From positions 89,003 to 153,002 of the IMG/VR virus record IMGVR_UViG_3300017917_003053: 64,000 bases of DNA, one strand, 5' to 3'. The translations under genes and the position numbers were made by a program. This document shows positions 1 through 64,000 of this stretch, in pieces. Each line of letters begins with the position of its first letter. Positions within the stretch are counted from its first letter, which is position 1. This DNA comes from a virus. The notes under the pieces are model-generated. The model was not told where the DNA came from and searched no databases. It saw nothing but the letters and a program-made list of their open reading frames with translations.

Positions 1-3000
1 AATCAATAAATGGATTGAAATCTTTATTCAAAGATCTTATATGAGATTGTTCTAAATATAACTTGTCATTTGGATTATTAACGGCGCTAGTAAGCTTTTG
101 ACCCAATGCTGGAGGAATAGGTTCGTGTTGATAGTAGGAGATTCTGGATCTATCAGAGACTTCAACATTATCTACTAGTACTGTGTATTCTTTGATATAA
201 AATGTTTTGGCGCTTGCTGTTACGTCAATCACAACGTCAATAGGTATACAAAAATCAGAATTTCCTTCTGCTATTAATTCTCCATATATTGGTAAAGCAT
301 CATTTTTAGTATATGTAATAACAATCTCGTCATCATCATTAACGTCTTCAGCTTTTCCTCTAAAAATTTGTTTATTATTATATTTAAATATCAGAGATCC
401 GGAATTTCTTGCTTGGGTATTAAGCTTAACTTTAATAGTTAATGGTCCTGTGATTGATCCAAGATAGATCCATTCTTTATTATTATTTACCGTACCTTTT
501 GCTATTATACTGTCTCCTGACAAATACATATTATCAGTTATTTCAAGTTTTTTATCATAGTTTAATAGTTGAAATTTACGTCTTTCATTATCTGTCAATG
601 AATCGAATAGTCTCACAGTGGGAAAGAAATATGTTTGTTTGTTTTTATCATAATCATTGACAAAACTGATAGGACATCCCCAAGTAAAAGATGTGTTTTT
701 ACTGACACTAGTACGTAGAATTGAGTTATTATACCACACATCATTAATTGGTTGTCCATACCAACTTTGTTTTAAAAATAAATCTTGACGATATAAATCA
801 ACATCATTATATTTTTGTGCCATCTGAGCAGCATATCCATAGGACATATTCCCCCATTTGCCTATGGTTAATTTATTATCTAGTTCTGTTGCATTAGGCC
901 GATAAATAACAATTGATTGATTATATTGACTACTATCTAAGGTCTTATATAGATATCCTCTTTGATAGTATCTTTCATCTGGAATTTTATTAATACGAAA
1001 TTTGTTAGTATCTAATATTTCAACAACAGTAACTTGTTCTTTTTTATTAAAATCTATAGAAGATACAAGAGTAAGTTTTTCTTCTCTAATAAATGGATCA
1101 TCAATATAGTTAAGCATTCGATTTTGATTACTGCTAGAACTATTAATTTGAAGAATATCTGTGCCAGACTCTCTAACAAAACTAAAATCATTGTAAGCAT
1201 AACCATATGCGTAATCCATATTAATGTACTCAAAAGGCACATTTTCTAAAATCATAGATTCTATAGGATTATATTTAGTCTTTTTAAAACTGTTATTAAC
1301 GTAATATGAATTGCCTTCAGTTTTAATTCCCAGATATGTGCTATTGTCTATTTTATTTTTTTGTTGCTCTGTCATTCCACTAGTACTATACATAAAGTTA
1401 TATCCTGGGAGATATTGTTCTTTATACATAGCTTTAGCGTTGTAAAAATAATTATTAATACTTTCTGCTAATTCAATAGTGACCAATACTTCTGTTCCTA
1501 TACAACTATCAAATATTTTTTGTCCTTTATCATCAATGATCTGTGTCCATGCAATACCTCCGTGACATCCTCCTTCTTCATATGCACATTGAATGAAGAT
1601 ATCCATAGTTTTACCAGATTTATTGCGAACTTTCTTTGGTAATGTTAGTACAGAAGTTCTATCTCCTCCTGGTACAGTTCCGGGGTCGTCTGGGCCTCCT
1701 CCGTTGTTTAAATTGGCCACTCCTATAAAAACATCATTAACAAATACATTAAATTTGGCTCTATCACATCCGTGTCCACCTGGGCATGGACCATCTGTAT
1801 TACTATATCTGATATACAAAGAATATGATCCTCCACCAGCATAAGATGGAGATGGTATAGATAATCCATTATGAATAGGAACAATAGGAGATAAATTATG
1901 ATATTTAGCATCATATGTCCATCCTGAGTTTGGATGAAAAAATCCTTTTAATCCAGATACCTCAAGTCCTGTTAAAATTGACTTTTTAGGATATTTCTGT
2001 TGAACGCCAGATACCTCTATCGCCCATTGTGTTCCCTGGCCCGTTGGAGGCACTTTTATTTCTATAGATACTTGTGTTGGTGATTGATTTTTTTTAGTTA
2101 AACACAATGCACCCGCTGTACTTGTAAAATAAGGATCTTCATTTTCTATAGAATCATTTTGCCAAGATAATTTAAAATGAGCACTTGTAGACTCATAACT
2201 CATAAATAGTTCAGCAGGATAATCGAAGTTTAGACTGATATTTTTATCTCCACATCCTTCTATTTTATATGAACAATTTTGACCTATAGGAAATATGGGA
2301 CTATGAGTTTTTGGTAATCTTGTTCCGGGATTGGGATGTCCAGAAGGTAAAATTAGACCATAGCTATTAACTTGTTGTTGAGTGAGTCCGCCATAGAATT
2401 GTCCAGACGGCATATAGAATGTCGATGTGGATGGAACATACAATAATCCTGATTCATTAGAAAGAACTGCTTTCCCGCTAGCATTAGGGTGTAGATCCAT
2501 TAAAGAAAAACATTTACAGGTCGGACTACTCTCCGAAATAAATGGAGGACACGATGGTTTGGATTCTGATCTAAGATACGAGATAAAGATACCGCTGCTA
2601 AATTGCACTTGCGAATTATTATGTGTTTTTATTTTGATAAAGATATTACTAGGATCACCATCCATAGTTTCCGGAGACTCATCCTTTTGTATAAAGTATG
2701 GTCCGATGAAAGTTTCTTCATTAATAGCTGAAGAACATGATACATCTCTTTGTAAAGATGTGACGAAATCAACACCTCCCAAACCATGTAGTTTGATAGT
2801 GTCAAAATCTGGTTTAAAAACACCACTATTTTTTTCTGATAAATTATATCCTATAATTTGATTGCCATATTTGACATAGTTTATATTATACTGGATTTCT
2901 GTTGGGTCATCACCTTCTTCTTCTGGAGGTTGTTCAACAGAAAAAATTTCATTAGATCGTACTGCCTCTAATTTTGTTTCATTGTTTAAATAAACAGCAA

Positions 3001-3931
3001 TATCATAACCTGTAGATTGTTTTTTATCAGCTAAAAATAGATCCGTCTCCATCTTTATTTGGATATTTGGTCCGGTGGTACTTTGAAAATTTGACTTTAA
3101 AGTAGCTTCGGATCCTTCTGGAACAGTAACTTTAATATTGTATTTAGAGCTTAATTTATTAAGTAAATCTTTTTTAGTAGTAATATAATTACCTTGGCCT
3201 ATGTCAGAATATGTTTTGTCTGACATTCCAGATAATTGAGGATATAATAAGCCTAATGGTGTCCTTTCATATATTAGACCATTAGATGGACCGGATAATG
3301 TTTCGGTGATTCTATCTATTTGTGGACCAGTTGCTAAAATACCAGCATTGATACTAGCTTGTGTTGTATTATATCCTGCACTCAATAAAGATGATTTGAT
3401 TGCTAGAAATGTACCGCTTAGATTAGGAGTAATCATTGGCTGATCATTAGCAATAGCCATATCTCCATCAGAAACATATAAATCAATACCTGGAAATAAT
3501 CTCAGTTCTTTTTCTGGTAAACGACCCATATCGTAGTATCTGTACCAAAATAATACTCCGCTAGTATAGGTTTTGCAGCCATAGTATTTTGTTAAGTCTA
3601 TTGGCCAGTCTAAAGCTAATTGTAACTTACCTGTGGTTGTCCAATTTTTAAATTTGGGATTGTCTATTAAAACAAAATTTTTAATTCCTAATCCGTTAGG
3701 AGTAGATGATGTGCATGGATTATTATTGTTGGTATCAACTTTAGTCCATGTTTTTCCGTTAGCGTTATTAATAAATTTATTGAATAATACCGGTTGCCAA
3801 ATTCCACTAAATTTAGCATTAAAAGCAGGAATCAGATTCTTTAGATCATAATTTAACGTTGTATTATTATCAAACGCAGTAGATAATTCGTTAATAAATG
3901 TTGTGTCTTTGACCCTGCAATCGCAATCCAT
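1..3931 (-). CDS. Large virion/tail-tip protein, 3'-truncated by the window edge (>1300 aa)
   Basis: Absent from the ORF track because no stop lies in the window. Manual translation from ATG at 3931 (MDCDCRVKDTTFINELSTAF...), preceded by GGAGGATAGG and abutting the upstream gene's stop, stays open to base 2. Position follows the tail genes. Confidence 0.8.
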   Translation of the reverse strand, partial: MDCDCRVKDTTFINELSTAFDNNTTLNYDLKNLIPAFNAKFSGIWQPVLFNKFINNANGKTWTKVDTNNNNPCTSSTPNGLGIKNFVLIDNPKFKNWTTTGKLQLALDWPIDLTKYYGCKTYTSGVLFWYRYYDMGRLPEKELRLFPGIDLYVSDGDMAIANDQPMITPNLSGTFLAIKSSLLSAGYNTTQASINAGILATGPQIDRITETLSGPSNGLIYERTPLGLLYPQLSGMSDKTYSDIGQGNYITTKKDLLNKLSSKYNIKVTVPEGSEATLKSNFQSTTGPNIQIKMETDLFLADKKQSTGYDIAVYLNNETKLEAVRSNEIFSVEQPPEEEGDDPTEIQYNINYVKYGNQIIGYNLSEKNSGVFKPDFDTIKLHGLGGVDFVTSLQRDVSCSSAINEETFIGPYFIQKDESPETMDGDPSNIFIKIKTHNNSQVQFSSGIFISYLRSESKPSCPPFISESSPTCKCFSLMDLHPNASGKAVLSNESGLLYVPSTSTFYMPSGQFYGGLTQQQVNSYGLILPSGHPNPGTRLPKTHSPIFPIGQNCSYKIEGCGDKNISLNFDYPAELFMSYESTSAHFKLSWQNDSIENEDPYFTSTAGALCLTKKNQSPTQVSIEIKVPPTGQGTQWAIEVSGVQQKYPKKSILTGLEVSGLKGFFHPNSGWTYDAKYHNLSPIVPIHNGLSIPSPSYAGGGSYSLYIRYSNTDGPCPGGHGCDRAKFNVFVNDVFIGVANLNNGGGPDDPGTVPGGDRTSVLTLPKKVRNKSGKTMDIFIQCAYEEGGCHGGIAWTQIIDDKGQKIFDSCIGTEVLVTIELAESINNYFYNAKAMYKEQYLPGYNFMYSTSGMTEQQKNKIDNSTYLGIKTEGNSYYVNNSFKKTKYNPIESMILENVPFEYINMDYAYGYAYNDFSFVRESGTDILQINSSSSNQNRMLNYIDDPFIREEKLTLVSSIDFNKKEQVTVVEILDTNKFRINKIPDERYYQRGYLYKTLDSSQYNQSIVIYRPNATELDNKLTIGKWGNMSYGYAAQMAQKYNDVDLYRQDLFLKQSWYGQPINDVWYNNSILRTSVSKNTSFTWGCPISFVNDYDKNKQTYFFPTVRLFDSLTDNERRKFQLLNYDKKLEITDNMYLSGDSIIAKGTVNNNKEWIYLGSITGPLTIKVKLNTQARNSGSLIFKYNNKQIFRGKAEDVNDDDEIVITYTKNDALPIYGELIAEGNSDFCIPIDVVIDVTASAKTFYIKEYTVLVDNVEVSDRSRISYYQHEPIPPALGQKLTSAVNNPNDKLYLEQSHIRSLNKDFNPFID

Positions 3932-3932
3932 C

Positions 3933-6900
3933 CTATCCTCCACAAGAATTTGTACTTGTTAAAATCCATTCGTTTTTCATAAATGTAAAAATACCAGGTT
4001 GATTATTAGTAGATATATCATAATTTAAATAGTTATTAAATTGTATAATAATTTGTTCTGGAGTTTCAGGTTGTCCTGTCACAGCATCAAAACCTTTCGC
4101 ATAAGCATTGGATATTGTAGCTGTACCATCGCTATTTATTGTTCCTAAAGCCACAATATTTTGTTTGGATACTGGTTCATAAAATCCAGAAGCCTCATCA
4201 TAGTAACATGTAAGTTTAGCTCCTCTAGGAGCGCCATAGTTTTCGGTACTATCTCTTACGAAAACCATTCTACGTAAATTATTAGCTAATGGTGATTTCT
4301 TATCTGCACTATTTAAAAATGCTCTGGCAGGAAATGGTGGTACAAGATCGTCTTCTAATTGAATATCTACTAATCCATAAGGCTGAGGAGTGGTCCAAAC
4401 TTTTCTTGATGCATCCCATCTTAAATCAATAGGGCCAACCGGCCACATATCTGGTCTTAATCCCCAACCCTTATAAAAATTGTTTTCTTTAACGGGTTCT
4501 GTCCACTGACCTTTTGCAGCGTCCCATGTTTGATTTTTCCCTAAAATTGTACCTTGATAATTTTCATAACCTCCTGTTTGATCTTTTAAATCCTTAATAC
4601 GTAATGGATATCCATTATCATTTAGAGATTTAGGTTCTCCTGACGCATTTGGTACTGGGAAACCATCAGTATCAAATCCCCATCCGGCCATTACCAATGG
4701 ACCACGAAGCGCTAAAAACCTATGATTATTTTGGAAATACTCTACCTTTTTATTTCCCATAGTTACTGTTGATTGACTTGTTCCAACTCTGCCTGTTGCA
4801 AGGTCAAAGGCTACGGAGTTCCAGTCTCCGTCACATAAAGAATTATTTTGATCTAAATACTCAAATCCATTCTGGTCTGAATTTAGATTACCATTAATTG
4901 ATAATGAGCCTAATGGAGGCACAACGCTTCGTCCAACAATGTCTATATGGTGAGCAGTATAGTCTGAGTCTTGAGCATATTTATTACGCAATTCTCCAAC
5001 TGGCATAATGATAGGATTTAAATTGACATAATCTATTTTCTTACCTTTAGTAGTAGAGAATAATAATTGTTTTAATTTATTAGGATCTTTAATAATAGTA
5101 TTATCTGCTTTATCAGATAAAATATATGGAGGTAGTCTTCCATTAGAAGCCAAAGAGGTATCTGATTCTTGTCCCGCCACTATATCTGAGCAATAATCAC
5201 AATATAATGTCTTATCAAACCATGTATATTGTTTTGTTCCTCTACAAATTGGACAACCAGAAATTTTACCATCATTAGTGGTAACATATGGTTTATAAGG
5301 AGTAGTTGAACTAAGCATTGTCGGATAGAAAGATACCGGATGTAGCAATCCATCCAAACTCATAAACGCTTTGGTGCTATACAACTCATCAAATTCTTGC
5401 ACAATTTCTCTGGCTTCTTGTATACCAACCGTTGTCATTTGTTTTATAGAATTACCTGACCATTGTGCATTATTATTGTTTGGAGTGGGGAAGAAAGACA
5501 TTCTCCCATTAGGTTCCATTTTTCTACTATAAAATGGTGCAGAATATCCCACCAGTACATTTGCTGGACTATAACTTCTTAAGATTGAGTCCGATGCTGT
5601 GCTCCATGAACCATTTACTCTTGTTCCGGTAGCCAAACCATTTAATATTTCTGATATCTTATTAAATGATTCTCTAAATTCTTTGTTCAATTTTAGAGTT
5701 GCTTCTGAAGCTTGTTTTATTCTGTCTGCATTCTCTTTATTGAAGAGTGTAAACTTTTTAGTGAATGTTCTAAAAGTATATGTTGTACTTGCTCCTCCAT
5801 CACTAATTTGACATTGTATATTACTAACTGTTGGACCTCTAAAAACAACTCCGGCTGCTTTTAATTCGGATCCCAAATTAATAAATGGCACACCTTTGAT
5901 AGTTAAATTGCCGGTCTCTAACTTTTGTTGATAATTGTTATCTTGTCCAACTGTTAATAAAGCTATTTCATCAAGAACTCTCATTCCTCCATATTTCCAT
6001 GGAACAAAATCTGAATTAATTTCTAGTTTTACTCCTCCAATTAATGTTTCAATTTTTTTATTTTTTATAGTATCATTATCGAAAGGGAAAATAACATTCT
6101 TTAATAGATCAGGAGCACTAACCCAAGGGCCATATACTGATGTGTTATCAATAATGGGAATACCAGCAAAAAACGGAATTGCCGCCTTTGGAGCTACACT
6201 TAAATTATTGAATTGTTTATTAGCTTTATTCTGACTCACAGCATTGTCTGCATTAGCACTGGAAAATTCTTGTGCTGTTGGCCTTCTAAACATAGAATTA
6301 GCTAAAGCATTAATAGCTACATCTGATCCTGTATCATTGTATTCATTAATAAAATAGTCTGCAATAGCAGCTTGTACTGATAAAGACTCAGGATTAATAG
6401 GATTAATAAGTACTGGTTGATTAACAGAAATAATAATTTTAGGATATAATTGTCCATTATATAAATATGTTTCAAATTCTTTTTGTACAGATGACTTGAT
6501 ATAGACTTTGGAGACTCCTCCTTGGCTTATTGGCACTTGAGTTCCGAATGGATCTGTCAAAGATTTATTAGGTTGTGGTATTACTACACTCTCTCCGTCT
6601 TTTAATTGAAGTGCTGGTTCCCAAAATCCTAAAGATATAGAATCATCTCCGGATAAACTCACTACTCTAGGATTGGCACCATATGTTGCTCCAAACTTTC
6701 TAGATATATCCCATTTCCACATATGAATAGCTTGCATATTAGCATATGTTTCTAGAGACATATCATAAAGTTTTTTATATAACTCTTTACTATAATTATA
6801 TTGGACTGTATTATTAAATCCTAAAATAGGTTCTATAGATCCATCTTCTTTTAAGAGAGGATCCAGATTGGAATTACCAACTCGTAAACTATCATCAATC

Positions 6901-9524
6901 CAATTACCCGGTTCTTCCCATGCAAATTCTGTTGGTTCAAAAGAGTAATATAACTTTTGAGATCCTGATCGCAAATAGATGGGTTGGCCAGCGTCATTGG
7001 TGCCTATTTGTATTAATAATGGAGAGCCATTTGTTGCTCTAAATGGTTCATCATCTCTCCAAACTTGTGGAGATGGTACATTAACCATATATTTTTTACC
7101 ATAAAATTCATCACCAATCTTTTTAAAAAATGTCTGAAGATTGTTTATGATAGAATAAACCCGTTCATCGTTCAAAATAGATCCGTTAGGAGTAATTGAT
7201 ACCGATTCACTACCATTTTGTTTAGTTGCTCCACTAATAGCATTAATGTTAAAATTTCTAGATAATCCAGAAACTAATCCCTTAATCCAAGGGTCTGAGA
7301 AGCTAGTATAAGGTGTTATAGCAGAAGCTGTTCCCGTAAAAATAATCGGACCAAGAACATGCTTCCAAATATCTATAGGAAATCCCGGTTTTAGAATAGA
7401 ATTAAAGCAATCATATTTACTACCATCTTCTAACATGCCTGTAAGAAATCCCATGTAAGCATCCAAACCACTCATGGCTGCTCTAATTTCTGTTTCGCTA
7501 ATTCTTACATAAAAATCAGAATTACTATACGATACTCCTATAGCAGCTCCTATCTCTGCTAAACTAAAATAAACTAAATATCCTACGCCACCACCGTCTG
7601 GAACGGATCCTAATCTAGCATTCATATTTTTATGATGATGACTTACTGGTCTAATATATCCAGTCAATGGATCATTACCAAAATAAGGACATATAGAATC
7701 ATGAATATATGAAGCGTATTCGTTGCCTCCGGGTAATGCAACATTATCTTGTCCAAGAGGCGTCACAAATGTTGTTTTTATATTGGGAATATAGTTGCCT
7801 ACTGGCCTAGAGGTTCCTCCAAAAATACTAGCTTGTGTATTAAAAATTTGGGAATATATCTCTACTCTGCCAAAAGGTGTTGCTGGAGTTTGATATGCTG
7901 CTGAATAATGATCAGGATTTCTAATGTTGGTTGTATCAAAAAATCTGTAATACTGTAATACATTAGGATCATTAGCTGTTTGCGGATAATGGCTTACATT
8001 CAAAAATGCATTTACATAAGCATTATATCTTAATGTGGACTGTTTTAGAGCATGTTTAAAATTAGCAACTTGATATAGTCTTTGCTGTTTACCGCCAACA
8101 ATAACTGTTCTGATCGGATCATTATTACCTAGTTCTTCTCCCTTAGAGTATGATGTAACCGATAGACCTTGATTGGCTATATCCGTAATAAATCCTTGAA
8201 CAATATTATCCGGACTATTGGTGAGTGTATTGATGGAATTAATTTTTAGATATGGATAAATATTTTCTCCATCAATTTGCAATTGCATAGAAATAAAAAC
8301 AGATTGTCCAGTATTTTCTGCAATATTATTGATAAAAGTTAGTATATCCATCTTATTTTCTGATATGCGATAATTATATGGTATAATGCCATTATTAATG
8401 ATATCAGAAAAATCTAATCTGTATGGTATTAGATATAACTGGAGATTTAATTTGTTATAAGTAGCATATAATGACGGTTGTATAAGACCAAACCTGTATT
8501 TTTCTTTACCTTCAGCCGATGACAATAAGAAAACATCGTTCAGTGTAGACTTAAATTTTGGTGGTTTACTGACAATTCTACCATATGGTGAATATCTTAA
8601 TATCTTGTTTTTCTGATTAGTTATAGGAGCATCAGAGTTGATTAATCCATCTAATCCTGTTAAAACATTAATAGCAGTGATACCTTGTTCGCTGCGTCCA
8701 GATCTACCGTATGAATATAAAGAATCTGTGCCAGCAGGTTTGTTTCCATATTCATCGCAATGATCTTCTAAATATCCATATACATTAAAAAGATTGGGAA
8801 CATTTTGTTCTGCGATAGCACCAATATAATTACCTTCTGACGCTTTGGGAAAACCAAACTCTGTGCCAAATTGAGACCCAGCAGATTTAGAAAAAACTGC
8901 TCCGTTATAATCTCCCAAAATCATTTGGGATTGAGTTAATAAAAATGATGGTGCTTCTATATTAATTGAATATGTTAAAGTTCCAGATGATCCTCCTGTT
9001 CTCTCCCAACTTTTGACAATACCATGAAATTCAAAATCGTCATATTTAAAATATACTGCACACCCTACTATATCCACACTTCTAGATAAATCTATATTTC
9101 CATATATATCTAAAATTTCTCCATAAAATCCAGGATCAGCATCATACCAATATCTGGATACTAATTTTCCATTATATGGAATATAATATACTTTTCCTGG
9201 AATTAAAGAATTACCATTTTCATCTTTTTCAAAAGTATTGCTTCTTCTTTTATTTGTATAATCGTCATATGCTGTAGGACCGGGTCTTAATACTGTATTT
9301 CCATTAATATTTGTTAATTCTGGATATATACATTTATCTACTGCTATTTCTACAGATAATTTACTGGCTTCGGTTCCCCATGCTAATGAAGCATTAAAAG
9401 ATCGTATGCTGCCTCCTAAGAATAGCGTCTGAGCATAAACTTTAGCACAACAAATATTGTATGTGGATGATGATCCACCATTTTTTCCTTCAACGTCAAA
9501 AGTTGTTTGACATATAGTTACCAT
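3933..9524 (-). CDS. Large tail-tip/baseplate hub-like virion protein (1863 aa)
   Basis: Long ORF downstream of the TMP; N-terminal 'FLGGSIRSFNASLAWG...LSVEIAVD...FKYDDFEFHGIVKSW' resembles tail hub beta-domains; function by synteny. Confidence 0.6.
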   Translation of the reverse strand: MVTICQTTFDVEGKNGGSSSTYNICCAKVYAQTLFLGGSIRSFNASLAWGTEASKLSVEIAVDKCIYPELTNINGNTVLRPGPTAYDDYTNKRRSNTFEKDENGNSLIPGKVYYIPYNGKLVSRYWYDADPGFYGEILDIYGNIDLSRSVDIVGCAVYFKYDDFEFHGIVKSWERTGGSSGTLTYSINIEAPSFLLTQSQMILGDYNGAVFSKSAGSQFGTEFGFPKASEGNYIGAIAEQNVPNLFNVYGYLEDHCDEYGNKPAGTDSLYSYGRSGRSEQGITAINVLTGLDGLINSDAPITNQKNKILRYSPYGRIVSKPPKFKSTLNDVFLLSSAEGKEKYRFGLIQPSLYATYNKLNLQLYLIPYRLDFSDIINNGIIPYNYRISENKMDILTFINNIAENTGQSVFISMQLQIDGENIYPYLKINSINTLTNSPDNIVQGFITDIANQGLSVTSYSKGEELGNNDPIRTVIVGGKQQRLYQVANFKHALKQSTLRYNAYVNAFLNVSHYPQTANDPNVLQYYRFFDTTNIRNPDHYSAAYQTPATPFGRVEIYSQIFNTQASIFGGTSRPVGNYIPNIKTTFVTPLGQDNVALPGGNEYASYIHDSICPYFGNDPLTGYIRPVSHHHKNMNARLGSVPDGGGVGYLVYFSLAEIGAAIGVSYSNSDFYVRISETEIRAAMSGLDAYMGFLTGMLEDGSKYDCFNSILKPGFPIDIWKHVLGPIIFTGTASAITPYTSFSDPWIKGLVSGLSRNFNINAISGATKQNGSESVSITPNGSILNDERVYSIINNLQTFFKKIGDEFYGKKYMVNVPSPQVWRDDEPFRATNGSPLLIQIGTNDAGQPIYLRSGSQKLYYSFEPTEFAWEEPGNWIDDSLRVGNSNLDPLLKEDGSIEPILGFNNTVQYNYSKELYKKLYDMSLETYANMQAIHMWKWDISRKFGATYGANPRVVSLSGDDSISLGFWEPALQLKDGESVVIPQPNKSLTDPFGTQVPISQGGVSKVYIKSSVQKEFETYLYNGQLYPKIIISVNQPVLINPINPESLSVQAAIADYFINEYNDTGSDVAINALANSMFRRPTAQEFSSANADNAVSQNKANKQFNNLSVAPKAAIPFFAGIPIIDNTSVYGPWVSAPDLLKNVIFPFDNDTIKNKKIETLIGGVKLEINSDFVPWKYGGMRVLDEIALLTVGQDNNYQQKLETGNLTIKGVPFINLGSELKAAGVVFRGPTVSNIQCQISDGGASTTYTFRTFTKKFTLFNKENADRIKQASEATLKLNKEFRESFNKISEILNGLATGTRVNGSWSTASDSILRSYSPANVLVGYSAPFYSRKMEPNGRMSFFPTPNNNNAQWSGNSIKQMTTVGIQEAREIVQEFDELYSTKAFMSLDGLLHPVSFYPTMLSSTTPYKPYVTTNDGKISGCPICRGTKQYTWFDKTLYCDYCSDIVAGQESDTSLASNGRLPPYILSDKADNTIIKDPNKLKQLLFSTTKGKKIDYVNLNPIIMPVGELRNKYAQDSDYTAHHIDIVGRSVVPPLGSLSINGNLNSDQNGFEYLDQNNSLCDGDWNSVAFDLATGRVGTSQSTVTMGNKKVEYFQNNHRFLALRGPLVMAGWGFDTDGFPVPNASGEPKSLNDNGYPLRIKDLKDQTGGYENYQGTILGKNQTWDAAKGQWTEPVKENNFYKGWGLRPDMWPVGPIDLRWDASRKVWTTPQPYGLVDIQLEDDLVPPFPARAFLNSADKKSPLANNLRRMVFVRDSTENYGAPRGAKLTCYYDEASGFYEPVSKQNIVALGTINSDGTATISNAYAKGFDAVTGQPETPEQIIIQFNNYLNYDISTNNQPGIFTFMKNEWILTSTNSCGG

Positions 9525-9543
9525 ATAAAGTCCTATTTAATTT

Positions 9544-11316
9544 TTAGAGATAACATGCTCCTGATGTATATACCCAAGTTACATCCCAACTAAATCTTCC
9601 TTCAAAAGGATTCCATGTTTGTGTATCACTAGTCTTGAATACCAATCCCATATTTGATATCGAATAAGATGATGTTGGAACTAGTGTTGCAAACGCAGTT
9701 GCTCCTATTGGTTTAAATGCATCCATAAGTTGTTTTAATTGTTGATATTCTGGTCTTGATACATTAATAACGCACTCTGGTGATTGTGGATGACTTGATT
9801 TAAATCCTGTTGGAGTAGGATAAACAACTTCAATATTAACTTTTCTTTCAGATTTAGAATTGCCAACTTTCTCTAAAACCGGCCCAAGTGGTCTTCCTAA
9901 AACGAACGTTTCTGCCACAACATCAGTCTGCTTATTATCTGTAACAGTTAAGGTTGAACTTAACACACCGGATAACCATGATCCAGGCTTGTTATTATAA
10001 GCTACAGAATATGTAATGGAACCAGCAATTGGATTTAAAGTTTCAGTATATGATAATGGGGTTATATTTAATGGTGAAATATTTTTTGGACCAATCCATT
10101 GTACAGGTAATGATCTTCCTACTGGTGCGTTAGGAGATGGAACTGTGGACAATGCTGTAGATGCTCTTTGATATAAATAAGGCTTTACCCCGGACATATA
10201 GCCATATAAAGCATTAACAAATTTATTATTAGTACTAGTTTGGGCTGGAAAAGATGTTAAAAATTCTTTACTAATATTTCCTGTCATTAAAGAGCTTGGG
10301 AATACCACATAACCCTCTGGAGCTTGTTCTAGTCCTTTAATAGTTCCATTTAATGTAACGGTTTTTAAGAATTTTTCATCTGTAGATATTTCCCATGTAA
10401 AATCTTCTGTGTATCTGACCCCTGTTCCTAGTGCTAACCATGTATCTGTGATACCATAAGAACCAGCTGAAACATTAGATTCAATGGTTCTCATATGGTT
10501 GTATAGTCTTAAACCATCAGTTGTTGTAGTATATGGCTGATTGGTTAATTGCACACCAGTTGGGTTTGGGTTGGCTGTTGCTGTCACAGCAGAGACATAG
10601 GCTATATTTGCTCTATCTTTGACCCATTTGGATGCTTCTACAAATGCGGAACTTTTTAAAGCTGGATTTAATGGATTGTTAGGATTGCTTCTGTCAATAG
10701 CCTTACCAACGGCACTTAATCTATGGGTAATTCTATATTGTAAAAAATTACGCATAGAAAAATCTTGTATTTTAATCTCTATGTCTGTTTGTGATGGTGG
10801 TTTGGATGTGTCTATTGAAGAGCTAGATTTAAAATCATATAAAGTAGTGTTTTGTTTATGCTCAAAGTAATATACTTCTTCCAATGGTTCTATAGTCCAA
10901 CTATCATCGTAAGATTCTATCAGTGCGTTTCCTGTGGATGAGATACTTTCCAAACTTATAGTATATGGTAGTGTTACCGCCCAGTTGTTTTCACTCTTTG
11001 AAGCATTACTAGAAACAAAATATGTTCCTGAATAATTTGTCAATTGTAGATTATTACAAATAACTTCAAAAGTAGAATTTTGTTTAGCGGGATCTTTAAA
11101 GTATGATTCTATACCACTATATTGAGCCAAACAGTCACTTAAGCCTGATCCTATAAGCGTACCTTCTAACTGTAGTGTTGTTTTGTATGACAGAATATTA
11201 TTATCTATATCTCTATTTGCTGTTGTATCAATGGTTAATAGAGGTATTGGTCTGCCACTGTTAGGCGGATTGCTAAATAAACTTCCGCCATATCTTATAT
11301 TAACGGCATTTGCCAT
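9544..11316 (-). CDS. Putative distal tail/baseplate protein (590 aa)
   Basis: Beta-rich (S/T/Y/W alternating) ORF in the tail module; synteny only. Confidence 0.5.
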   Translation of the reverse strand: MANAVNIRYGGSLFSNPPNSGRPIPLLTIDTTANRDIDNNILSYKTTLQLEGTLIGSGLSDCLAQYSGIESYFKDPAKQNSTFEVICNNLQLTNYSGTYFVSSNASKSENNWAVTLPYTISLESISSTGNALIESYDDSWTIEPLEEVYYFEHKQNTTLYDFKSSSSIDTSKPPSQTDIEIKIQDFSMRNFLQYRITHRLSAVGKAIDRSNPNNPLNPALKSSAFVEASKWVKDRANIAYVSAVTATANPNPTGVQLTNQPYTTTTDGLRLYNHMRTIESNVSAGSYGITDTWLALGTGVRYTEDFTWEISTDEKFLKTVTLNGTIKGLEQAPEGYVVFPSSLMTGNISKEFLTSFPAQTSTNNKFVNALYGYMSGVKPYLYQRASTALSTVPSPNAPVGRSLPVQWIGPKNISPLNITPLSYTETLNPIAGSITYSVAYNNKPGSWLSGVLSSTLTVTDNKQTDVVAETFVLGRPLGPVLEKVGNSKSERKVNIEVVYPTPTGFKSSHPQSPECVINVSRPEYQQLKQLMDAFKPIGATAFATLVPTSSYSISNMGLVFKTSDTQTWNPFEGRFSWDVTWVYTSGACYL

Positions 11317-11338
11317 ATTAAATCCTTATCTTAAATTA

Positions 11339-12625
11339 TCAAGGTGATCTAAGAGCCAATCTCCAGTTCGACCCGTCATGTATAAATGATGCGGCTGGAT
11401 AGGATCCATCGAGAGTTGTTAATAATGGATCTAAAGTAGTAGAACCATTATATATATTAATCGAATAAGATGAGTCCGTATTGCGGATCATAAATTCAGC
11501 ACCTTCCGAAACATTTAATAGTAAGAACACATCTCTGCTTGTTCCACCCGGATTCAAAAACTGATATTTGTCTGAAGTAATACCAAGATTTAAGTTATCT
11601 GTCAAAGTTATTGTTGTTACTCTTACAGAAGCTGGAATAACGGTATTTGTGATAGTTATTGTATCTGTAGAATTGTTTGCGTCTATTGATATTCCTGGAC
11701 CAGCTTGAATATTCAATGTGTCTGTATTAGAATCGGCAGAAATAGTCACCCCACTAACAGCTACATTACTAAAAGCAACATTATTGGTGTTATCAGATGT
11801 TAATTTGACAATTCTATTAGAACTATTCAAACCTAGAGGAACAGCATTGGTTGTACTATCTGTTGGGCATTGATTTTCAATAATACCAGATACTTTAAAA
11901 ATACTATATGAATTATCCCATTTCAAACTATTAGATACATCAAATCTATTGGCTGATGAGTTATAGAAAAATACATTGCCTTCACTAGGAGTTAAAGTAG
12001 ATAAGTCTACTCCTATACCTCCCTTATTCACACCAACAGCCCCTGAGATTTTTACAGGTGGTAGACTATTGTCCGTAAGATTGGACATAAATGCTGTTGA
12101 TGTAATACCGTATACATTTTGATTTAAACTACTCCAGCCCATAATCTTAAATGATGATACGAAGCCAGTTGTCCAATCATTTACAGTTTGTATTCTAACA
12201 TCTCCACCAACATCTAGGGTTGCTAAGGCTTCTGTGGACTTATTAACATTTAATCTTCCTGTACTAGGATTCCAAGTTAAAGTATCATTGACAGCTTTTT
12301 CAATGGAATGATTACCGTTATTATTGTAATTAAAGTATATTAATGGTTTTGAATTGCCTACAGAAGGTGCTGTAACTCCATCAAAAGAATTATTTGTTCC
12401 GCCATATTTAGTTTTGAGAGCTTCTTCACTACTGCCGGGTAGTCCTAAACCGATGAATCTCCTAATTTCTCCATTACTTAATTTAATATATAATCTACCA
12501 TTATTGAATCCATTAGAAGCAGCACCTAATGTAGATGCATTAATAGCAATTTCTCCTTCTGTTATTTCAGAAGAAGATGGAGTTGTGTTGGTATTTAAGT
12601 TTGTTCTATGATAATATTTAGTCAT
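11339..12625 (-). CDS. Tail fibre-like protein (428 aa)
   Basis: N-terminal 'PSSSEITEGEIAIN...GRLYIK' resembles phage fibre N-termini; S/T/N-rich; C-terminal beta-domain. Confidence 0.6.
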   Translation of the reverse strand: MTKYYHRTNLNTNTTPSSSEITEGEIAINASTLGAASNGFNNGRLYIKLSNGEIRRFIGLGLPGSSEEALKTKYGGTNNSFDGVTAPSVGNSKPLIYFNYNNNGNHSIEKAVNDTLTWNPSTGRLNVNKSTEALATLDVGGDVRIQTVNDWTTGFVSSFKIMGWSSLNQNVYGITSTAFMSNLTDNSLPPVKISGAVGVNKGGIGVDLSTLTPSEGNVFFYNSSANRFDVSNSLKWDNSYSIFKVSGIIENQCPTDSTTNAVPLGLNSSNRIVKLTSDNTNNVAFSNVAVSGVTISADSNTDTLNIQAGPGISIDANNSTDTITITNTVIPASVRVTTITLTDNLNLGITSDKYQFLNPGGTSRDVFLLLNVSEGAEFMIRNTDSSYSINIYNGSTTLDPLLTTLDGSYPAASFIHDGSNWRLALRSP

Positions 12626-12636
12626 TTTAAAACCTT

Positions 12637-15408
12637 TTAACTATCTGATGTTCCTGAAAAAGCCCCATAGCCAGCCACCATAGTATTTGTATATGCCAAT
12701 TTATTAGTATTTGTATCAAATACAGTCATCTTGATTGTATTTACTGTAGTAGTAGTTGGATATGATGTAGCATATGTTTGTTCTGATAATATAGACTCTG
12801 ATACTCCTTGACTGATATATAATCCTGATGAAGTGATCGAGAATCTGTTTGGTGATGACGGACCACTATCATAGGATACTGTGAATCTATCATTGTTATA
12901 CTCTACATAATAATAAGCAGAACTAAATAGTCTAGTTGTTCCGGATACATGTAGGTTATAGTTTGGAGTAGTATTAATGCCGATTCTATTAAACTCACTA
13001 TCTGCTATAAACAGATTATCTGTACCAGATCCAAGTATATTAAATGCTTTACTTAGAGGAGCCTTATTATTGTTGATCAATACAGTACCTTGTCCTGTTG
13101 GAAATACTGTATTACTACTTCCTAAGTATAAACCACTATTTGCATTCCAATATACTCCAGTTGTTGATACTAGATTGGTTCCATCATAAACCAGCATTGC
13201 ATTATTTGTCATAGATGAAGACAGTTTAGCAAGATTATTGGGTATGATGGACGATGGAGTTACAAATGTTAAATAGCCATTTGGTTGATATGTGGCTATT
13301 GCTCCTGATACCGGAGCAGACGAAGTACCAGAATTAATAATAATATTTTGGACATATATATTATCTGTAGATAAAGTGCCGCTTACATCTAATGAGTATG
13401 ATCCAGGAATTTTGTTTAATCCAATGCCATTATTTCTAATAAAAATACCAGAATTTTTGGATGCCCCATAGATATCTATATTAGATAATAAACCAGAATT
13501 AACTACAATGTTTGTAGACGTAACAGCTAATGCTGGATTATTGATACCAATAACAATATTATTACCAGAAGTTGATAGATTTTGTCCTATTGCTATTCCA
13601 CTATTACCAAGAATAGTATTACTATTACCTACTGAAACTGAATAATTTCCATTGATGAGATCGTTATTACCTACACAGGTTGTGTTAACACCACTAATAA
13701 CATTAGAGTTACCTATTGATGTACTATAAATACCAGAAACTACAGATTGTAAACCTACTACAGTAGTCAAATCTTTAGCATTATTGTTCAGTCCTACTAT
13801 TGTTCCAGATGAACCCACAAAACTATTATTTGATCCTATGTTAGTGATATTTGTGCCGCTAACATATGTATTATGTCCTATATCAACCATATTGGTTCCG
13901 GACACATTAGATCCATTACCAAAAACAGATATGTTTGATCCAGTTACTGTATTTGTGCCTATAGTATAAAGTTGATTGCCAGATACAGTAGCAGAGTGTG
14001 CCGCTACTATATTTCCACTGCCAACAAGTCTACTAGAGTTACCAAGTACGATATTAGTGTTAGATGATGCTCCAGATATACTAGAATTATTTCCTCCGAT
14101 TAAATTATTGTATCCACTATTTATAACTCGATTACCAATTAGAATGTTATTGTTATCAGTGCTTTGTGTACCAAGACCTAAACTTATCTTAGTAGGATGA
14201 ACAGAAACAATGTTTGTAGATACGCCAGAAAGATCTACATTAAATAGTAGCTCTCCACTAGTACTATTGATAGTTGTGCCTAATATTCTACTCTTAATTT
14301 GAGCATAGTTTACTTGTTGGGCGTTGCTATTTCTACCAGCTAAATTAATAATGGCTGGATAGTCGCCAATTTCTGATCCGTTGGTAGAATTATGATATAG
14401 TGTGAGTTGTGTGCCGCTTGGACACTCAGAAGATGTTTCTAATCTTAGTGTTTCATTCGCACAGCGACCAACTAAATGTAAAATAGAGGAGGGGTTATTA
14501 GTATTAAGACCAAGGCGACCTGTTGATGCGTCATAATAAAGTTGATTGACAGTTCCCGTACCTTTTACTTGAAAATCAGCATTATAAGCTTGGTTATTAA
14601 TAACTATGTTTTGTCCAGAAATTGCTGGCAAAATTATATTGGCAGATGATACTGAGGAGCTTCCCACCAATAAGTTTTTGTTATCCCAATGAAGATTATT
14701 TGTTCCAGCAAAATCAACCTCGTTGAGTTTAAATTGTATATTTCCAGATGCTCCTGCTGGTAATCCAGCACTATCTACTTGAAGTTGATTATTCAGTTCA
14801 TACCAGCCTGATCCATCTGATACTATAGAGGTATATTTAGTCTCTGGAGTTAAAGTTAGAGTGGAAGAACCATCAATTAGTTGTGATCCAGATGCTGTTA
14901 TAACTATATCATTAGTAGAACTATTTAAAGATCTAAAAGATAGTATTAGGTTTTTGTTGCCAGACGCAGAAGGTAGATTGACCACCACGTTGGATCCACT
15001 GGCAACGATACCATATGTTGTTTGTACAGTATCTGCTGTGAATGTTGTATTTTTTAGTGTGAAATTATTACCACCATGATTTATTCTTTCTGCATCTATC
15101 ACAGCGGTCACACTTTTTGTACCTGTGCTTAAAGTGACCTTAGCATTATTATTAGAAGATTTATAAATAGTGGTTATGCTATCATATCCACCTCTAGCAA
15201 GAATAATCTGACCAGCATTATTGATAACCTTACCTAAACCATATTCCCATTCTTCAGCAGAACTGTGTCTTAAATAATATGGGACATACTTATCTAATAA
15301 ACTAGATAATGATGTATGATAAGCTAATGGTGATCCTAAAAGTAGATCATTTAATCCATCGCTACTGGTTGTATTGCCAACATTATTATCATAGTAATAT
15401 ACTGTCAT
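12637..15408 (-). CDS. Tail spike/fibre with beta-helix/YadA-like G-N-S repeats (923 aa)
   Basis: Repetitive 'xIGNxNxxSG' tract and 'GRLGLNTNNPS/RIGINTTP' fibre repeats; directly downstream of the TMP. Confidence 0.6.
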   Translation of the reverse strand: MTVYYYDNNVGNTTSSDGLNDLLLGSPLAYHTSLSSLLDKYVPYYLRHSSAEEWEYGLGKVINNAGQIILARGGYDSITTIYKSSNNNAKVTLSTGTKSVTAVIDAERINHGGNNFTLKNTTFTADTVQTTYGIVASGSNVVVNLPSASGNKNLILSFRSLNSSTNDIVITASGSQLIDGSSTLTLTPETKYTSIVSDGSGWYELNNQLQVDSAGLPAGASGNIQFKLNEVDFAGTNNLHWDNKNLLVGSSSVSSANIILPAISGQNIVINNQAYNADFQVKGTGTVNQLYYDASTGRLGLNTNNPSSILHLVGRCANETLRLETSSECPSGTQLTLYHNSTNGSEIGDYPAIINLAGRNSNAQQVNYAQIKSRILGTTINSTSGELLFNVDLSGVSTNIVSVHPTKISLGLGTQSTDNNNILIGNRVINSGYNNLIGGNNSSISGASSNTNIVLGNSSRLVGSGNIVAAHSATVSGNQLYTIGTNTVTGSNISVFGNGSNVSGTNMVDIGHNTYVSGTNITNIGSNNSFVGSSGTIVGLNNNAKDLTTVVGLQSVVSGIYSTSIGNSNVISGVNTTCVGNNDLINGNYSVSVGNSNTILGNSGIAIGQNLSTSGNNIVIGINNPALAVTSTNIVVNSGLLSNIDIYGASKNSGIFIRNNGIGLNKIPGSYSLDVSGTLSTDNIYVQNIIINSGTSSAPVSGAIATYQPNGYLTFVTPSSIIPNNLAKLSSSMTNNAMLVYDGTNLVSTTGVYWNANSGLYLGSSNTVFPTGQGTVLINNNKAPLSKAFNILGSGTDNLFIADSEFNRIGINTTPNYNLHVSGTTRLFSSAYYYVEYNNDRFTVSYDSGPSSPNRFSITSSGLYISQGVSESILSEQTYATSYPTTTTVNTIKMTVFDTNTNKLAYTNTMVAGYGAFSGTSDS

Positions 15409-15410
15409 AA

Positions 15411-18400
15411 TTAATACCCTTCGTTTTGTCTGCTCTTTTGATCAAATGCGTCTCTAATTGCTCTTTGAACCAGATTTCCTAATGGTCCATTCAGAACATC
15501 AGCAAGTACTGAAGCTCCATTAATTGTAACATTCACAGGAATTGGTGATGGAACCTCCAATGTTACAGTTGATGGTATAGCATTTTGCAGTTGTTCGATA
15601 AATCGGTCTAGTCTGTTACCAAGTGCCTCTATACTGACTGATGGATTGATCTGATTATTAGATACACCGTTTGTGCGAACCTGTGTTGGATCAGGACCGG
15701 TTTCAGAGAGATTGTTTAATTTTTTAACAGCATTCATAAATGCCAGATTAAGACTCTCTGCACCCTTCTTGAGAATATCCGATAAATAGGTCATATTTGA
15801 ATCTAAGGCAGATGTTCCCTGTGTACCATCGGCCAAATATGCTACTCCACCCTTAGAATAATAACCGTTATTGATAGACTGTAATAAACCTAAATGTTTT
15901 TGAGAAGCTTGTCTATTAACTACAAATTCTCCTGGGCTTAACATAGCTGGAACTGTGTCTGTTCCTTTTGGTTGATATGGAACTATTGTTCCACCATTAG
16001 CATAAATTGTTCCTCCGCGTTTTCTATATTGAGCAGGAGATAGGGTTGGGTTATTAAATCTTCTTATTTTTTCTTGTTCATATGATCGTTTTGCCTGATC
16101 TTTTTTATCTTGAGCTAAGAATGATGCTTCTTCTTTTCTCCAGTCTGCAAAAAACTTTAATTCATCTTGTGTAGGATTGGCTCCTTTTCTTCTGGCTTTT
16201 TCTTCTTCAAATCTTTTGCGAGCATCTTCTTTTGCCTTTTGAGCATCTTCTTTTTTCCAAATAGGATCCCAAGTTGATAATACCATCTTACTTTTTTGAT
16301 CGATATCTGCTTGATTTCTTCTTCTTTCCATCTCTTTATCATTTGCAACTCTTCTATCATTTAATGCTTTGTCTCTAGGAGTTTTGAAAGGAATATAACT
16401 GCCACCTTCGACATAAATTACACCTCCTTTATTAAAATAACTACGATCAGGCAAACTACTTGGATTAAGAGCATCAAATACGGTGCTAGAATCTCTTCTC
16501 AATCCTTCTGGAGGAGGACCATTTTCAAATTTTGTTCCATCCCATTTCACTCCATTTTTAATAGTTCCCCATACTCTATTTATAGCTGTTATTTCTTCTG
16601 TAGCTCGTTTATTTTGTACTCCAAGTACCTCGGCTGGTAATAATCTTGTATTCTTACCATACTGCATTTTACCATCTTGAGTATTAAAGGTTGGAGCCCC
16701 TCTACCCAAGCGTATTCCAAGACTGGTATTATTTTGAACTTGTCTTAAATAATTTTCTCGTTTTGTAGCTTTTCTGTATAGTTCACCAATATTAGCTCCT
16801 TGATTAATTTTTGAAAAAATATCTTTTACCTTTTCTCTATCATTCAACGTAGTGTTAAATGCATCAGGACCAAATAAATTAGGAGCTTCCATCATTTGAT
16901 CTTGTAATTCTGCAACTAGTTTTTCTCCAAAGTTTTTACTTTGTTCTTGACCAACTAAATAATTAATTTTAGGAATAATTCTATCAATTCCTGGTTTGTA
17001 CCCATTTACTTCCTCTTTAGCTCTTAAAGATGCTTCTCTAATATTTTGTACTCCAGAAATTTCTCCTACATAATCACCTCTGGGAGTTAAAATAACATAG
17101 TCGCCTGGTTGTGCTTTTTTAAATGCTCTGTTGAATCTTTGAGAAACAATAGATCTTTGGAAGTTAAGAGGACTTGGATCTACTCCTCCGAGTCTTCCTC
17201 CATCAGCATAATATCCCGAATTGATAGCTTGTAGCACACCTAAATTATCTTTAGTAGATTTTGCATTCACCACAAACTCACCGGGACTAAGCATAGCAGG
17301 AATAGTGTCTGTGCCTTTTGGTTGAAAATTAATATATTTTCCATCAGCAGCATATACTATACCACCAGTGCTCAAAGCTCTAGAACCTTTTATAGTTTCT
17401 GATAATCTATTGAGATTTCTGCCCAATGCAGAAAATTGTTGGTTATTAGTAGTTTGATTTTTATCAATAGATGTATCTAATGATGGAATCTGATTATTTT
17501 TAGTACTTAGAGTAGTACTATTTATAGTTTGAGATAATCCTTTAACGCTGTCTATTTTATTACTTAAAACAGTTTGGTTGATCAGGCCGCTTCTAGCCAT
17601 ATCTTGCTGTTTAGCTTTATCTGTTCGTTCTGATACTCCAGAAAGATCTGGTTGACCGCCAGCAGCAAGGTAATTAATTTTTCCTCCTCTGCTATTATTA
17701 ATTGCTGTTAATAAACTAAGATTATCTTTTGTAGATTTAGCATTAACAACAAATTCTCCTGGACTGAGCATGGCTGGTATAGTATCTGTTCCTTTGGGAA
17801 CAAAATTGACATACTTACCATTTGCAGCATAGACTAAACCACCAGTAGCAAAACCTCTACCTCCTCCGCCCTGTGGAGCAGCACCTAATCTGATTGCTAC
17901 ATCATTCATAGCCTTAACAAAAGCTTCTTGAGTTTTTGCTAAACTATCTAATATGCTTTTACCAACTTTTTCTAATAAATCTTTTTGAATATTTCTATCA
18001 TTTTCATTTTGCAGTCTAACTGCCTCTACCTGAGCATTTTTCAACTCGTCCATGCGAGCTTGTAAAGCCTTTAATACTGGATCATTCTTTGCTCTATCTT
18101 CTGGATTTTGTCTTAATGTTGCTAATAATTTTTGGAAGAAAGGATTTCTCTCTAGACCAGCGCCTTGAGCCCTTGCAAAATTTTCTAACAAGTCTGCTTT
18201 CATTACATCCAATTCTGGGCCGTCCACTCCAGCAATTTGAGTTAATTCGCCAAAGAGTCCTAAAGCTTTTTTGTTTTCATTGGCAAATGCTGTTTGAGCA
18301 TCGCTCATGGCTTCTTGAGCTGTCTTTCCTTGTTGAATAGCCTGTACATATGCTTGTTGTGCTACCTGGGATTGTTGAATAGTAGTAATTTGTCCACTTA

Positions 18401-21400
18401 ATGTACTATTTAATAAATTAAATGTTTGTGATAGTTCCATTAATTCTTGTGGTGTACTACCAACTAATTTCTCTGCAAATGCGCCAGATGCTTGTTTTTG
18501 TGATTCCAGTTGAGAAACTCGTTTTTGCATTTCTGATGTGACATCGCTAATGGCTCCCTCTAAAGCACCTGGGAGATTTTCTAACTCTTTGGTAGTTTTA
18601 TCTATGGTTGAATTAACTTTTGCAAGTTTTAATTGTAGATTAGCAACTTCTTTAGCTGCTGCTGGATTAACAGAAACTTCTGATGATTTTCTATCTATTT
18701 GAGCTTGTAGTGCTTGTTGTTCTTTTTGAGCACGAGATCTCATATTAGCTATATTTTGTGGAGTAAAATCTCCTTGATTCTGTATTCCTAATCTAGCTCT
18801 GTTTCCAGCAAAACGAGCATTGATCCTTTCGCCTATAGAGACTTTTTGACCTAATGCTTCTTTTGTAGATAAACCACTCTGAGCTTGCATTTCTATAAGT
18901 GCTGATGTTCTATCAGCCCTTCTCTGCTCAATTTCTACTACTCTTTCTGCTACCTTGCCTAATTCATCTAGATGCTTGGCTACATTTTCATTGTTCTTGA
19001 TAAGTAATTGTCCAGCTTGCTGTGCAGCTTTGTTTAATGGACCAGCAGCTTTATCTATTAATTCAGAAGGATCTATAGTAGTTCCAGCTTCATTTGCTTG
19101 TTTAACAGCTTCATCTACGGTATTTCTAACTCCAGCAACTAAAGTTTGTGCCATACTACTATTTGGCCCAAATGTAGCTAATATATTATTAGTTAAACTG
19201 CGAGTTACTGATCCTCCAATATCTTCATTACTACCTCCAGCATTGTATACTGCGTTTGCATCTCTATTGGCTTGTTCTGTTGCTCTCGCTCCAAATTCAG
19301 CAACTTTGCCTACTAGTTGTCCTGATGTACCCATTCTAGCAGCAGAATTTGTTATAGCCGCTTGTCTTTCTCCAGCAGAATAAGCATTTGGATTTTGTAA
19401 TACATTATTTGTTCTAGATAAAGTTGAACTAGTTAATGATGCTTTTCCACTAAAAATTTCATCAGCCTTATTGCCAATTTCACCTAATTCAAAACTGGAT
19501 CTATTTAATACTTCTTCCATAGCATTAAAAGATTTTTCTAAGCTAACAACAGCTTGCATCATTACTACAGAAAGTTTCTTAGAAGCTTCTGCTGCGGCTT
19601 TTGCTTGTGCGGCAGCGGATGCCTCAGCAAGGGATCTTTTAGCAATGCTTTCTGACATTACCGCTAATTCTTTATTGGTTTCTGCTTGTAAAGCGTCTGC
19701 TTCTGCTCCTCTTCCACTATCTCTTAATTTTTTAATTTCGTCTGCTCTTTGAATCTGGAATGTAGCATATCTTTCATCCGCTTCAGCAATATTAGATGTT
19801 AGCATCTTGAATTGATCAGGACTCATAGTTTTACTAACCTGATCAAAGGTTTTCCCAGTTCTCATCATTTCTTGAACTAAAAATTGTTGAGCTTGATCAG
19901 CTCCAGACTTTTGTGTATCTGCTCTTCGTTTTCCTGCGTCCATAGCAGTCTCGTCTGCATAGCCAAACATTTTACCAAATGTACTTGCTCTTTGTCTCTT
20001 TATTCCTGCTCCCGCTGAGGCTTCAGCAGATGATGCATCGCTGAAGGACTTAAGAAATGAGTTTCTTCCTGTAACGTTTCCAGGATTAGTCATATATGCT
20101 TGCAGAGCTTTACCGCTTTTATCTGTTGCTGTTTGAGATGCCGCTATCTTTTGACTCTGAGCGTATTCTTCATTAGCTTTTTCTGCTTCTCCAATACCCA
20201 TAACAAAACCAGCTAATGCTCCTGTTGCTGCTCCGATACCTGTGCCAAGAGGACCAAACATACTGCCAACAGTGGCTCCTATAGAAGCCATATTAGCAAC
20301 ACTACCTCCTATGGCCGCTGTTGATCGTCCTGCCTCTGTCTTTTCTCCTCCCATAGCCTTAGATATAGCATCAACGCCTAATCCTCCAACCATTGTGAGA
20401 GCCATACCAGCCATACCAAATCCACCACCTCCACCAGCACCGCCAGCCCCTCTGCCTCCAGAAGCAAATCTTCCTAAGCCAATAGCATTAAGTGCTCCTC
20501 CTCCTATACTGCTAATCAATCCTCCAGCACCTCTGCCAGCAGCCATAATGCTAGATTTACCAACTTGTAATAGGCCTGTTCCAGCATTTTTTGCAGCCTG
20601 TGTTAGCATCTGCAACGGATTAGTTGCACTTTTAAGACTTGCTGCAAATTGAAGTCCGGCATTAGACATATTAGAAACGCCAGATGTCATGCCCATAACA
20701 TTTGACCTACGATCAACAACATCTTGTCCTCTTTGATATTGTCCAACATTACTGGCTATTTGATCTATTCTGGCCTGACTAGCGGCAAAGCCTGTTGGCC
20801 CAACAGGACTTCTTACTGGTCTACTTTCTGTTGTTCCTGTGGCTAAGTTTGTTGGGCTTGGTGGTCCAACTGGAGGCGATGATCCAGCATTAGCAACTCT
20901 GACTTTTTTGCCTTGTCTACTTCCACCTCCTCCGGATTGTGCTAATGTAGCAGCTTCTGTAGCAGCAGCATTGATATCCGAGGCTCCTTTTTCTAATTTA
21001 GAAGTAAAGATTCTCATTGCTTTTAACATTTGGTCTGTTGGTAATCCACTTACCATAGACTCTAAAACATTGAAAGCATCAACATTATCCATGATGGCTT
21101 TACTGAGTTTTGCTGTGTCTTTTGGAGATAATCCACCCAAAGCTGGTGTTAGTTGAGCGGGAAAACCTCCAGCAGCAAACTTTTGTATGCCTCCAACACT
21201 ACCTCCCTTATTAAATCCTTGAATTTTATCTGCTCTATTTAATTGATGAAGTCTACTTGCTCCTATTCTGCTAGCAGCTTTTTTATTGATAACAAATTCA
21301 CCAGGAGTTAATAGTGCAGGAACAGTGTCCTGTCCTGATATTCCTCCTCCTGTTGCTTTTCTTTTTCTTGTTTTGGTTTTAACTGCTGGAACAAGATTAG

Positions 21401-24400
21401 GATTTTCAGCAAATAAAAATCTATCTACTTGATTCAAAAATTTAGGTATTCCCTTGCCTCTTTCACCCTTTTTACCGGTATCTCCTACTGTTCTTGTGGC
21501 ATCTGTTGGTATCATTGGAGGTATACCAAATAAAGATGCTAATTTAGTACTTAATCCTTGGCTAAAGTCAATAGCTTTAAATTCTTTAGATGAGTATGGA
21601 TTACCAGCTACTCCTATAGCACCCTCTAATGCTGCTCCGATTACTCCTTCTACGCCAGCATCTTTCATAATTTTTTCGATGACTGGGCCGGTCTGAGGAA
21701 CAGCACCAATCTGTTGTGCCATGCTTGATCCTACTCTAGAAATAGAATCTTGGAATCCTTTAATGATATCGTCTTCATATTGAGAACTAAAATTAGAAGG
21801 TAATACTCCACCCCATACTGTTACTTTATTACCTTTTGGAGTAATTTTTGGAGCACCAGCAACCGGAGTGCCGTATAATCCTACTAGTCCTACTGGGATA
21901 CCTGCTTGTTGTTCAGCGTCTAGGGGTACTTGAGAAGAATTTTTCTCTAATAATTTTTTAATTTCAAGTTTTTTAGCTTCTTTTTCTTCTTTAGACATGC
22001 TCCTAATTTTACTACTACTATATTGTTGTTTAAAAGCAGAATTAATTTTTCCTGCTGTCACACCACCACCATTAATAAATCTGGACACTCTGGATGCTCT
22101 CGGACCTTTTGATCTCATAGCATCATATGCCTCTTGTTTACTTCCTCCTCCTGTAAATATCATATTGCCAATTGGAATGCCGAATAATTCATTAATATAT
22201 TCTGCAAGTCCTGGGGTTCTTTTGGATTTACTAATAATACTTAAATTAGAAGGATTAACTTGTCCATCTTGAATAGATTTTTGAAGCATTCTACCAAACT
22301 GGGTAAGTCTGGCATTTTTTGCATCTTCTAGTCTATTGGTAGGATCTCTGAAGTATTTAGATAATACAGCATCTTTTTGTCCAGAAGTTTTAGCTTTACC
22401 ATATGCGGCATCTCCAACAGTACGTTTTAGGGTTCTATCAAAATCTAATGCACCATAGCCGCTAGCAAGAATTTTGTCTAAAGCTATTTTGTTTGGTAAC
22501 ATAGCTCCAGCAGCATTAGATGTTATATCATCTACTAATGGAGCATTTGCAAAACCACCTTTAGCAAATTGTTCAACATCCATCCATAAATTTTTATTAA
22601 CACCTAATTTAACGAATTTAGTTTTATCAACTCTAAATTTTGATCCTGGTCTTAGGATAAATTCATCTTCACTCTCTGGTGGATTTTGATATAATGTTTG
22701 TCCAGTAATATTGTCTTTTTTAATACCTCCTCTAACTGCTGTTCCTTTTAATTGCTCAACAACATCTACTCCTTTAGCTCCTTTTTTAGTCTTAATATTC
22801 ATCATAGCGGCCCAATTATCTTCAGATCTTTCTGCATTATCTAAAAATATTTTGGCTTTAGCAAAATCTTTACTTGTTGATACAAAACCTGGGAGACGAA
22901 AACTTTTACCAATAATTTTCATCGTTTCTTGAGAATAATATTTCTCTTGATCAAAAAAATTGGTTCCTTTTGGTATGGCTGGATTTTTATTTAATCCTGT
23001 CTGCATAGCCATCATATCAAATGCTGATCTAGAAATAGAACTATATAGTTGTTTTGGAGCAGATGTTCCTAGTGATCTTAGATCTTTTGTTTCTTTAGCT
23101 AGTTGACTTCTTTCAGTTTTAGACAGATCTTTCTTTCTAGAAAATCTAGTATTGTCGAAATCTCCACGATAATAATTTTGTAATGTATCTTTGGCTTGTC
23201 CTCCATTAGCATATCTGTTCATTCTATGAAGATTGCCTACACCGATAGCTTTTACAGCATTTTTTCTTATAACAAATTCCCCCGGAGTCAACATCGCTGG
23301 AAATGTATCAGAGTTACCTTCTCCTGGAACAACACCTCCAGTAGCAAAACCTCTAACAAATCCACCATTGTTTTGACGGCGTAAACCTCCTGCAAAGCCA
23401 GCACCAAAGCGAGTTAAAGCAGAGACTCCTCTAAAAGCTGCAATGGCAGTTAATGCTGGTAATACTGTCTTAGCGCTATCTGCTAATCTGATAAGAGCAC
23501 TGGCTAAATCTAAACTTAATCTAACGAATGTTTGAAAAGTAGCACTTTCTCCTAATGATCTGATTAGTGCTGTAAATTCTTCTCTAACTTTTGTGATTTG
23601 ATTTGCTAAACTTAATTGTGCTGTTGCAGCATCCTTGGCTAATGATCCTTGCCCTTGTTGTGCCACCTTCAATGCCGCCTGTGCTGTGGCGAATTGTTGG
23701 ATAAGAGGAATAACTTTACCAATCTGACGGAAACCACCAAGTTCTTCAACAATTTGACTGAATCTTAAATCTCGTGGATCTAATTTACTTAAACCATCAC
23801 TTAGTCTACGTACAGCTTCATACGGTCCAACGAATTTTCCTTCTAAATCAGTTAATGTTACTCCATATTGTTTTAGAGCATCTATAGTATCTTTTCTTTG
23901 AATACGAGTAAAAATAGTTCTTAAACCGGTAGCGATAGTTTCTGCACTTTCACGGGTTGTAGCACGAACACTTGTAAATACTGCCAAGAATTCATTTAAT
24001 GCATCTTTGCCTTCACTAACCCCTCTACTAGCTGTGGCAAACACACCACCAGTACGTTGAATAGCTGTAATTAAGTCACTAGCTTCTACAGCAAATTTTG
24101 CAGCAACAGCGTTAACACTACCTAAAGCATCTTCGAGTTGTCCTGCACTAATACCAAACTGTCTCATCAAAGCAATAGAACCTTCTACAGTATCTGATAA
24201 ACTATCGAATGATGGAGCTAGAGCACTTAATGCCAAAGCTTTAAGGGCTTTCTCTGTATCTTTGGCTGTTAAACCCGCCTGAGCTAATGTACTAGATACC
24301 GTAATTAAATCTTTAGAGGCTATGCCAAGGCCAGTAGAAAGACTAGTGATTTCTTTTACTAATGGACTTAACTGTGATAAACTAGAATCAGTAACTTGTG

Positions 24401-24923
24401 CCACTCTAACTAACTCTTTATTGAATCCGATAAATTCGCTTGTGGCGGATGAAAGAGCATTGGTGAACTTGTATATTACCCCAGTAACCGTAGCAAACGC
24501 TGCGAATCTTCTTACTGCTAATGCTGACTGTCTACCGAACTCTTCAAAACCTGTGGCTGTCTGATTCAAGGTTCTATTAGTTTGAGTTAAAGTATTATTG
24601 ACATTTCCTGCACCAGCGTTAATTCTATTTAAATTTCTGGGTATATTGCCAATGTTGTTATTTGCTGCTGCGGCTGCTCTTCCAAAAGCACTTAATGATG
24701 CTGCGGCATTTCTGGCTGCATTTTGTGTAGCATTTAAAGAAGTATTTAGTCTGTTGATAGATTGTTGTAAATTGTTAACATTTCTAGTAGTATTATTATT
24801 GATATTAACATTTACATCTGCTGTAATACCAGATAATTGTCTTCTAATATTCGCAATTACTGGTCTGATATTTGCAGGACCTCTTAAATTTAATTCTGCG
24901 GTTAGATTAAATGATCTAGACAT
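15411..24923 (-). CDS. Tail tape measure protein with embedded enzyme-like modules (3170 aa)
   Basis: N-terminal TP901-like TMP core (FNKELVRVAQVT...LAQAG...VNAVAAKFAVEASDL), A/Q/K-rich helical body, Gly-rich hydrophobic segment; follows tail tube and chaperone genes. Confidence 0.9.
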   Translation of the reverse strand: MSRSFNLTAELNLRGPANIRPVIANIRRQLSGITADVNVNINNNTTRNVNNLQQSINRLNTSLNATQNAARNAAASLSAFGRAAAAANNNIGNIPRNLNRINAGAGNVNNTLTQTNRTLNQTATGFEEFGRQSALAVRRFAAFATVTGVIYKFTNALSSATSEFIGFNKELVRVAQVTDSSLSQLSPLVKEITSLSTGLGIASKDLITVSSTLAQAGLTAKDTEKALKALALSALAPSFDSLSDTVEGSIALMRQFGISAGQLEDALGSVNAVAAKFAVEASDLITAIQRTGGVFATASRGVSEGKDALNEFLAVFTSVRATTRESAETIATGLRTIFTRIQRKDTIDALKQYGVTLTDLEGKFVGPYEAVRRLSDGLSKLDPRDLRFSQIVEELGGFRQIGKVIPLIQQFATAQAALKVAQQGQGSLAKDAATAQLSLANQITKVREEFTALIRSLGESATFQTFVRLSLDLASALIRLADSAKTVLPALTAIAAFRGVSALTRFGAGFAGGLRRQNNGGFVRGFATGGVVPGEGNSDTFPAMLTPGEFVIRKNAVKAIGVGNLHRMNRYANGGQAKDTLQNYYRGDFDNTRFSRKKDLSKTERSQLAKETKDLRSLGTSAPKQLYSSISRSAFDMMAMQTGLNKNPAIPKGTNFFDQEKYYSQETMKIIGKSFRLPGFVSTSKDFAKAKIFLDNAERSEDNWAAMMNIKTKKGAKGVDVVEQLKGTAVRGGIKKDNITGQTLYQNPPESEDEFILRPGSKFRVDKTKFVKLGVNKNLWMDVEQFAKGGFANAPLVDDITSNAAGAMLPNKIALDKILASGYGALDFDRTLKRTVGDAAYGKAKTSGQKDAVLSKYFRDPTNRLEDAKNARLTQFGRMLQKSIQDGQVNPSNLSIISKSKRTPGLAEYINELFGIPIGNMIFTGGGSKQEAYDAMRSKGPRASRVSRFINGGGVTAGKINSAFKQQYSSSKIRSMSKEEKEAKKLEIKKLLEKNSSQVPLDAEQQAGIPVGLVGLYGTPVAGAPKITPKGNKVTVWGGVLPSNFSSQYEDDIIKGFQDSISRVGSSMAQQIGAVPQTGPVIEKIMKDAGVEGVIGAALEGAIGVAGNPYSSKEFKAIDFSQGLSTKLASLFGIPPMIPTDATRTVGDTGKKGERGKGIPKFLNQVDRFLFAENPNLVPAVKTKTRKRKATGGGISGQDTVPALLTPGEFVINKKAASRIGASRLHQLNRADKIQGFNKGGSVGGIQKFAAGGFPAQLTPALGGLSPKDTAKLSKAIMDNVDAFNVLESMVSGLPTDQMLKAMRIFTSKLEKGASDINAAATEAATLAQSGGGGSRQGKKVRVANAGSSPPVGPPSPTNLATGTTESRPVRSPVGPTGFAASQARIDQIASNVGQYQRGQDVVDRRSNVMGMTSGVSNMSNAGLQFAASLKSATNPLQMLTQAAKNAGTGLLQVGKSSIMAAGRGAGGLISSIGGGALNAIGLGRFASGGRGAGGAGGGGGFGMAGMALTMVGGLGVDAISKAMGGEKTEAGRSTAAIGGSVANMASIGATVGSMFGPLGTGIGAATGALAGFVMGIGEAEKANEEYAQSQKIAASQTATDKSGKALQAYMTNPGNVTGRNSFLKSFSDASSAEASAGAGIKRQRASTFGKMFGYADETAMDAGKRRADTQKSGADQAQQFLVQEMMRTGKTFDQVSKTMSPDQFKMLTSNIAEADERYATFQIQRADEIKKLRDSGRGAEADALQAETNKELAVMSESIAKRSLAEASAAAQAKAAAEASKKLSVVMMQAVVSLEKSFNAMEEVLNRSSFELGEIGNKADEIFSGKASLTSSTLSRTNNVLQNPNAYSAGERQAAITNSAARMGTSGQLVGKVAEFGARATEQANRDANAVYNAGGSNEDIGGSVTRSLTNNILATFGPNSSMAQTLVAGVRNTVDEAVKQANEAGTTIDPSELIDKAAGPLNKAAQQAGQLLIKNNENVAKHLDELGKVAERVVEIEQRRADRTSALIEMQAQSGLSTKEALGQKVSIGERINARFAGNRARLGIQNQGDFTPQNIANMRSRAQKEQQALQAQIDRKSSEVSVNPAAAKEVANLQLKLAKVNSTIDKTTKELENLPGALEGAISDVTSEMQKRVSQLESQKQASGAFAEKLVGSTPQELMELSQTFNLLNSTLSGQITTIQQSQVAQQAYVQAIQQGKTAQEAMSDAQTAFANENKKALGLFGELTQIAGVDGPELDVMKADLLENFARAQGAGLERNPFFQKLLATLRQNPEDRAKNDPVLKALQARMDELKNAQVEAVRLQNENDRNIQKDLLEKVGKSILDSLAKTQEAFVKAMNDVAIRLGAAPQGGGGRGFATGGLVYAANGKYVNFVPKGTDTIPAMLSPGEFVVNAKSTKDNLSLLTAINNSRGGKINYLAAGGQPDLSGVSERTDKAKQQDMARSGLINQTVLSNKIDSVKGLSQTINSTTLSTKNNQIPSLDTSIDKNQTTNNQQFSALGRNLNRLSETIKGSRALSTGGIVYAADGKYINFQPKGTDTIPAMLSPGEFVVNAKSTKDNLGVLQAINSGYYADGGRLGGVDPSPLNFQRSIVSQRFNRAFKKAQPGDYVILTPRGDYVGEISGVQNIREASLRAKEEVNGYKPGIDRIIPKINYLVGQEQSKNFGEKLVAELQDQMMEAPNLFGPDAFNTTLNDREKVKDIFSKINQGANIGELYRKATKRENYLRQVQNNTSLGIRLGRGAPTFNTQDGKMQYGKNTRLLPAEVLGVQNKRATEEITAINRVWGTIKNGVKWDGTKFENGPPPEGLRRDSSTVFDALNPSSLPDRSYFNKGGVIYVEGGSYIPFKTPRDKALNDRRVANDKEMERRRNQADIDQKSKMVLSTWDPIWKKEDAQKAKEDARKRFEEEKARRKGANPTQDELKFFADWRKEEASFLAQDKKDQAKRSYEQEKIRRFNNPTLSPAQYRKRGGTIYANGGTIVPYQPKGTDTVPAMLSPGEFVVNRQASQKHLGLLQSINNGYYSKGGVAYLADGTQGTSALDSNMTYLSDILKKGAESLNLAFMNAVKKLNNLSETGPDPTQVRTNGVSNNQINPSVSIEALGNRLDRFIEQLQNAIPSTVTLEVPSPIPVNVTINGASVLADVLNGPLGNLVQRAIRDAFDQKSRQNEGY
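15916..23320 (-). repeat. Five copies of the protein repeat DT(V/I/F)PA(M/L)L(S/T)PGEFV(V/I) in the TMP
   Basis: Copies near 23268-23320, 21286-21335, 17743-17792, 17266-17315 and 15916-15965, read from the translation. Confidence 0.9.
22554..23198 (-). other. ADP-ribosyltransferase-like domain (VIP2/C3/Alt-type) inside the TMP
   Basis: 'PGFVSTSKD' (STS motif) and 'ESEDEFILRPGSKFRV' (ExE strand); the usual Arg of 'YR' is Ser ('QLYSSIS'). Confidence 0.7.
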
Positions 24924-24946
24924 AAAATATCCTTATTAAAAATATA

Positions 24947-24977
24947 ACGCCAAATCACCCATAACGATGATTGGCGC
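24947..24977 (-). terminator. Hairpin/putative terminator between the chaperone and TMP genes
   Basis: Minus strand GCGCCAATCATC-GTTATG-GGTGATTTGGCGT followed by TATATTTT. Confidence 0.45.
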
Positions 24978-25011
24978 TATATATAAAAATGCAAAAGTTA
25001 AATTATGAATA

Positions 25012-25884
25012 TCAAACTGTAGCATCACCACCGTCTGTTGATTCAACAGGAGTGGGAGCCTTGGTTTCTTGTTTGATTTCGTCTGGTGGCAATATTGGAT
25101 TGCCGTCCTCGTCCAAGAATGGTTTTGTTTCAACAACATATTCTCCTGTTTCGTTGACCCTATTGCCATCTCTGTCTACAAAATTACCATTTTCATCTAT
25201 TAATCTATTATTTTCGTCAATTAATCTTCCATCAGCGTCTATTAATCTACCCTTTTTGTCAATTCTTCTAAGCTTATCGTCAACAAACTTATACTTAGTT
25301 AAAAATTTATTTTCTGGTAAGTTCTTTTCAAAGTTATTATCTAAACCATAGATCATGTTAGCCAAATTTTGAGCACCTAAAATGGCCACAGGATCATCAG
25401 ACTTATTAAGATACTCTTCCAAATTGCTAAAATATTTTTCTCCACTATCTTTATACACCACGCAGGACGATACTAAATAGTTAAATCTTGCATTATCCGC
25501 TTGACCTTCAGCACTATGATTATCTAAACTAGTGCGAACACTAATTAAGTCTTTAATTTTATCTCGAATTTCTTGCATTTCAAAAGCTAGTTGTTTGGCC
25601 TCATTTATTCCGAAACCTCCCTTAGCTAACCTTCTTTCTCCATCAAGTAATTGTTTTTGCATGTTAGAATATTCTGCTTGTTTTTCATCATTCCATAATC
25701 CCTGATCTCGAAGCAGATCGTCTAATTTAGCTCTTACCACACTCTTGCTCTTTATGGCGTCTGTAAAGGCTTGATTATATACCTTCTGAGCTTCTCTTTG
25801 ATCATTTAATGAAGGGGATTTAACAAGGAATTCCACATCTTTATCGTTAACTTTTGCAGTAAAGGTCTTAGTTTGCATTGTCAT
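25012..25884 (-). CDS. Putative tail assembly chaperone (290 aa)
   Basis: Immediately upstream of the TMP; C-terminal 7-aa tandem repeats (GRLIDAD/GRLIDEN/NRLIDEN/GNFVDRD). Confidence 0.55.
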   Translation of the reverse strand: MTMQTKTFTAKVNDKDVEFLVKSPSLNDQREAQKVYNQAFTDAIKSKSVVRAKLDDLLRDQGLWNDEKQAEYSNMQKQLLDGERRLAKGGFGINEAKQLAFEMQEIRDKIKDLISVRTSLDNHSAEGQADNARFNYLVSSCVVYKDSGEKYFSNLEEYLNKSDDPVAILGAQNLANMIYGLDNNFEKNLPENKFLTKYKFVDDKLRRIDKKGRLIDADGRLIDENNRLIDENGNFVDRDGNRVNETGEYVVETKPFLDEDGNPILPPDEIKQETKAPTPVESTDGGDATV

Positions 25885-26188
25885 TCTCCTTATTGGTTGG
25901 TCTCATTTTGAATTTATAATTATATCTAACTTCTGGTCCATTTCTTAATTGCTTAGAAATATCACTTGCCAAGCCTCTGATTTGCTGATTACCATGGTTC
26001 AGAATATTATTTCTTACATCCTGCCACATATTATCAAAATGTATTTCGGAATCTGATAGAGGCTCATCCATATTTTTATGATGCGCCCACAGATAGCCAA
26101 AAACATTCTCAAATCTGGCCAAAGCTCCTATCATGGTTGTTTCTAGTCTTTTGATTGCTAATTGTAGAATTATCTGTTCTTCATTCAT
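25868..26188 (-). CDS. Hypothetical protein (106 aa)
   Basis: ORF coupled within the tail operon. Confidence 0.6.
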   Translation of the reverse strand: MNEEQIILQLAIKRLETTMIGALARFENVFGYLWAHHKNMDEPLSDSEIHFDNMWQDVRNNILNHGNQQIRGLASDISKQLRNGPEVRYNYKFKMRPTNKENDNAN

Positions 26189-26192
26189 GAGA

Positions 26193-27221
26193 TCATCCAG
26201 TTCTTACTGAGTTTGTTTGCATTAAAATTTGTCTTTTAACATCCGGTAAATGAAATTCGTCTAGTCCATCTGTAGATTGTGAAATAGCCCGTGCTCGTTG
26301 TTTAATGATTCTATTTGAGTCAGAAGAATTTAAATCAAAGATATTACTAGCGTCTTCTTGACTTGAAACAACAAATACTTCTTTAGCATTTTTATGTTTA
26401 CTCAATAAATCTTCGCCGGTTTTTTCTTTCTTTAAGTTCTCCATTTTCTGTTTTTGATCCAACATCCATCCGTCAAGCATATCGTCATCTTCTATAACAA
26501 AATCTTGAGGACATTCTGTATTCTCATAGATTCTATCATACATAATACTTATATTAATAAGTGTTTTTTGCTCGTCTGTCAATTGACATGCTGGTTTATT
26601 AAAAACATTATTTTTATTGCTATTCCATAATGTCTTCCAATATTCGCTTCTAGCAATTTTTTTATATGTATCAATATTAATAAAGTTTTCTGTAATATGT
26701 GATGTGATATTCATAAAAGATTCATGGTCAGGATCATTATCAAATACTCTCTCTTTATTATGTTTATAATAAATACTATGAATAAATATATATTCATTTT
26801 TTTGAAAAGCAGCATAGTCTTCCAAAGTTAGATAGTCAAAACTATGTTTTTTTTTGAAAAGTTTATTAATGGAATCTTTTGACCATTCGATATTTTTTTT
26901 GATCTTTTTCACTTTTTCTTTCTGTAGTCTGTTCAGATATAGACTAAGTTTTAATTTTTCCAAATTTTTTTCTGTAGTCTTTAGTAATTCCTCGTCCTCT
27001 GTTGTCCAAACTTCAATTTTTTCCAAAAATTTTTTAAGTCCTTCTTGTGTCATCCATGATTCGAATTTATTATTTTGTATGATTTCTTCATACAATAATT
27101 CTGCTTCATATTTAATTTCAACTGATGGACTTATATATATATACTCAATATCATTAGTCTTAAAATATAAGTGTCCTAGAGATATCCTATGGACGAGTAA
27201 CTGAATATTGTCCGTACTCAT
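26193..27221 (-). CDS. Hypothetical protein, possibly tail chaperone-like (342 aa)
   Basis: Charged helical ORF between tail tube and TMP; motif 'YDRIYENTECPQDFVIEDDDMLDGW'. Confidence 0.55.
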   Translation of the reverse strand: MSTDNIQLLVHRISLGHLYFKTNDIEYIYISPSVEIKYEAELLYEEIIQNNKFESWMTQEGLKKFLEKIEVWTTEDEELLKTTEKNLEKLKLSLYLNRLQKEKVKKIKKNIEWSKDSINKLFKKKHSFDYLTLEDYAAFQKNEYIFIHSIYYKHNKERVFDNDPDHESFMNITSHITENFINIDTYKKIARSEYWKTLWNSNKNNVFNKPACQLTDEQKTLINISIMYDRIYENTECPQDFVIEDDDMLDGWMLDQKQKMENLKKEKTGEDLLSKHKNAKEVFVVSSQEDASNIFDLNSSDSNRIIKQRARAISQSTDGLDEFHLPDVKRQILMQTNSVRTG

Positions 27222-27227
27222 TCATTG

Positions 27228-27377
27228 TCAGCTATCTTTTTTAACTAATTTTTCTAAGTCTATGATTTCTTTTTCTTTATCTTGCAGCTTTTTTTGTAAT
27301 ACGTCTATTACTCTTTGTGCTGACATTATATCTATATATAGTCTACCTATCAGACTAAACATCTGTTCTTGATCCAT
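27228..27377 (-). CDS. Small coiled-coil protein (49 aa, MDQEQMFSLIGRLYIDIM...)
   Basis: Manual translation; strong RBS (ACAGGAGG) upstream; fills the intergenic gap. Confidence 0.65.
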   Translation of the reverse strand: MDQEQMFSLIGRLYIDIMSAQRVIDVLQKKLQDKEKEIIDLEKLVKKDS

Positions 27378-27413
27378 TTGGTCCTCCTGTTTATTCCGTA
27401 GTTAATCGTCTAA

Positions 27414-28472
27414 TCAGCTTGCAGCAACACCACTGACTTTGAAGTCATTGAATGTTTGGAAGCTGTATGTTATAGTAGCATTTCCACCACCGGTGTCACC
27501 ACCAGTATAGTTAACTGAAGTTAGTTTATTTTTACTACCTAAATCTATAACATAATCAACACTACCATCAGCATTATTTGAATCGCAAATCATAATCTTA
27601 ATTTGTTTATTAGTAAGATTACTTGCTGATGCAGCAGAGCATCCGCTTTGTGAATCAAAGTCATCAGCGTCGATCTTATCGCCTTCTGTTGCTGTGATTT
27701 CAAATTCTGATGTGACTTCTACGGGGAACTGAATATATCTATAGTATGGTGATCTCTTACCAAGTTCATTGATAGCTTCACGACCAAGATTGCAACTTAA
27801 TGTGATACTATTAACGTGTAAGCCTGAACCCGCAGCAAATGAGCCGGGAAGACCACCGCTACCGCTTGGAAGAATACTATTATCCTTATTTAATGACCAA
27901 CGACGAGAAACTTTTCTTGTTTGGTCTCCATTATCAACAACTCCGGAATTAAAGGATGTGATACCACCACCAGTTGTTAATCCCCACTTCTTATGATTAC
28001 CAACTAGTGTCACATCTTCTGTAAAATTACCGTCTGATACTAGATTATAACTAACACTACTAACATACATACCTGTGCAAACAACATAGTATGCTGCGGC
28101 ACCGCTAGCTCCTGTCTTTGTATCGTCCCAGATACCAAGAGCAAGGTCGCATCTGCGGTCAGCGATATTTGTTAATGTAAGATTATCACTGCTATCGGCA
28201 GTATTTCCGTCTAGAGCTAAATTATATACTGGACGAGTACCATCTAGAACCTTATTGAGTGTAACTTCAACGTCTGGTACTTCTTCAACGTTGTCATAAA
28301 GCTCTAATTGGCCTAATTGATAAACTTGTTCTAGATTAAAGTTGGTTGTCATACCAACACTTTGAATGCCTCTTAGTACTCTTTCAGTACCATACTGATA
28401 AGAACCATTAATTGAACGGCATGGTTTGATTTTTACAGCTTGTACGGCATAGAAAATACGATTGTTTGCCAT
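27414..28472 (-). CDS. Major tail (tube) protein (352 aa)
   Basis: 'GIQSVGMTTNFNLEQVYQLGQLELY...PDVEVTLNK' two-lobed tube-like pattern; synteny; RBS AGAGG. Confidence 0.7.
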   Translation of the reverse strand: MANNRIFYAVQAVKIKPCRSINGSYQYGTERVLRGIQSVGMTTNFNLEQVYQLGQLELYDNVEEVPDVEVTLNKVLDGTRPVYNLALDGNTADSSDNLTLTNIADRRCDLALGIWDDTKTGASGAAAYYVVCTGMYVSSVSYNLVSDGNFTEDVTLVGNHKKWGLTTGGGITSFNSGVVDNGDQTRKVSRRWSLNKDNSILPSGSGGLPGSFAAGSGLHVNSITLSCNLGREAINELGKRSPYYRYIQFPVEVTSEFEITATEGDKIDADDFDSQSGCSAASASNLTNKQIKIMICDSNNADGSVDYVIDLGSKNKLTSVNYTGGDTGGGNATITYSFQTFNDFKVSGVAAS

Positions 28473-28490
28473 GGTAACCTCTATTTTGAA

Positions 28491-29456
28491 TTAGACTATA
28501 ACTTCGACGGTTAATCTAGTGATACACCAAAACATGGTTGCTGTTGTATTTTTTTGAATATCAAGAAAATTGACTTCTTTAATATATAAACGATTCCAAA
28601 CAAAATCATTATTACTAATAATTTGACCATAATTTAATCCATTAGGATTTTTTGATCCATTATTATTTAATCCATATAAATTATTATTGACAATTTTAGT
28701 TAAGTCATATAATAAAATAGTTTTGTCTTTTTGTAATCTTAATATGTCCATTAAAGTGTTGCAATCACTATAATTTTCAGTATATATGTGCAATAAAATA
28801 TCTTGTTGTCTATACGATACTAAAGATCCTAGCTCATAAGGAGAATTAGAATTCCTAGGAATTGTTTCTAGCACTATTGCTGGTAGTTGTACACGATGAG
28901 AAGAAGATACCGCATAATTCCCTTTATCTGGTTGTGATATTTGAGAATCTGGCTTAAATGCCATAGGCTGTAAAGTACTCCATAGATTATTATTAGACTT
29001 GATAATTTCACACCATCTGTAACTATAAGACATTTCAACCTTTGTTGAAGCATTTAAAGGTTTTGCAAAAATAACTTGACCATTTTCATAGTCTAATCTA
29101 TATTCTATAGCACCAGATCCTGATGGAGCAGGGTACAGGGTGTTGGCAATATATACTCCGCTAATATTGACAGGAGATGTATTTTTATATGATATTCCGG
29201 ACTCCCAGACCCAATCTTTCTTCGGTGTCTGCCACACAGTATTGGCAAGATAAGATGGATCTTTGGTTGGTTTTAAGGTATGAAATGTTGTTTTGTATAA
29301 GCCAGAAGTGGGGATATTTACATTTACGAATCCACCAACATGTAATAGTCCATAGTCTAGAAAACTTTTTAGGTTTTCTTCTACTGTTGGTATTATCATG
29401 TTATCTTGCAGACTAGTCACTCCGTGAAGTCTGTACATATTTTGGTTGCAACTCAT
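28491..29456 (-). CDS. Tail terminator/neck-like protein (321 aa)
   Basis: 'VQLPAIVLE...PYELGS...QDILLHIYTE' resembles tail completion proteins; synteny. Confidence 0.5.
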   Translation of the reverse strand: MSCNQNMYRLHGVTSLQDNMIIPTVEENLKSFLDYGLLHVGGFVNVNIPTSGLYKTTFHTLKPTKDPSYLANTVWQTPKKDWVWESGISYKNTSPVNISGVYIANTLYPAPSGSGAIEYRLDYENGQVIFAKPLNASTKVEMSYSYRWCEIIKSNNNLWSTLQPMAFKPDSQISQPDKGNYAVSSSHRVQLPAIVLETIPRNSNSPYELGSLVSYRQQDILLHIYTENYSDCNTLMDILRLQKDKTILLYDLTKIVNNNLYGLNNNGSKNPNGLNYGQIISNNDFVWNRLYIKEVNFLDIQKNTTATMFWCITRLTVEVIV

Positions 29457-30100
29457 ATATTTTGTTCTATATTTTTTTGTATAATTTGGAAAAATAAGTC
29501 TTCATTAATACTGGATATAGCTCTAGTGATCCAGTTGTTGTCTTTTACACCGGCAAACTGAGGCGGAACACCCCAGTTTTCATTAGATTCAACCATTATG
29601 GCCATACCTGTTCTAGAATTAGGATTCGGTCCTAATTTTACTTCAAAATTTTTAACTATAGGAGCAGTCCCCTGTGTTAAAAGCCACTTTAACCAAGGTA
29701 ATGTATATCCTTTGGCGTCTTGTACTATGCCGTCTGGACCACCCATAGATGCATTTACTTTATCTTCATCTATTAATATATATTTGATATTACCACTTAT
29801 TCCCTTGGTCCCTACTTTAACAGGATTTCTTAAAATTTTACCTTCACATATATCTTCTATTACTCTGTCAACTATAATAGTATCTGGTATTCCAAATTCA
29901 TATCTTAATTGACCGGTTCTAAGTGAGGCATACTCTGGTTCTTTTTTAAGATTATCTATTGTTAGAGCTTTAAGATCTTGCTGAATTCTATTAAGAGATT
30001 TTGATATAGCTGTATCTAATACATCTTTGATACTATCTAAGATAGCTTTTTTAATTTGTCCATCTGTTTCTAATAACTTAATATTTATACGCAGTGTCAT
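29453..30100 (-). CDS. Putative neck/tail completion protein
   Basis: Likely start MTLRINIK overlapping the upstream stop; synteny. Confidence 0.5.
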   Translation of the reverse strand: MTLRINIKLLETDGQIKKAILDSIKDVLDTAISKSLNRIQQDLKALTIDNLKKEPEYASLRTGQLRYEFGIPDTIIVDRVIEDICEGKILRNPVKVGTKGISGNIKYILIDEDKVNASMGGPDGIVQDAKGYTLPWLKWLLTQGTAPIVKNFEVKLGPNPNSRTGMAIMVESNENWGVPPQFAGVKDNNWITRAISSINEDLFFQIIQKNIEQNI

Positions 30101-30618
30101 GGCCTTGTCCAATTTGTAAGAATAAATTTATGCTCTCCCAAACCCATTGGAATAGGAGGTCCTGCTTTAGAGTATTGATTATTATCATATGCCTCGTTAT
30201 CTGCAACAACCATCTGTGTAGCATTTTGTAGTTTTGGCATAAGAGTGATAGAACACAGAGTCTGGGCCGCCAAATTGGGTATTTGTATATTTTTTGGTCC
30301 CCAATTTAACCAATATTTACTATCTAATATGACTCCTAGATATACCGTTTCTTCAGCATCATAAATAATTTTTCCAAAACCATTACATACTGGACATATA
30401 GATCCTTCTGGAAAAGGTAACGGTCCTGATCCATTATATTTATTGAATGATTTATCAACAATTGGATTATATAAACAATTTGTACAAAAAGACTGATCTG
30501 TAGTATTATACTTTAATTTACATGGAACAGCTAATGCTGTAGATGATAGTAGACTTTCTATAGCTTGATTGTATAAGTTTTTAAAATTTGCATCAATAAG
30601 TCCACTAAAAATATTCAT
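30097..30618 (-). CDS. Putative head closure protein with CxxC...CxxC zinc-binding motif
   Basis: Likely start MNIFSGLID; 'CTNC...CPVCNG'; synteny. Confidence 0.5.
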   Translation of the reverse strand: MNIFSGLIDANFKNLYNQAIESLLSSTALAVPCKLKYNTTDQSFCTNCLYNPIVDKSFNKYNGSGPLPFPEGSICPVCNGFGKIIYDAEETVYLGVILDSKYWLNWGPKNIQIPNLAAQTLCSITLMPKLQNATQMVVADNEAYDNNQYSKAGPPIPMGLGEHKFILTNWTRP

Positions 30619-30619
30619 G

Positions 30620-30898
30620 TTATATTTCCGATAATGGTATTTTTTTCCACGTATTAGTTGCAACGCATAGATACATATACTCTCTGTCCCACCTAATTTC
30701 TCCTGGTTGACCAGCATCAACAGATGATTGCGGAGGTGTTCCTGCTATAATTCTAGACATAGACTGTAGACTAGTTTCTACAATTTTAATTTCTGGCATT
30801 TTTTCTGTTACAATAGCATTGGTAGTCAAATTACCTTCAACATCAGACATTGTAACATTAATCAAAGACTGTGCTGTATTTACTATTACATTTGACAT
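30620..30898 (-). CDS. Small virion protein with fibre-type C-terminal motif
   Basis: 'GQPGEIRWDREYMYLCVATNTWKKIPLS' is a motif common in phage fibre/decoration proteins. Confidence 0.55.
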   Translation of the reverse strand: MSNVIVNTAQSLINVTMSDVEGNLTTNAIVTEKMPEIKIVETSLQSMSRIIAGTPPQSSVDAGQPGEIRWDREYMYLCVATNTWKKIPLSEI

Positions 30899-31335
30899 TA
30901 GCATCCCTCACATGGGGTTTCTTCTGTTGTCTCTGGAAACATCTCAGGAGATGTAGAATTAGATGGATTTACAGTCATGACACCTTTTACCAATTTAATT
31001 ATAAAGTCTCCAGCGCCACTATATAATTCATTTGGAGCTTTTAAATCCACATCATACAACGCACTACTAAAATCAAACTGACCGGTTGTAGACGATGGAA
31101 GTTTTAATGTAAGTTTTCCTTCATCTCCACTAATGGTTAAACTATAATTACTATTAACATTTCCGGTAAAATAAGTAATTGTAGTATTTGCTAAAGATCC
31201 ATCTATTGGAGTAAAACTAAATCTACCTTGCCAATTTGTTAAATTAATAATTTCATTAGTATCATCTAAATATGTAAATGATATATAAAAAATAGAACCT
31301 CTATCTAATGGAAAATTATAAGTTGGTGCTGCCAT
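30898..31335 (-). CDS. Virion adaptor protein (BppU-N-like), paralog of 43803..44219
   Basis: 'YNFPLDRGS...INLTNW...YDVDL...KLVKGVMTV'. Confidence 0.55.
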   Translation of the reverse strand: MAAPTYNFPLDRGSIFYISFTYLDDTNEIINLTNWQGRFSFTPIDGSLANTTITYFTGNVNSNYSLTISGDEGKLTLKLPSSTTGQFDFSSALYDVDLKAPNELYSGAGDFIIKLVKGVMTVNPSNSTSPEMFPETTEETPCEGC

Positions 31336-31349
31336 AATTTGTTACCTGA

Positions 31350-31865
31350 TTAAGAAAAAAATGTACGACCTCTTTGACTCGAATACATACCAAGAATACT
31401 TGGATCAAATTTATTACCAGCAAATGGACTAAGAATAGCTTTGACAGATGACGCATTGGCCACATCCCAATGTTCCACAAAATCATTATACAAGGCACAT
31501 GGGCCTTTTTCTAAAATTTCTTTCCATCCAGCTAAACTGCCACCAACAGAAAAAGCAGCCGGTCCTAAAGAAGCTCTTAATCCTTCCATAGCAGCTTTTG
31601 TTCTGAATGTGCTTTGGTCTATAATACATGCTGCTTTTAATGCTGTTAAACTAATAAATATCTCATCTCTATCAGAAGTAGGATCTGGAGTTATGGTATT
31701 ATTTAATACGTCTACTTCATATTGATGATCCAACACAACATCAAATTGTACATATTTAGCTGCCACTGTTAATACTTGCACAATTCTTTCATCAGAGTAT
31801 GATGGATTATCTGACCAATCATTAATCAGAGTTCTAACAATAACTGGCAATTCTAAATTCCACAT
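31350..31865 (-). CDS. Putative head-tail adaptor (171 aa)
   Basis: 'VRTLINDW...YSDERI' resembles connector N-termini; synteny. Confidence 0.55.
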   Translation of the reverse strand: MWNLELPVIVRTLINDWSDNPSYSDERIVQVLTVAAKYVQFDVVLDHQYEVDVLNNTITPDPTSDRDEIFISLTALKAACIIDQSTFRTKAAMEGLRASLGPAAFSVGGSLAGWKEILEKGPCALYNDFVEHWDVANASSVKAILSPFAGNKFDPSILGMYSSQRGRTFFS

Positions 31866-31907
31866 AATTATCTCCAGATTTTAAGGTTTCTTAGTATGAT
31901 ATACACC

Positions 31908-32273
31908 CTATTCTGATATGGTGTTTGGTGCAGGAGATGGCGGCTCTGGGTCTGGTTTTATGACAGTTACAGTGCCGTCCTCATTCATAGTAAACTGGCC
32001 AATTAAACTTAATCCTGGAATAATACTATCTGGTTTAATATTGCTAACAAATTGACCTAAAGCATAATGTAATTCAAACACTTCTTTTGCATTATTGCCT
32101 AACGCAGCGGCTATATCTTCTGGTGGAACTCCTCTTGGATTATCCCAAAATAATTTAGCTCCATCATTGAATGACTTTGTCATTATAGCAAAACAATTTT
32201 TTGCTTGACTGATGATTTGTCTGGCTGCCATCTCAGCCTCATTAGGCGACATGTTCAAGTCTAATATACTCAT
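31908..32273 (-). CDS. Hypothetical protein (121 aa)
   Basis: ORF with RBS GGAG; follows a fibre gene, possibly a fibre chaperone. Confidence 0.6.
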   Translation of the reverse strand: MSILDLNMSPNEAEMAARQIISQAKNCFAIMTKSFNDGAKLFWDNPRGVPPEDIAAALGNNAKEVFELHYALGQFVSNIKPDSIIPGLSLIGQFTMNEDGTVTVIKPDPEPPSPAPNTISE

Positions 32274-32302
32274 ATTAAAATCTCCAGTTTAATTTGTTAA
32301 AT

Positions 32303-35300
32303 TTAAGAGCCTCCAGCACCGCTACAACAACTAATAATTTTCCAAACATAATAGCTTGTATTATAATCTTGAATGCATTGAACCATACATGATTGTCCAG
32401 GATAAAGAGCAAAATTGCTACCATTAGGTGTCATAAAACTACCATTAATTGTCGGATTATGACTTAAATATATAATATATGTAGAATCTACATTATGTAA
32501 TATTTTGATTTCTCCTAAATTGTCAGGATCGCTAGGTGATGGAAAATAATCTATGGAAGAATTATTAAATAAACTATCTGTAAAGAATCCTATGGTCATG
32601 TATTCTATTATATCTGGAACATTAGATAGATCATTATTGAGATCATAAAGTGGATAAAATATAAATTTACCAAATAATCTATTGATTTTAGTTCCTTTAA
32701 GCTCTGGCTCAACGCCATCTCCAGTAACATTCAATTTGCTAGAAATATTCACTCCATTAGTGGAAGATATAGTTACAGTGCCTCCGGTATTGGGATTTAA
32801 TAACGTATTGTTTTCTATTCTAAGATTTCCCACATTTAATCTGGAAGATACGATCCCTGTTCCCACAACATGTAATTGTCCACTTGGAGTTACTGTATTG
32901 ATTCCAACATTTCCATCGTTACGAGCATATAAAAGTGGACTGCTTCCACTATTTGTAACAATCAATGCTGCACTAGAACTATTAGCCCCTGATCCAGCAA
33001 TATGCAGTCTTGTATTCGCATAAGGTTGTCCAGCAAATAATTTAACTGAATTTCCAGCATATGATGTATCTGTTGTTGGCAATCCTATTCCAATTGTTCC
33101 TGATGTTGTCATTCTCATCATTTCTGTAGCTGCTGGTAAAAATCTAATAGTTTGACTAGTATTTGCAGCATTATATCCGTGACCAATATGAATTTGTGTT
33201 GACATACCTAACATATTGAGATAACCACCTTGGCTACTCAATTGGATATTAGCACCTCCTCCATTCATTACTAAATCGCCACCATTTGTGGCACCAACAT
33301 ATAATGTTTTGTCTCCAGCAGCTTGAGATTTAAAATATATTGTTCCCAAATTATTACCAGTACCTCTAACATAAATGTCTCCAGCAACATCAAGGTGTCC
33401 GCTAGGAGTTGTAGTACCGATTCCTAAATATCCAGAACCATTTAGTCTCATGTATTCTGTACTTGCTGGTCTGAATATAATACTTTGATTAGCGAGTGTC
33501 TGGGCCGATGCATGACCTATTCTGACAGGACCATTACCAGCATAAATATCTATATCTGCACTTTGATTACCAACTTTAACACTGGCATTTGATGCGTCTA
33601 GATACAAGTTACCATTTGTGTCTGCTCTTACCCTCAAAGAGGTATCTGATGATGCCGATGTTGATTTAAAATATACGGTTCCTAGATTATTGCCCGTTCC
33701 TCTAATATAGGCATCTCCGCCAACATCCAGTACTCCAGATGGAGTTGAAGTTAAATTAACACCAATAGCACCAGTAAAATTATTCACACGAGTTTTAGGT
33801 GTCCATACTCCAGCAGAATGGTATCCAAATTCTGTATATCTATTAGTAGAAGAATCATTAGAAGTAGATATAGCTAGATGATTACCTTCTTTACCAAGAG
33901 TATAATCATTAGCAGTACCTCCTCCTCTAAATAATTGTAATTTATTGCCTACACTTCCAGTGTAATTATCTGCTAATCTTAAATTACCATCTATTACTAG
34001 TCTTTCAGGAGGTGCTGTAGCTTGTGTACCACTACCAACTCCTATAAAACCATTTGATCTCTGAATATTTAAACAATCAATCCAACTTGTACTACCTCCT
34101 TTACGGGATAGTCTAAAATCTCCTTCTGTGCCACGATAAAACATACCCCAGCCAAAAGTAGATGAACTGTTGTCTGCATTTGTTACAGAAAAGAACGGAC
34201 TACTATCAGTATTACCGTATCCTAAAATTGTATTAGATGATGTTGCTCCAGAAATAAATACTGATCCAAAATTTGATACTTGTCCAGAAATATGTAGTAT
34301 GGATATAGGGTTGCTGGCAACATTTAATCCAACCCTACTTCCTGTATCATATAATATACTATTTGTTAGACCAGAAGTGCTACTGAATCTGCTAATATAT
34401 CCACTAGTTCCAGTACCTGTAATTGGATTTGTGATAGTAGTCTGTAATCCGTTTGTATTTATAGTAATGGTACCTGGACCATTTGTTATAGAGATACCTG
34501 TGCCAGCACTTAATGTATTAACTATTAAAGATGTACCACTACCAATTAATAATTGACCATCAGAATATGATGTTCGGCCTGTGCCTCCCTTATTAATAGG
34601 TATGGTTGTTGCATTCCATCTTCCAGCATTGATATTTCCACTATTATCTACGGCAAAATCTGCTGTATCAATAGTTGTTATATTTTGTCCAGCACCAAAA
34701 AATCCATCATTTCTAATAGCAAACACAAGATTGCTATTTCTGTACACTCCAAAAGCAGTACCAGAGGCATCATTGATCGCTACTGCAACACCTAAACTAT
34801 TAGGGCTTATACTTACTCCTCTTAATGAGCTTAATCCACTATTAAAAACACTAGCATCTCCAAAAGTTTTGGGTCCGTTTACAGTTTGTGTTCCTGTTGT
34901 ATATACTATTGTTGATGGTAATAATCCGCTTACGCTACTACCAAAATTACTTATATCTGAAGATGTGTGGATATGGCCGCTGATACTCACCCCAGTTCCA
35001 TTGACTTGCAAAGCTTGAGTAAAATTTCCTGTTCCTATAACATGAAGTTGTGATGTTGGTGAAACTGTGCCTATACCTATTAATCCACTATTATTAATCC
35101 TTAATTTTTCTGTTCCACTGGTGCTGATTGCCAACACATTTGCTGCTGGTGAAAATAATCCTGTATCAGAATCATTTACGAATTCAAAAGATGGATTAGC
35201 AGCACTTCCAGAACCTGCTATTATAGAACCCGTTGAACTAATATCTCCTGTAAAAGTGCTAGTTCCGACAACATGAAATTTACTAGCAGGAACACCCGTT

Positions 35301-35695
35301 CCAATGCCAATGTTACCTCCACTGGTAATAATAAGATCATTTTGTCCAAATCTCCCAGCAACTACTCTATCATCACTAAAAACTTCAAATACTGGTAATC
35401 CAGCATTATTATTGACACTCATTAAACTACCACTTAAGTTATCAATAACACTAAATAGAGAACCATTAGTTCCTTCTATATTTAGTATAGTAGCCCCAGA
35501 TATTGAAGAATAAGTGTGAAGAGTAGCGTTTGGAGCACTAGTATTTATACTTAGTCCACTACTTGATAGGACTAAATAACCAGATGGATTAGTAATATTT
35601 ATAACGTTACCAGATCCATCAATTCGGCCAACTCTGGTCGAACCGGGATAAAAGTCTATGATTCCACTAGTTGGTGTTATAATCACATCTGGCAT
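32303..35695 (-). CDS. Long fibre protein with NxGIGTxxP repeats (1130 aa)
   Basis: Multiple 'GNIGIGTGVP / GIGTTTPSGHLDVAGD' repeats; internal duplication of 'YxRGTGNNLGTxYFKS'. Confidence 0.7.
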   Translation of the reverse strand: MPDVIITPTSGIIDFYPGSTRVGRIDGSGNVINITNPSGYLVLSSSGLSINTSAPNATLHTYSSISGATILNIEGTNGSLFSVIDNLSGSLMSVNNNAGLPVFEVFSDDRVVAGRFGQNDLIITSGGNIGIGTGVPASKFHVVGTSTFTGDISSTGSIIAGSGSAANPSFEFVNDSDTGLFSPAANVLAISTSGTEKLRINNSGLIGIGTVSPTSQLHVIGTGNFTQALQVNGTGVSISGHIHTSSDISNFGSSVSGLLPSTIVYTTGTQTVNGPKTFGDASVFNSGLSSLRGVSISPNSLGVAVAINDASGTAFGVYRNSNLVFAIRNDGFFGAGQNITTIDTADFAVDNSGNINAGRWNATTIPINKGGTGRTSYSDGQLLIGSGTSLIVNTLSAGTGISITNGPGTITINTNGLQTTITNPITGTGTSGYISRFSSTSGLTNSILYDTGSRVGLNVASNPISILHISGQVSNFGSVFISGATSSNTILGYGNTDSSPFFSVTNADNSSSTFGWGMFYRGTEGDFRLSRKGGSTSWIDCLNIQRSNGFIGVGSGTQATAPPERLVIDGNLRLADNYTGSVGNKLQLFRGGGTANDYTLGKEGNHLAISTSNDSSTNRYTEFGYHSAGVWTPKTRVNNFTGAIGVNLTSTPSGVLDVGGDAYIRGTGNNLGTVYFKSTSASSDTSLRVRADTNGNLYLDASNASVKVGNQSADIDIYAGNGPVRIGHASAQTLANQSIIFRPASTEYMRLNGSGYLGIGTTTPSGHLDVAGDIYVRGTGNNLGTIYFKSQAAGDKTLYVGATNGGDLVMNGGGANIQLSSQGGYLNMLGMSTQIHIGHGYNAANTSQTIRFLPAATEMMRMTTSGTIGIGLPTTDTSYAGNSVKLFAGQPYANTRLHIAGSGANSSSAALIVTNSGSSPLLYARNDGNVGINTVTPSGQLHVVGTGIVSSRLNVGNLRIENNTLLNPNTGGTVTISSTNGVNISSKLNVTGDGVEPELKGTKINRLFGKFIFYPLYDLNNDLSNVPDIIEYMTIGFFTDSLFNNSSIDYFPSPSDPDNLGEIKILHNVDSTYIIYLSHNPTINGSFMTPNGSNFALYPGQSCMVQCIQDYNTSYYVWKIISCCSGAGGS

Positions 35696-35730
35696 TAGTA
35701 TTCTCCATATTTAGTTAGTATGATATACAC

Positions 35731-36423
35731 CTATAGACTAAAACGGCCTTTGATAGCATTATAATTTTGACTAATTTCTATAACCGATAAAACTTTATTA
35801 TATAAAGTTATATTTGATATATCGCCAACTAAATGTTGAGTATAAGCATCATCTCTAGTACCTACTCTTAAAGTTCCAGAAGCTGTTCCAGTAGCCGAAC
35901 CTCGTGTTGTTGAGGCAACTTGTATTCCATCAAAATATCCAATTAAATTTGTTCCGTCAAATGTTAATCCAATATTATGCCATAATCCATCTGTAGCCTT
36001 TGTGGTACTATATGTGGTATATACGTCGTTATAGCTCGTCCCTGCCGCGAACCATAAAGCGCTAGCAGTGTAAGCGCTTAATTCAAAGTCAGAATTACTC
36101 ATTCTTAATATAGTTTGCCAAGAATTATCTTGTAAACTAGTTCTATACCAAACAAAAATACTTAGTGCAGAAAGCGCTGGGATATTTGCAATATCAAACC
36201 TACTATAATTAGTACCAACAATTCCTCCATTAAAAGTAAAATATCCATTGCTATTATATAAAGGATATGTTGGGGACTGAGATCCAGCTTTGGCACCACT
36301 ATAAGAACTTGAAATTAAATTATTCCATGTGCTACCGCTACCAGGATAGCTTTTAGTATTTTTAGCATCTAGGTACATGATTAAAGAATCTGTAATAATT
36401 CTAGGGCCATTGCTATAACTCAT
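35731..36423 (-). CDS. LamG/concanavalin A-like lectin domain protein
   Basis: 'LIMYLDAKNTKSYPGSGSTW...WHNIGLTFDG...YNKVLS..EISQNYNAIKGRF'. Confidence 0.75.
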   Translation of the reverse strand: MSYSNGPRIITDSLIMYLDAKNTKSYPGSGSTWNNLISSSYSGAKAGSQSPTYPLYNSNGYFTFNGGIVGTNYSRFDIANIPALSALSIFVWYRTSLQDNSWQTILRMSNSDFELSAYTASALWFAAGTSYNDVYTTYSTTKATDGLWHNIGLTFDGTNLIGYFDGIQVASTTRGSATGTASGTLRVGTRDDAYTQHLVGDISNITLYNKVLSVIEISQNYNAIKGRFSL

Positions 36424-36602
36424 ATAATTTCCTGTATATTGATAATAGTTTTAATATCATACAATAGTTTTATTTGCTCTATAGCCAACTCTTCTGATTC
36501 TGATAGCAACGTAGTACATAACCGAATTTCACTTATCTCTTCATCTGACAATAAAGGATTGAATTTATCATATATAATGCATAATATTTCAAAAGTTTTC
36601 AT
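36420..36602 (-). CDS. Small hypothetical protein (60 aa)
   Basis: Overlaps both neighbours by 4 nt (translational coupling). Confidence 0.55.
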   Translation of the reverse strand: MKTFEILCIIYDKFNPLLSDEEISEIRLCTTLLSESEELAIEQIKLLYDIKTIINIQEII

Positions 36603-37975
36603 AATGTTGTTAATCTAATAAGTTGAGAAGCATTTAAATATGTTGGTACATAAAATATTTTTTTATAACAGGCCATTCCTGGCATACTCAATATATTAAA
36701 TTTTTGTGGTATCAAACTATTTGACGAAGTGCCTGTTGTTCCATTCATAGCGCACATTAATGGAGCATATTGTCTATTTGCGATTATCATTTTATTATTT
36801 ATTGCAGAAATTTGTACAGGGGCGCCAGCATTAAAGTCAAACGCTGCTTGTCCTGGAGGTCTATATAAATACGTCACATATCCAGATGCTCCAGCATTAG
36901 TATTAATTCTCATTGTGGCCGTATTTCCTGAGTTATACTTAGAGGTGGATCCTAGTGCTATTACGTTTCCGACTATTGTAGATATAAAAAAGTAAGGAGT
37001 GGTAAACTCAACATATACAGAACAAGAATCAGCACTATATCCTGCTAACAAATTGTTTTCTGTTGCGTCTGTGGACCCTATGATGCAAGTATCTCCAAAG
37101 CAAGTCCCCGCTGAACCTGTAGTTTTGATATATGCTGCAAAACATGTGTGATAATTAAAAGTGGTTATGTATATATCAGCCATAGCTCCCCAAAATAATA
37201 ATCCATCATTAGCGTTGGTTAACGATATAGATGACGATGATGATGTGGGAGTGAAAGTAATAGTATAATTTGCTGAGTTAATTGTAATTGCATCTTCTAT
37301 ACTTAGTATGCATCTGTACCAGCCATTTCCCATATTGCATATGTGTTTATATATAAATTGTAATCCATTTTGATTAACTGGTGTTGGATAATGTGCTCCA
37401 AGTCCATTAGTATTATTTCCTAAAGTTCCAGTAGATAAATTATAATAACAATCAACAGTATTGGTTCCGTTATCAATTTTAATGTTTAAATTTTGACATT
37501 CTGCTGCTTTGGCCATTATACTCACAGTTAATTGTCTTTTAAGCGTAGTACTAGCATTACCAGCTGCTGTTAAAATATAACTTAAATTTCCTCCAGATGA
37601 TGATAAACTGAGTTTAGAACCATTTGATACTCCATCTGGAGACAGTGTGGATGTAGAACTTAGCGAAGAATTCGTCTTAACCCAAACAGCTTGAGAAAAA
37701 TCTTCACTATAATTAAAATAGTTATATGAAGTTCTTTGATTATCAATATATAATCCTCTATATTGCAAAACTCCATTACTGTCATATTCATAAGTAAATC
37801 TTGGTTCATTTGCTCCTGCTGTTTTTATATATCCATCACTGCCAACATAAGTTGCTATACTATTTCTACTAAATGTAATTGGACCACCAATAGCTCCTGC
37901 GCTTGGATTAATGCTCTGCTGAGATACAAAATCTCTATAAAAAGTAGCTTTTACATTTCCATATTGAGTCGCCAT
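36599..37975 (-). CDS. Head spike/fibre-like carbohydrate-binding protein (458 aa)
   Basis: 'ITFSRNSIATYVGSDGYIKTAGANEPRF...YSEDFSQAVW...GNGWYRC' pattern typical of phage spike proteins. Confidence 0.6.
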   Translation of the reverse strand: MATQYGNVKATFYRDFVSQQSINPSAGAIGGPITFSRNSIATYVGSDGYIKTAGANEPRFTYEYDSNGVLQYRGLYIDNQRTSYNYFNYSEDFSQAVWVKTNSSLSSTSTLSPDGVSNGSKLSLSSSGGNLSYILTAAGNASTTLKRQLTVSIMAKAAECQNLNIKIDNGTNTVDCYYNLSTGTLGNNTNGLGAHYPTPVNQNGLQFIYKHICNMGNGWYRCILSIEDAITINSANYTITFTPTSSSSSISLTNANDGLLFWGAMADIYITTFNYHTCFAAYIKTTGSAGTCFGDTCIIGSTDATENNLLAGYSADSCSVYVEFTTPYFFISTIVGNVIALGSTSKYNSGNTATMRINTNAGASGYVTYLYRPPGQAAFDFNAGAPVQISAINNKMIIANRQYAPLMCAMNGTTGTSSNSLIPQKFNILSMPGMACYKKIFYVPTYLNASQLIRLTTL

Positions 37976-38679
37976 TATAATCCAAACCTTCCTTTGAGAG
38001 CATTATAATTTTGTAAAATTTCAGTCTGAGTTAATTTTCTATTATAGACTTGAGTAAAAGAATTATATCCTGCTAAATCTTTATATCCAGATTGATATCT
38101 ACGACCTATCTGAGTGCTAGTTAAGCTAGTAAAGTTTGGAACTGATGCGTGATTTTTGGTTGGAGAAAATACTCCATTTCTAAAATAAATACTAGTTTGT
38201 GCAGTTCTATCAAATATAACTCCTATGAATACTAATAAGTTATTTACAAAAGTATTAGCTCCAAAATTATGAGAAGTTCCACCGCCATAAAAATCTAGAT
38301 TTAACGATCCAAAATTGATTTGAAAGAATATTGATTGTCCAGAGGCCGATCCTCCTGATCCTCCTGACTGATAGAAAAAATTACCATAATTATCACCAAA
38401 CGTAATTAATTGATGGGCGCATACTATAGTAAAATCACCCTGATCAATTCTCATAGCATTGGATGTAGGTAAAGATATATAATCATCTACGGTATCAAGA
38501 TATATTGATCCACCATTTGTGCTGGAATAGACAGCACCATTCATTAATGTTCCATGATTATTTCTACCACTTAGATCATACAAAACAGTACCATTACCAG
38601 GATAGCTTTTACTGTTTGCAGCATCCAAATGTAAAATAAGACCACTATTTGCTATACTTGGCCCACCATAAATTGACAT
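37975..38679 (-). CDS. LamG/concanavalin A-like lectin domain protein, paralog of 35731..36423
   Basis: Likely start MSIYGGP; 'LILHLDAANSKSYPGNG...YNRKLTQTEILQNYNALKGRFGL'. Confidence 0.75.
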   Translation of the reverse strand: MSIYGGPSIANSGLILHLDAANSKSYPGNGTVLYDLSGRNNHGTLMNGAVYSSTNGGSIYLDTVDDYISLPTSNAMRIDQGDFTIVCAHQLITFGDNYGNFFYQSGGSGGSASGQSIFFQINFGSLNLDFYGGGTSHNFGANTFVNNLLVFIGVIFDRTAQTSIYFRNGVFSPTKNHASVPNFTSLTSTQIGRRYQSGYKDLAGYNSFTQVYNRKLTQTEILQNYNALKGRFGL

Positions 38680-38680
38680 T

Positions 38681-41176
38681 CTAGTTCTCCTTTTCGACAA
38701 CTAGACTCTCCACATCCTTACGAACTCCTGTAAGCGTCCAAAAGAATTCTAATTCTCCCAATGTTTTTGCTCTATTTGCTTTAACTATAAATTTATCATT
38801 TTTTAGATCAATTTTATCAACATATATAGTTTTGGCATGTTTATAATTGGTAATCTGAATATTTAAAGTATCATCATCATGAATCAAGTCTTTTAAATAA
38901 TCAGGCAGAATGACGCTTCCTGCCCCTTTAATAACCTTACCTCGTCCTGTAAGACGAACTCCGTGATATGGACTTTCCAAACTTCCATACTCTAAACTAT
39001 AGCCATTTTTAGAAGGATGATCTATTCGGAAACTTTTTGTTGTAGCGCCAAAACTACCATTTACTTGTAATCTATATCCTGGATTAGTGGTTCCTATACC
39101 AACATTACCAGAAGTATCTATAACCATTCTATGAGATCCTGCTGTATTGGATCTTATATTAAAGTATCCTGATCCTGCGTTATTGCTAGTATTAACACCA
39201 ACACTCCAGTCACTAACGCTATCTATTAACCTTAATTGAGTATCATAACCTAAACTATTATTTAGTCTTATTGTTGTTTGTGAACCGGAGACATGAATTC
39301 TATCAGCAGGATCAGCATTAATTCCTAGGTTGCCAGCAGAACTGATTATTAATCTGTCTGCTCCACCAGTATCGTCTCGTAATCTAAAAGAGCCAGCATT
39401 AGTTCCATCAGCATAAGAAGCTAATCTAAATACTCTACCTAAAGTATTATAGTTACCTAAAGCAATACCAAAATGTCCGTTTGTGTTACCGCTTAATGCA
39501 ATACTGGAGTTGTCATATCTTTGTAGTCTTGAAGAACAATTAACGAATTTTAGTGCTCCGCTAACTTCTAGAGCTTCGGCTGGATTGGTGGTGCCTATAC
39601 CAACATTTCCTTGTACTATCAGTCCATCGGTAGGAGGAGTAAAATTGTAACTAGATCCTATAGCAACTCCACCACTAATTGCTACTAATCCGCTAGGGGC
39701 TGTAAATCCAACGCCAAATGATCCTCCTCCATTACAAACCCAACTACGATTAGCGCCACCGCCAGCAAGAGAATTGCTAAATTGATATCTTGTAACCGAG
39801 TAATCTGCTGCGAAACCAGTAATAATATTGTTTAACTGAATACTTCCTCTAGCAATCATATTTCCATTAACGTCTAATTTGAAGCCATTTTGAGGAACTG
39901 TAGTATTAATACCAACATTACCTAAGCCATTAACGTGTAATCTATCAACGCCGCTGGTTGCGATACTAATTCCATTAACAGCAGGACTATAGAAACCAGT
40001 TGATATATTTCCGCTAAATGATATTGATGGAGAATTAAGAGAACCAGAATTAACTGTTATTCCACTACTAAAAAATCCGCTGCCAATAACATGCAATCTA
40101 CAAGAGGGATTAATTGTTCCAATTCCGATGTTAGTATTATTGTCATAGATTAGACTACTAGAAATGCTATTATCATTTATCCATTTAGATAAATATCCAG
40201 ATACTCCAGTACCAGTAACAGGATTTGTCAGTGTGGACTGTTTGCTATTTAATTGAGTTTGAACATTGCTAGTAATACCGCTTAAATAACTTAATTCTGT
40301 CAATGATGGTGAAATTAATGAAACTATATTTTGATTATTATCAAATACTGCAAGAGTGTCTGGTGTTTGATTTGGTAGTCTTAAGTTTGCTTCTACCCAA
40401 GTATCATTATTTAAAAAAATAGTAGAGTCATTAATAATCATACTAGCAGTAGACGATGATATATTAAGAGGATCAGCACCGCTGATTGATGAGGTTATAA
40501 TACTGGTAAAGTTTCCACTACTGCTTGGAACCCATAATCCACTATCACTATTATATTGCAGAAATTGACCGTTGGTTGCTCCTGTTGTAGCAACATTATG
40601 TAATTCTTCTAATTCAAAACCATTTTGTACTTTAACATTAATAACCCCTTGTGTTTGATGAACTCTTACTAAAGTTCCAACACTTACTATATGGTTAGGA
40701 GCATATGGTTTAGTAGTTGTAATTCCACCAGAAACTGTGGGACTAAGCCATAGAATGGTTCCTGGATTTACTCCACTGAAAGAAGATAGAGTATTAAGAT
40801 TTTTTAGTGTTCCATCAACAATTACTTGACCTACAGATCCATTAGATATATCATTTACTACAATACCATAAGTTTTACTACTAGTAGCTTCACTATTAGC
40901 AATAGATAATACTATTCTGGGAATATCCCCTTGAGCACCGCTAAGATAAACAACACTCATCTTAGGAATAGTACTACCAGTATCATTTCTAACAATAGTT
41001 GTTAGATTATCATTTAATGCTGGTAAATCTGCCCATTGTTTTGTACCATCGCCAATTTTTAATACATTAAGATTTGTAATAAATCCGGGCTCACCTGAAG
41101 CTAAAACTGTTGTGTTAGCAATGTCCCATTCATTATATGTACCATTACGATATTGGATTAAGGTTTTTCTGGGCAT
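38681..41176 (-). CDS. Fibre protein with Mtd-N/hyaluronidase-N-like domain (831 aa)
   Basis: N-terminal 'IQYRNGT..EW...LASGEPGF..LKIGDG..WADLP'; GNVGIGTTNP repeats; C-terminal 'KSFRIDHP...LESP'. Confidence 0.7.
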   Translation of the reverse strand: MPRKTLIQYRNGTYNEWDIANTTVLASGEPGFITNLNVLKIGDGTKQWADLPALNDNLTTIVRNDTGSTIPKMSVVYLSGAQGDIPRIVLSIANSEATSSKTYGIVVNDISNGSVGQVIVDGTLKNLNTLSSFSGVNPGTILWLSPTVSGGITTTKPYAPNHIVSVGTLVRVHQTQGVINVKVQNGFELEELHNVATTGATNGQFLQYNSDSGLWVPSSSGNFTSIITSSISGADPLNISSSTASMIINDSTIFLNNDTWVEANLRLPNQTPDTLAVFDNNQNIVSLISPSLTELSYLSGITSNVQTQLNSKQSTLTNPVTGTGVSGYLSKWINDNSISSSLIYDNNTNIGIGTINPSCRLHVIGSGFFSSGITVNSGSLNSPSISFSGNISTGFYSPAVNGISIATSGVDRLHVNGLGNVGINTTVPQNGFKLDVNGNMIARGSIQLNNIITGFAADYSVTRYQFSNSLAGGGANRSWVCNGGGSFGVGFTAPSGLVAISGGVAIGSSYNFTPPTDGLIVQGNVGIGTTNPAEALEVSGALKFVNCSSRLQRYDNSSIALSGNTNGHFGIALGNYNTLGRVFRLASYADGTNAGSFRLRDDTGGADRLIISSAGNLGINADPADRIHVSGSQTTIRLNNSLGYDTQLRLIDSVSDWSVGVNTSNNAGSGYFNIRSNTAGSHRMVIDTSGNVGIGTTNPGYRLQVNGSFGATTKSFRIDHPSKNGYSLEYGSLESPYHGVRLTGRGKVIKGAGSVILPDYLKDLIHDDDTLNIQITNYKHAKTIYVDKIDLKNDKFIVKANRAKTLGELEFFWTLTGVRKDVESLVVEKEN

Positions 41177-41253
41177 GTTTGTACTTTTCCATAATTGGTT
41201 ATTTTCCTATGATATAATAATTACAAGACAAAAGTTGTCTAATAATTTATATA

Positions 41254-43482
41254 TTATGGAGTACCACCATTAATCCAGCCCCAATATGATACTACTCCGT
41301 CAGTTTGCAGTATCATACCACTAGTAGTACCAGCAGGAATATTGACTCCAGTTACGGAGATATTATATAAACCGCTCATTCTACCTGATGGTACTGTTCC
41401 TGTGCTAAGATTAGAAGCGTTAAGGCCGGTTAGTGATCCACCATCTCCTCCAAAACTAGTTGCTGTTAATCTGCCAGTTGAAGGATTAAATGTCAATGAG
41501 GTATTGACCTTTTGAACATTATTACCTGTTGTATTGTCAACAAAGGTTAGGTATCTGCTAGCATTGGTACTATCAGAACTTACTGCTGTTTGAGTAGCAT
41601 TAGTAGCAGTACCACTTAGTGTTGCTGTAATGGTTCCAGCACTAAAGTTACCAGAAGCATCACGAGCAACAACCTTACTGGCTGTATTTGCATCTGTAGC
41701 ATCTACACCTAGAGTTAGTGTTGCTCCTTCACTACCAGCAGCGCCACCAGTAAGATAACTACCGTTAGCTATACTAGCAACATAATTACCTACAGTATGT
41801 GTACCAAGAGTAATTCTATCATTACCAATACTTGCATTAATACTTAGTGTTGGGCCTGTTACTAAATTAGTAAGTGTTCCACTAGCAGTTCCGCTAATGG
41901 CTCCAGTGATAGCTACAGTAATAACTGGACTTGGAAGAGTTCCAGAAATGATATTTGACCAACTTAATAGGGCGTCAACCTCTCCCTTTGTTCCACTAAA
42001 TACTTCGTTGGTATTTGTTGCTTGTCTTAAAAAGACAAACTTATCACTGTTATCTTGATAACCGAAGAAACCAACTCTATTAGCGCCATCATGATATTTA
42101 AATTCGATACCTCTATCTTTACTATCATTGATAGCTGTTCCAGAACCTCCTAAAGTAAAGATTGGGTCATCAATAACTACTACTGTACTTTGTACCAAAG
42201 CTCCAGTGCCATTGATAACAAGATTACCACCAATTCTTAAATTACCAGTAACGTTAACATCTGGAGATTCAACTGTGATTGATGTTCCACTGGCTAAAAT
42301 TTTATTAGTTGTGACATTACTTGTTGACAGAGCGTTAGAGGTTACACTTTGTAAGCCGGTAATAGTATTATTCAAACCAACATTAACATTGCCAGCAACT
42401 CCATCTGCATTAGTTAAGACTAAATTATTATTAGATGTTGTTAGGGTTCTATTATAGAAATTACCAGCATTATCTCTAACAATAATACCAGTACCAGTAA
42501 AGTTATGTAGATTTAATGATTGTCCAGATAGTGCGATTGTTAAAGAATTTGCGCCGGTAATGAACTGAACACCTGTACCAGCAAGTATGCTAGTATTAAC
42601 GCAGTCTGCAACACCACTGCAAAAATTAGGAATATCAACAAATCCACTACCAGGAGTATAAGTATGTTTGTGTCCACTTAGACTGACTGGGAACAGAGTT
42701 GATCCAAGAGTACCTCCTGTTGGACCAACAAATGGAGTTTGATTATAGTATACAGATCCACTATATAAAATTGGATTGCCAGAATATGTTATTGGACCTC
42801 TTGCAAGAATGGATGCTGTACTAGATATATCTATACCACCAGCACTAACATACAAAGTACCATAAACGTCCAAATCTGTGGTAACAACTCTGCCTCCAGT
42901 ACCAGCATTTAGATTAACATTTCCAGATGTTGTACCAATACTTAGACCATTAACTCCACTAACACTACTAATTCCTGTAATATTGCTGTTAAGACCAATA
43001 GTTGGATTGCCAGATGAACCATCGGCATTGGTCAATACAATGTTTGCTCCGCTAGACAAAACTCTTTCATAAATATTTGAAGCACCATCTGTAACAATAA
43101 ATCCTTTGCTACTTAGAGCTGCTATATCTCTAAGTTTTTTATTCAAGGATAATGAATAGTATGATCCAGACGGATCTGCTGTTCCTAGACTAACTAATGT
43201 TGCAGATATGCCGCTCCCTGATGGCGCTATAATACTATGAAAAATATTGCTATTAGTACCAGAAGGATCAATAATGATACCACTTCCGGGAATTAAATCT
43301 CCACCACCTGCCGAATTAAGATTGTTCCAGTGTGTTGTACCGTCACCAATCTTAAAAATCTTCCTCTGTGTGTCATAACCTAATTCACCTTCATATAAGA
43401 TACCGTTGCCAAGAGAATTTGCAGCATTTGACCACTCTACTGTTGTTCCTCTTCTGATTTGAATTCTTGTTTGAACTGGCAT
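41254..43482 (-). CDS. Fibre protein with Mtd-N-like domain (742 aa)
   Basis: 'RIQIRRGTTVEW...LYEGELGYD..KIFKIGDGTTHWNNL'; G/T/S-rich. Confidence 0.7.
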   Translation of the reverse strand: MPVQTRIQIRRGTTVEWSNAANSLGNGILYEGELGYDTQRKIFKIGDGTTHWNNLNSAGGGDLIPGSGIIIDPSGTNSNIFHSIIAPSGSGISATLVSLGTADPSGSYYSLSLNKKLRDIAALSSKGFIVTDGASNIYERVLSSGANIVLTNADGSSGNPTIGLNSNITGISSVSGVNGLSIGTTSGNVNLNAGTGGRVVTTDLDVYGTLYVSAGGIDISSTASILARGPITYSGNPILYSGSVYYNQTPFVGPTGGTLGSTLFPVSLSGHKHTYTPGSGFVDIPNFCSGVADCVNTSILAGTGVQFITGANSLTIALSGQSLNLHNFTGTGIIVRDNAGNFYNRTLTTSNNNLVLTNADGVAGNVNVGLNNTITGLQSVTSNALSTSNVTTNKILASGTSITVESPDVNVTGNLRIGGNLVINGTGALVQSTVVVIDDPIFTLGGSGTAINDSKDRGIEFKYHDGANRVGFFGYQDNSDKFVFLRQATNTNEVFSGTKGEVDALLSWSNIISGTLPSPVITVAITGAISGTASGTLTNLVTGPTLSINASIGNDRITLGTHTVGNYVASIANGSYLTGGAAGSEGATLTLGVDATDANTASKVVARDASGNFSAGTITATLSGTATNATQTAVSSDSTNASRYLTFVDNTTGNNVQKVNTSLTFNPSTGRLTATSFGGDGGSLTGLNASNLSTGTVPSGRMSGLYNISVTGVNIPAGTTSGMILQTDGVVSYWGWINGGTP

Positions 43483-43500
43483 ATAAGTATCTCCGGTTAA

Positions 43501-43806
43501 TTAGGGTGTACCACAATCAAAATCATAATCATAATCGTCTAAAAATGCTGATAGGCCATCTGTTCCAATGCCGTAAGGCTCTCCAAAATCTATTCTTTGT
43601 ATTGAAAAATTTCCAACAATTTTTGTGACGGGTATATCGTCTGGTAGATCACTAGCTAGCACTACTGCACTATTAGTAATTTCTACATTATAAACATCAT
43701 ATCTTTCTATTTCAATATTATCTGTAACATTCTCTAAGAAGCTAGTTTCTATTTCTATAGTATGTACAATTGGTTCTTGAATTTCAATAATAAAATCTAC
43801 GCTCAT
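43501..43806 (-). CDS. Small acidic virion protein
   Basis: Likely start MSVDFII coupled to the upstream stop; ends DFDCGTP. Confidence 0.55.
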   Translation of the reverse strand: MSVDFIIEIQEPIVHTIEIETSFLENVTDNIEIERYDVYNVEITNSAVVLASDLPDDIPVTKIVGNFSIQRIDFGEPYGIGTDGLSAFLDDYDYDFDCGTP

Positions 43807-44219
43807 GTTGAGCACTCCAATAAGTCTGATGACTGACTAAATCTCTTAATTATTGTAACAGTACCATACAATAATCTGATGACGTATTTACCACCTTCTG
43901 TTAACTCAGAACCGTAGAAATAATCAGGAGACTGTAATTCCAAATCGTATTTTGCTGTATTAAATGTATATGTATTGGTTTTTGAGGCTGGGATCATCAA
44001 AGATAATTTCCCAGACTCTGGATCAATGATGAACTTATATACACCATAGTCATCATTCTCTGTAGTAAAAAGCATGGTGTTATTTGTATTGGTCTTCCAT
44101 ATCAATCTGGCACACCAATTAGTCAAATTAATAGGATCCCCATTAGGATCTTTATAAATTAGAGATAATTTAAATGATGTACCTTGTTCTATAGCAAAGT
44201 CGTATTTGCTTGCAGCCAT
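43803..44219 (-). CDS. Virion adaptor protein (BppU-N-like)
   Basis: 'YDFAIEQGTSF...PINLTNWCAR...KYDLEL...RLLYGTVTI'. Confidence 0.6.
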   Translation of the reverse strand: MAASKYDFAIEQGTSFKLSLIYKDPNGDPINLTNWCARLIWKTNTNNTMLFTTENDDYGVYKFIIDPESGKLSLMIPASKTNTYTFNTAKYDLELQSPDYFYGSELTEGGKYVIRLLYGTVTIIKRFSQSSDLLECST

Positions 44220-44306
44220 AATATGGGCCCTATTTGGTTAATGGCCTACTTAATATAAGCGCTTATTATTGAATTCTAGTATAGAATACACCAATGTATA
44301 TCTATA

Positions 44307-44341
44307 TAAAAAAAGAAGGACCGGAGATTTCTCTCCGATCC
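44307..44341 (-). terminator. Rho-independent terminator after the major capsid gene
   Basis: Minus strand GGATCGGAGA-GAAA-TCTCCGGTCC then TTCTTTTTTTT. Confidence 0.85.
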
Positions 44342-44371
44342 AACTCTTTTTATTAATTGCCAGTAATGATA

Positions 44372-45400
44372 TTAGAGAGCGCCGAGTAGAACTCTACGAT
44401 TATCTAGCACAGCAAAGCCTTGCTCTGCCCAACCGTAGAAACCGGCTCTCTTTTGACGATGTAGAGTATCGTCTTCGAAGATCTGGACTTCTTGGCGAAC
44501 TGGCATTATAAAACTATCTCTCTTGCGAAGGTCGAGACCAACAACAAGTTCAACCTTGTCATCACTACCACTGTAATTTTCTGGTAGTGTACCATTCAAT
44601 ACGTTGGTATAGAATAGTTGATATTCTTGACCTTCACCAAGTTCATCACGATCATGGAGATTGATACCGAAGACACGGTTTAGTGTGCCGTCAGCAGCAG
44701 TGTAGATCTCACGACGAGTAACTTCGTCAACTTGATCAACACCCCAATTACGGATGTCTTCCATAGCTTCTGGAGAAACGTAGAGATCTGTTAGCATACC
44801 ACGGTTATTGCTAGCAGAGTTACCACCACCGTTTCTACGCATAACAGTCTTCATAAGACTTACGAGACGCTTGGTGAATTGGCCTGGAGCAGCATCGCTA
44901 TCGTATACTACGATATTGCGATCAACACCAGCAGCCAATAGTGTGTGCCAACCGTCATCGTTCATCTTCTTAACGAAAGAAGCTTCGAGAACTTCCATTG
45001 CACGACCAACAACATCCCAACGAGCATCACGGGCATACTTTAAGAGATAGTCGATTGAAGAACCGATGTCATAGGTTGGAACCATGACGTAATCGCCTTC
45101 AACGTGACGCTCTGGAATATATCCGTGGTTAGGAATAGTATAAGCAACGAAATTTCTCTCGGTGCCTGGAGCAAGGAAGTCTAATGGAAATTCAGGAGTG
45201 GCACTTTGAGCAAGTTGAATTGGCTCGAAGATACCATCAAGAATATCGCCATTGAGAATACCTTGGCGAAGTGGCAACTCTAGTGCTTTTGCAAATTCAG
45301 CATTGGCCGCAAGAGCCTCTTCTTTCTTTAGTGAGCCAGAACGAACAAGAAGATCTGTTAATTCTGGAGTTGGTTGAAATACTTTAGTGTTACCTGACAT
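44372..45400 (-). CDS. Major capsid protein (342 aa)
   Basis: Position after portal, protease/scaffold and decoration genes; biased codon usage (CGT, GGT); strong RBS AAGGGAG; followed by a strong terminator. Confidence 0.8.
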   Translation of the reverse strand: MSGNTKVFQPTPELTDLLVRSGSLKKEEALAANAEFAKALELPLRQGILNGDILDGIFEPIQLAQSATPEFPLDFLAPGTERNFVAYTIPNHGYIPERHVEGDYVMVPTYDIGSSIDYLLKYARDARWDVVGRAMEVLEASFVKKMNDDGWHTLLAAGVDRNIVVYDSDAAPGQFTKRLVSLMKTVMRRNGGGNSASNNRGMLTDLYVSPEAMEDIRNWGVDQVDEVTRREIYTAADGTLNRVFGINLHDRDELGEGQEYQLFYTNVLNGTLPENYSGSDDKVELVVGLDLRKRDSFIMPVRQEVQIFEDDTLHRQKRAGFYGWAEQGFAVLDNRRVLLGAL

Positions 45401-45418
45401 GTTTTTCTCCCTTATAGA

Positions 45419-45868
45419 TTAAAGATTTACAGAGACTTTTGCATAACCATCGGAGTCTTTGGCACTCAAAAACTGACCGATCTTAACAGCACCTGTTGCT
45501 TGTACTGAACTGACGTAGCCGCTTGCGGCAACATAAGCATCAGCACCGGCAGTTGGAGTGCCACTGACTAAATTAGTTACTACTTGACCATTACGAAGAA
45601 CAGCGACCTTGCCGCCTACTTGTACTTCGTCACGGTGCCAGTTGATGTGTTGTCTTGTTAGATCAAGACTTACAACATCATTTAATAAAATACCTACTGG
45701 CTTGGCGCCTGATGGATTAGCAGCATAGCCAACTACAGCATTTGCATCATCCATACTAACGCCAGAACCACCTGTCACTACTGAAACAACACCGCCGCGC
45801 TCGGCAGCTGAAGTAGCGAAAAATGAGATGTCTGAAAGGAATTCGATACGATCTGGTTTAAGAGCCAT
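45419..45868 (-). CDS. Capsid decoration/cement protein (149 aa)
   Basis: Small G/V/A-rich protein before the MCP ('PVGILLNDVV...GKVAVLRNGQVVT'). Confidence 0.65.
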   Translation of the reverse strand: MALKPDRIEFLSDISFFATSAAERGGVVSVVTGGSGVSMDDANAVVGYAANPSGAKPVGILLNDVVSLDLTRQHINWHRDEVQVGGKVAVLRNGQVVTNLVSGTPTAGADAYVAASGYVSSVQATGAVKIGQFLSAKDSDGYAKVSVNL

Positions 45869-45870
45869 TT

Positions 45871-46521
45871 TTATTCTCCCTTATTGAGTTTTTTACCTAG
45901 TCTAGCACAAACGAATTCTACTAATGCTGCACGAGTTGATTCTACTTGAGAATTTTCGTCGCTGCCTACTCCAAGATTAAGTTCTGTCTCAGCCTCAACA
46001 TTTTCTAGTGCTTCTTCTGTATCAACTTCTGAAGCTTTTGGTTTGGCTTCTTCGTCTTTCTTCTTCTTGTCTAACCAAGGAGGCATCTTTGCAGCAAATA
46101 GACTTGTCATAGCACTGAAAGCGTCATCGTCTAATGACTCAAATTTGTCGGCTGTGGCTGAGGCTGAATCATTATCTAGACCAGCTTCGATTAGAGATGC
46201 CATTCTCTTCATTTTCTTTTCTTTCTTGGCCATCTCTTCTTCTTTTTTCATATAGCCAGCAATTACTTCGTTAGCAGTTTCAAGTTCTGACTTAACCTTA
46301 TTCATTTCTTCTTCTTTTTTCTTCATCTCTTCGTCCATCTTCTTTGCAGCAAGTTCTTTATCTTGATTAGCCGCATCAATGGTGGCCTTAGCTTCTGCTA
46401 AAGCGAGTTCGTGAGCCTTAATTGTATTTTCTAGTTCGACAGTTTTATCTTTAAGGGCTGAAACATCAGCAAAGGCATTCATTTTTTCTGCGAGTTCAGC
46501 GATCTGATTTTCTAAATTCAT
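45871..46521 (-). CDS. Nested in-frame scaffold protein (216 aa, MNLENQIAELAEKM...)
   Basis: Internal in-frame ATG at 46521 with RBS GCGGAGA and a GGTGTAT motif at 46560-46566. Confidence 0.6.
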   Translation of the reverse strand: MNLENQIAELAEKMNAFADVSALKDKTVELENTIKAHELALAEAKATIDAANQDKELAAKKMDEEMKKKEEEMNKVKSELETANEVIAGYMKKEEEMAKKEKKMKRMASLIEAGLDNDSASATADKFESLDDDAFSAMTSLFAAKMPPWLDKKKKDEEAKPKASEVDTEEALENVEAETELNLGVGSDENSQVESTRAALVEFVCARLGKKLNKGE

Positions 46522-47349
46522 AGTGTTATTCTCCGCATTTGAGTTAAACTGATTATTAGATACACCTGCAATTGTTAAATCGTCTTTTTTTTCTGTAGAA
46601 TTTTTATCTAATTCATTCATGATCATGTTTCGACTAAAGATAATACTATCTGGATTAGCTGGTTTATTAACAAAACCTTTACCAGAAAATGTAATATTTC
46701 TTAATACTCTGCCTATCTTATAATTTTCATGTTCTCCTTGGCCACCATAAGCTCTAAGGAATTTTGTTAGATATGCTGTGTCTTCATTTCTAGCTAAAAC
46801 TTTATATGATCCGGTACTTTTATCTATTATGCCATAATCAAAATTTTTAAAATAACATTCCATACTTACAAATTTTTGGCCAGATTCTATTTCTCCTATA
46901 AGTTGTGCAGATCTTGCTCTCAACTCTGGGCTGGAAAATGATTTATAAATAACAGAACCTGTTAATATATGGAATTTTTCTGGAATATTTTCAATTGGGG
47001 TACTTTCGTCAATTAGTATTCCATCTTCTGTTATTGGCCAATTAGATGTAATATGTCCTATGATTGTATTTTCATCATGCTCTAAATTTGTGGGTTTATC
47101 TTCTGGAGTATTTCTTGCTGCCCATACTTCTGTTTTATCAAAAATATCGTCATTTTTATTCCAACTGCTACTAACAAGAATCGACTGTACATAGTAAAGA
47201 TCACTATCGTTAATAGCTGCTATACTCTTGATATGCTTAATTGTAGATTCAGAATTGCATGGCTCGGCCATGGTTGCATAAGAGATAGAGGCGGAGGCTT
47301 GGAGTTTTTCTTCTAAACCGTCTTGAATTTCTTGAGCAAAAATTTTCAT
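45871..47349 (-). CDS. Prohead protease-scaffold fusion (492 aa)
   Basis: N-terminal 'NKNDDIF...PTNLEHD...IIGHI...VSMEC...FSGKGFVNKPANPDSII' protease-like; C-terminal E/K/A coiled coil. Confidence 0.75.
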   Translation of the reverse strand: MKIFAQEIQDGLEEKLQASASISYATMAEPCNSESTIKHIKSIAAINDSDLYYVQSILVSSSWNKNDDIFDKTEVWAARNTPEDKPTNLEHDENTIIGHITSNWPITEDGILIDESTPIENIPEKFHILTGSVIYKSFSSPELRARSAQLIGEIESGQKFVSMECYFKNFDYGIIDKSTGSYKVLARNEDTAYLTKFLRAYGGQGEHENYKIGRVLRNITFSGKGFVNKPANPDSIIFSRNMIMNELDKNSTEKKDDLTIAGVSNNQFNSNAENNTMNLENQIAELAEKMNAFADVSALKDKTVELENTIKAHELALAEAKATIDAANQDKELAAKKMDEEMKKKEEEMNKVKSELETANEVIAGYMKKEEEMAKKEKKMKRMASLIEAGLDNDSASATADKFESLDDDAFSAMTSLFAAKMPPWLDKKKKDEEAKPKASEVDTEEALENVEAETELNLGVGSDENSQVESTRAALVEFVCARLGKKLNKGE

Positions 47350-47376
47350 AATAACCTCTATTTATTAGAAATATAC

Positions 47377-49563
47377 TTAATTTGAATACACCGAAGAATA
47401 AAAAGAAGCTTTGGCTTGTTTAAGTTCTTCTACAGATAATTCTTTATGCAGTTGATGTTCTAGGTTATTTAGCCAATTACTATACGCTGACATAACTGTA
47501 TTAAATTCTGTATTATTTATATTACTAAATGCTGACATAATTTTATCATCAGTAATTTGAGCGAATGGTTGAAAACTAAACAGAACTTTAGTTCTAGTAT
47601 TTTCTGCTTCAATTGTTTCTTGTTTAGATAAGCTTCTTAAGTTTTTCTTATTATAAAAATCCAATAAAATAGGATTAAGAACGTCACTAATTTGATCCTG
47701 AGCTTGTGTGGCCCAAATTAAAAGACCAGCTCCTGTTTGTGGGGCAAAATTTTTCTGCTTTCGTTTCTGTGAGTCTTTGGAAAGTTTGGGTCTGCCTTCT
47801 CCTGATTCTTTTGGCAAAGATTCTGGCGAATCTTTTGCCAACTTTGTTGGAATCTGAGGAGCTTTCATTTCGAGGGCGGGTTTCTCTCCAGATTTTTTCT
47901 TCTCTAATTCCAGTCCAACCTGACTAGGAGTAACCGATCCTGATTGTAATGCAATCTTCTTAAGAGAATTTTCTACTTGAGGATCGTGCCACGGTCCTGC
48001 TTTTCTGATCATTCTAGAACTGTCTCTTTCTCTATTTTCTCTATTAAGGCGACTCTTCTCCATTTCTGGATCAAAACCAAATCTGCTTTGTAATAATTCA
48101 TCGCTGATTAGATTTCGATCTGCTAGTTGAACCAGTAATGCTTTTTCTGCATCTTCATTACTAAGATCCATTCTATCAAACTCAATCTTAGCAGGATATC
48201 TAAAGCCCATAGCTTTTTGTACTAGTGCAATTTCATTTTCCCAAAATTTAGTTAAAACATCTCGACCATACTGAAGTCTTTGTGTTAATGTTTTGAGACT
48301 GATAAAGTTATTGGTTGTTCCTGATGCTCCAAATGTTCCTGTTAATGTTGGAGGAATACCTAAACCAGCATAAATAGAATTAAGGTGAGGAACATATTTG
48401 GCTTCGCCTAAGAAATTATGAACATTAGTATTGCTTTCTAATAATTCAATATCTGGTCCCCAAACAATATCCATCGTTCCGCCACCAACATTATTTCCTA
48501 AAATATCTGCTAGTTTTGCGGTAGCTGCCTTAGTGGGAGCGATCTTATGTTCTAGATTACCTAATTTAAAAATTCTTATATTGGAGATTGCACCATCCAA
48601 AGCAGCCATATCTGCTAATTTGAGTTTTTCTATAATAGTTATATCATCCATAATAGCATAGATCATAGGATACGCCCATGCTTGCCAATCATCTTTTTTA
48701 TAGTGAAAAACCAGAGTTTTATCTGGATCAAGAGGATATGGTTTTTTGTTTTTAGCGGCTTCAATAATTTGAGTTGGCAAATTACTAATAATATTTTTAT
48801 CAGCTTCTGTCTTTGGTGAATTAATTAATTTCCTGATTCCAGCTGGTAAAATGATTTGATATTGTTTTTTTTGTACAAATGATGCTAACGGACCAGATGC
48901 TACCTCTACTACCAAAGGATCAATAAATGTATATCTCCAAGGTATTTCTCTTTTTTCAATTTTGATATCGTCTATGTCATTAATTTGTAGATCTGGCGAA
49001 CCTAGAGTTCTGTATAGTGTTTCCGTAACTTTAAGATTAATCTTGGCTGTTTGTTTATTGATAATAACATTGCCAGTTTTGTAAAGATTGTTTAAGAATC
49101 TTTCACTTCTATCTTTACCATCAATTTTTTTGAACCACTTGCGATAAAATCTTTCGATTCTCTTATTTCTGTGAGATAGCTTGATACCCTGAACAGCAAA
49201 GTCTCCCATGAGATCAATAATATTTTTTACTAAACCTACTCTTTGATATATTTCTTCTGCTCTAGCAATAATCTCTTTTTGCTTTACGGGAACTGCTTCG
49301 TCTGGTCTAAAATAATCGTAGTCTGATCTGAGTAATCCTGGGCGTCCACCACTATTTGTGGTCAATCCAGAGTAATCTCTAAAACGAGCACTCATACCAG
49401 CAGATGCTCTATTTTGTACCCCAGTAAATTCGCTTAATGAATCTGAAGCAGATTTTAATGCTTCTTTTTTGCTTTCTAAATCGTCACCCCAAGCAATATA
49501 TGCTTGTTCTCCTGCTAAAGATGCGTCTTTGATAGCTTCACTTTTTGGGTATTTTTTGGCCAT
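47377..49563 (-). CDS. Portal protein (728 aa)
   Basis: Directly after TerL; 'YQRVGLVKNIIDLMGDF...FLNNLYKTGNV...IYAGLGIPPTL' portal-like. Confidence 0.8.
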   Translation of the reverse strand: MAKKYPKSEAIKDASLAGEQAYIAWGDDLESKKEALKSASDSLSEFTGVQNRASAGMSARFRDYSGLTTNSGGRPGLLRSDYDYFRPDEAVPVKQKEIIARAEEIYQRVGLVKNIIDLMGDFAVQGIKLSHRNKRIERFYRKWFKKIDGKDRSERFLNNLYKTGNVIINKQTAKINLKVTETLYRTLGSPDLQINDIDDIKIEKREIPWRYTFIDPLVVEVASGPLASFVQKKQYQIILPAGIRKLINSPKTEADKNIISNLPTQIIEAAKNKKPYPLDPDKTLVFHYKKDDWQAWAYPMIYAIMDDITIIEKLKLADMAALDGAISNIRIFKLGNLEHKIAPTKAATAKLADILGNNVGGGTMDIVWGPDIELLESNTNVHNFLGEAKYVPHLNSIYAGLGIPPTLTGTFGASGTTNNFISLKTLTQRLQYGRDVLTKFWENEIALVQKAMGFRYPAKIEFDRMDLSNEDAEKALLVQLADRNLISDELLQSRFGFDPEMEKSRLNRENRERDSSRMIRKAGPWHDPQVENSLKKIALQSGSVTPSQVGLELEKKKSGEKPALEMKAPQIPTKLAKDSPESLPKESGEGRPKLSKDSQKRKQKNFAPQTGAGLLIWATQAQDQISDVLNPILLDFYNKKNLRSLSKQETIEAENTRTKVLFSFQPFAQITDDKIMSAFSNINNTEFNTVMSAYSNWLNNLEHQLHKELSVEELKQAKASFYSSVYSN

Positions 49564-49614
49564 AATTTTTAATACTAATGTAATTCTAATGTAATATAAT
49601 TACTCTTATACACC

Positions 49615-51633
49615 TTATTTTTTGATACTACAATATATAGATTCATTAGCTGCTGAGGTAAACCATTCTGGACCTTTATACATTTGACCGTCATGCTTTA
49701 CCATATCTAATCTATTACCTCCAACTACATCATAAGATATTGGCTGTAATGTTCTAGTGATTTGTCTTGCTAACATATTTGCTATTAATAATGAACTATA
49801 TCGGTCTTTTCTTAATCGACCCTTTTTACCATTCTGTAATTTAACTTCCGGAGTATCCCACCTGTCTCTAGCGTTAGGTCCTGTGCTAGTCTGGGTCATC
49901 ACTATAGTTGTTAGTTCATTTTTAAGTTCTTCAATCTCTAGTATACATTCACTTAAGCTATCATATAGATTTTCTAGATCAGAACCCATAATATCCTTAC
50001 CCTCTGCATCAAGAGCTAATCCTAAAGTAAGATTATCAAATCTTGGGAATAATAAAACTTTATCTTCTAGGTCTTTGCGTAAACCGTGATTAGCTTGACT
50101 TGTCCAATCTGCTTTGGCAAATTGTATTAATTCTATGATATGTAAACCTTGTTGATCATCAGTATCTTTGGGTTTATCGTAATCAATGATCGGCCATATT
50201 AAACTTTCGCCCTCTTCCAGTTTGCTGGGATCATGTAATGCTTCTTCTATAGCAACACCTCCACCCTGAGCATCTAAACCAATACGTTCACACGGAAAGA
50301 TTTTCATGAGATTACGAATTTTTCTAGCACAAAATCCATAAAAATCGTGTTCGGCTACTAATCCAGTTTTTTGTCTTTCTTTAAAATTATTTCTATTAGT
50401 AGTCCAACAATAAACCACTCTATTATGATCTGGATGAGCTTCTAGTATAGTAATACTAAAATTATCTTGTTCGGATGCTGGATCGATACCATAGATGTAT
50501 TTGTGATTAAGATTACCTTTAATCATAGGATCAAAAATAATAGCTTTTTCCCCAATGTAAATTGGTTTTGCTTCACTAACCACACAGCTTTCTATTAAAC
50601 TTCTCTTAAAGAAACCGTCGCTATCTTTGGTAAAACATGCAGCATATTCCATATTATATATACCGGTATGAATTGTAGCTTTGGCTCTAGATACTTGTTT
50701 GTCATCCATGAAGCCTTTTGGAATAAGTTCATAAGGAATACGAATAATGCTATAATCTTTCCAATTAAAGTTAGACGGCACCTCTCCTTTGAAGAGTTCT
50801 TCAAGTTTTCTAGTATCTCCCTTGCTTTCGATAATGGAATGATATCTATTCCAATACTGTGCAAAATGTTTAAAGCTGTAATCTGCGGTACCGGCTATAA
50901 TAGCTTGATTTCCCATTTTCTTTTCTAAAGATTCTAAATCTTGATTCCATACTCCGCTATCTATCATAGCTTGTTTTTTGGCTTGTTCTTTTACGTTTTG
51001 AATAGGATTAGCACTAACAGCAGCGAAGCCTGATACAACTGTTTCATAAATATCAGGACTAATAGATGCAAATTCGTCAGCGATAATAATATGTGCTCTT
51101 AAACCTCTAATTTTACTACCGTCGCCCATAGGAATTGCCATAGCCCAACTATCACCTAATCGTAATGTGCATCTATCAACATCTCGACGTGGGCCATCAT
51201 CATTCCCGCTAAAGATACTTCGGAGAATAGGACTATTTCTCCATATTGTTTCCATATATTCAAAGATAACTTTACTCTGTCTGAAGGCAGCACCAACAAT
51301 AACAATTTTTGTACCTGGAACAAATATGCATTTTAATACTGCATACAAAGATAACATAAAACTTTTACCGAAACCACGACTAGCAATATACATAGGAAAT
51401 GGTCTATACCAGAACTCTTGTAAAATAGCAATTTGTATAGGATGTAATTCTATACCAAATAATAGTTTACATGTAATACCAAAGTATGCAGGATTCTTTA
51501 AAAGTCTCATCAGATGTAAATCTGGATTCTCTATGTCCTCTTTGGTACGATGAATCATCAGATTCTTGTCAATATTTATTAAGGATAAGTCTCCTAGACC
51601 TAACCATGCATCATCAAAGATTTTTTGTGTCAT
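49615..51633 (-). CDS. terL: Terminase large subunit (672 aa)
   Basis: Walker A 'ASRGFGKS', 'KIRGLRAHIIIADEF' Walker B, RNase H-like 'YGIDPA...D' and 'KDRYSS'. Confidence 0.92.
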   Translation of the reverse strand: MTQKIFDDAWLGLGDLSLINIDKNLMIHRTKEDIENPDLHLMRLLKNPAYFGITCKLLFGIELHPIQIAILQEFWYRPFPMYIASRGFGKSFMLSLYAVLKCIFVPGTKIVIVGAAFRQSKVIFEYMETIWRNSPILRSIFSGNDDGPRRDVDRCTLRLGDSWAMAIPMGDGSKIRGLRAHIIIADEFASISPDIYETVVSGFAAVSANPIQNVKEQAKKQAMIDSGVWNQDLESLEKKMGNQAIIAGTADYSFKHFAQYWNRYHSIIESKGDTRKLEELFKGEVPSNFNWKDYSIIRIPYELIPKGFMDDKQVSRAKATIHTGIYNMEYAACFTKDSDGFFKRSLIESCVVSEAKPIYIGEKAIIFDPMIKGNLNHKYIYGIDPASEQDNFSITILEAHPDHNRVVYCWTTNRNNFKERQKTGLVAEHDFYGFCARKIRNLMKIFPCERIGLDAQGGGVAIEEALHDPSKLEEGESLIWPIIDYDKPKDTDDQQGLHIIELIQFAKADWTSQANHGLRKDLEDKVLLFPRFDNLTLGLALDAEGKDIMGSDLENLYDSLSECILEIEELKNELTTIVMTQTSTGPNARDRWDTPEVKLQNGKKGRLRKDRYSSLLIANMLARQITRTLQPISYDVVGGNRLDMVKHDGQMYKGPEWFTSAANESIYCSIKK

Positions 51634-52096
51634 TTGATTCTTCTATTTCGAATACTTTTTTCATTAGAGATAATGCCATTTTACTTGCATTGGTAGGATT
51701 ATCACAAAATAAAATTTTGATATTATTTTTAAGTTGTAACTCTAATAAATTTTTGATAATAAAACCAGGAGAAATTTTTAATTTACTCCACATGTGTTTT
51801 GGTACATTACTGCCAACTGGATATCTATAAATATCATTAAGACTAAATTCTAACATTAAAAATGAATACTTATAACTATTCATTCTTTCTATTACATCTT
51901 TAAATCTACTTTCTGTTATATTATTAGCAATTTCACTAACGCTCTTTTTTCTTTCTATACACAGTAAATGTTCATAGCCTTCAACGCTATAGTCGCCGGT
52001 ATCTAACTTTTTATGTTCTGCTATAGTGCGTTCAAAATGCCACGGCTGTTGCTCTCTTGTATCTATGATAACTTTAAATTTATTATAATCTACCAT
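51614..52096 (-). CDS. ERCC4/XPF-family nuclease (160 aa)
   Basis: 'IIDTREQQP...LDTGDYS...IERKKSVSE' is the ERCC4 signature. Confidence 0.85.
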   Translation of the reverse strand: MVDYNKFKVIIDTREQQPWHFERTIAEHKKLDTGDYSVEGYEHLLCIERKKSVSEIANNITESRFKDVIERMNSYKYSFLMLEFSLNDIYRYPVGSNVPKHMWSKLKISPGFIIKNLLELQLKNNIKILFCDNPTNASKMALSLMKKVFEIEESNDTKNL

Positions 52097-52358
52097 TTTT
52101 TTGTGCCACTATTTTATAGAAGACACCCTCGTAAATTTCTTCCATACCTTTTATAAGCTTATGATGTAGCTTACATAAAGTAATACCGTTATCAACAACA
52201 AAACGTAATGCTGGATAATTTGCCCATGTTTTAATATGATGAGCATTTAATCCAGTCTTTTTATTACACCCTGGCCACTGACAAGAGTGGTTATCTCTAG
52301 TATAGACCTTCTTTCTCCATTCTTTATATAGTGGATCTTTATAGTTTCTGAATGTCAT
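52083..52358 (-). CDS. HNH endonuclease (91 aa), terminase-associated
   Basis: 'WRKKVYTRDNHSCQWPGC...AHHIK...NGITLCKLHH'. Confidence 0.85.
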   Translation of the reverse strand: MTFRNYKDPLYKEWRKKVYTRDNHSCQWPGCNKKTGLNAHHIKTWANYPALRFVVDNGITLCKLHHKLIKGMEEIYEGVFYKIVAQKNGRL

Positions 52359-53319
52359 GATCCACCATATCTTTTACCAGATTCATAAATGATATTTCTG
52401 GTTTCCATCCCAAGTATGTTTGAGCTTTTTCTGGTGCTCCTCGTAAATATTCTACTTCTGCTGGACGATATAATTCTGGATCAATCTCTACATAATCTTT
52501 ATGATTTAATCCAGCGTATTCAAATGCTAATTCTAAAAAGTTTTGAACACTCCATGTGTGACCAGTAGCAATAACATAATCTGCCGGACTAGTTTGCTGT
52601 AACATTAGCCACATTGCTCTAACATAGTCTTTAGCGTGACCCCAATCTCTTTGAGCATTTAAATTGCCTAACTTTAATTTCTCTGTTGTTTCTCCTCTTT
52701 TTACCTGACCAATATATTTGGTTATCTTACGAGTTACAAAATTTTCGCCTCGTCGTGGACTTTCATGATTAAAAAGGATGCCGCAGCAACCAAATACTCC
52801 GTAGCCTGTTCTGTAAATTCGCACCATATTGTGCGCCGCTAGCTTTGCTACTCCATATGGACTCTGTGGCAACAATGGTGTGTTTTCATCCTGATATTTT
52901 AGTCCTGCTATATTAGTACTGTAATTAAAACCAAACATTTCGCTAGTGCTTGCCTGATAAAATTTGGTACTAAATGAATAATTCCTAATGGCCTCTAGGA
53001 GGTTCACTACTCCAATAGCATCAATTTCAAACGTTGTGGTGGGTTGTTTGAAACTGGTGCCAACATGACTTTGAGCGGCCAAATTATAAACTTCATGTGG
53101 CTGGTAACGATTGATAACGTCGTTGCATCCGCTAGGATCAGTAAGATCAAATTCTTCCAAAATGAAGTTTGGATTGTTGAGCAGATGGGAAACTCTGTTA
53201 AGGGTATTTGTGCTACTGCGGCGAAATAGGCCAACCACAGTATAATTTTTCTCTAAAAGTAAGTCGGCCAAATAACTTCCGTCTTGTCCATTAACTCCGG
53301 TGATAATTGCTTTTTTCAT
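52339..53319 (-). CDS. gmd: GDP-mannose 4,6-dehydratase
   Basis: 'ITGVNGQDGSYLA', 'YNLAAQSHV', 'YQASTSEMFG', 'SPYGVAK', 'ILFNHESPRRG', 'RDWGHAKDYV'. Confidence 0.95.
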   Translation of the reverse strand: MKKAIITGVNGQDGSYLADLLLEKNYTVVGLFRRSSTNTLNRVSHLLNNPNFILEEFDLTDPSGCNDVINRYQPHEVYNLAAQSHVGTSFKQPTTTFEIDAIGVVNLLEAIRNYSFSTKFYQASTSEMFGFNYSTNIAGLKYQDENTPLLPQSPYGVAKLAAHNMVRIYRTGYGVFGCCGILFNHESPRRGENFVTRKITKYIGQVKRGETTEKLKLGNLNAQRDWGHAKDYVRAMWLMLQQTSPADYVIATGHTWSVQNFLELAFEYAGLNHKDYVEIDPELYRPAEVEYLRGAPEKAQTYLGWKPEISFMNLVKDMVDHDIQKL

Positions 53320-54131
53320 GATTCGTCCTTTAGTACGCTTTCTGGTGTGAAAAATGGTCGGTCTACTGAATTGTCTGCATAATTGTGATATTCTTCTAAT
53401 TTATTTTTATATTTTTCTGTTGCCAATTTAAGTATTTCCATCTCTCGTCCTTCTCGTTCTCTGATATCTTCATCCTCTAACATGCGTATTAATCCTACCC
53501 AACTACTCTTACCATCCTCAATTCTTTTGATACGTTGTTCACGAGTGGCCTTAAGATCCTTACTAATCTTTTGTTGTTCATTTAATAGTTTAGTATACTC
53601 ATTAGTATAGTTAGCAATACTATTTCTAGCAAAACTTAATTGAGTTTCCATATTGACCAGTTTCGCCGTGTCTCTTTGATCTTCTGGCTTGTCGTATTCT
53701 TTATCAACATCCTTTTGTAATTTTTCCGTCATCATAATGTGACGCTTTCGTTCCTTCATGCTTCGATTAATCAAAATATCAATAGTGATAAATTGTTTGA
53801 TCTGAAGTTCTTCAGCAGGAAGAACATCTTCTCTGAACTGTTTAATTAAGCCTATCCACGTATTTTCAAAGTATTCTAGCTCGCCTGTTTCAGCATCAAA
53901 CTGACGGGCGATTTCTGGCCAAAATGTTTTACTATGTAATTTATATCGTAGTGTTTCGTTGTCTTTTTTCTCGTCGTTGCTCAGGTATAAATTATTTTCT
54001 TCAATGTACCTTTTGATGGGAGCTTCACTACGATTTAATGATTCTGCTATTTGTTCTATAGTTAGACTTTGAACATTATCTCTTATGTATTGTTCTTCAT
54101 CTAAACTTAGTTGTCCTCTTTTTTTAGGCAT
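53316..54131 (-). CDS. HTH plus coiled-coil protein, candidate terminase small subunit (271 aa)
   Basis: N-terminal 'LTIEQIAESLNRSEAPIKRYI' HTH; helical oligomerisation-like region; upstream of TerL. Confidence 0.45.
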   Translation of the reverse strand: MPKKRGQLSLDEEQYIRDNVQSLTIEQIAESLNRSEAPIKRYIEENNLYLSNDEKKDNETLRYKLHSKTFWPEIARQFDAETGELEYFENTWIGLIKQFREDVLPAEELQIKQFITIDILINRSMKERKRHIMMTEKLQKDVDKEYDKPEDQRDTAKLVNMETQLSFARNSIANYTNEYTKLLNEQQKISKDLKATREQRIKRIEDGKSSWVGLIRMLEDEDIREREGREMEILKLATEKYKNKLEEYHNYADNSVDRPFFTPESVLKDES

Positions 54132-54775
54132 GAATAATCTTTCATAAGAATGGATATGTGATTTTTTAGTTTGTCTAAGAGTGGCTTGTTAACTTTTACT
54201 CCATGCTTCAATTTTAAATAGATTTCTCTATATTCTGAAATAACAATATTATCATCTAAAAAGTTGATGATCTCTTGGTTTTGCAGAAGTGAGGCTGTGT
54301 CATATTTGTCTGGGATAGGAGTATCATTATTTTCATCATCATGATGAATGCTCTGGGGTTTCATAATGTTTTTTTTATTTTCATTACGATTGCTCCAATT
54401 GGCATATAGTTCACAATCATTTTTATTAGAATATTGTAAACACTGACTTTTACTGGAGGTGCAATGTTTATCATAAAGGGGACAACTCAAGCATGGTTTG
54501 TCGGGCCTTTGATAATTATTACGTTTATAATTAAATAATCTATTTCTAACGTGGGTCCAGAGAAAGTTTTCTAATGGGCGCTTTTGATCATATTTTTGCA
54601 AGCCTTCTATAGCAAATATAGCTGCTTGTTGTTTCATATCATCAAAATCGTGATAACCAAATTTAAATTTGTACGCTAATCTTTTACTGATATTATCTAG
54701 TACTTTTAAAAAATCTTCTTCTGTTACGCCATATTGTTCATATATATTATTCTTGTTTATTTTTTTCTTCGTCAT
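54107..54775 (-). CDS. Phage sigma70-family sigma factor-like protein with Cys-rich insertion (222 aa)
   Basis: Region-2-like 'DDMKQQAAIFAIEGLQKYDQKRPLENFLWTHVRNRLFNYKR'; 'CLSC..C..C..C' insert. Confidence 0.7.
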   Translation of the reverse strand: MTKKKINKNNIYEQYGVTEEDFLKVLDNISKRLAYKFKFGYHDFDDMKQQAAIFAIEGLQKYDQKRPLENFLWTHVRNRLFNYKRNNYQRPDKPCLSCPLYDKHCTSSKSQCLQYSNKNDCELYANWSNRNENKKNIMKPQSIHHDDENNDTPIPDKYDTASLLQNQEIINFLDDNIVISEYREIYLKLKHGVKVNKPLLDKLKNHISILMKDYSCLKKEDN

Positions 54776-54902
54776 CTAATAATTCCGCTATAGACTTGCC
54801 TTCTGGCAACTCTAAGTCTTTTTGAATTTGGTCATTTAAACTAGCTTCAGCCTTGGTTTCTAGTACAGAATCAACAAATTGTGGGTTTTGATCATTTATC
54901 AT
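54747..54902 (-). CDS. Small acidic hypothetical protein (51 aa)
   Basis: Manual translation MINDQNPQFVDSVLETKAEA...; overlaps the start of the sigma gene. Confidence 0.4.
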   Translation of the reverse strand: MINDQNPQFVDSVLETKAEASLNDQIQKDLELPEGKSIAELLDDEEKNKQE

Positions 54903-54981
54903 GATGAGCCTCTTGCTATTTTGGTCAACACTACTATAATAAACAGTTACACATTTTGTGCAATTTATGGAGATTATAAAA

Positions 54982-55194
54982 ATGGCGAATTACAAGAAAT
55001 GGCTCGATAACGAACTAGATTTTATCAGGAACAATCAAGATTCTATGAATGATGAGGTTTTGGCCACTAAATTAAGTGAAATGACTGGCCAAACTATTAC
55101 GCGAAGCATGATTCGTCGCCAAAGACGAAAGTTGGATATTAAAAAGAAACGAGGCCGTCCACGCAAAGAGAAAGTGAGTGAACTTCATGGTTAA
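54982..55194 (+). CDS. Small basic DNA-binding protein (HTH/Myb-like with AT-hook-like KRGRPRK)
   Basis: 'WLDNELDFIR...LATKL..TRSMIRRQRRKL..KKRGRPRK'; RBS GGAG; promoter TTGCTA-16-TATAAT at 54913-54940. Confidence 0.7.
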   Translation: MANYKKWLDNELDFIRNNQDSMNDEVLATKLSEMTGQTITRSMIRRQRRKLDIKKKRGRPRKEKVSELHG

Positions 55195-55402
55195 AGTATT
55201 ATACGCGGTTATTTTTATGTTAGCATATTGTTCGTCAGAATGTTTTGCTAACTGTTGCTGGGTTCAACAACAACCTCAAATTGTGGTGCAGGAAGTTAGG
55301 CCAGTTGTATATTATCAGCCGGTTCCTGTAACATATTATTACTATGTGCCGGTCATGCTGCCAGCACCAGTTTACAATCCTTGGGTGCGATACTGCTACT
55401 AA
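55187..55402 (+). CDS. Small secreted/membrane protein, Tyr/Val/Pro-rich
   Basis: Signal-peptide-like N-terminus then 'VVYYQPVPVTYYYYVPV'. Confidence 0.55.
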   Translation: MVKVLYAVIFMLAYCSSECFANCCWVQQQPQIVVQEVRPVVYYQPVPVTYYYYVPVMLPAPVYNPWVRYCY

Positions 55403-55430
55403 ATAGCAAACTTCGACTCATGGATATAAA

Positions 55431-55462
55431 AGGGGCGTGTGGAAACACTCGCCTCTTTTTTT
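55431..55462 (+). terminator. Rho-independent terminator
   Basis: AGGGGCG-TGT-GGAA-ACA-CT-CGCCTCT followed by a T-run. Confidence 0.75.
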
Positions 55463-55580
55463 ATAAACTCACAGAAAGAAACTGGCCAATTCTATATGAG
55501 GGTGCTTATTTTTTTTGGACCACCGGGCGTTTTCTGAAAAATCGTACGTTTTCCATACAAAAACAAAAAAACCCCCCTTT

Positions 55581-55783
55581 CGCTCCGCCGTTTTTGATGT
55601 AACTCCTTTCGTACCATAGACTTACGACTAATATGGTGATCGATACGATCTTCTGTTTAAGAGCAAATGCTATACCACAAAGAAAAAATATTTTTGGCAC
55701 AATATTTGCTGTACATAACCTTACGATATTGTAAGGAAAGATTTTTGTTGACTTCTAAAGTTGGCATGGTATAATGTCGATAT
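55581..55783 (+). promoter_or_regulatory. Composite early promoter cassette 1 (GC box, paired IHF-like site, divergent sigma54 boxes, 18-bp palindrome, sigma70 + sigma28)
   Basis: TAACTCCTT-N7-ATAGACTTA 55600; sigma54 boxes at 55662(-) and 55695(+); CCTTACGATATTGTAAGG 55719; TTGACT-16-TATAAT 55748; TAAA-16-GTCGATAT. Confidence 0.75.
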
Positions 55784-55801
55784 AAAGGAAAAGGAAAGAA
55801 A

Positions 55802-55930
55802 ATGACAACGCTAATCGTGATCGGAAACAAGTACAAGGTTTATGCGGAAATGGGAAACGGCAAGCGTAGGCTGCTGGGAACGTTCAAGAGTAGCGATGAG
55901 GCTATTCGTTTTATGAACAACGTACGATAA
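55802..55930 (+). CDS. Small early protein (42 aa, MTTLIVIGNKYKVYAE...)
   Basis: Manual translation; own promoter and purine-rich RBS. Confidence 0.6.
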   Translation: MTTLIVIGNKYKVYAEMGNGKRRLLGTFKSSDEAIRFMNNVR

Positions 55931-55950
55931 AAATCGTAAGTTTTTCCCCA

Positions 55951-55986
55951 TTGACGATTCAAGAATCCTTGGTATAATGTCGATAT
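55951..55986 (+). promoter_or_regulatory. Overlapping sigma70/sigma28-like promoter
   Basis: TTGACG-16-TATAAT with TCAA-16-GTCGATAT. Confidence 0.7.
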
Positions 55987-56013
55987 AAGAAATAAGAGAG
56001 AAAGAAAGAGAGA

Positions 56014-56172
56014 ATGAACATGAGAAAGTATTTTGGTTCGGATGATGGTTATGATCGGTATCGTGATAACCGTGATGGATACGTTGACGCTCAAGCCAAA
56101 CTTGACGAACAGTATCGCGAACACCTTCGCTTCGTTGAAGAAATGAAGAAGAAGGAAGCCAAGAAGGCTTGA
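56014..56172 (+). CDS. Small early protein (52 aa, MNMRKYFGSDDGYDRY...)
   Basis: Manual translation; own promoter. Confidence 0.6.
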   Translation: MNMRKYFGSDDGYDRYRDNRDGYVDAQAKLDEQYREHLRFVEEMKKKEAKKA

Positions 56173-56218
56173 CAACTAAAAAATAAGCGATATAATCGAG
56201 GAAAGAAAAGGAAAACAA

Positions 56219-56368
56219 ATGACCATTCAAATCCAAAACACTGTTCGCCGGTTGGTTGCTCGTCATGGATATTCGGCCACGTTTGTGCAGAATATGGGAG
56301 AGGGTATCTATCTGTACAGTATCGGTGGAATCATGTATCGTATTCGTGGTGATGGTACGATTCTCTAA
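56219..56368 (+). CDS. Small early protein (49 aa, MTIQIQNTVRRLVARHG...)
   Basis: Manual translation; promoter TTGACA-16-TATAAT at 56169; RBS AAGGA. Confidence 0.6.
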   Translation: MTIQIQNTVRRLVARHGYSATFVQNMGEGIYLYSIGGIMYRIRGDGTIL

Positions 56369-56421
56369 GCCTTGACAAATAAAAAGATATTGGTATAATG
56401 GAAACAACCCCAAAGGAAAAG

Positions 56422-56613
56422 ATGATGAATAGCCTTGACAAGATTCTGGCCTCTATGCGTTCTGGTAAGTATGGTAGCGTGATCGACCCGAAGGGTAATG
56501 CTCACGTGGGCATCATTAACGCTATCATGCGTGAGGATGGTAGTGGTAAGAACTGGCTCGTTACACTGAGCAATCGTACAGTAAGTGAACAGGTGTTCAT
56601 TCACGCCACCTAA
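56422..56613 (+). CDS. Small early protein (63 aa)
   Basis: Promoter TTGACA-16-TATAAT at 56372; RBS AAGGA. Confidence 0.65.
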   Translation: MMNSLDKILASMRSGKYGSVIDPKGNAHVGIINAIMREDGSGKNWLVTLSNRTVSEQVFIHAT

Positions 56614-56643
56614 TGGGGGTTATCCCCCATACCGAGGGGATTC

Positions 56644-56825
56644 GGGCCGCCGGTTTTGACGTAACTCCTTACGCCATAACGACTTAGGGCTAATCTGAAC
56701 ATCGTATCGATCAGGTGTTTAGTAGAATAAAATATATTGGCATGGTATTTGCTGTAGAGAAACCTTACGACATTGTAAGGAAAGTTTTTTTGACTTCTAA
56801 AGAATCTATGGTATAATGTCGATAT
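56644..56825 (+). promoter_or_regulatory. Composite early promoter cassette 2
   Basis: GGGCCGCCGG; TAACTCCTT-N7-AACGACTTA 56662; TGGCATGGTATTTGCT 56738; CCTTACGACATTGTAAGG 56763; TTGACT-16-TATAAT 56790; TAAA-16-GTCGATAT. Confidence 0.75.
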
Positions 56826-56849
56826 AAGAGAAAGAAAGAGAGAAAGAGA

Positions 56850-57023
56850 ATGAATCCTAAGACTATCAATGATGCTCGTGCTGTTGTGTGGACTTCCTCA
56901 GTAGAGATTGCCAATACCTACTGCCTGTATATCGACGGTGTACTGGTACTGAACAGCCTTCCACTAGATGAGTTCTACCCCCTCTTGCGTAGGGCTATCG
57001 ATGGTGTGAAGAACATGGCATGA
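56850..57023 (+). CDS. Small early protein (57 aa, MNPKTINDARAVVW...)
   Basis: Manual translation downstream of cassette 2. Confidence 0.6.
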   Translation: MNPKTINDARAVVWTSSVEIANTYCLYIDGVLVLNSLPLDEFYPLLRRAIDGVKNMA

Positions 57024-57054
57024 ACATATGTTTACTCCCCCATTAGGGGGGATT

Positions 57055-57362
57055 CGGACCGCCGGTTTTGACGTAAACCCTTGTGACATAACAACTTAGG
57101 AACAGTATCACCTAATCCAGACCGCTAGCAAACCCCGTGCCACGGAATAGAAAATCGAAGTGCTGGAATATTGAGCAGTTAAGATAGGCGAGGTGTTGCA
57201 AAATGCTACACTACCATAGTTTTAGGCCGAGTTATGCGTAGCAAAATGCTACACCACTGTAGCAAAATGCAACGCTCAATATCTAAGCACAAAAAATGTC
57301 ATAGCGTTTTCCCCGAGGAAAACACCATTTCAGAATATTTCTTGATTGGCACGGCGATTGCT
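57055..57362. promoter_or_regulatory. sigma54 promoter block with three enhancer-like palindromes
   Basis: Paired IHF-like site 57074; TGGCACGGGGTTTGCT (-) 57127; TGTWGCA-AAA-TGCWAC-type sites at 57194, 57237, 57258; TGGCACGGCGATTGCT (+) 57347. Confidence 0.75.
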
Positions 57363-57395
57363 CTTATATAGGGTATAAGAAAGAGAGAGTTAGAT

Positions 57396-57521
57396 ATGAG
57401 ATGGTTGGTTTTTAATAGTCGGATGGATGTGATTGGTACGGTTTTTGCTGATAACTACACTGCTGCCTTTATCGAGGCTCGTCGTATGTTTCGGAATGTG
57501 GACTATATTCAGGAAATCTGA
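57396..57521 (+). CDS. Small early protein (41 aa, MRWLVFNSRMDVIGTV...)
   Basis: Manual translation; directly downstream of a sigma54 box. Confidence 0.55.
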   Translation: MRWLVFNSRMDVIGTVFADNYTAAFIEARRMFRNVDYIQEI

Positions 57522-57596
57522 AACTTCCCCCGAAATGGGGGTTGCGACGGCGGAAAAGTTTGGTATAATGCTAGAAAGAAAGAAAGAGAGTTAGTT

Positions 57597-57731
57597 ATGA
57601 ATGAGTTGGTTTTTTTCGTTTCCGATTGCTGTGGTTGTGAGAGTAACCCGGATTATGGTATCTGCTCTGCTTGTGGTGAGCATTGTGAAATCGTAACCGA
57701 AGTCTATAAAATCGAAAAAGAAATCGCTTGA
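57597..57731 (+). CDS. Small zinc-finger-like protein (44 aa; SDCCG...CSACGEHC)
   Basis: Manual translation; promoter TTGCGA-16-TATAAT at 57542. Confidence 0.6.
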   Translation: MNELVFFVSDCCGCESNPDYGICSACGEHCEIVTEVYKIEKEIA

Positions 57732-57792
57732 CCTTTCAAGTCTACCCTGTATAATGTCGATAAGTAAGAAAGAGAAAGAAAAGGAAAAGAAA

Positions 57793-57993
57793 ATGGAACT
57801 GACTGCTAACGAACTGCGTGATATTCACCTTGCCATCATCTATCGTGAGAATCGGATTCTGGATACCATCCTTCCGATCATGAAGAGTGAAGAAAAGGAA
57901 GCCTATGTTGAGGAAGCCTCTAGGCTCCACGCTCTGCGTGAGAAGGTTTGTCGGATGACTCTGGAAGCCGAACTGGGTTTCAGCCTCTCTTGA
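57793..57993 (+). CDS. Small helical early protein (66 aa, MELTANELRDIHL...)
   Basis: Promoter TTGACC-16-TATAAT 57728 plus GTCGATAA; RBS AAGGA. Confidence 0.65.
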   Translation: MELTANELRDIHLAIIYRENRILDTILPIMKSEEKEAYVEEASRLHALREKVCRMTLEAELGFSLS

Positions 57994-58050
57994 CAGCACA
58001 AAAAAAGTTTGCTAGAATCCATCATCATCAGTAACCCAAAGGAAAAGAAA

Positions 58051-58380
58051 ATGGCTACCAAGTTCAAGATTATCGAAGATGCCAAGCGTCAGGCTCGCAT
58101 GTGCTTTTTGGGAATCGCTATTCCCCACCAGCCTAGCCTTGCCGATGGAGTTTACGGGCCGATCCGTAGCGAGAAGGTTTTGAAGTTCAACCGTAAGGCT
58201 CTCCGTCGTGCTGGTAGCGTCAAGACCGAAAAGGCTGACCCCCGCTACAAGGGGGGTGATGATCTGATGATCGTAAAGGTTGGCAAGCCGGGTTCAGCAG
58301 AACGCAAGGCCGCACTGGCCGAACAATATGCTGCGATCCTCGCTTGTGGTGAGGAGATCTCCCCCTTTGCGGAGGGGTGA
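58051..58380 (+). CDS. Basic early protein (109 aa, MATKFKIIEDAKRQ...)
   Basis: Promoter TTGACA-17-TAGAAT 57990; RBS AAGGA. Confidence 0.7.
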   Translation: MATKFKIIEDAKRQARMCFLGIAIPHQPSLADGVYGPIRSEKVLKFNRKALRRAGSVKTEKADPRYKGGDDLMIVKVGKPGSAERKAALAEQYAAILACGEEISPFAEG

Positions 58381-58411
58381 TCTTTTGTACACTACACTTT
58401 AGTGGGGGTGG

Positions 58412-58601
58412 ATGTCAAAATGGCAGCCGGCGGGTCGAAATCGTTGTAAGTGCTTGTGAGATAACGACTTAGAACATAAATTCAAATGGCATCATATTTG
58501 CTTTTAGCATAGTCTGTGCCAAAACTTGGTCAAAATTTCTTGACATCAAAATCTAGATTTTTCTCTTGCAATCTCAAGTCTAGGCTGTATAATGTCGATA
58601 T
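58412..58601 (+). promoter_or_regulatory. Composite promoter cassette with convergent sigma54 pair
   Basis: TGTCA-AAA-TGGCA; paired IHF-like 58447-58471; sigma54 (+) 58487 and (-) 58506; TTGCAA-16-TATAAT 58566; TCAA-16-GTCGATAT. Confidence 0.7.
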
Positions 58602-58620
58602 AACCACTAAGGAGAAGAAA

Positions 58621-58938
58621 ATGACTCACGCCGAAGCGACTAAGATGGTTTTGGGAAAGCGTAACCGTAGCCAGCGTAAGGTTGGCAACAATACCTACGC
58701 CTACATTCAGGCTGATGGTAGCGTTGCTATCGAACTGCATGGTACTAACGTGGTGGTGATTTATCCCGACGATAGTGTGATGCTGAACAGTGGTGGATAT
58801 CGTACGCATACTACCAAAAAGCGTATCAACCAGTATTCACCCGTTAAGGTTTACCAGAAAAACTTTGAATGGTTCCTGTCGGATGGTACAGAGTTTGAGG
58901 ATCGTATGATCGTAACCCCCGATTGGGTGGTGGTGTGA
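58621..58938 (+). CDS. Early hypothetical protein (105 aa, MTHAEATKMVLG...)
   Basis: RBS AAGGAG; motif 'LHGTNVV...LNSGGYRTHTTKKRINQY'. Confidence 0.75.
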   Translation: MTHAEATKMVLGKRNRSQRKVGNNTYAYIQADGSVAIELHGTNVVVIYPDDSVMLNSGGYRTHTTKKRINQYSPVKVYQKNFEWFLSDGTEFEDRMIVTPDWVVV

Positions 58939-59196
58939 TGTATAAACTTACTATTTATGATCTGTTAAAATATTCTGTTAAAAAATGGAACTAAAGAAAG
59001 GGGCTAAGGATGGCCGATCTATATATGGACTGGACTAGTTTCGGTGTGGGATTTACTCTTGGTATTATTTGTGTTTGGTTTGTTTGTGATCTTGTTTTTC
59101 CAATAAGGAAGTGAATATGCGTACAGGTGATGCAATCGTTCTTTCTATTTCATTCGTGATCGGATGTATAGCGGCTTGGATTGTGAACAGTTGACG

Positions 59197-59369
59197 CAAA
59201 GCCTTGCTGCGTAAGGACTTACGATAGACTCGCCGGGCCGCGATTTTTTTGGCATGATATTTGCTACATAGCAAGCGGTGTGCCAAACGCATGTCCGAAG
59301 CCTTACGACATTGTAAGGAAAAAATATTTGTGGTGGTAGGCTTGACAAGCCGATAATCTACTGTAGAAT
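59197..59369 (+). promoter_or_regulatory. Composite promoter cassette with convergent sigma54 pair and 18-bp palindrome
   Basis: Paired IHF-like 59197-59221; sigma54 (+) 59250, (-) 59270; CCTTACGACATTGTAAGG 59301; TTGACA-16-TAGAAT 59342 with GCCGATAA in the spacer. Confidence 0.75.
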
Positions 59370-59394
59370 CAGTGCATCACCCGGAGAGAAAAAG

Positions 59395-59607
59395 ATGCTC
59401 AACTCTTTTGACGATGTTAACCGGATTCTGGACGAACTGGCAGCGGCGGAGATTCTTGAGCCGATGGTCGAGCCGATTGATGAGAGCGATTGTCACCCGA
59501 TGGATTGGGCCGAAGTTACGGGTCTGGCCGATGAGTTGGTCGATGAGATTTATCCAGAGCCGCAAACTATGCTTGACGCGGATGGATTTGTGTGGTATGT
59601 TACTTGA
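59395..59607 (+). CDS. Small very acidic protein (70 aa)
   Basis: D/E-rich, almost no basic residues; RBS GGAG. Confidence 0.7.
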   Translation: MLNSFDDVNRILDELAAAEILEPMVEPIDESDCHPMDWAEVTGLADELVDEIYPEPQTMLDADGFVWYVT

Positions 59608-59622
59608 AAAGGAGAAAGACAG

Positions 59623-59859
59623 ATGAGTCACCCTGACCCTTGCTACGATCCCGATAACTCTTATGAGGATGATAACATGGACTACCATGATGATACTGCC
59701 GATGCTATCTATGATGATTACAATGATTTCTATGATGATAGCATGGATGGTGACCACGATTCCGCAATGACTAGTTGCGGTTGGGGAACCGATGAGGATT
59801 ACGGACATTTTGGGGACGATATTGATTCCTTTCACGACTACTATGGAGATGATTGCTGA
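59623..59859 (+). CDS. Small Asp/Tyr-rich hyperacidic protein (78 aa)
   Basis: 'DSMDGDHDSAMTSCGWGTDEDYG'; no Lys or Arg; RBS AAGGAG. Confidence 0.7.
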   Translation: MSHPDPCYDPDNSYEDDNMDYHDDTADAIYDDYNDFYDDSMDGDHDSAMTSCGWGTDEDYGHFGDDIDSFHDYYGDDC

Positions 59860-60098
59860 TGAGACAGTCTAAGTGTGTTGTAACGGTTACGGATACTTTT
59901 GGTGGTGAGCCTAACTATGGTTGGGTTAAGCGTTATGAGTTTGCTCCTCGTAATGCAGAGTCTCAACGTAGTGTGATTCGTCAGGCTAAGGCTCTGGCAA
60001 ACATGACCGCAGTAAAGGCCGATACTTATGATTATGGTGATGGCTATACGGTGAAGCCGCGAGGCTACAACCAAGTCATTTTTGTGGATTTTGAGTAA
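59859..60098 (+). CDS. Early hypothetical protein (79 aa)
   Basis: TGATG coupling; motif 'TDTFGGEPNYGWV'. Confidence 0.7.
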   Translation: MRQSKCVVTVTDTFGGEPNYGWVKRYEFAPRNAESQRSVIRQAKALANMTAVKADTYDYGDGYTVKPRGYNQVIFVDFE

Positions 60099-60168
60099 AG
60101 TCAGGACTTGACAACGGTCGATAGTAAGGTATACTTCACGAAGGTTTCAACTACTAAGAAAGGTTTTT

Positions 60169-60576
60169 ATGAACGAAGTTTTTATGTATGGTTTTTTTGG
60201 TTTCGCTGTTCTCTCTGGCATTCTTGCTTTCTGCTTGTTCCATCTGTATTGTGGTCTTCGTGCTAGTCTTTCTTGTGCATCGGTTGGCGATATTTATAAC
60301 TTTGAATATCTTCAGCCAGTTACTGGTACTTATGAGCGATTCATGGCTAAGGTTATCGATGTTCATCAGTTCACCGATGACTATCTTGCTAGGCTGAATA
60401 GTAAGAGTCGTTATCGTAAACATGATAATAACTTCAAGCGTACTAAGCATCTTGTTACTGCTCAAATGCCGGATGGTACTATTCGTAACTTTTATGCTGA
60501 ACGTACTCGCAATGTGCGTCGTCCCCTCCTTGGTGGGGTAGCATTCAAGACCGGCTTGGCAAGCCTCCTCTTCTGA
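60169..60576 (+). CDS. Membrane-anchored hypothetical protein (135 aa)
   Basis: N-terminal hydrophobic helix; promoter TTGACA-16-TATACT 60108. Confidence 0.7.
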   Translation: MNEVFMYGFFGFAVLSGILAFCLFHLYCGLRASLSCASVGDIYNFEYLQPVTGTYERFMAKVIDVHQFTDDYLARLNSKSRYRKHDNNFKRTKHLVTAQMPDGTIRNFYAERTRNVRRPLLGGVAFKTGLASLLF

Positions 60577-60583
60577 GGGGGTT

Positions 60584-60691
60584 CTGCCAAAATGGCAGCC
60601 GGGCCGCCGATTTTAACGTAACTCCTTGTGTATCAACCACTTAGGACGATTAAAGTTTTTCTCTTGACACGCCGATAATATCCTGTATGAT
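60584..60691 (+). promoter_or_regulatory. Composite promoter cassette (enhancer-like palindrome, IHF pair, sigma28 + sigma70)
   Basis: CTGCCA-AAA-TGGCAG; TATCAACCACTTA (exact IHF consensus WATCAANNNNTTR); TAAAGTTT...GCCGATAA; TTGACA-16-TATGAT. Confidence 0.75.
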
Positions 60692-60697
60692 ACCAGT

Positions 60698-60868
60698 ATG
60701 AATACTTATGATTGCTATGTTGGAAGTTCGTGGCGTGTTTTCAAACATGGTCGATTTATTGGCTATGTTGTGGCCTTTAGTGAGTATTATGCTTGGCAAA
60801 AGGCTAAGGATAAGTATGGTAATGATTTGAGAATAGAAAAGGTTTTGGCCCCATCTTCTAACGGTTAG
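60698..60868 (+). CDS. Small early protein (56 aa) whose 3' end overlaps the tRNA
   Basis: Manual translation MNTYDCYVGSSWRVFKHGRFIGYVVAF...; resembles 57396..57521. Confidence 0.45.
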   Translation: MNTYDCYVGSSWRVFKHGRFIGYVVAFSEYYAWQKAKDKYGNDLRIEKVLAPSSNG

Positions 60869-60918
60869 GAAATCGGATTTTCGCTCCGAGAATCGGGGTT
60901 CGAGTCCCCGTGGGGTCA
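60847..60918 (+). tRNA. tRNA-Glu (anticodon TTC), CCA not encoded
   Basis: Cloverleaf: GGCCCCA/TGGGGTC acceptor, TCGGA-TTTTCGC-TCCGA anticodon arm, CGGGG-TTCGAGT-CCCCG T arm. Confidence 0.9.
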
Positions 60919-61002
60919 TTAGAAAGTGTATCAGCATATCCTATCGGATTGCCGGTCGTGCTGATAGTCAGCCAACATAAAAGATTCTTGAAGAGATAGG
61001 GG

Positions 61003-61030
61003 TTGACAGGACGATAATAGAGTGTAGAAT
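61003..61030 (+). promoter_or_regulatory. sigma70-type promoter upstream of the ncRNA array
   Basis: TTGACA-16-TAGAAT with GACGATAA in the spacer. Confidence 0.75.
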
Positions 61031-61041
61031 ACAAAGTATAA

Positions 61042-61609
61042 CGTGTGGGCCAGAGCGAGGCAACGAACTGATCACTCGACCTTTGGTGGTGCAACTCCAC
61101 CTCCATACGCTTGTCACCAACGAAACTCCGATTCATTCGGTGTGCTACCCTCCATAATGAGATCATAGCCTATATTGGTGACACAAACTTGCGTAGGTCT
61201 AGCGACTAGATTGGGATAACCTGTACGATAAACCTACGGCTGTTATGCAGCGTGGGGTTGCCTAGCGGGGTTATACGTTAGGATAGTATACCAATCTATG
61301 GGGGTGCGATTCCACCGCTACGCGCTAATACTTTATGGGTGACGGTTTTCCGTATGACGAGGCAAAGCACAGCAGAGCGAAGGAAACTTCCATGTGGCCT
61401 CCGAAACTGCGAAAGCAGGAGTAGAAATAGGTGCCACCCATAAAAAATATGCCAGTAGCCGTTACTTAGAGTCAGATAGTTGAGTCATGACCAATCTATG
61501 CTGATTTCCGTGGGCGGTTTCCACCAGTTTTTACCTTGCTCCAAGGGTTCATAATATCGGAGTATTGGTGGATTATAGGGATGGATCGTAAAAGTCCCGC
61601 TGGTTTTTT
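61042..61609 (+). ncRNA. Array of five structured RNA units (two tRNA-like), family unknown
   Basis: No credible plus-strand ORF; consecutive closed stems 61042-61110, 61112-61183, 61191-61323, 61332-61444, 61451-61604; GAAA tetraloops; terminal U-tract. Confidence 0.65.
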
Positions 61610-61647
61610 CTTATTGACTTGCCGATAACTAATGGTATAATACGAGT

Positions 61648-61851
61648 ATGAAAGTTACCGCTAAACAAAACGCTCGCAAGTGGACAAAAGAACGTCTCAA
61701 GAGACATCCCGGCTTGTGGGAAGTTGAGCAGGAAGAGAAGTTTGTGCCTTGCTGGCCGGGAGAAGCGGCCATTCTGATTAAGAATACAACTGATGGGTGG
61801 AGCGGCTGGTTTCCGATAAAAGATATTGACATTGTAGAGAACGAAGGGTAG
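61648..61851 (+). CDS. Hypothetical protein (67 aa)
   Basis: Promoter TTGACT-16-TATAAT 61614; the ATG lies about at the predicted start site (possibly leaderless). Confidence 0.65.
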   Translation: MKVTAKQNARKWTKERLKRHPGLWEVEQEEKFVPCWPGEAAILIKNTTDGWSGWFPIKDIDIVENEG

Positions 61852-61873
61852 AATAGGACTAAAGGAGACAAAG

Positions 61874-62146
61874 ATGTTTGGAACACGATTTGGTCAAACG
61901 AAGTTTGCTTTTACTGACCGAGTGACTCGTACTGTGAGTGGTGATTCTCTTACTTTTAGTGGTAAGAGTATTAGTGGTAAGCCTTTTTCTATTACTGTTA
62001 AGCATAGTGATGCTAACGAGTGGATTAATGGCGGACTGATTCAAAAGTGTTTTCCGTATCTTGATGCGGATAATCGTGAGATTCTTATGACGGGTATTGA
62101 TAGCGAAACTTGGAACGAAATGTTCCCACCGGAGGATGAAGAATGA
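61874..62146 (+). CDS. Hypothetical protein (90 aa)
   Basis: RBS AAGGAG; 'LIQKCFPYLDADNREILMTGI..W..MF'. Confidence 0.75.
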   Translation: MFGTRFGQTKFAFTDRVTRTVSGDSLTFSGKSISGKPFSITVKHSDANEWINGGLIQKCFPYLDADNREILMTGIDSETWNEMFPPEDEE

Positions 62147-62373
62147 CAGTTGCCGAACTGATTGAGCAGTTGAAGAACTATCCCGGCGATATGAGGGTAT
62201 TGACTCTTGGGTATGAGGGTGGGTATAATGACATTATGCTAGATAATAATGACATTGTATTTAATGTACCTAGAGGGGAAGGTGCTTGGTATTATGGTCC
62301 GCATGAATGCGTGAAGTTTACCGAAGAGAAAACTGGTACTCCATGTGTGATTATCTGTAGGAGCAGAAAATGA
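62143..62373 (+). CDS. Hypothetical protein (76 aa, MTVAELIEQLKNYPGDMRV)
   Basis: Common small phage protein N-terminus; ATGA coupling. Confidence 0.75.
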   Translation: MTVAELIEQLKNYPGDMRVLTLGYEGGYNDIMLDNNDIVFNVPRGEGAWYYGPHECVKFTEEKTGTPCVIICRSRK

Positions 62374-62588
62374 ACTGGCATTATGATAATCCTATTGAAG
62401 ATGGCGAGTATATCTGTTGTCTAGCGGGTTATTCTGTACCTATGATCCTTTCGTGGAATAAGGATCGTGGTGGTTGGAGGATGCCCGTTCAACTGACCTA
62501 CCAAGTAGTTGATCGGATTCTGCTTGATTCTGAAAACGTTGTGTGCTATACTAGTCTGAATGAGATTCCTATGCCGGAGGGTTGGTGA
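62370..62588 (+). CDS. Hypothetical protein, DUF551-like (72 aa)
   Basis: 'W....P.EDGEYIC...W...W...V..Y...PMP'; coupled. Confidence 0.6.
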   Translation: MNWHYDNPIEDGEYICCLAGYSVPMILSWNKDRGGWRMPVQLTYQVVDRILLDSENVVCYTSLNEIPMPEGW

Positions 62589-62848
62589 TGGAATGGATTA
62601 GTTTTTTCGGTCCTCGTCGTCCTATTAACGGACAGAAGGTTTATTACTTCGGTGAGTATATTGGTGTGTGGCGTGGAGAGTATGCTTATTCTCCAAATGA
62701 TCCAGTAAGTCCACATCTTATATTTTGCGATGAATCTTTTGGTGTTGTGGATCGTATGGATGCCCCTTGGTGGCAGGTTTATGAAGGACAACCCAAACCT
62801 CCACCTCCAGAACAAACTTACCCGCCAGATTATCCTTGGAAAAACTGA
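62588..62848 (+). CDS. Hypothetical protein (86 aa)
   Basis: TGATG coupling; Pro-rich C-terminus. Confidence 0.65.
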   Translation: MEWISFFGPRRPINGQKVYYFGEYIGVWRGEYAYSPNDPVSPHLIFCDESFGVVDRMDAPWWQVYEGQPKPPPPEQTYPPDYPWKN

Positions 62849-63396
62849 TTACTTTTCTTGATATTCTCTATAGCCCATAAAGGCTGTAAATTAGAATAGT
62901 GAAAACATTGTTTTTGTTGAATAGGATCAGAGAGATCAAATGAAGCACACGGCTTGATATGATCAATATGCCACTTTCCGTAATTATCCCAACCCATACC
63001 TTCCGTAAACATTGATGATAAATAAACTTTTAATTCTTCGATAGAACATCCTATTAGAGCCATCGTTGATTCAGATTTACTATTACGTTTAATGGCTTTA
63101 TAAATTCTACCTCTCAAGTTTATCTTAATTTTGTAATCTAGATCTGTTTGCCTACGGTGTTTTGAACGTTCTCTTTTACGAGCATTGACTTTATCTTTAT
63201 TGAGTTTTTCTAGCTCTCTTTGTCTACTTTTATATTTCAAATAATATGAGGCTGCGTATTCTTTATACTTACCTTTACGAGACATAGAACGACATTCTTT
63301 ACATTGATGAGCATATCCATTTTTTCTAGTGTTACGTTTATGAAAATTAATTACTGATAATTCTTGTTTACATTTATTACAAATTTTTGTATCCAT
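62830..63396 (-). CDS. HNH homing-endonuclease-like protein (188 aa)
   Basis: N-terminal CxxC...CxxC; C-terminal 'WHIDHIKPCASFDL...CFHYSNLQPLWAIENIKKSN'; RBS AGGAG; antisense and AT-rich relative to neighbours. Confidence 0.85.
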   Translation of the reverse strand: MDTKICNKCKQELSVINFHKRNTRKNGYAHQCKECRSMSRKGKYKEYAASYYLKYKSRQRELEKLNKDKVNARKRERSKHRRQTDLDYKIKINLRGRIYKAIKRNSKSESTMALIGCSIEELKVYLSSMFTEGMGWDNYGKWHIDHIKPCASFDLSDPIQQKQCFHYSNLQPLWAIENIKKSNQFFQG

Positions 63397-63482
63397 TTTA
63401 TCTCCTAGGATTAGGCCGGAATATAGTATTATACACCAAAATGATCCATAGTGGATGCAAAATTATTACAAAGGACTTAAAT

Positions 63483-63695
63483 ATGGCTAAAAACTTCAAA
63501 GATTTGCATACTATCGACGCAAAGGATATGACCCGCGATCAGGCTATGATTTATGTGATTAACTTCTTTAACTCTCGTATGGCTACTATGAGTAATAGCC
63601 ACAGAAATAAAGTTAAAGAGGTTATTGGACTGCATGAGATTGGTACTAGCGAACTGGTTAACAAGTATCTGGAGTTGGTTCTTGAAAACTCTTGA
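63483..63695 (+). CDS. Hypothetical protein (70 aa, MAKNFKDLHTIDAK...)
   Basis: RBS AAGGA. Confidence 0.65.
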   Translation: MAKNFKDLHTIDAKDMTRDQAMIYVINFFNSRMATMSNSHRNKVKEVIGLHEIGTSELVNKYLELVLENS

Positions 63696-63804
63696 CAATA
63701 TTTGTACTTGTGGCAACTGTAATGAACTGTGCTATATGCTAGATAAGCATGAAGTGTTCTGGAGTTTTTGTGCCGATTGCTACTGGTGGTATCTAAGGTA
63801 TTGA
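63682..63804 (+). CDS. Possible Cys-rich micro-protein (40 aa, TTG start)
   Basis: 'CTCGNCNELC...CADC'; GGAG upstream. Confidence 0.3.
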   Translation: MKTLDNICTCGNCNELCYMLDKHEVFWSFCADCYWWYLRY

Positions 63805-63900
63805 TACGTAAGGACTTAGAGCAAATCCGGCGGGCCGAAAATGGCATACCAAATTTTTTTTAAAGAATCCTCTTGACTACGCCGATAATAGATGTATACT
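63794..63900 (+). promoter_or_regulatory. Composite promoter cassette (IHF pair, GC box, sigma28 + sigma70)
   Basis: TAAGGTATTGATA (IHF consensus, reverse); TAAA-16-GCCGATAA; TTGACT-16-TATACT 63873. Confidence 0.75.
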
Positions 63901-63995
63901 TAGGGAAACAATGGACGGGGATAGCCACAATGATATCAAAAGAGGCTATCTGAAATGCTGGTCGAGTATGGCGGAAGCCGACATTGTTTTTCCTA
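63901..63995 (+). ncRNA. Putative structured RNA (multi-stem junction)
   Basis: GGAAACAATG/CATTGTTTTT closing stem, GATAGCC/GGCTATC stem, GGC-GGAA-GCC hairpin, directly after a promoter. Confidence 0.5.
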
Positions 63996-64000
63996 ATCCT

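Follow-up and report, generated by a model that had tools for sequence, protein, structure and literature searches.

The 64,000-nt stretch of DNA analysed here (the window) comes from an uncultured 153-kb phage. It contains an open frame of 3,170 aa (P0001) at 15411–24923 on the minus strand, on which all features described below also lie. The protein matched PF10145 (E = 1.2e-22; 81.2 bits against a curated cutoff of 33.2) and TIGR01760 (E = 9.7e-26; 90.6 bits against a curated cutoff of 28.8), and tape measure families of PHROG were matched as well. According to these profile matches, the product is a TP901-type tape measure protein (TMP). The order of genes around it was the same in L002, with two overlapping small ORFs upstream and large ORFs downstream. 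The neighboring ORFs showed no PHROG or other family match, and a tblastn search of cultured phages with the C-terminal 829 aa of the TMP returned no match.

The five copies of DTxPAxLxPGEFV noted in the initial annotation were found at aa 539, 1199, 2380, 2539, and 2989. Upstream of each copy stands xATGG, STGG, or RGG, and about 25 aa downstream stands [YF]xxGG. Because these GG flanks are shared, the five copies were treated as copies of one module of 55–70 aa, here called the joint (FATGG...DTxPAxLxPGEFV...YAxGG). The shorter motif [FY]xxGG, for which at least a dozen instances had been claimed, occurs 15 times in the TMP, compared to 1.67 ± 1.26 times in residue shuffles (maximum of 8 in 2,000). 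Each of the other 32 ORFs of the window contains 0–2 instances, which is the chance level. The borders of the inserted segments were confirmed to sit on these motifs, in the order YANGG, ART, FAKGG, I2, FINGG, I3, KATGG in the first region and YADGG, I4, FNKGG, I5, GG in the second.

Joint 1 (aa 520–575; 23199–23366) reads GGFVRGFATGG...DTFPAMLTPGEFV...NRYANGG, and joint 2 (aa 1189–1253; 21165–21359) reads KATGG...DTVPALLTPGEFV...FNKGG..FAAGG; both were located from the sequence and the joint profile. Joint 3 (aa 2352–2423; 17655–17870), joint 4 (aa 2511–2576; 17196–17393), and joint 5 (aa 2961–3026; 15846–16043) were located from the sequence and the joint HMM. A sixth, partial copy, or half joint, was recognized by a partial match to the joint HMM and by its sequence at aa 2825–2852 (16368–16451; FNKGGVIYVEGGSYIPF) and lacks the PGEFV part. 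GEYV in the upstream 290-aa ORF was considered as a further joint and rejected as a chance match.

In the AlphaFold2 (AF2) model, joint 2 as a monomer showed low pLDDT except for one helix. In both AF2 models, pLDDT was below 50 at FAKGG, FINGG, KATGG, FNKGG, and FAAGG. The joint is found well beyond this protein. Each of 119 homologous giant TMPs contains 2–7 copies, and a tblastn search of cultured phages detected it once or twice per TMP in at least 228 records. Among all PDB sequences, the 44-row joint profile matched lambda gpH 731–785 (E = 1.5e-5; 26.5 bits over HMM positions 17–73), and it matched Douge gp16 twice (E = 8.2e-9). Judged by these profile comparisons, the joint is homologous to lambda gpH 731–785; it is an old element of TMPs.

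The first part of the protein, aa 1–519 (23367–24923), is the TP901-type TMP core recognized by the profile matches. According to a hydropathy and glycine scan, it ends in a hydrophobic Gly-rich stretch at aa 485–530. The core was kept in about 115 of the 119 homologues. The initial annotation had placed the inserts simply after this core, an arrangement that has to be revised, since a fixed-length backbone span at aa 1254–2351 (17871–21164), delimited from joint to joint and by the same scan, separates two variable regions. This span contains a Gly-rich hydrophobic segment at aa 1440–1580 (20184–20606), followed by a long polar stretch, and its aa 1442–1608 were matched by the TMP 9ki1_g in the PDB. 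Further on, aa 2424–2510 (17394–17654) form a linker that is 47% S/T/N/Q and has no Pfam match. The C-terminal piece (aa 3027–3170; 15414–15845) is 47–86% identical in close relatives. It probably resides in the tail tip, by analogy of position with the C-termini of lambda gpH and Douge gp16, which are bound to the tip (PMC10721106, PMC13033339).

The first cassette (aa 576–790; 22554–23198) ends in FAKGG and had been called an ADP-ribosyltransferase (ART), a call that is supported by its relatives. PF03496 reached 21.9 bits on the cassette itself, below the cutoff of 23.4, and matched five of seven aligned copies (best E = 7.6e-8); several homologues also have a precomputed PF03496 match. S682-T-S684 (22872–22880) and E752-D-E754 (22662–22670), the latter continuing as F-I-L, are invariant in the seven copies. 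The candidate for the catalytic arginine is the invariant R632 (in YSSISR; 23028–23030), 50 residues ahead of STS; the R-S-E pattern of ARTs places this arginine about 40–60 residues ahead, on strand 1. The canonical-looking YYRG at aa 585 was set aside, as it is not conserved in relatives. A search of PDB sequences with the cassette profile found no solved ART, just a chance match to OmpH. The assignment to the R-S-E-type ARTs (PF03496; C2/C3/VIP2-like) is supported by these sequence patterns. The ART cassette occurs in about 46 of the 119 homologues.

Cassette I2 (aa 791–953; 22065–22553) ends in FINGG and was modelled by AF2 as a Rossmann-like alpha/beta domain with high confidence (pLDDT 88.5; pTM 0.81). 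Its D827-F-D829-R-T831 (22431–22445) directly follows the model strand 39–41. The D, D, R, and T of this DxDRT loop are invariant in 28 copies and correspond to HAD motif I, DxDx[TV]. The earlier HAD call is compatible with this motif and with the confident Rossmann-like model; the fold matches were weak and HAD-like or CheY-like, and no HAD profile matched. The top Foldseek matches were HAD phosphatases (E = 0.02–0.5; best AphA, E = 0.023, TM 0.41). VIA gave Z 6.4 and an rmsd of 3.7 over 121 residues, with a class C acid phosphatase tied with CheY receivers. Such scores are within the range of common Rossmann-like arrangements. Candidate later HAD residues are SIISKS and the K at model residue 144; acidic motif IV has no clear candidate. 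No HAD family of Pfam or NCBIfam matched aa 791–950, and the I2 profile found only chance beta-lactamase matches among PDB sequences. Relatives of I2 were found only in giant TMPs, so I2 may belong to the structure of these TMPs and not be an enzyme acquired from elsewhere. No relative turned up when 185,579 prokaryote genomes were scanned with the I2 profile, and thus prophages give no lead to the host.

Cassette I3 (aa 954–1188; 21360–22064) comprises a helical N-terminal part and an alpha/beta domain (core at aa 1005–1175) in the AF2 model, in which residues 1–225 mostly have pLDDT 85–96 with three short dips to about 70. The proposed PD-(D/E)xK nuclease-like assignment found no backing in this confident model. 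The whole-model fold search gave Foldseek E values above 0.4 and VIA Z of at most 5.1, on the N-terminal helices only. No Pfam family matched, and the ESM Atlas gave nothing usable. A BFVD search with the model gave nothing significant, and its weak TMP rows were probably due to the joint. I3 occurs in about 23 of the 119 homologues. In the second variable region, the GG-bounded cassette I4 (aa 2577–2824; 16452–17195) is present in about 7 of the 119; it had no Pfam or NCBIfam match, and the ESM Atlas again gave nothing usable. The segment I5 (aa 2853–2960; 16044–16367), previously described as a globular insert, is 48% K/R/E/D without a Pfam match and looks like a highly charged spacer.

The cassettes were then compared across the 119 homologous giant TMPs. 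Coverage by homologues steps at aa 573, 786, 950, 1189, 1252, 2358, 2420, 2517, 2572, about 2970, and 3025, and each step falls at a GG motif. The order of the cassettes also differs: it is ART-I2-I3 in this protein, I2-ART-x-I3 in the syntenic P0002, I3-I2 in P0013, and I2-I3-ART in P0011. Core and cassette diverge to different degrees, with 87% identity in the core versus 57% in the ART for P0002, and 69% versus 76% for P0003. Clean junctions were observed at NR-YAGGG|FAEAPLVDD and SR-FAFGG|GVTRDPKNTLQNF. A motif of the FAxGG type stands at the two sides of the cassettes in 36/39 and 38/39 cases for ART, 94/95 and 89/95 for I2, and 14/17 and 13/17 for I3, compared to a background of 19%. MAFFT alignments had pulled rows with only ART or only I3 to the shared FAxGG ends, and such alignments were left out of folding.

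The joint-to-joint backbone measures 1112 ± 95 aa in 99 homologues, and the two variable regions have standard deviations of 381 and 667. Among phages whose backbone length is fixed, these regions vary by thousands of residues. The sequence comparison thus shows that cassettes were acquired, lost, replaced, and put in a new order among related phages, with the joints as the exact sites. The TMP is modular, as had been proposed, and its content and order vary among homologues exactly at the [FY]xxGG borders. The suggestion that the repeats serve as recombination points was not supported, as far as homologous recombination is concerned, at the DNA level. Joint copies within the gene share 70–73% identity over 104–171 nt, and the mini-joints, the short FAxGG motifs that end cassettes, share at most about 17 nt, which is too little for homologous recombination within the gene. 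Any recombination role of the joints would rest on microhomology and selection rather than on long homology.

Based on these comparisons, we consider it reasonably probable that the TMP of this large uncultured tailed phage combines a fixed backbone with exchangeable, joint-bounded cassettes that are carried into the host at time zero. The backbone consists of the TP901-type core, two hydrophobic Gly-rich stretches, about 1,100 aa from joint to joint, and the C-terminal piece. Strings of cassettes interrupt it at two sites, namely the predicted ART, the Rossmann-like domain whose DxDRT loop is HAD-like, two domains of unassigned fold, and spacers. Every cassette closes with a short FAxGG mini-joint, and full joints of 55–70 aa frame the variable regions. 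As exposed flexible connectors, in line with the pLDDT below 50 at FAKGG, FINGG, KATGG, FNKGG, and FAAGG, the joints would allow any cassette to be spliced in without disturbing the backbone.

A TMP occupies the lumen of the tail and exits before the DNA, so the cassettes would reach the envelope or cytoplasm of the host at time zero. The ART needs NAD+ and would therefore have to act in the cytoplasm. Since cassettes are swapped and reordered at the joints, ready-made enzymes probably reach the host through the tail. This delivery step is probable by analogy with the TMPs of other phages. A tail lumen is about 4 nm wide, and three or six copies of five folded domains of 15–29 kDa would not obviously fit inside it, which argues against delivery. 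Furthermore, when 105 representative cassettes from 32 TMPs were scanned with Pfam, EI24 was the single match at E ≤ 0.001. Therefore, enzyme cargo is documented for few cassettes only.

A different role for the same motifs is possible but doubtful: the FAxGG motifs and full joints could be sites of proteolytic processing. Either within the tail or once ejected, the TMP would be split into free effectors by the joint itself, a host enzyme, or an unrecognised phage enzyme. The motif is kept at nearly all cassette borders, in segments predicted to be disordered. Lambda gpH is matured to gpH* and gpHC by a cut in the neighborhood of its joint (PMC12617516). Fragments of 12–14.4 kDa would result from a cut between residues 712 and 739, in or just before the joint. 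The 14-kDa estimate, however, sets the cut upstream of FATGG and not after the GG of the joint. The enzymatic C-terminal piece of T5 pb2 is likewise freed by a cut, after R1127 and directly before AEGG; yet this position is before the GG rather than after it, and pb2 gave no match to the joint profile even with HMMER filters off. A protease encoded by the element itself would be expected of viral polyproteins cleaved at Gly-Gly, of the adenain or ASFV pS273R type, and a search of the 32 ORFs of the window found no peptidase family. No other virion protein is enriched in the motif, which therefore does not mark a general site of maturation. Fragmentation is not known for the TMPs of ordinary phages that have one or two joints, and gp96 of P23-45 works in the cell although it is full-length in virions (PMC10770324). 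That the joints of the modular, delivered TMP are cut in addition is likewise rather doubtful.

A more specific form of the cutting proposal starts from lambda and seems unlikely to us. The lambda-type joint would be a conserved processing module of TMPs, self-cleaving or recognized by a protease, which was multiplied in giant TMPs. The result would be a programmable effector train in the tail lumen that is cut apart and releases, for example, a free ART before any phage gene is expressed. It would also explain the cleavage of lambda gpH, which was described fifty years ago.

The joints could also be assembly or register elements that contact the tail tube, chaperones, or other TMP chains, with most cassettes serving as spacers or helping to penetrate the envelope, and thereby adjusting tail length or a periplasmic conduit. 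The protein would then stay uncut, as P23-45 gp96 does in virions, and host-directed enzymology would be minor. We regard this as rather improbable, although several observations fit it. The joint monomer is predicted to be unfolded except for one helix, as expected for an element that needs partners, and the joint occurs in the TMPs of many ordinary phages without cargo. I2 and this ART subfamily were found only in TMPs, I5 and the aa 2424–2510 linker are low-complexity spacers, and the 105 cassette representatives gave only the EI24 match. However, R, STS, and ExE are invariant among diverged ART copies, as is DxDRT among those of I2, which points to selection on catalysis and not on length. 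Variable regions that differ by thousands of residues at a fixed backbone length are also hard to square with cassettes as a ruler.

It is highly improbable that the enzymatic cassettes act late in the infected cell, for example by modifying host or phage proteins before the TMP is assembled, and are then trimmed off or buried inert in the tail. In favor of this, the producing cell contains NAD+ and phosphorylated substrates, and TMP processing in lambda and T5 takes place during tail assembly. Against it, the papers searched contained no precedent, an enzyme fused to a protein of 3–6 copies per virion would be an inefficient late enzyme, and the TMP-fused enzyme of P23-45 acts after injection (PMC10770324).

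TMPs that carry wall hydrolases are known, as is one TMP with an RNA polymerase. In the literature searched, we did not find a description of the general plan indicated here, in which a fixed backbone and a conserved joint are combined with cassettes that are exchanged and reordered at the joint. The joint is common to lambda, T1-like coliphages, and actinophages, and cassette exchange extends across hundreds of uncultured large phages. Most of the cassette cargo is protein dark matter without a family assignment. Delivery of the cassettes, if it occurs, would make the tail lumen a second path for pre-made enzymes of host takeover, alongside the proteins packaged in the head. The homology with gpH 731–785 also marks a candidate region for the unexplained cleavage of the lambda tape measure, which can be approached in standard laboratory phages.

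Among known systems, gp96 of the Thermus phage P23-45 (also in P74-26, G20c, and TSP4) offers a close comparison. This TMP of 5,002 aa is fused to a virion RNA polymerase, the only characterised cytoplasmic enzyme in such a fusion; 5 min after infection, the polymerase is active on the phage DNA (PMC10770324). Both are giant TMPs with an enzyme domain that acts, or is predicted to act, in the cytoplasm; gp96 is delivered by the tail and is active within minutes. However, gp96 carries one N-terminal polymerase and a metallopeptidase, and its published description includes no repeated joints or cassette shuffling, whereas the present TMP has several unrelated cassettes and five joints. Lambda gpH shares the homologous element at 731–785 (FATGG at 733–737, GEFV at 754–757, YATGG at 778–782), and a hydrophobic Gly-rich stretch precedes the joint in lambda gpH as well as here. 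In contrast to the present protein, lambda gpH has one joint and no inserted domains. No solved tail resolves the joint residues, and lambda gpH is modelled only for residues 818–849.

Enzyme domains inside TMPs are also found in TM4, with an embedded cell-wall hydrolase (PMC1796659), in T5 pb2, whose pb2C is a precedent for an enzyme part of a TMP (PMC10038345), in SPbeta YomI, and in gp18 of the Gordonia phage Yeezy. In gp18, which has three to four joints, an SLT domain (aa 1511–1601) abuts a joint (1593–1647). These enzymes act on peptidoglycan, outside the cytoplasm, whereas the present TMP carries a predicted NAD+-dependent ART and a putative phospho-aspartyl-type fold and shows far larger shuffling.

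Polyvalent proteins are large multi-domain virion proteins in which ARTs and other enzymes are injected with the DNA, and their processing has been proposed (Iyer et al. 2017, PMC5512222; MuF-VIP2 fusions, PMC7302621). Like them, the present TMP is a large multi-domain virion protein that combines an ART with other domains. Unlike polyvalent proteins, which are packaged in the head and have MuF, ArdC, or zincin peptidase domains, the carrier here is a TMP, in which searches for peptidase, MuF, and ArdC families and for a zincin peptidase found none. TMPs are not mentioned in the paper on polyvalent proteins (PMC5512222). This TMP would work like a polyvalent protein without belonging to that family as it is defined.

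T4 Alt is a separate protein that is carried in the head. Together with ModA and ModB, it belongs to the R-S-E-type ARTs that are brought in or made early and reprogramme the host (cited in PMC7824862). The ART of the present phage has this type in common with them. Unlike Alt, it is located in the TMP; its Pfam match is to the exoenzyme family PF03496.

The TMP gene (15411-24923, minus strand) was a continuous frame of 3,170 codons in the window. The core of the encoded tape measure protein (TMP) was matched by the profiles PF10145 (E 1.2e-22, aa 191-395) and TIGR01760 (E 9.7e-26), and several PHROG TMP families also matched. Its Asn-rich, low-complexity N-terminus (aa 1-130; 24540-24923, minus strand; NVNINNNTTRNVNN...) was aligned by only about half of the homologues. 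The gene lies inside a minus-strand structural block with the terminase (49615-51633) at one end and fibre-like proteins at the other. It is followed by large ORFs without family matches and preceded by two small overlapping ORFs, both on the minus strand. These encode 106 aa (25868-26188) and 290 aa (25012-25884, directly 5' of the TMP), overlap by 17 nt and had no PHROG match; their arrangement is like the G/GT-type pair of tail chaperones produced by programmed frameshifting. The C-terminal part of the 290-aa product (aa ~205-250) carries a short tandem motif, KKGRLIDADGRLIDENNRLIDENGNFVDRDGNRVNETGEYV, as a run of D-x-x-G-x-h-h-D units. The metagenomic contig carrying the homologous TMP P0002 showed the same gene order and almost equal protein sizes, with a matching pair of 106 and 285 aa upstream of its TMP.

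Elsewhere in the window, sugar-nucleotide enzymes (52339-54131, minus strand; GDP-mannose 4,6-dehydratase/NAD-dependent epimerase, E 1.8e-118; PHROG nucleotide-sugar epimerase) adjoin the terminase within the structural region. Among the 32 ORFs scanned, Mtd_N (major tropism determinant N-terminal domain) was detected in two and Laminin_G_3 in two, most likely in the fibre-like ORFs 32303-35695 and 38681-41176 (minus strand). Diversity-generating retroelements target Mtd-type fibres. The region 56000-62000 differs in composition, with G+C up to 43-46% and positive GC skew, against ~33-35% and the opposite, negative skew in the structural block.

The initial annotation described recurring [F/Y]xxGG and DTxPAxLxPGEFV repeats in the TMP, and both were confirmed. 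The TMP contains 15 [FY]xxGG motifs, compared to 1.67 ± 1.26 in residue shuffles (maximum 8, n = 2,000), and the remaining 32 window ORFs contain 0-2 apiece, as expected by chance. Thus, the repeats are real and specific to the TMP. Alignment around the five DTxPAxLxPGEFV copies (aa 539, 1199, 2380, 2539, and 2989) gave a single module of 55-70 aa, termed here the joint. It comprises an (F)ATGG start, a PGEFV core, a helix-like stretch (xKxAxxxIGxxxLxxxN), and a [YF]xxGG end; a sixth, half copy (aa 2825-2852) has no PGEFV core. The joint modelled as a monomer had no predicted fold except one helix, which is consistent with an element needing partners.

A search with aa 520-1260 scored 8,000 candidates, of which at least 1,719 proteins matched at E <= 0.001. 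Nearly all of the 120 matches listed were TMPs of 2,000-5,000 aa, from metagenomic contigs up to 235 kb, and all 120 stored proteins contained 2-7 joints. Coverage of the window TMP by 119 homologues stepped at aa 573, 786, 950, 1189, 1252, 2358, 2420, 2517, 2572, ~2970, and 3025, and every step coincided with a GG motif. Informative among these are the steps at 786 and 950, since both fall at bare FAxGG mini-joints, whereas full joints would match one another as paralogues. The order of the cassettes, the domains between joints, also differed: ART (ADP-ribosyltransferase)-I2-I3 in the window TMP, I2-ART-x-I3 in P0002, I3-I2 in P0013, and I2-I3-ART in P0011. Junctions were clean in the window TMP (NR-YANGG/QAKDTL..(ART)..EQ-FAKGG/FANAPLVDD..(I2)..SR-FINGG/GVTAG..(I3)), in P0012, where I2 follows straight after the joint (NR-FAKGG/SAKAPMVDD), and in P0002 (NR-YAGGG/FAEAPLVDD..(I2)..SR-FAFGG/GVTRDPKNTLQNF..(ART)..QQ-FKDGG/). 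The proposal that cargo content varies at [F/Y]xxGG borders among related TMPs was therefore borne out.

Hydrophobic-x-x-GG, present in 19% of random 40-aa windows, flanked ART in 36/39 (N side) and 38/39 (C side) homologue copies, I2 in 94/95 and 89/95, and I3 in 14/17 and 13/17; since the homologues were picked by similarity to aa 520-1260, single-cassette frequencies are biased, and breakpoint positions are not. One joint-to-joint span kept a constant length (1112 ± 95 aa, n = 99 homologues), compared to standard deviations of 381 and 667 aa in two variable regions. Relative to the window TMP, P0002 was 87% identical in the core and 57% in ART, and P0003 69% and 76%. Judged from these incongruent identities, replacement of cassettes from other lineages is indicated.

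The window copy of ART (aa 576-790) scored 21.9 bits against PF03496, just below the 23.4 cutoff, and five of the seven aligned copies matched this family (best E 7.6e-8). R632, S682-T-S684, and E752-x-E754 followed by FILRPGSKF were invariant. The canonical-looking YYRG at aa 585, by contrast, is not conserved in homologues. ART requires NAD+, so the cassette would be able to act in the cytoplasm only.

I2 (aa 791-953) was predicted by AlphaFold2 as a compact alpha/beta domain (pLDDT 88.5, pTM 0.81), flanked by FAKGG and FINGG at pLDDT < 50. The top Foldseek rows were HAD phosphatases (AphA, E 0.023; phosphoserine phosphatase). In VIA-align, the model reached Z 6.4 to class C acid phosphatases, level with CheY receivers and in a range where a Rossmann-like arrangement of the common kind would also fall. 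An invariant D827-F-D829-R-T831 occupies the expected place of HAD motif I; HAD profiles in Pfam and NCBIfam gave no match to I2. An I2 profile against 1.84 billion representatives retrieved 54 proteins, all giant TMPs or their fragments. For I3 (aa 954-1188), most of the model had pLDDT 85-96, falling to ~70 in three short stretches, and structure searches returned no fold match, so its earlier assignment as a PD-(D/E)xK nuclease is unsupported. I2 and I3 share a C-terminal LFGIP...T...KG.R...F motif (21360-22553, minus strand), strong enough that MAFFT places copies of I3 on I2, and the two cassettes may be distantly related paralogues. I4 (aa 2577-2824) had no match in Pfam or NCBIfam, and I5 (aa 2853-2960), with 48% charged residues, looks like a spacer. 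Splitting 32 distinct TMPs at the motif gave 301 segments of at least 80 aa in 110 clusters, ~80 of them singletons, and Pfam matched only one (EI24) of 105 segment representatives. Thus, the cassette pool is very diverse and almost wholly without family assignment.

Among all PDB sequences, a 44-copy joint profile matched lambda TMP gpH at 731-785 (E 1.5e-5) and had two matches in the TMP of mycobacteriophage Douge (E 8.2e-9). The gpH sequence (...GGAVGGGASASGG...FHFATGGFTGTGGKYEPAGIVHRGEFVFTKEATSRIGVGNLYRLMRGYATGGYVG...) has the joint layout FATGG/GEFV/YATGG, preceded, as at joint 1 of the window TMP, by a hydrophobic Gly-rich stretch. By tblastn with joint 1, the module was found in TMPs of at least 228 cultured phage records, mostly 1-2 per record (Gordonia 101, Escherichia 50, plus others). 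The joint is an old, widespread TMP element. Joint residues are absent from the solved tail models, which cover 818-849 in lambda and 1658-1699 in Douge (PMC10721106, PMC13033339). Gordonia phage Yeezy (NC_031269.1, 208-6537) encodes a 2,109-aa TMP with three clear joints (aa 919-976, 1593-1647, and 1928-1989) and one weak joint. It follows the same joint-and-domain grammar as the window TMP, there with a known enzyme, an SLT lytic transglycosylase domain (aa 1511-1601) that abuts or ends at the third joint.

TMP fills the tail lumen, exits before the DNA, and helps build the envelope conduit in lambda (PMC12617516), T5 (PMC10038345), and Douge (PMC13033339), and the enzyme fused to TMP gp96 of P23-45 is active in the cytoplasm within 5 min (PMC10770324). 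From this exit and this activity, we infer that the cassettes would enter the host at time zero. The joints would serve as exposed, conserved connectors where cassettes are spliced in, leaving the fixed backbone undisturbed. That the joints or GG motifs are also cut seems rather doubtful. The GG motifs do lie within linkers predicted to be disordered, and a gpH cut between residues 712 and 739, in or just before its joint, would yield 12-14.4 kDa. However, no peptidase family was found among the window ORFs, and the motif is not enriched in any other virion protein. In addition, T5 TMP pb2 is cut at R1127/AEGG, ahead of the GG rather than after it, and even a search with the filters switched off gave no match between pb2 and the joint profile. 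Virions of P23-45 contain gp96 at its full length (PMC10770324). The Yeezy TMP offers a workable cultured model for this question.

In the literature searched on TMPs with ADP-ribosyltransferases, polyvalent proteins, or injected or proteolytic effectors, no description of a cassette-and-joint TMP architecture was found, and a polyvalent-protein survey never mentions tape measures (PMC5512222). Enzymes embedded in TMPs are already known. MuF-VIP2 fusions are head proteins (PMC7302621) and differ from the window TMP in their carrier, which is a head protein rather than a TMP.

Follow-up and report, generated by a model that had tools for sequence, protein, structure and literature searches.

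In an uncultured tailed phage, known from a record of about 153 kb (153,002 bp), seven intergenic blocks share a 53-nt element (D1), TGGCAY-N5-TTGCW boxes of the sigma54 type, an operator of 18 bp and sigma70 promoters close to the consensus. These cassettes lie at 55.57–63.9 kb of the window, the stretch of 64,000 nucleotides which was analysed as a whole. Judged from sequence, there is about an even chance that they are modular multi-input early promoters at which the sigma54 form of the host polymerase docks. An earlier note had described the seven blocks with their reused parts, and D1, boxes, palindrome and promoters were all confirmed there, the D1 core and the sigma54, sigma70-like and sigma28-like elements each being found above expectation. 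The blocks do not all have the full set of parts: strict sigma54 boxes are present in five of the seven and the 18-bp palindrome in three.

Arrangement of the cassettes

Each cassette runs from an operon-end hairpin to an early promoter. In cassette A, D1 copy A (55,574–55,626, + strand, 68 % identity to the reference copy), with its GC core followed by CGTAA/CTTAC-type repeats, precedes an outward near-consensus sigma54 box with one mismatch (TGGTAT..TTGCT, 55,662–55,677, − strand) and the gene-proximal sigma54-type -24/-12 box (55,695–55,710, +). The palindrome pal18 (55,719–55,736) starts 24 nt past the start of this box and ends 11 nt before the -35 hexamer of a class I promoter (TTGACT-16-TATAAT with TG, 55,748–55,783, +, ATG at 55,802), which is interleaved with TAAAG-N15-GTCGATAT (55,756–55,783, +). 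Downstream are a class I promoter with its sigma28-like pair which has no upstream modules (55,951–55,986, +) and two sigma70 promoters matching the consensus at 12 of 12 positions ahead of tiny ORFs (56,169–56,196 and 56,372–56,399, +). A G/C hairpin at the operon end with a small GC-box hairpin and a T run (56,613–56,654, +) leads into cassette B, which consists of the reference copy of D1, copy B (56,636–56,688, +), a sigma54-type box (56,738–56,753, +), the strandless pal18 operator (56,763–56,780) and a class I promoter with sigma28-like pair (56,790–56,825, +, ATG at 56,850). Over their full length cassettes A and B agree at about 80 % of positions and are thus duplicates of each other inside the window. 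Lack of conservation in the linkers, as stated in the earlier note, was borne out only across related phages, in an alignment of 34 cassettes.

The third block contains D1 copy C (57,048–57,100, +), an adjoining outward sigma54-type box (57,127–57,142, −) and, in a gap without ORFs, three GTAGCAAAATGCTAC-like palindromes of 15–19 nt (57,194–57,276). A further sigma54-type box (57,347–57,362) sits in the spacer of a sigma70-like promoter, TTGATT-17-TATATA (57,341–57,369, +, ATG at 57,396), so placed that the predicted sigma54 and sigma70 starts are a few nucleotides apart, an arrangement shared by relatives. In the fourth block a TGTCAAAATGGCA dyad is joined to D1 copy D (58,421–58,473; together 58,413–58,473, +), followed by an overlapping sigma54-type pair (58,487–58,502, +, and 58,506–58,521, −, one mismatch) and a class I promoter with a TTGCAA -35 and sigma28-like pair (58,566–58,601, +, ATG at 58,621). 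The fifth has the inverted D1 copy E (59,204–59,240, −), an overlapping pair of strict boxes (59,250–59,265, +, and 59,270–59,285, −), a pal18 operator (59,301–59,318) ending 23 nt before the -35, and a class II promoter, TTGACA-16-TAGAAT, whose spacer contains GCCGATAA (59,342–59,369, +, ATG at 59,395). In the sixth, 60,552–60,645 (+) holds an operon-end multi-hairpin (-35 kcal/mol, z -4.1), a TGCCAAAATGGCA dyad (60,585–60,597) and D1 copy F (60,593–60,645, +), and a class II promoter interleaved with TAAAG-N15-GCCGATAA follows (60,651–60,691, +, ATG at 60,698). The last block comprises the inverted D1 copy G (63,801–63,839, −), then a lone TGGCAT half-box, and a class II promoter interleaved in the same way (63,861–63,900, +, ATG at 63,911).

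Sigma54-type boxes

The pattern TGGCAYN5TTGCW has seven matches in the window where 0.09 are expected, all inside 4 kb, and these are the only matches of the whole record; the reversed-pattern control gave none. If one mismatch is allowed, the same 4 kb holds three more. Strict boxes are likewise frequent in the 44 IMG/VR stretches with the palindrome CCTTACGAYATTGTAAGG, namely 109 in 421 kb with less than one expected. The logo reads TTTGGCAC-R-R-Y-A-T-TTGCT, the half-boxes stand in the order TGGC..TTGC at 253 sites and reversed at 4, and the spacing N6 was found at 274 sites as compared to at most 7 for any other from N2 to N11. The gene-proximal box is oriented in gene direction 52–53 nt before the -35, with outward boxes further upstream.

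It is unlikely, if not strikingly so, that the boxes are operators of a phage-encoded DNA-binding protein and resemble sigma54 sites by coincidence. Such a protein would act by MotA-like logic, its activator site preceding a weak -10, such as TACGAT, inside the operator, and the fixed distance to an operator containing TAnnnT hexamers, the many palindromic box pairs resembling dimer or tetramer operators and a central N5 with flanks (RRYAT, ATTTGCT) more uniform than in typical sigma54 promoter sets would all suit it, as would the numerous unannotated tiny early proteins of the phage. However, the boxes follow -24/-12 elements in order and spacing and are never symmetric (253 against 3–4), the N5 halves of paired boxes are not complementary, and the phage has no MotA homologue. 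The same 35-bp double box was moreover found in 118 IMG/VR stretches, giving 110 new loci of 33–66 % GC with the canonical logo TGGCACG-N4-TTGCA, 68 of them without any other module of this clade, and such a distribution is easily explained only by a universal host protein.

Orientation and pairing of the boxes count against the preferred reading as docking sites in early promoters, since such a layout would be unusual in functional sigma54 promoters: of 49 boxes near class I promoters 23 face away from the genes, and tight pairs hold 98 of 244 boxes. A dyad or partner box within 20 nt follows 120 of 212 boxes, where DNA must melt, so that repression or parking fits as well as initiation. Neither sigma54 nor an activator ATPase nor a GAFTGA motif is encoded by the phage, and the same absence was noted in 15 other viral records with paired boxes. 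With about half of the boxes outward and no activator of its own, the suggestion that the phage ensures early transcription in any host state is unsupported. The outward boxes and the lack of an activator would also suit a decoy or sponge, the second idea of the earlier note. Here the boxes, the paired and arrayed ones in particular, would keep sigma54 of the host, alone or as holoenzyme, bound in closed complexes that are silent, withdrawing it from host programmes or forming a roadblock between strong tandem promoters. Closed complexes of sigma54 holoenzyme are stable and silent without activator (PMC3844500), the boxes lie between operons directly past terminator hairpins, and in an unrelated phage of 44 kb a tandem array of four double boxes spans no more than 180 nt. 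This explanation is nevertheless considered quite improbable, as the gene-proximal box is promoter-like with fixed orientation and register, one box class (that at 57,347) has coinciding sigma54 and sigma70 starts before a leader and ATG, and 7–12 sites per genome would be a small sink before DNA replication.

Operator, D1 and further dyads

D1 is composed of two repeats and a GC core and is present in five direct and two inverted copies. Its core pattern has six matches (0.18 expected), all within this region, and D1 words are 7- to 10-fold enriched near boxes. The three copies of pal18 are also confined to this region. The operator starts 23–25 nt after the box, and its end is separated from TTGAC by 0 nt (8 cases), 8–12 nt (40, peak 11) or 18–23 nt (33, peak 22). 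What had been taken for a paired IHF-like site is a genuinely conserved segment, ATAAC-N-ACTTAGG; its identification with IHF was rejected, as WATCAANNNNTTR fits in two of seven copies and the consensus is not enriched (2 of 32 genome matches lie here).

Repeated parts of this kind might act in RNA as terminators, REP-like 3'-end stabilisers or leader hairpins, and G/C hairpins do precede the blocks, the GC core and T run can be folded as a small terminator, the palindrome was called terminator-like by a terminator scan, and cassette F folds strongly, as given above. Yet RNAalifold yielded -1.9 kcal/mol and no covarying pair on the 34 cassettes, thus no conserved structure, and variants in the arms of operator and D1 break pairing without compensatory changes, which speaks for action as DNA. 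With two D1 copies inverted relative to transcription and most single hairpins no better than shuffles (two at z about -0.8), a role in RNA is very improbable.

Sigma70 promoters and the sigma28-like pair

Sigma70-like sites number 38 as compared to 20.2 ± 4.2 expected, and the best 17, those with 10 or more of the 12 positions matching, lie without exception on the + strand. Of the pair T[AC]AAG-N15/16-G[CTA]CGATA[AT] the genome has 11 copies, every one on the + strand, where 0.08 are expected, and seven of these lie in this region. Its internal spacing is constant across the two promoter classes, in which it takes two registers, about 21 nt apart, relative to the sigma70 hexamers. Promoters of sigma28 (FliA/SigD) have the consensus TAAA-N15-GCCGATAA. 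The phage element shares both half-sites, the coding strand and a conserved internal spacing with them; it differs in a spacing of 16–17 by the same count, about 1–2 nt longer (about 1 nt longer than the sites of candidate host MAGs), and in being always interleaved with sigma70 hexamers. One of the two sigma70-family proteins encoded by the phage could read it equally well. The multi-sigma reading of the earlier note was upheld in part: its motifs did better than expected, with near-consensus sigma70, rigid and conserved sigma54 and sigma28-like spacing, and IHF fell.

Related phages and candidate hosts

Comparison with related phages, which the earlier note had proposed, showed that the cassette recurs with rigid geometry in more than 80 IMG/VR contigs. 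In the 34 aligned cassettes, from about 25 contigs, the modules are nearly invariant, unlike the linkers, which differ in both sequence and length; modules are also found apart and newly combined. A gene preceded by a cassette in one phage may have a homologue with a bare promoter in another. As cassettes trade places with plain promoters before the same genes, they also behave as shuffling modules. This invites the explanation that the parts merely travel together by descent and duplication in recombination modules in which only sigma70 promoter and terminator are functional. Agreement with the published description of promoter-early stem-loop (PeSL) cassettes (PMC4122927), the similarity of A and B throughout (about 80 % identity) and the uniform limits from hairpin to early promoter speak for it. 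Near-invariant modules between varying linkers, and their occurrence singly or newly combined, speak against it, and helical phasing of the operator and strict box geometry are not expected from hitch-hiking, so that as a sole explanation it is doubtful to at least the same degree as the sponge; as a second role it is compatible with that of multi-input promoters.

Binning of related contigs with freshwater Burkholderiaceae, Gammaproteobacteria and betaproteobacterial MAGs hints at freshwater proteobacteria as candidate hosts. Both rpoN (1.4e-64) and FliA (218 bits) are present in one candidate-host MAG. The box pattern was above control in four of four MAGs. D1 and the TGCCA dyad form no regulon in the candidate host MAGs, hence the host activator cannot be assigned. 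The phage terminase is distantly related to terminases of Firmicutes siphoviruses. The view that the cassettes lie on first-entering DNA was not sustained, as the contig has no terminal repeats and relatives which have them carry the cassettes mid-genome.

Comparison with known systems

The PeSL cassettes of T4-type phages (Arbiol 2010, PMC2839356; Comeau 2014, PMC4122927) are likewise small composite units of terminator and early promoter, repeated between small variable early genes at sites of differing gene content between related phages. They consist of a stem-loop and a sigma70 early promoter, whereas the cassettes described here are three to five times longer and have additional conserved modules as putative protein sites (operator, sigma54-type boxes, dyad/GC element and sigma28-like pair). 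The phage is not T4-like; besides the terminase described above it has a tape-measure-sized gene of 3170 amino acids. With enhancer-dependent sigma54 promoters such as glnAp2 with its tandem NtrC dyads (PMC3844500) the cassettes share -24 GG and -12 GC elements that are exact in consensus and in spacing, a pair of sites with dyad symmetry, separated by about three helical turns and lying within about 60–120 bp, and a tandem strong sigma70 promoter. Membership is putative: no activator is encoded, boxes are often inverted, overlapping or arrayed, and dyads often lie directly downstream of the box and not 80–150 bp upstream.

Host-regulator sites packed into phage intergenic and promoter DNA, restricted to one part of the genome and recurring in several phage lineages, are also known from the CtrA-box clusters of flagello- and pilitropic phages of Alphaproteobacteria (Mascolo 2022, PMC9437464); those are response-regulator sites with experimental binding, in contrast to the putative alternative-sigma sites deduced here. 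Intragenic and antisense sigma54 sites of Salmonella, E. coli and Vibrio, for which interference, antisense RNA and holding sites have been proposed as roles (PMC3844500), similarly occur in either orientation with no obvious downstream gene. They occur singly, at dispersed positions, and are weaker than sites in promoters, whereas the phage boxes reach consensus grade, form pairs between genes and keep a conserved register with other modules.

Proposed model

The region would be of the early, host-takeover type, its operons of tiny genes being split by cis-regulatory cassettes of 150–250 bp. The constant core is a sigma70 promoter close to consensus, its spacer 16 bp long and its -10 often extended, presumably fired by host RNA polymerase once the DNA enters; four optional modules are attached to it in fixed geometry. 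The first is the operator CCTTACGAYATTGTAAGG, whose distance from the -35 downstream of it, 0, 11 or 22 bp, corresponds to whole helical turns and thus suggests a putative protein site face-to-face with polymerase. In the second the nearest sigma54-type box always faces the genes, with a predicted start on the first bases of the operator, and extra boxes, outward and in overlapping pairs, may form compact divergent promoters. Host sigma54 holoenzyme is proposed to bind these boxes, given how exactly they match the consensus, how rigid their spacing is and that the paired box recurs in 110 further viral loci; as the phage lacks an activator ATPase, the sigma54 polymerase would await a host activator as conditional second input or stay parked. 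The third, D1 or an CTGCCAAAATGGCAG variant beside an outward box, resembles a phage-specific enhancer or operator array. The fourth is the bipartite element like those of the sigma28 class among the sigma70 hexamers, with host FliA or a phage sigma70-family protein as possible reader.

The sigma54 form of the polymerase is not known to have been linked to phage early transcription. Recurrence of the cassettes in dozens of related phages suggests that this form of the host polymerase may be used or trapped by phages.

Genomic Setting of the Early Region

The window forms the final 64 kb of a 153,002-bp IMG/VR virus record and falls into two parts. Positions 1–54.8 kb are occupied by large genes on the minus strand, including terminase, tail-fibre proteins, and an ORF of 3170 amino acids, and beyond about 55.4 kb tiny ORFs succeed one another on the plus strand up to the end of the window, a series of plus-strand genes which runs on at the start of the record. 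The G+C content is about 33% in the structural half (1–55000), 43–46% across the region of the cassettes, and back at 34.5% at 63–64 kb, a step which could reflect a different origin of the early DNA or different constraints acting on it. Sequences fetched from the Burkholderiaceae MAG, one of the freshwater genomes holding related phage contigs, have 44–49% G+C. No cultured close relative was found by megablast among GenBank phages, and terminase, DnaB, and DnaE show at most 35% identity to known phages, with matches spread over many phyla.

The minus-strand part also contains a GDP-mannose 4,6-dehydratase gene (52339–53319, minus strand, match at 1.8e-118), an auxiliary sugar-nucleotide enzyme located between the terminase region and a gene for a sigma-like protein which is the first on the minus strand and abuts the early region. 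Directly before the first cassette, 54958–55194 on the plus strand encodes a protein of 78 amino acids which has a basic tail with an AT-hook-like RGRPRK motif and no family match. Twenty of 22 tiny early ORFs tested were without any Pfam or PHROGs match. The two with family matches are the plus-strand ORF at 58621–58938 (Kyano_Gp96 in Pfam, 8.5e-11, and phrog_554) and a gene of low G+C content for an endonuclease VII/HNH-type endonuclease (62830–63396, PHROG match at 4.9e-22), which lies on the minus strand within the plus-strand early region and was probably inserted as a homing endonuclease. A tRNA-Glu gene (60846–60919, found by Rfam) is adjoined by about 570 nt free of ORFs (61031–61609) with a consensus promoter of their own (61003–61030); this stretch has no Rfam match at E ≤ 0.1 and is a candidate non-coding RNA. 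In a further ORF-free gap of 370 nt, between one outward and one inward sigma54-type box, a palindrome resembling GTAGCAAAATGCTAC is present three times (57194–57276); an operator array is one possible function, a role in an origin another.

The Cassettes and Their Parts

Element D1, a 53-nt arrangement of two repeats around a GC core, occurs in five direct and two inverted copies, precisely at the seven intergenic places between 55.57 and 63.9 kb where the same parts had been described as being reused. The D1 core pattern has six matches against 0.18 expected, none of them outside this region. Boxes of the form TGGCAYN5TTGCW yielded seven strict matches in the window against 0.09 expected and no others in the whole genome, with three one-mismatch boxes interspersed among them, and the operator, the 18-bp palindrome CCTTACGAYATTGTAAGG, is present in three copies in the genome, all within the same region. 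With D1 at all seven places and the motifs enriched, the description of seven blocks sharing their parts is borne out.

Promoters of the sigma70 type, with TTGACA and TATAAT 16–18 nt apart, are found on the coding strand upstream of genes. Seventeen sites agree with at least ten of the 12 consensus positions, all on the plus strand, mostly with a 16-nt spacer and several with TG, and sigma70-like sites number 38 in total against 20.2 ± 4.2 expected. They precede an ATG by 20–60 nt, with a leader rich in purines in between. The preceding operons end in G/C-rich hairpins. Parts, enrichment, conservation, and geometry are all observed, and the cassettes are most likely modular early promoters.

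Conservation in Related Viruses

The palindrome alone retrieves 44 IMG/VR stretches, and the tail of the class I promoter, one of two early promoter types, TATAATGTCGATATAA, is found in more than 119. In 421 kb around the palindrome matches 109 strict sigma54-type boxes were counted with less than one expected, and clusters of boxes are surrounded by a 7- to 10-fold enrichment of the D1 words GACGTAA, ACTTACG, and GCCCGCC. When 34 cassettes, drawn from about 25 contigs, were aligned, a common plan emerged. Two repeat units with the GC core between them are followed by a variable linker of 0–60 nt which optionally contains an outward-pointing box, then by an A/T-rich tract, TTTGGCAYGATATTTGCT, 7-8 nt, and the operator, and finally by AAAnnTTTT, the −35 element, CTAAAG with TGGTATAATGTCGATATAAG, a purine-rich leader, and ATG. 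The two repeat units on either side of the GC core are of the CGTAAG/CTTAC type. In one sub-clade two copies of CTGCCAAAATGGCAG take the place of D1, and cassettes D and F of the window are hybrids of the D1 type and the CTGCCAAAATGGCAG type. In one related phage (IMG/VR locus L031:6597–6634) two early genes are separated by a (CA)n microsatellite with some 19 repeats.

The modules are almost invariant in this alignment and the linkers vary in length and sequence, which supports selection on the motifs themselves. The earlier note had made this point for the window, where it is not borne out, as cassettes A and B are duplicates, about 80% identical from end to end; it is across the relatives that the DNA between the parts is not conserved.

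Two further labels were dropped. For the paired site taken for IHF-like, the IHF core WATCAANNNNTTR fits only two of the seven D1 copies (60631 and 63794); this sequence has 32 matches in the genome, two of them in the 8.6 kb of the cassettes, which is about chance. At the corresponding segment the relatives conserve TATAA-NN-ACTTAGGG/ACTTACG and not WATCAANNNNTTR, so the IHF consensus is neither enriched nor conserved. A structured RNA or REP-like element was rejected since inspection arm by arm revealed no compensatory changes in the operator or in the arms of D1; RNAalifold found no consensus structure for the 34 cassettes, and an Rfam scan yielded the tRNA-Glu only.

The Sigma28-Like Element

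TAAA and GCCGATAA half-sites are both present and keep their own spacing in two registers. In both promoter classes T[AC]AAG precedes G[CTA]CGATA[AT] by 16-17 nt, as counted from TAAA. The second half-site directly follows TATAAT in 127 of 148 class I promoters and lies inside the sigma70 spacer in 57 of 136 class II promoters, so that the spacing of the pair is maintained although its position relative to the sigma70 hexamers differs by about 21 nt between the classes. This speaks against GCCGATAA being a mere spacer box. Where 0.08 pairs of this kind would be expected in the genome, 11 are present, without exception on the coding strand.

Comparable sites in the candidate host MAGs have a spacing of 15-16 by the same count, about 1 nt shorter than the 16-17 of the phage, and the phage has sigma70-family proteins of its own. 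One of 186 amino acids is encoded on the plus strand at 48689–49249 of the genome (L189:1231–1791; Sigma70_r4 at 2e-12, TIGR02937 at 55 bits), and one of 222 amino acids with a borderline Sigma70_r2 match is the sigma-like protein at the border of the early region (window 54107–54775, minus strand). It is therefore as plausible that host FliA reads the element as that a phage sigma factor does. Of the composite promoters claimed for sigma70, sigma28, and sigma54, the sigma70 and sigma54 parts stand as motifs and the sigma28 part is possible.

Are the Boxes Sigma54 Sites?

The boxes contain GG and, one helical turn away, GC within TGGCAC-N5-TTGCW, in fixed order, and the logo of 204 unique sites reads TT-TGGCAC-R-R-Y-A-T-TTGC-T. 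Among the relatives the order TGGC..TTGC was counted 253 times against 3-4 for other orders, and the N6 spacing 274 times against at most seven at any other spacing from N2 to N11. This strict order of TGGC and then TTGC rules out a symmetric site and a direct TKGCA repeat for a protein of the response-regulator type. A hairpin formed by face-to-face boxes was discarded as well, the N5 segments of the pairs not being complementary.

The most telling point comes from the 35-bp face-to-face double box, which was found in 118 IMG/VR stretches. The 110 new loci (IMG/VR loci L194–L266 and later, for example L213:418–596, L194:6630–6900, and L212:673–815) range from 33 to 66% G+C and contain 519 boxes in 944 kb with the textbook logo TGGCACG-N4-TTGCA, and 68 of them are without any other module of this clade. 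L213, an unrelated 44-kb record with terminal repeats and a G+C content of 59%, contains a tandem array of four double boxes packed into 180 nt, and the 480-kb record L212, classified as a provirus, has them upstream of at least two genes. Across such a range of phages the natural reader of the double box would be a universally conserved host protein only, and the textbook logo across these G+C contents argues for the boxes being sigma54 sites. No double box was found in 401 bacterial genomes sampled from the class to which the candidate host belongs, which is of little weight, as by a rough estimate of the IMG/VR density only about two would be expected.

Some observations count against the sigma54 reading. 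Tight pairs comprise 98 of 244 boxes, and a dyad or partner box follows within 20 nt downstream of 120 of 212. Near class I promoters 26 boxes are oriented with the genes and 23 opposite to them, so that about half point away. The tandem array of double boxes in L213 counts on this side too. No genes for sigma54 or an enhancer-binding ATPase were detected in the phage or in 15 other box-bearing viral records. Neither the Sigma54_DBD nor the MotA_activ profile matched in the phage, no GAFTGA motif occurs in its six frames, and no RpoN box occurs in any real ORF. The sole match to Sigma54_activat (PF00158), considered as a phage bEBP, proved to be a RuvB-like ATPase.

By its coordinates a face-to-face pair forms a compact divergent promoter with predicted starts about 18 nt apart and directed outwards, the elements of either promoter falling in DNA transcribed from the other. 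Box 57347 and two look-alikes in relatives lie within the spacer of a weak sigma70 promoter. The predicted sigma54 and sigma70 starts of this class nearly coincide just upstream of a normal leader and ATG, which argues that some boxes, at least, are promoters.

Operator and Dyads

In the relatives the box nearest to a class I promoter is located 52-53 nt upstream of TTGAC and invariably directed towards the gene, and outward-pointing boxes lie 60–100 nt upstream. Transcription from sigma54 promoters starts about 12 nt past the GC. As the operator begins 23–25 nt downstream of the start of the box, the predicted sigma54 start falls on its first bases. From the end of the operator to the −35 element the distance is 0 nt (8 cases), 8–12 nt (40 cases, peak at 11), or 18–23 nt (33 cases, peak at 22). 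Such phasing in whole helical turns would be expected of a protein which has to face the polymerase, and the 0, 11, and 22 bp provide a simple handle for finding the protein that binds the operator. The operator is also found without a box, right after D1 or abutting the −35 element, and is thus an independent module.

D1 and its variant present paired dyads, about three helical turns from each other and close to −24/−12 boxes, which resemble a sigma54 enhancer. These dyads often come directly after an outward box, on its downstream side. A host regulon marked by D1 or by the TGCCA dyad was rejected, as a search of four candidate host MAGs yielded few matches, on phage contigs or inside host genes. 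Given this absence as a host motif and the location next to outward boxes, the predicted protein binding D1 and the dyads is probably phage-specific.

Candidate Hosts

When bacterial genomes were searched for the palindrome, 22 stretches matched, by estimate about the chance level. Four of these carry the other modules and are true relatives, located in freshwater MAGs assigned to Burkholderiaceae, Gammaproteobacteria, "beta proteobacterium", and "bacterium". The Burkholderiaceae MAG contains rpoN (1.4e-64) and fliA, and a second one fliA. The box pattern is enriched over its reversed control in all four, the three besides Burkholderiaceae being incomplete. This fits a flagellated, rpoN-positive proteobacterium as host, with binning as weak evidence. 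A cyanobacterial host had been considered for the Kyano_Gp96 domain; the promoter types lend it no support, and HIP1 sites are absent from the genome.

Proposed Role of the Cassettes

Early transcription of phages is usually described as the work of host sigma70 polymerase on strong promoters, followed by phage factors, and sigma54 requires a signal-activated ATPase. In the cassettes host sigma70 polymerase would drive immediate expression, and sigma54 polymerase may dock at the boxes and then either await a host activator or stay parked. A sponge for host holoenzymes, the second reading of the earlier note, may also apply. Dyad-binding proteins would gate both inputs, and a sigma28-class factor may add a further one. 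A place in the first-entering DNA, as had been proposed, is not borne out, the contig having no terminal repeat and the cassettes lying mid-genome in relatives with terminal repeats.

The cassettes resemble the PeSL cassettes of T4-type phages (PMC2839356, PMC4122927) in their composition of hairpin and promoter and may likewise behave as shuffling units; between L031 and the window a cassette and a plain promoter are swapped before the homologues of the genes at 56850 and 57597. The nearest conceptual precedent is provided by flagello- and pilitropic phages with their dense clusters of host CtrA boxes (PMC9437464). In the literature searched, which did not cover all journals, sigma54 boxes were not described as regular components of the early regions of phages, nor was sigma54 implicated in lytic phage programmes.

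A tentative proposal, for which the odds are somewhat against, is that sigma54 boxes, often as the 35-bp double box and sometimes arrayed, are a dedicated module of many unrelated phages for recruiting host sigma54 polymerase, with enhancer-gated bidirectional early transcription, or for capturing it. Sigma54 might then be a regular target of phage genomes, to which this clade would add sigma70 and sigma28-class input in one cassette. As a short and sharply delimited sequence with a wide distribution in viral metagenomes, the double box makes the idea directly testable. If the cassette works as read here, these phages would sense the physiological state of their host or manipulate its alternative holoenzymes within the first minutes.
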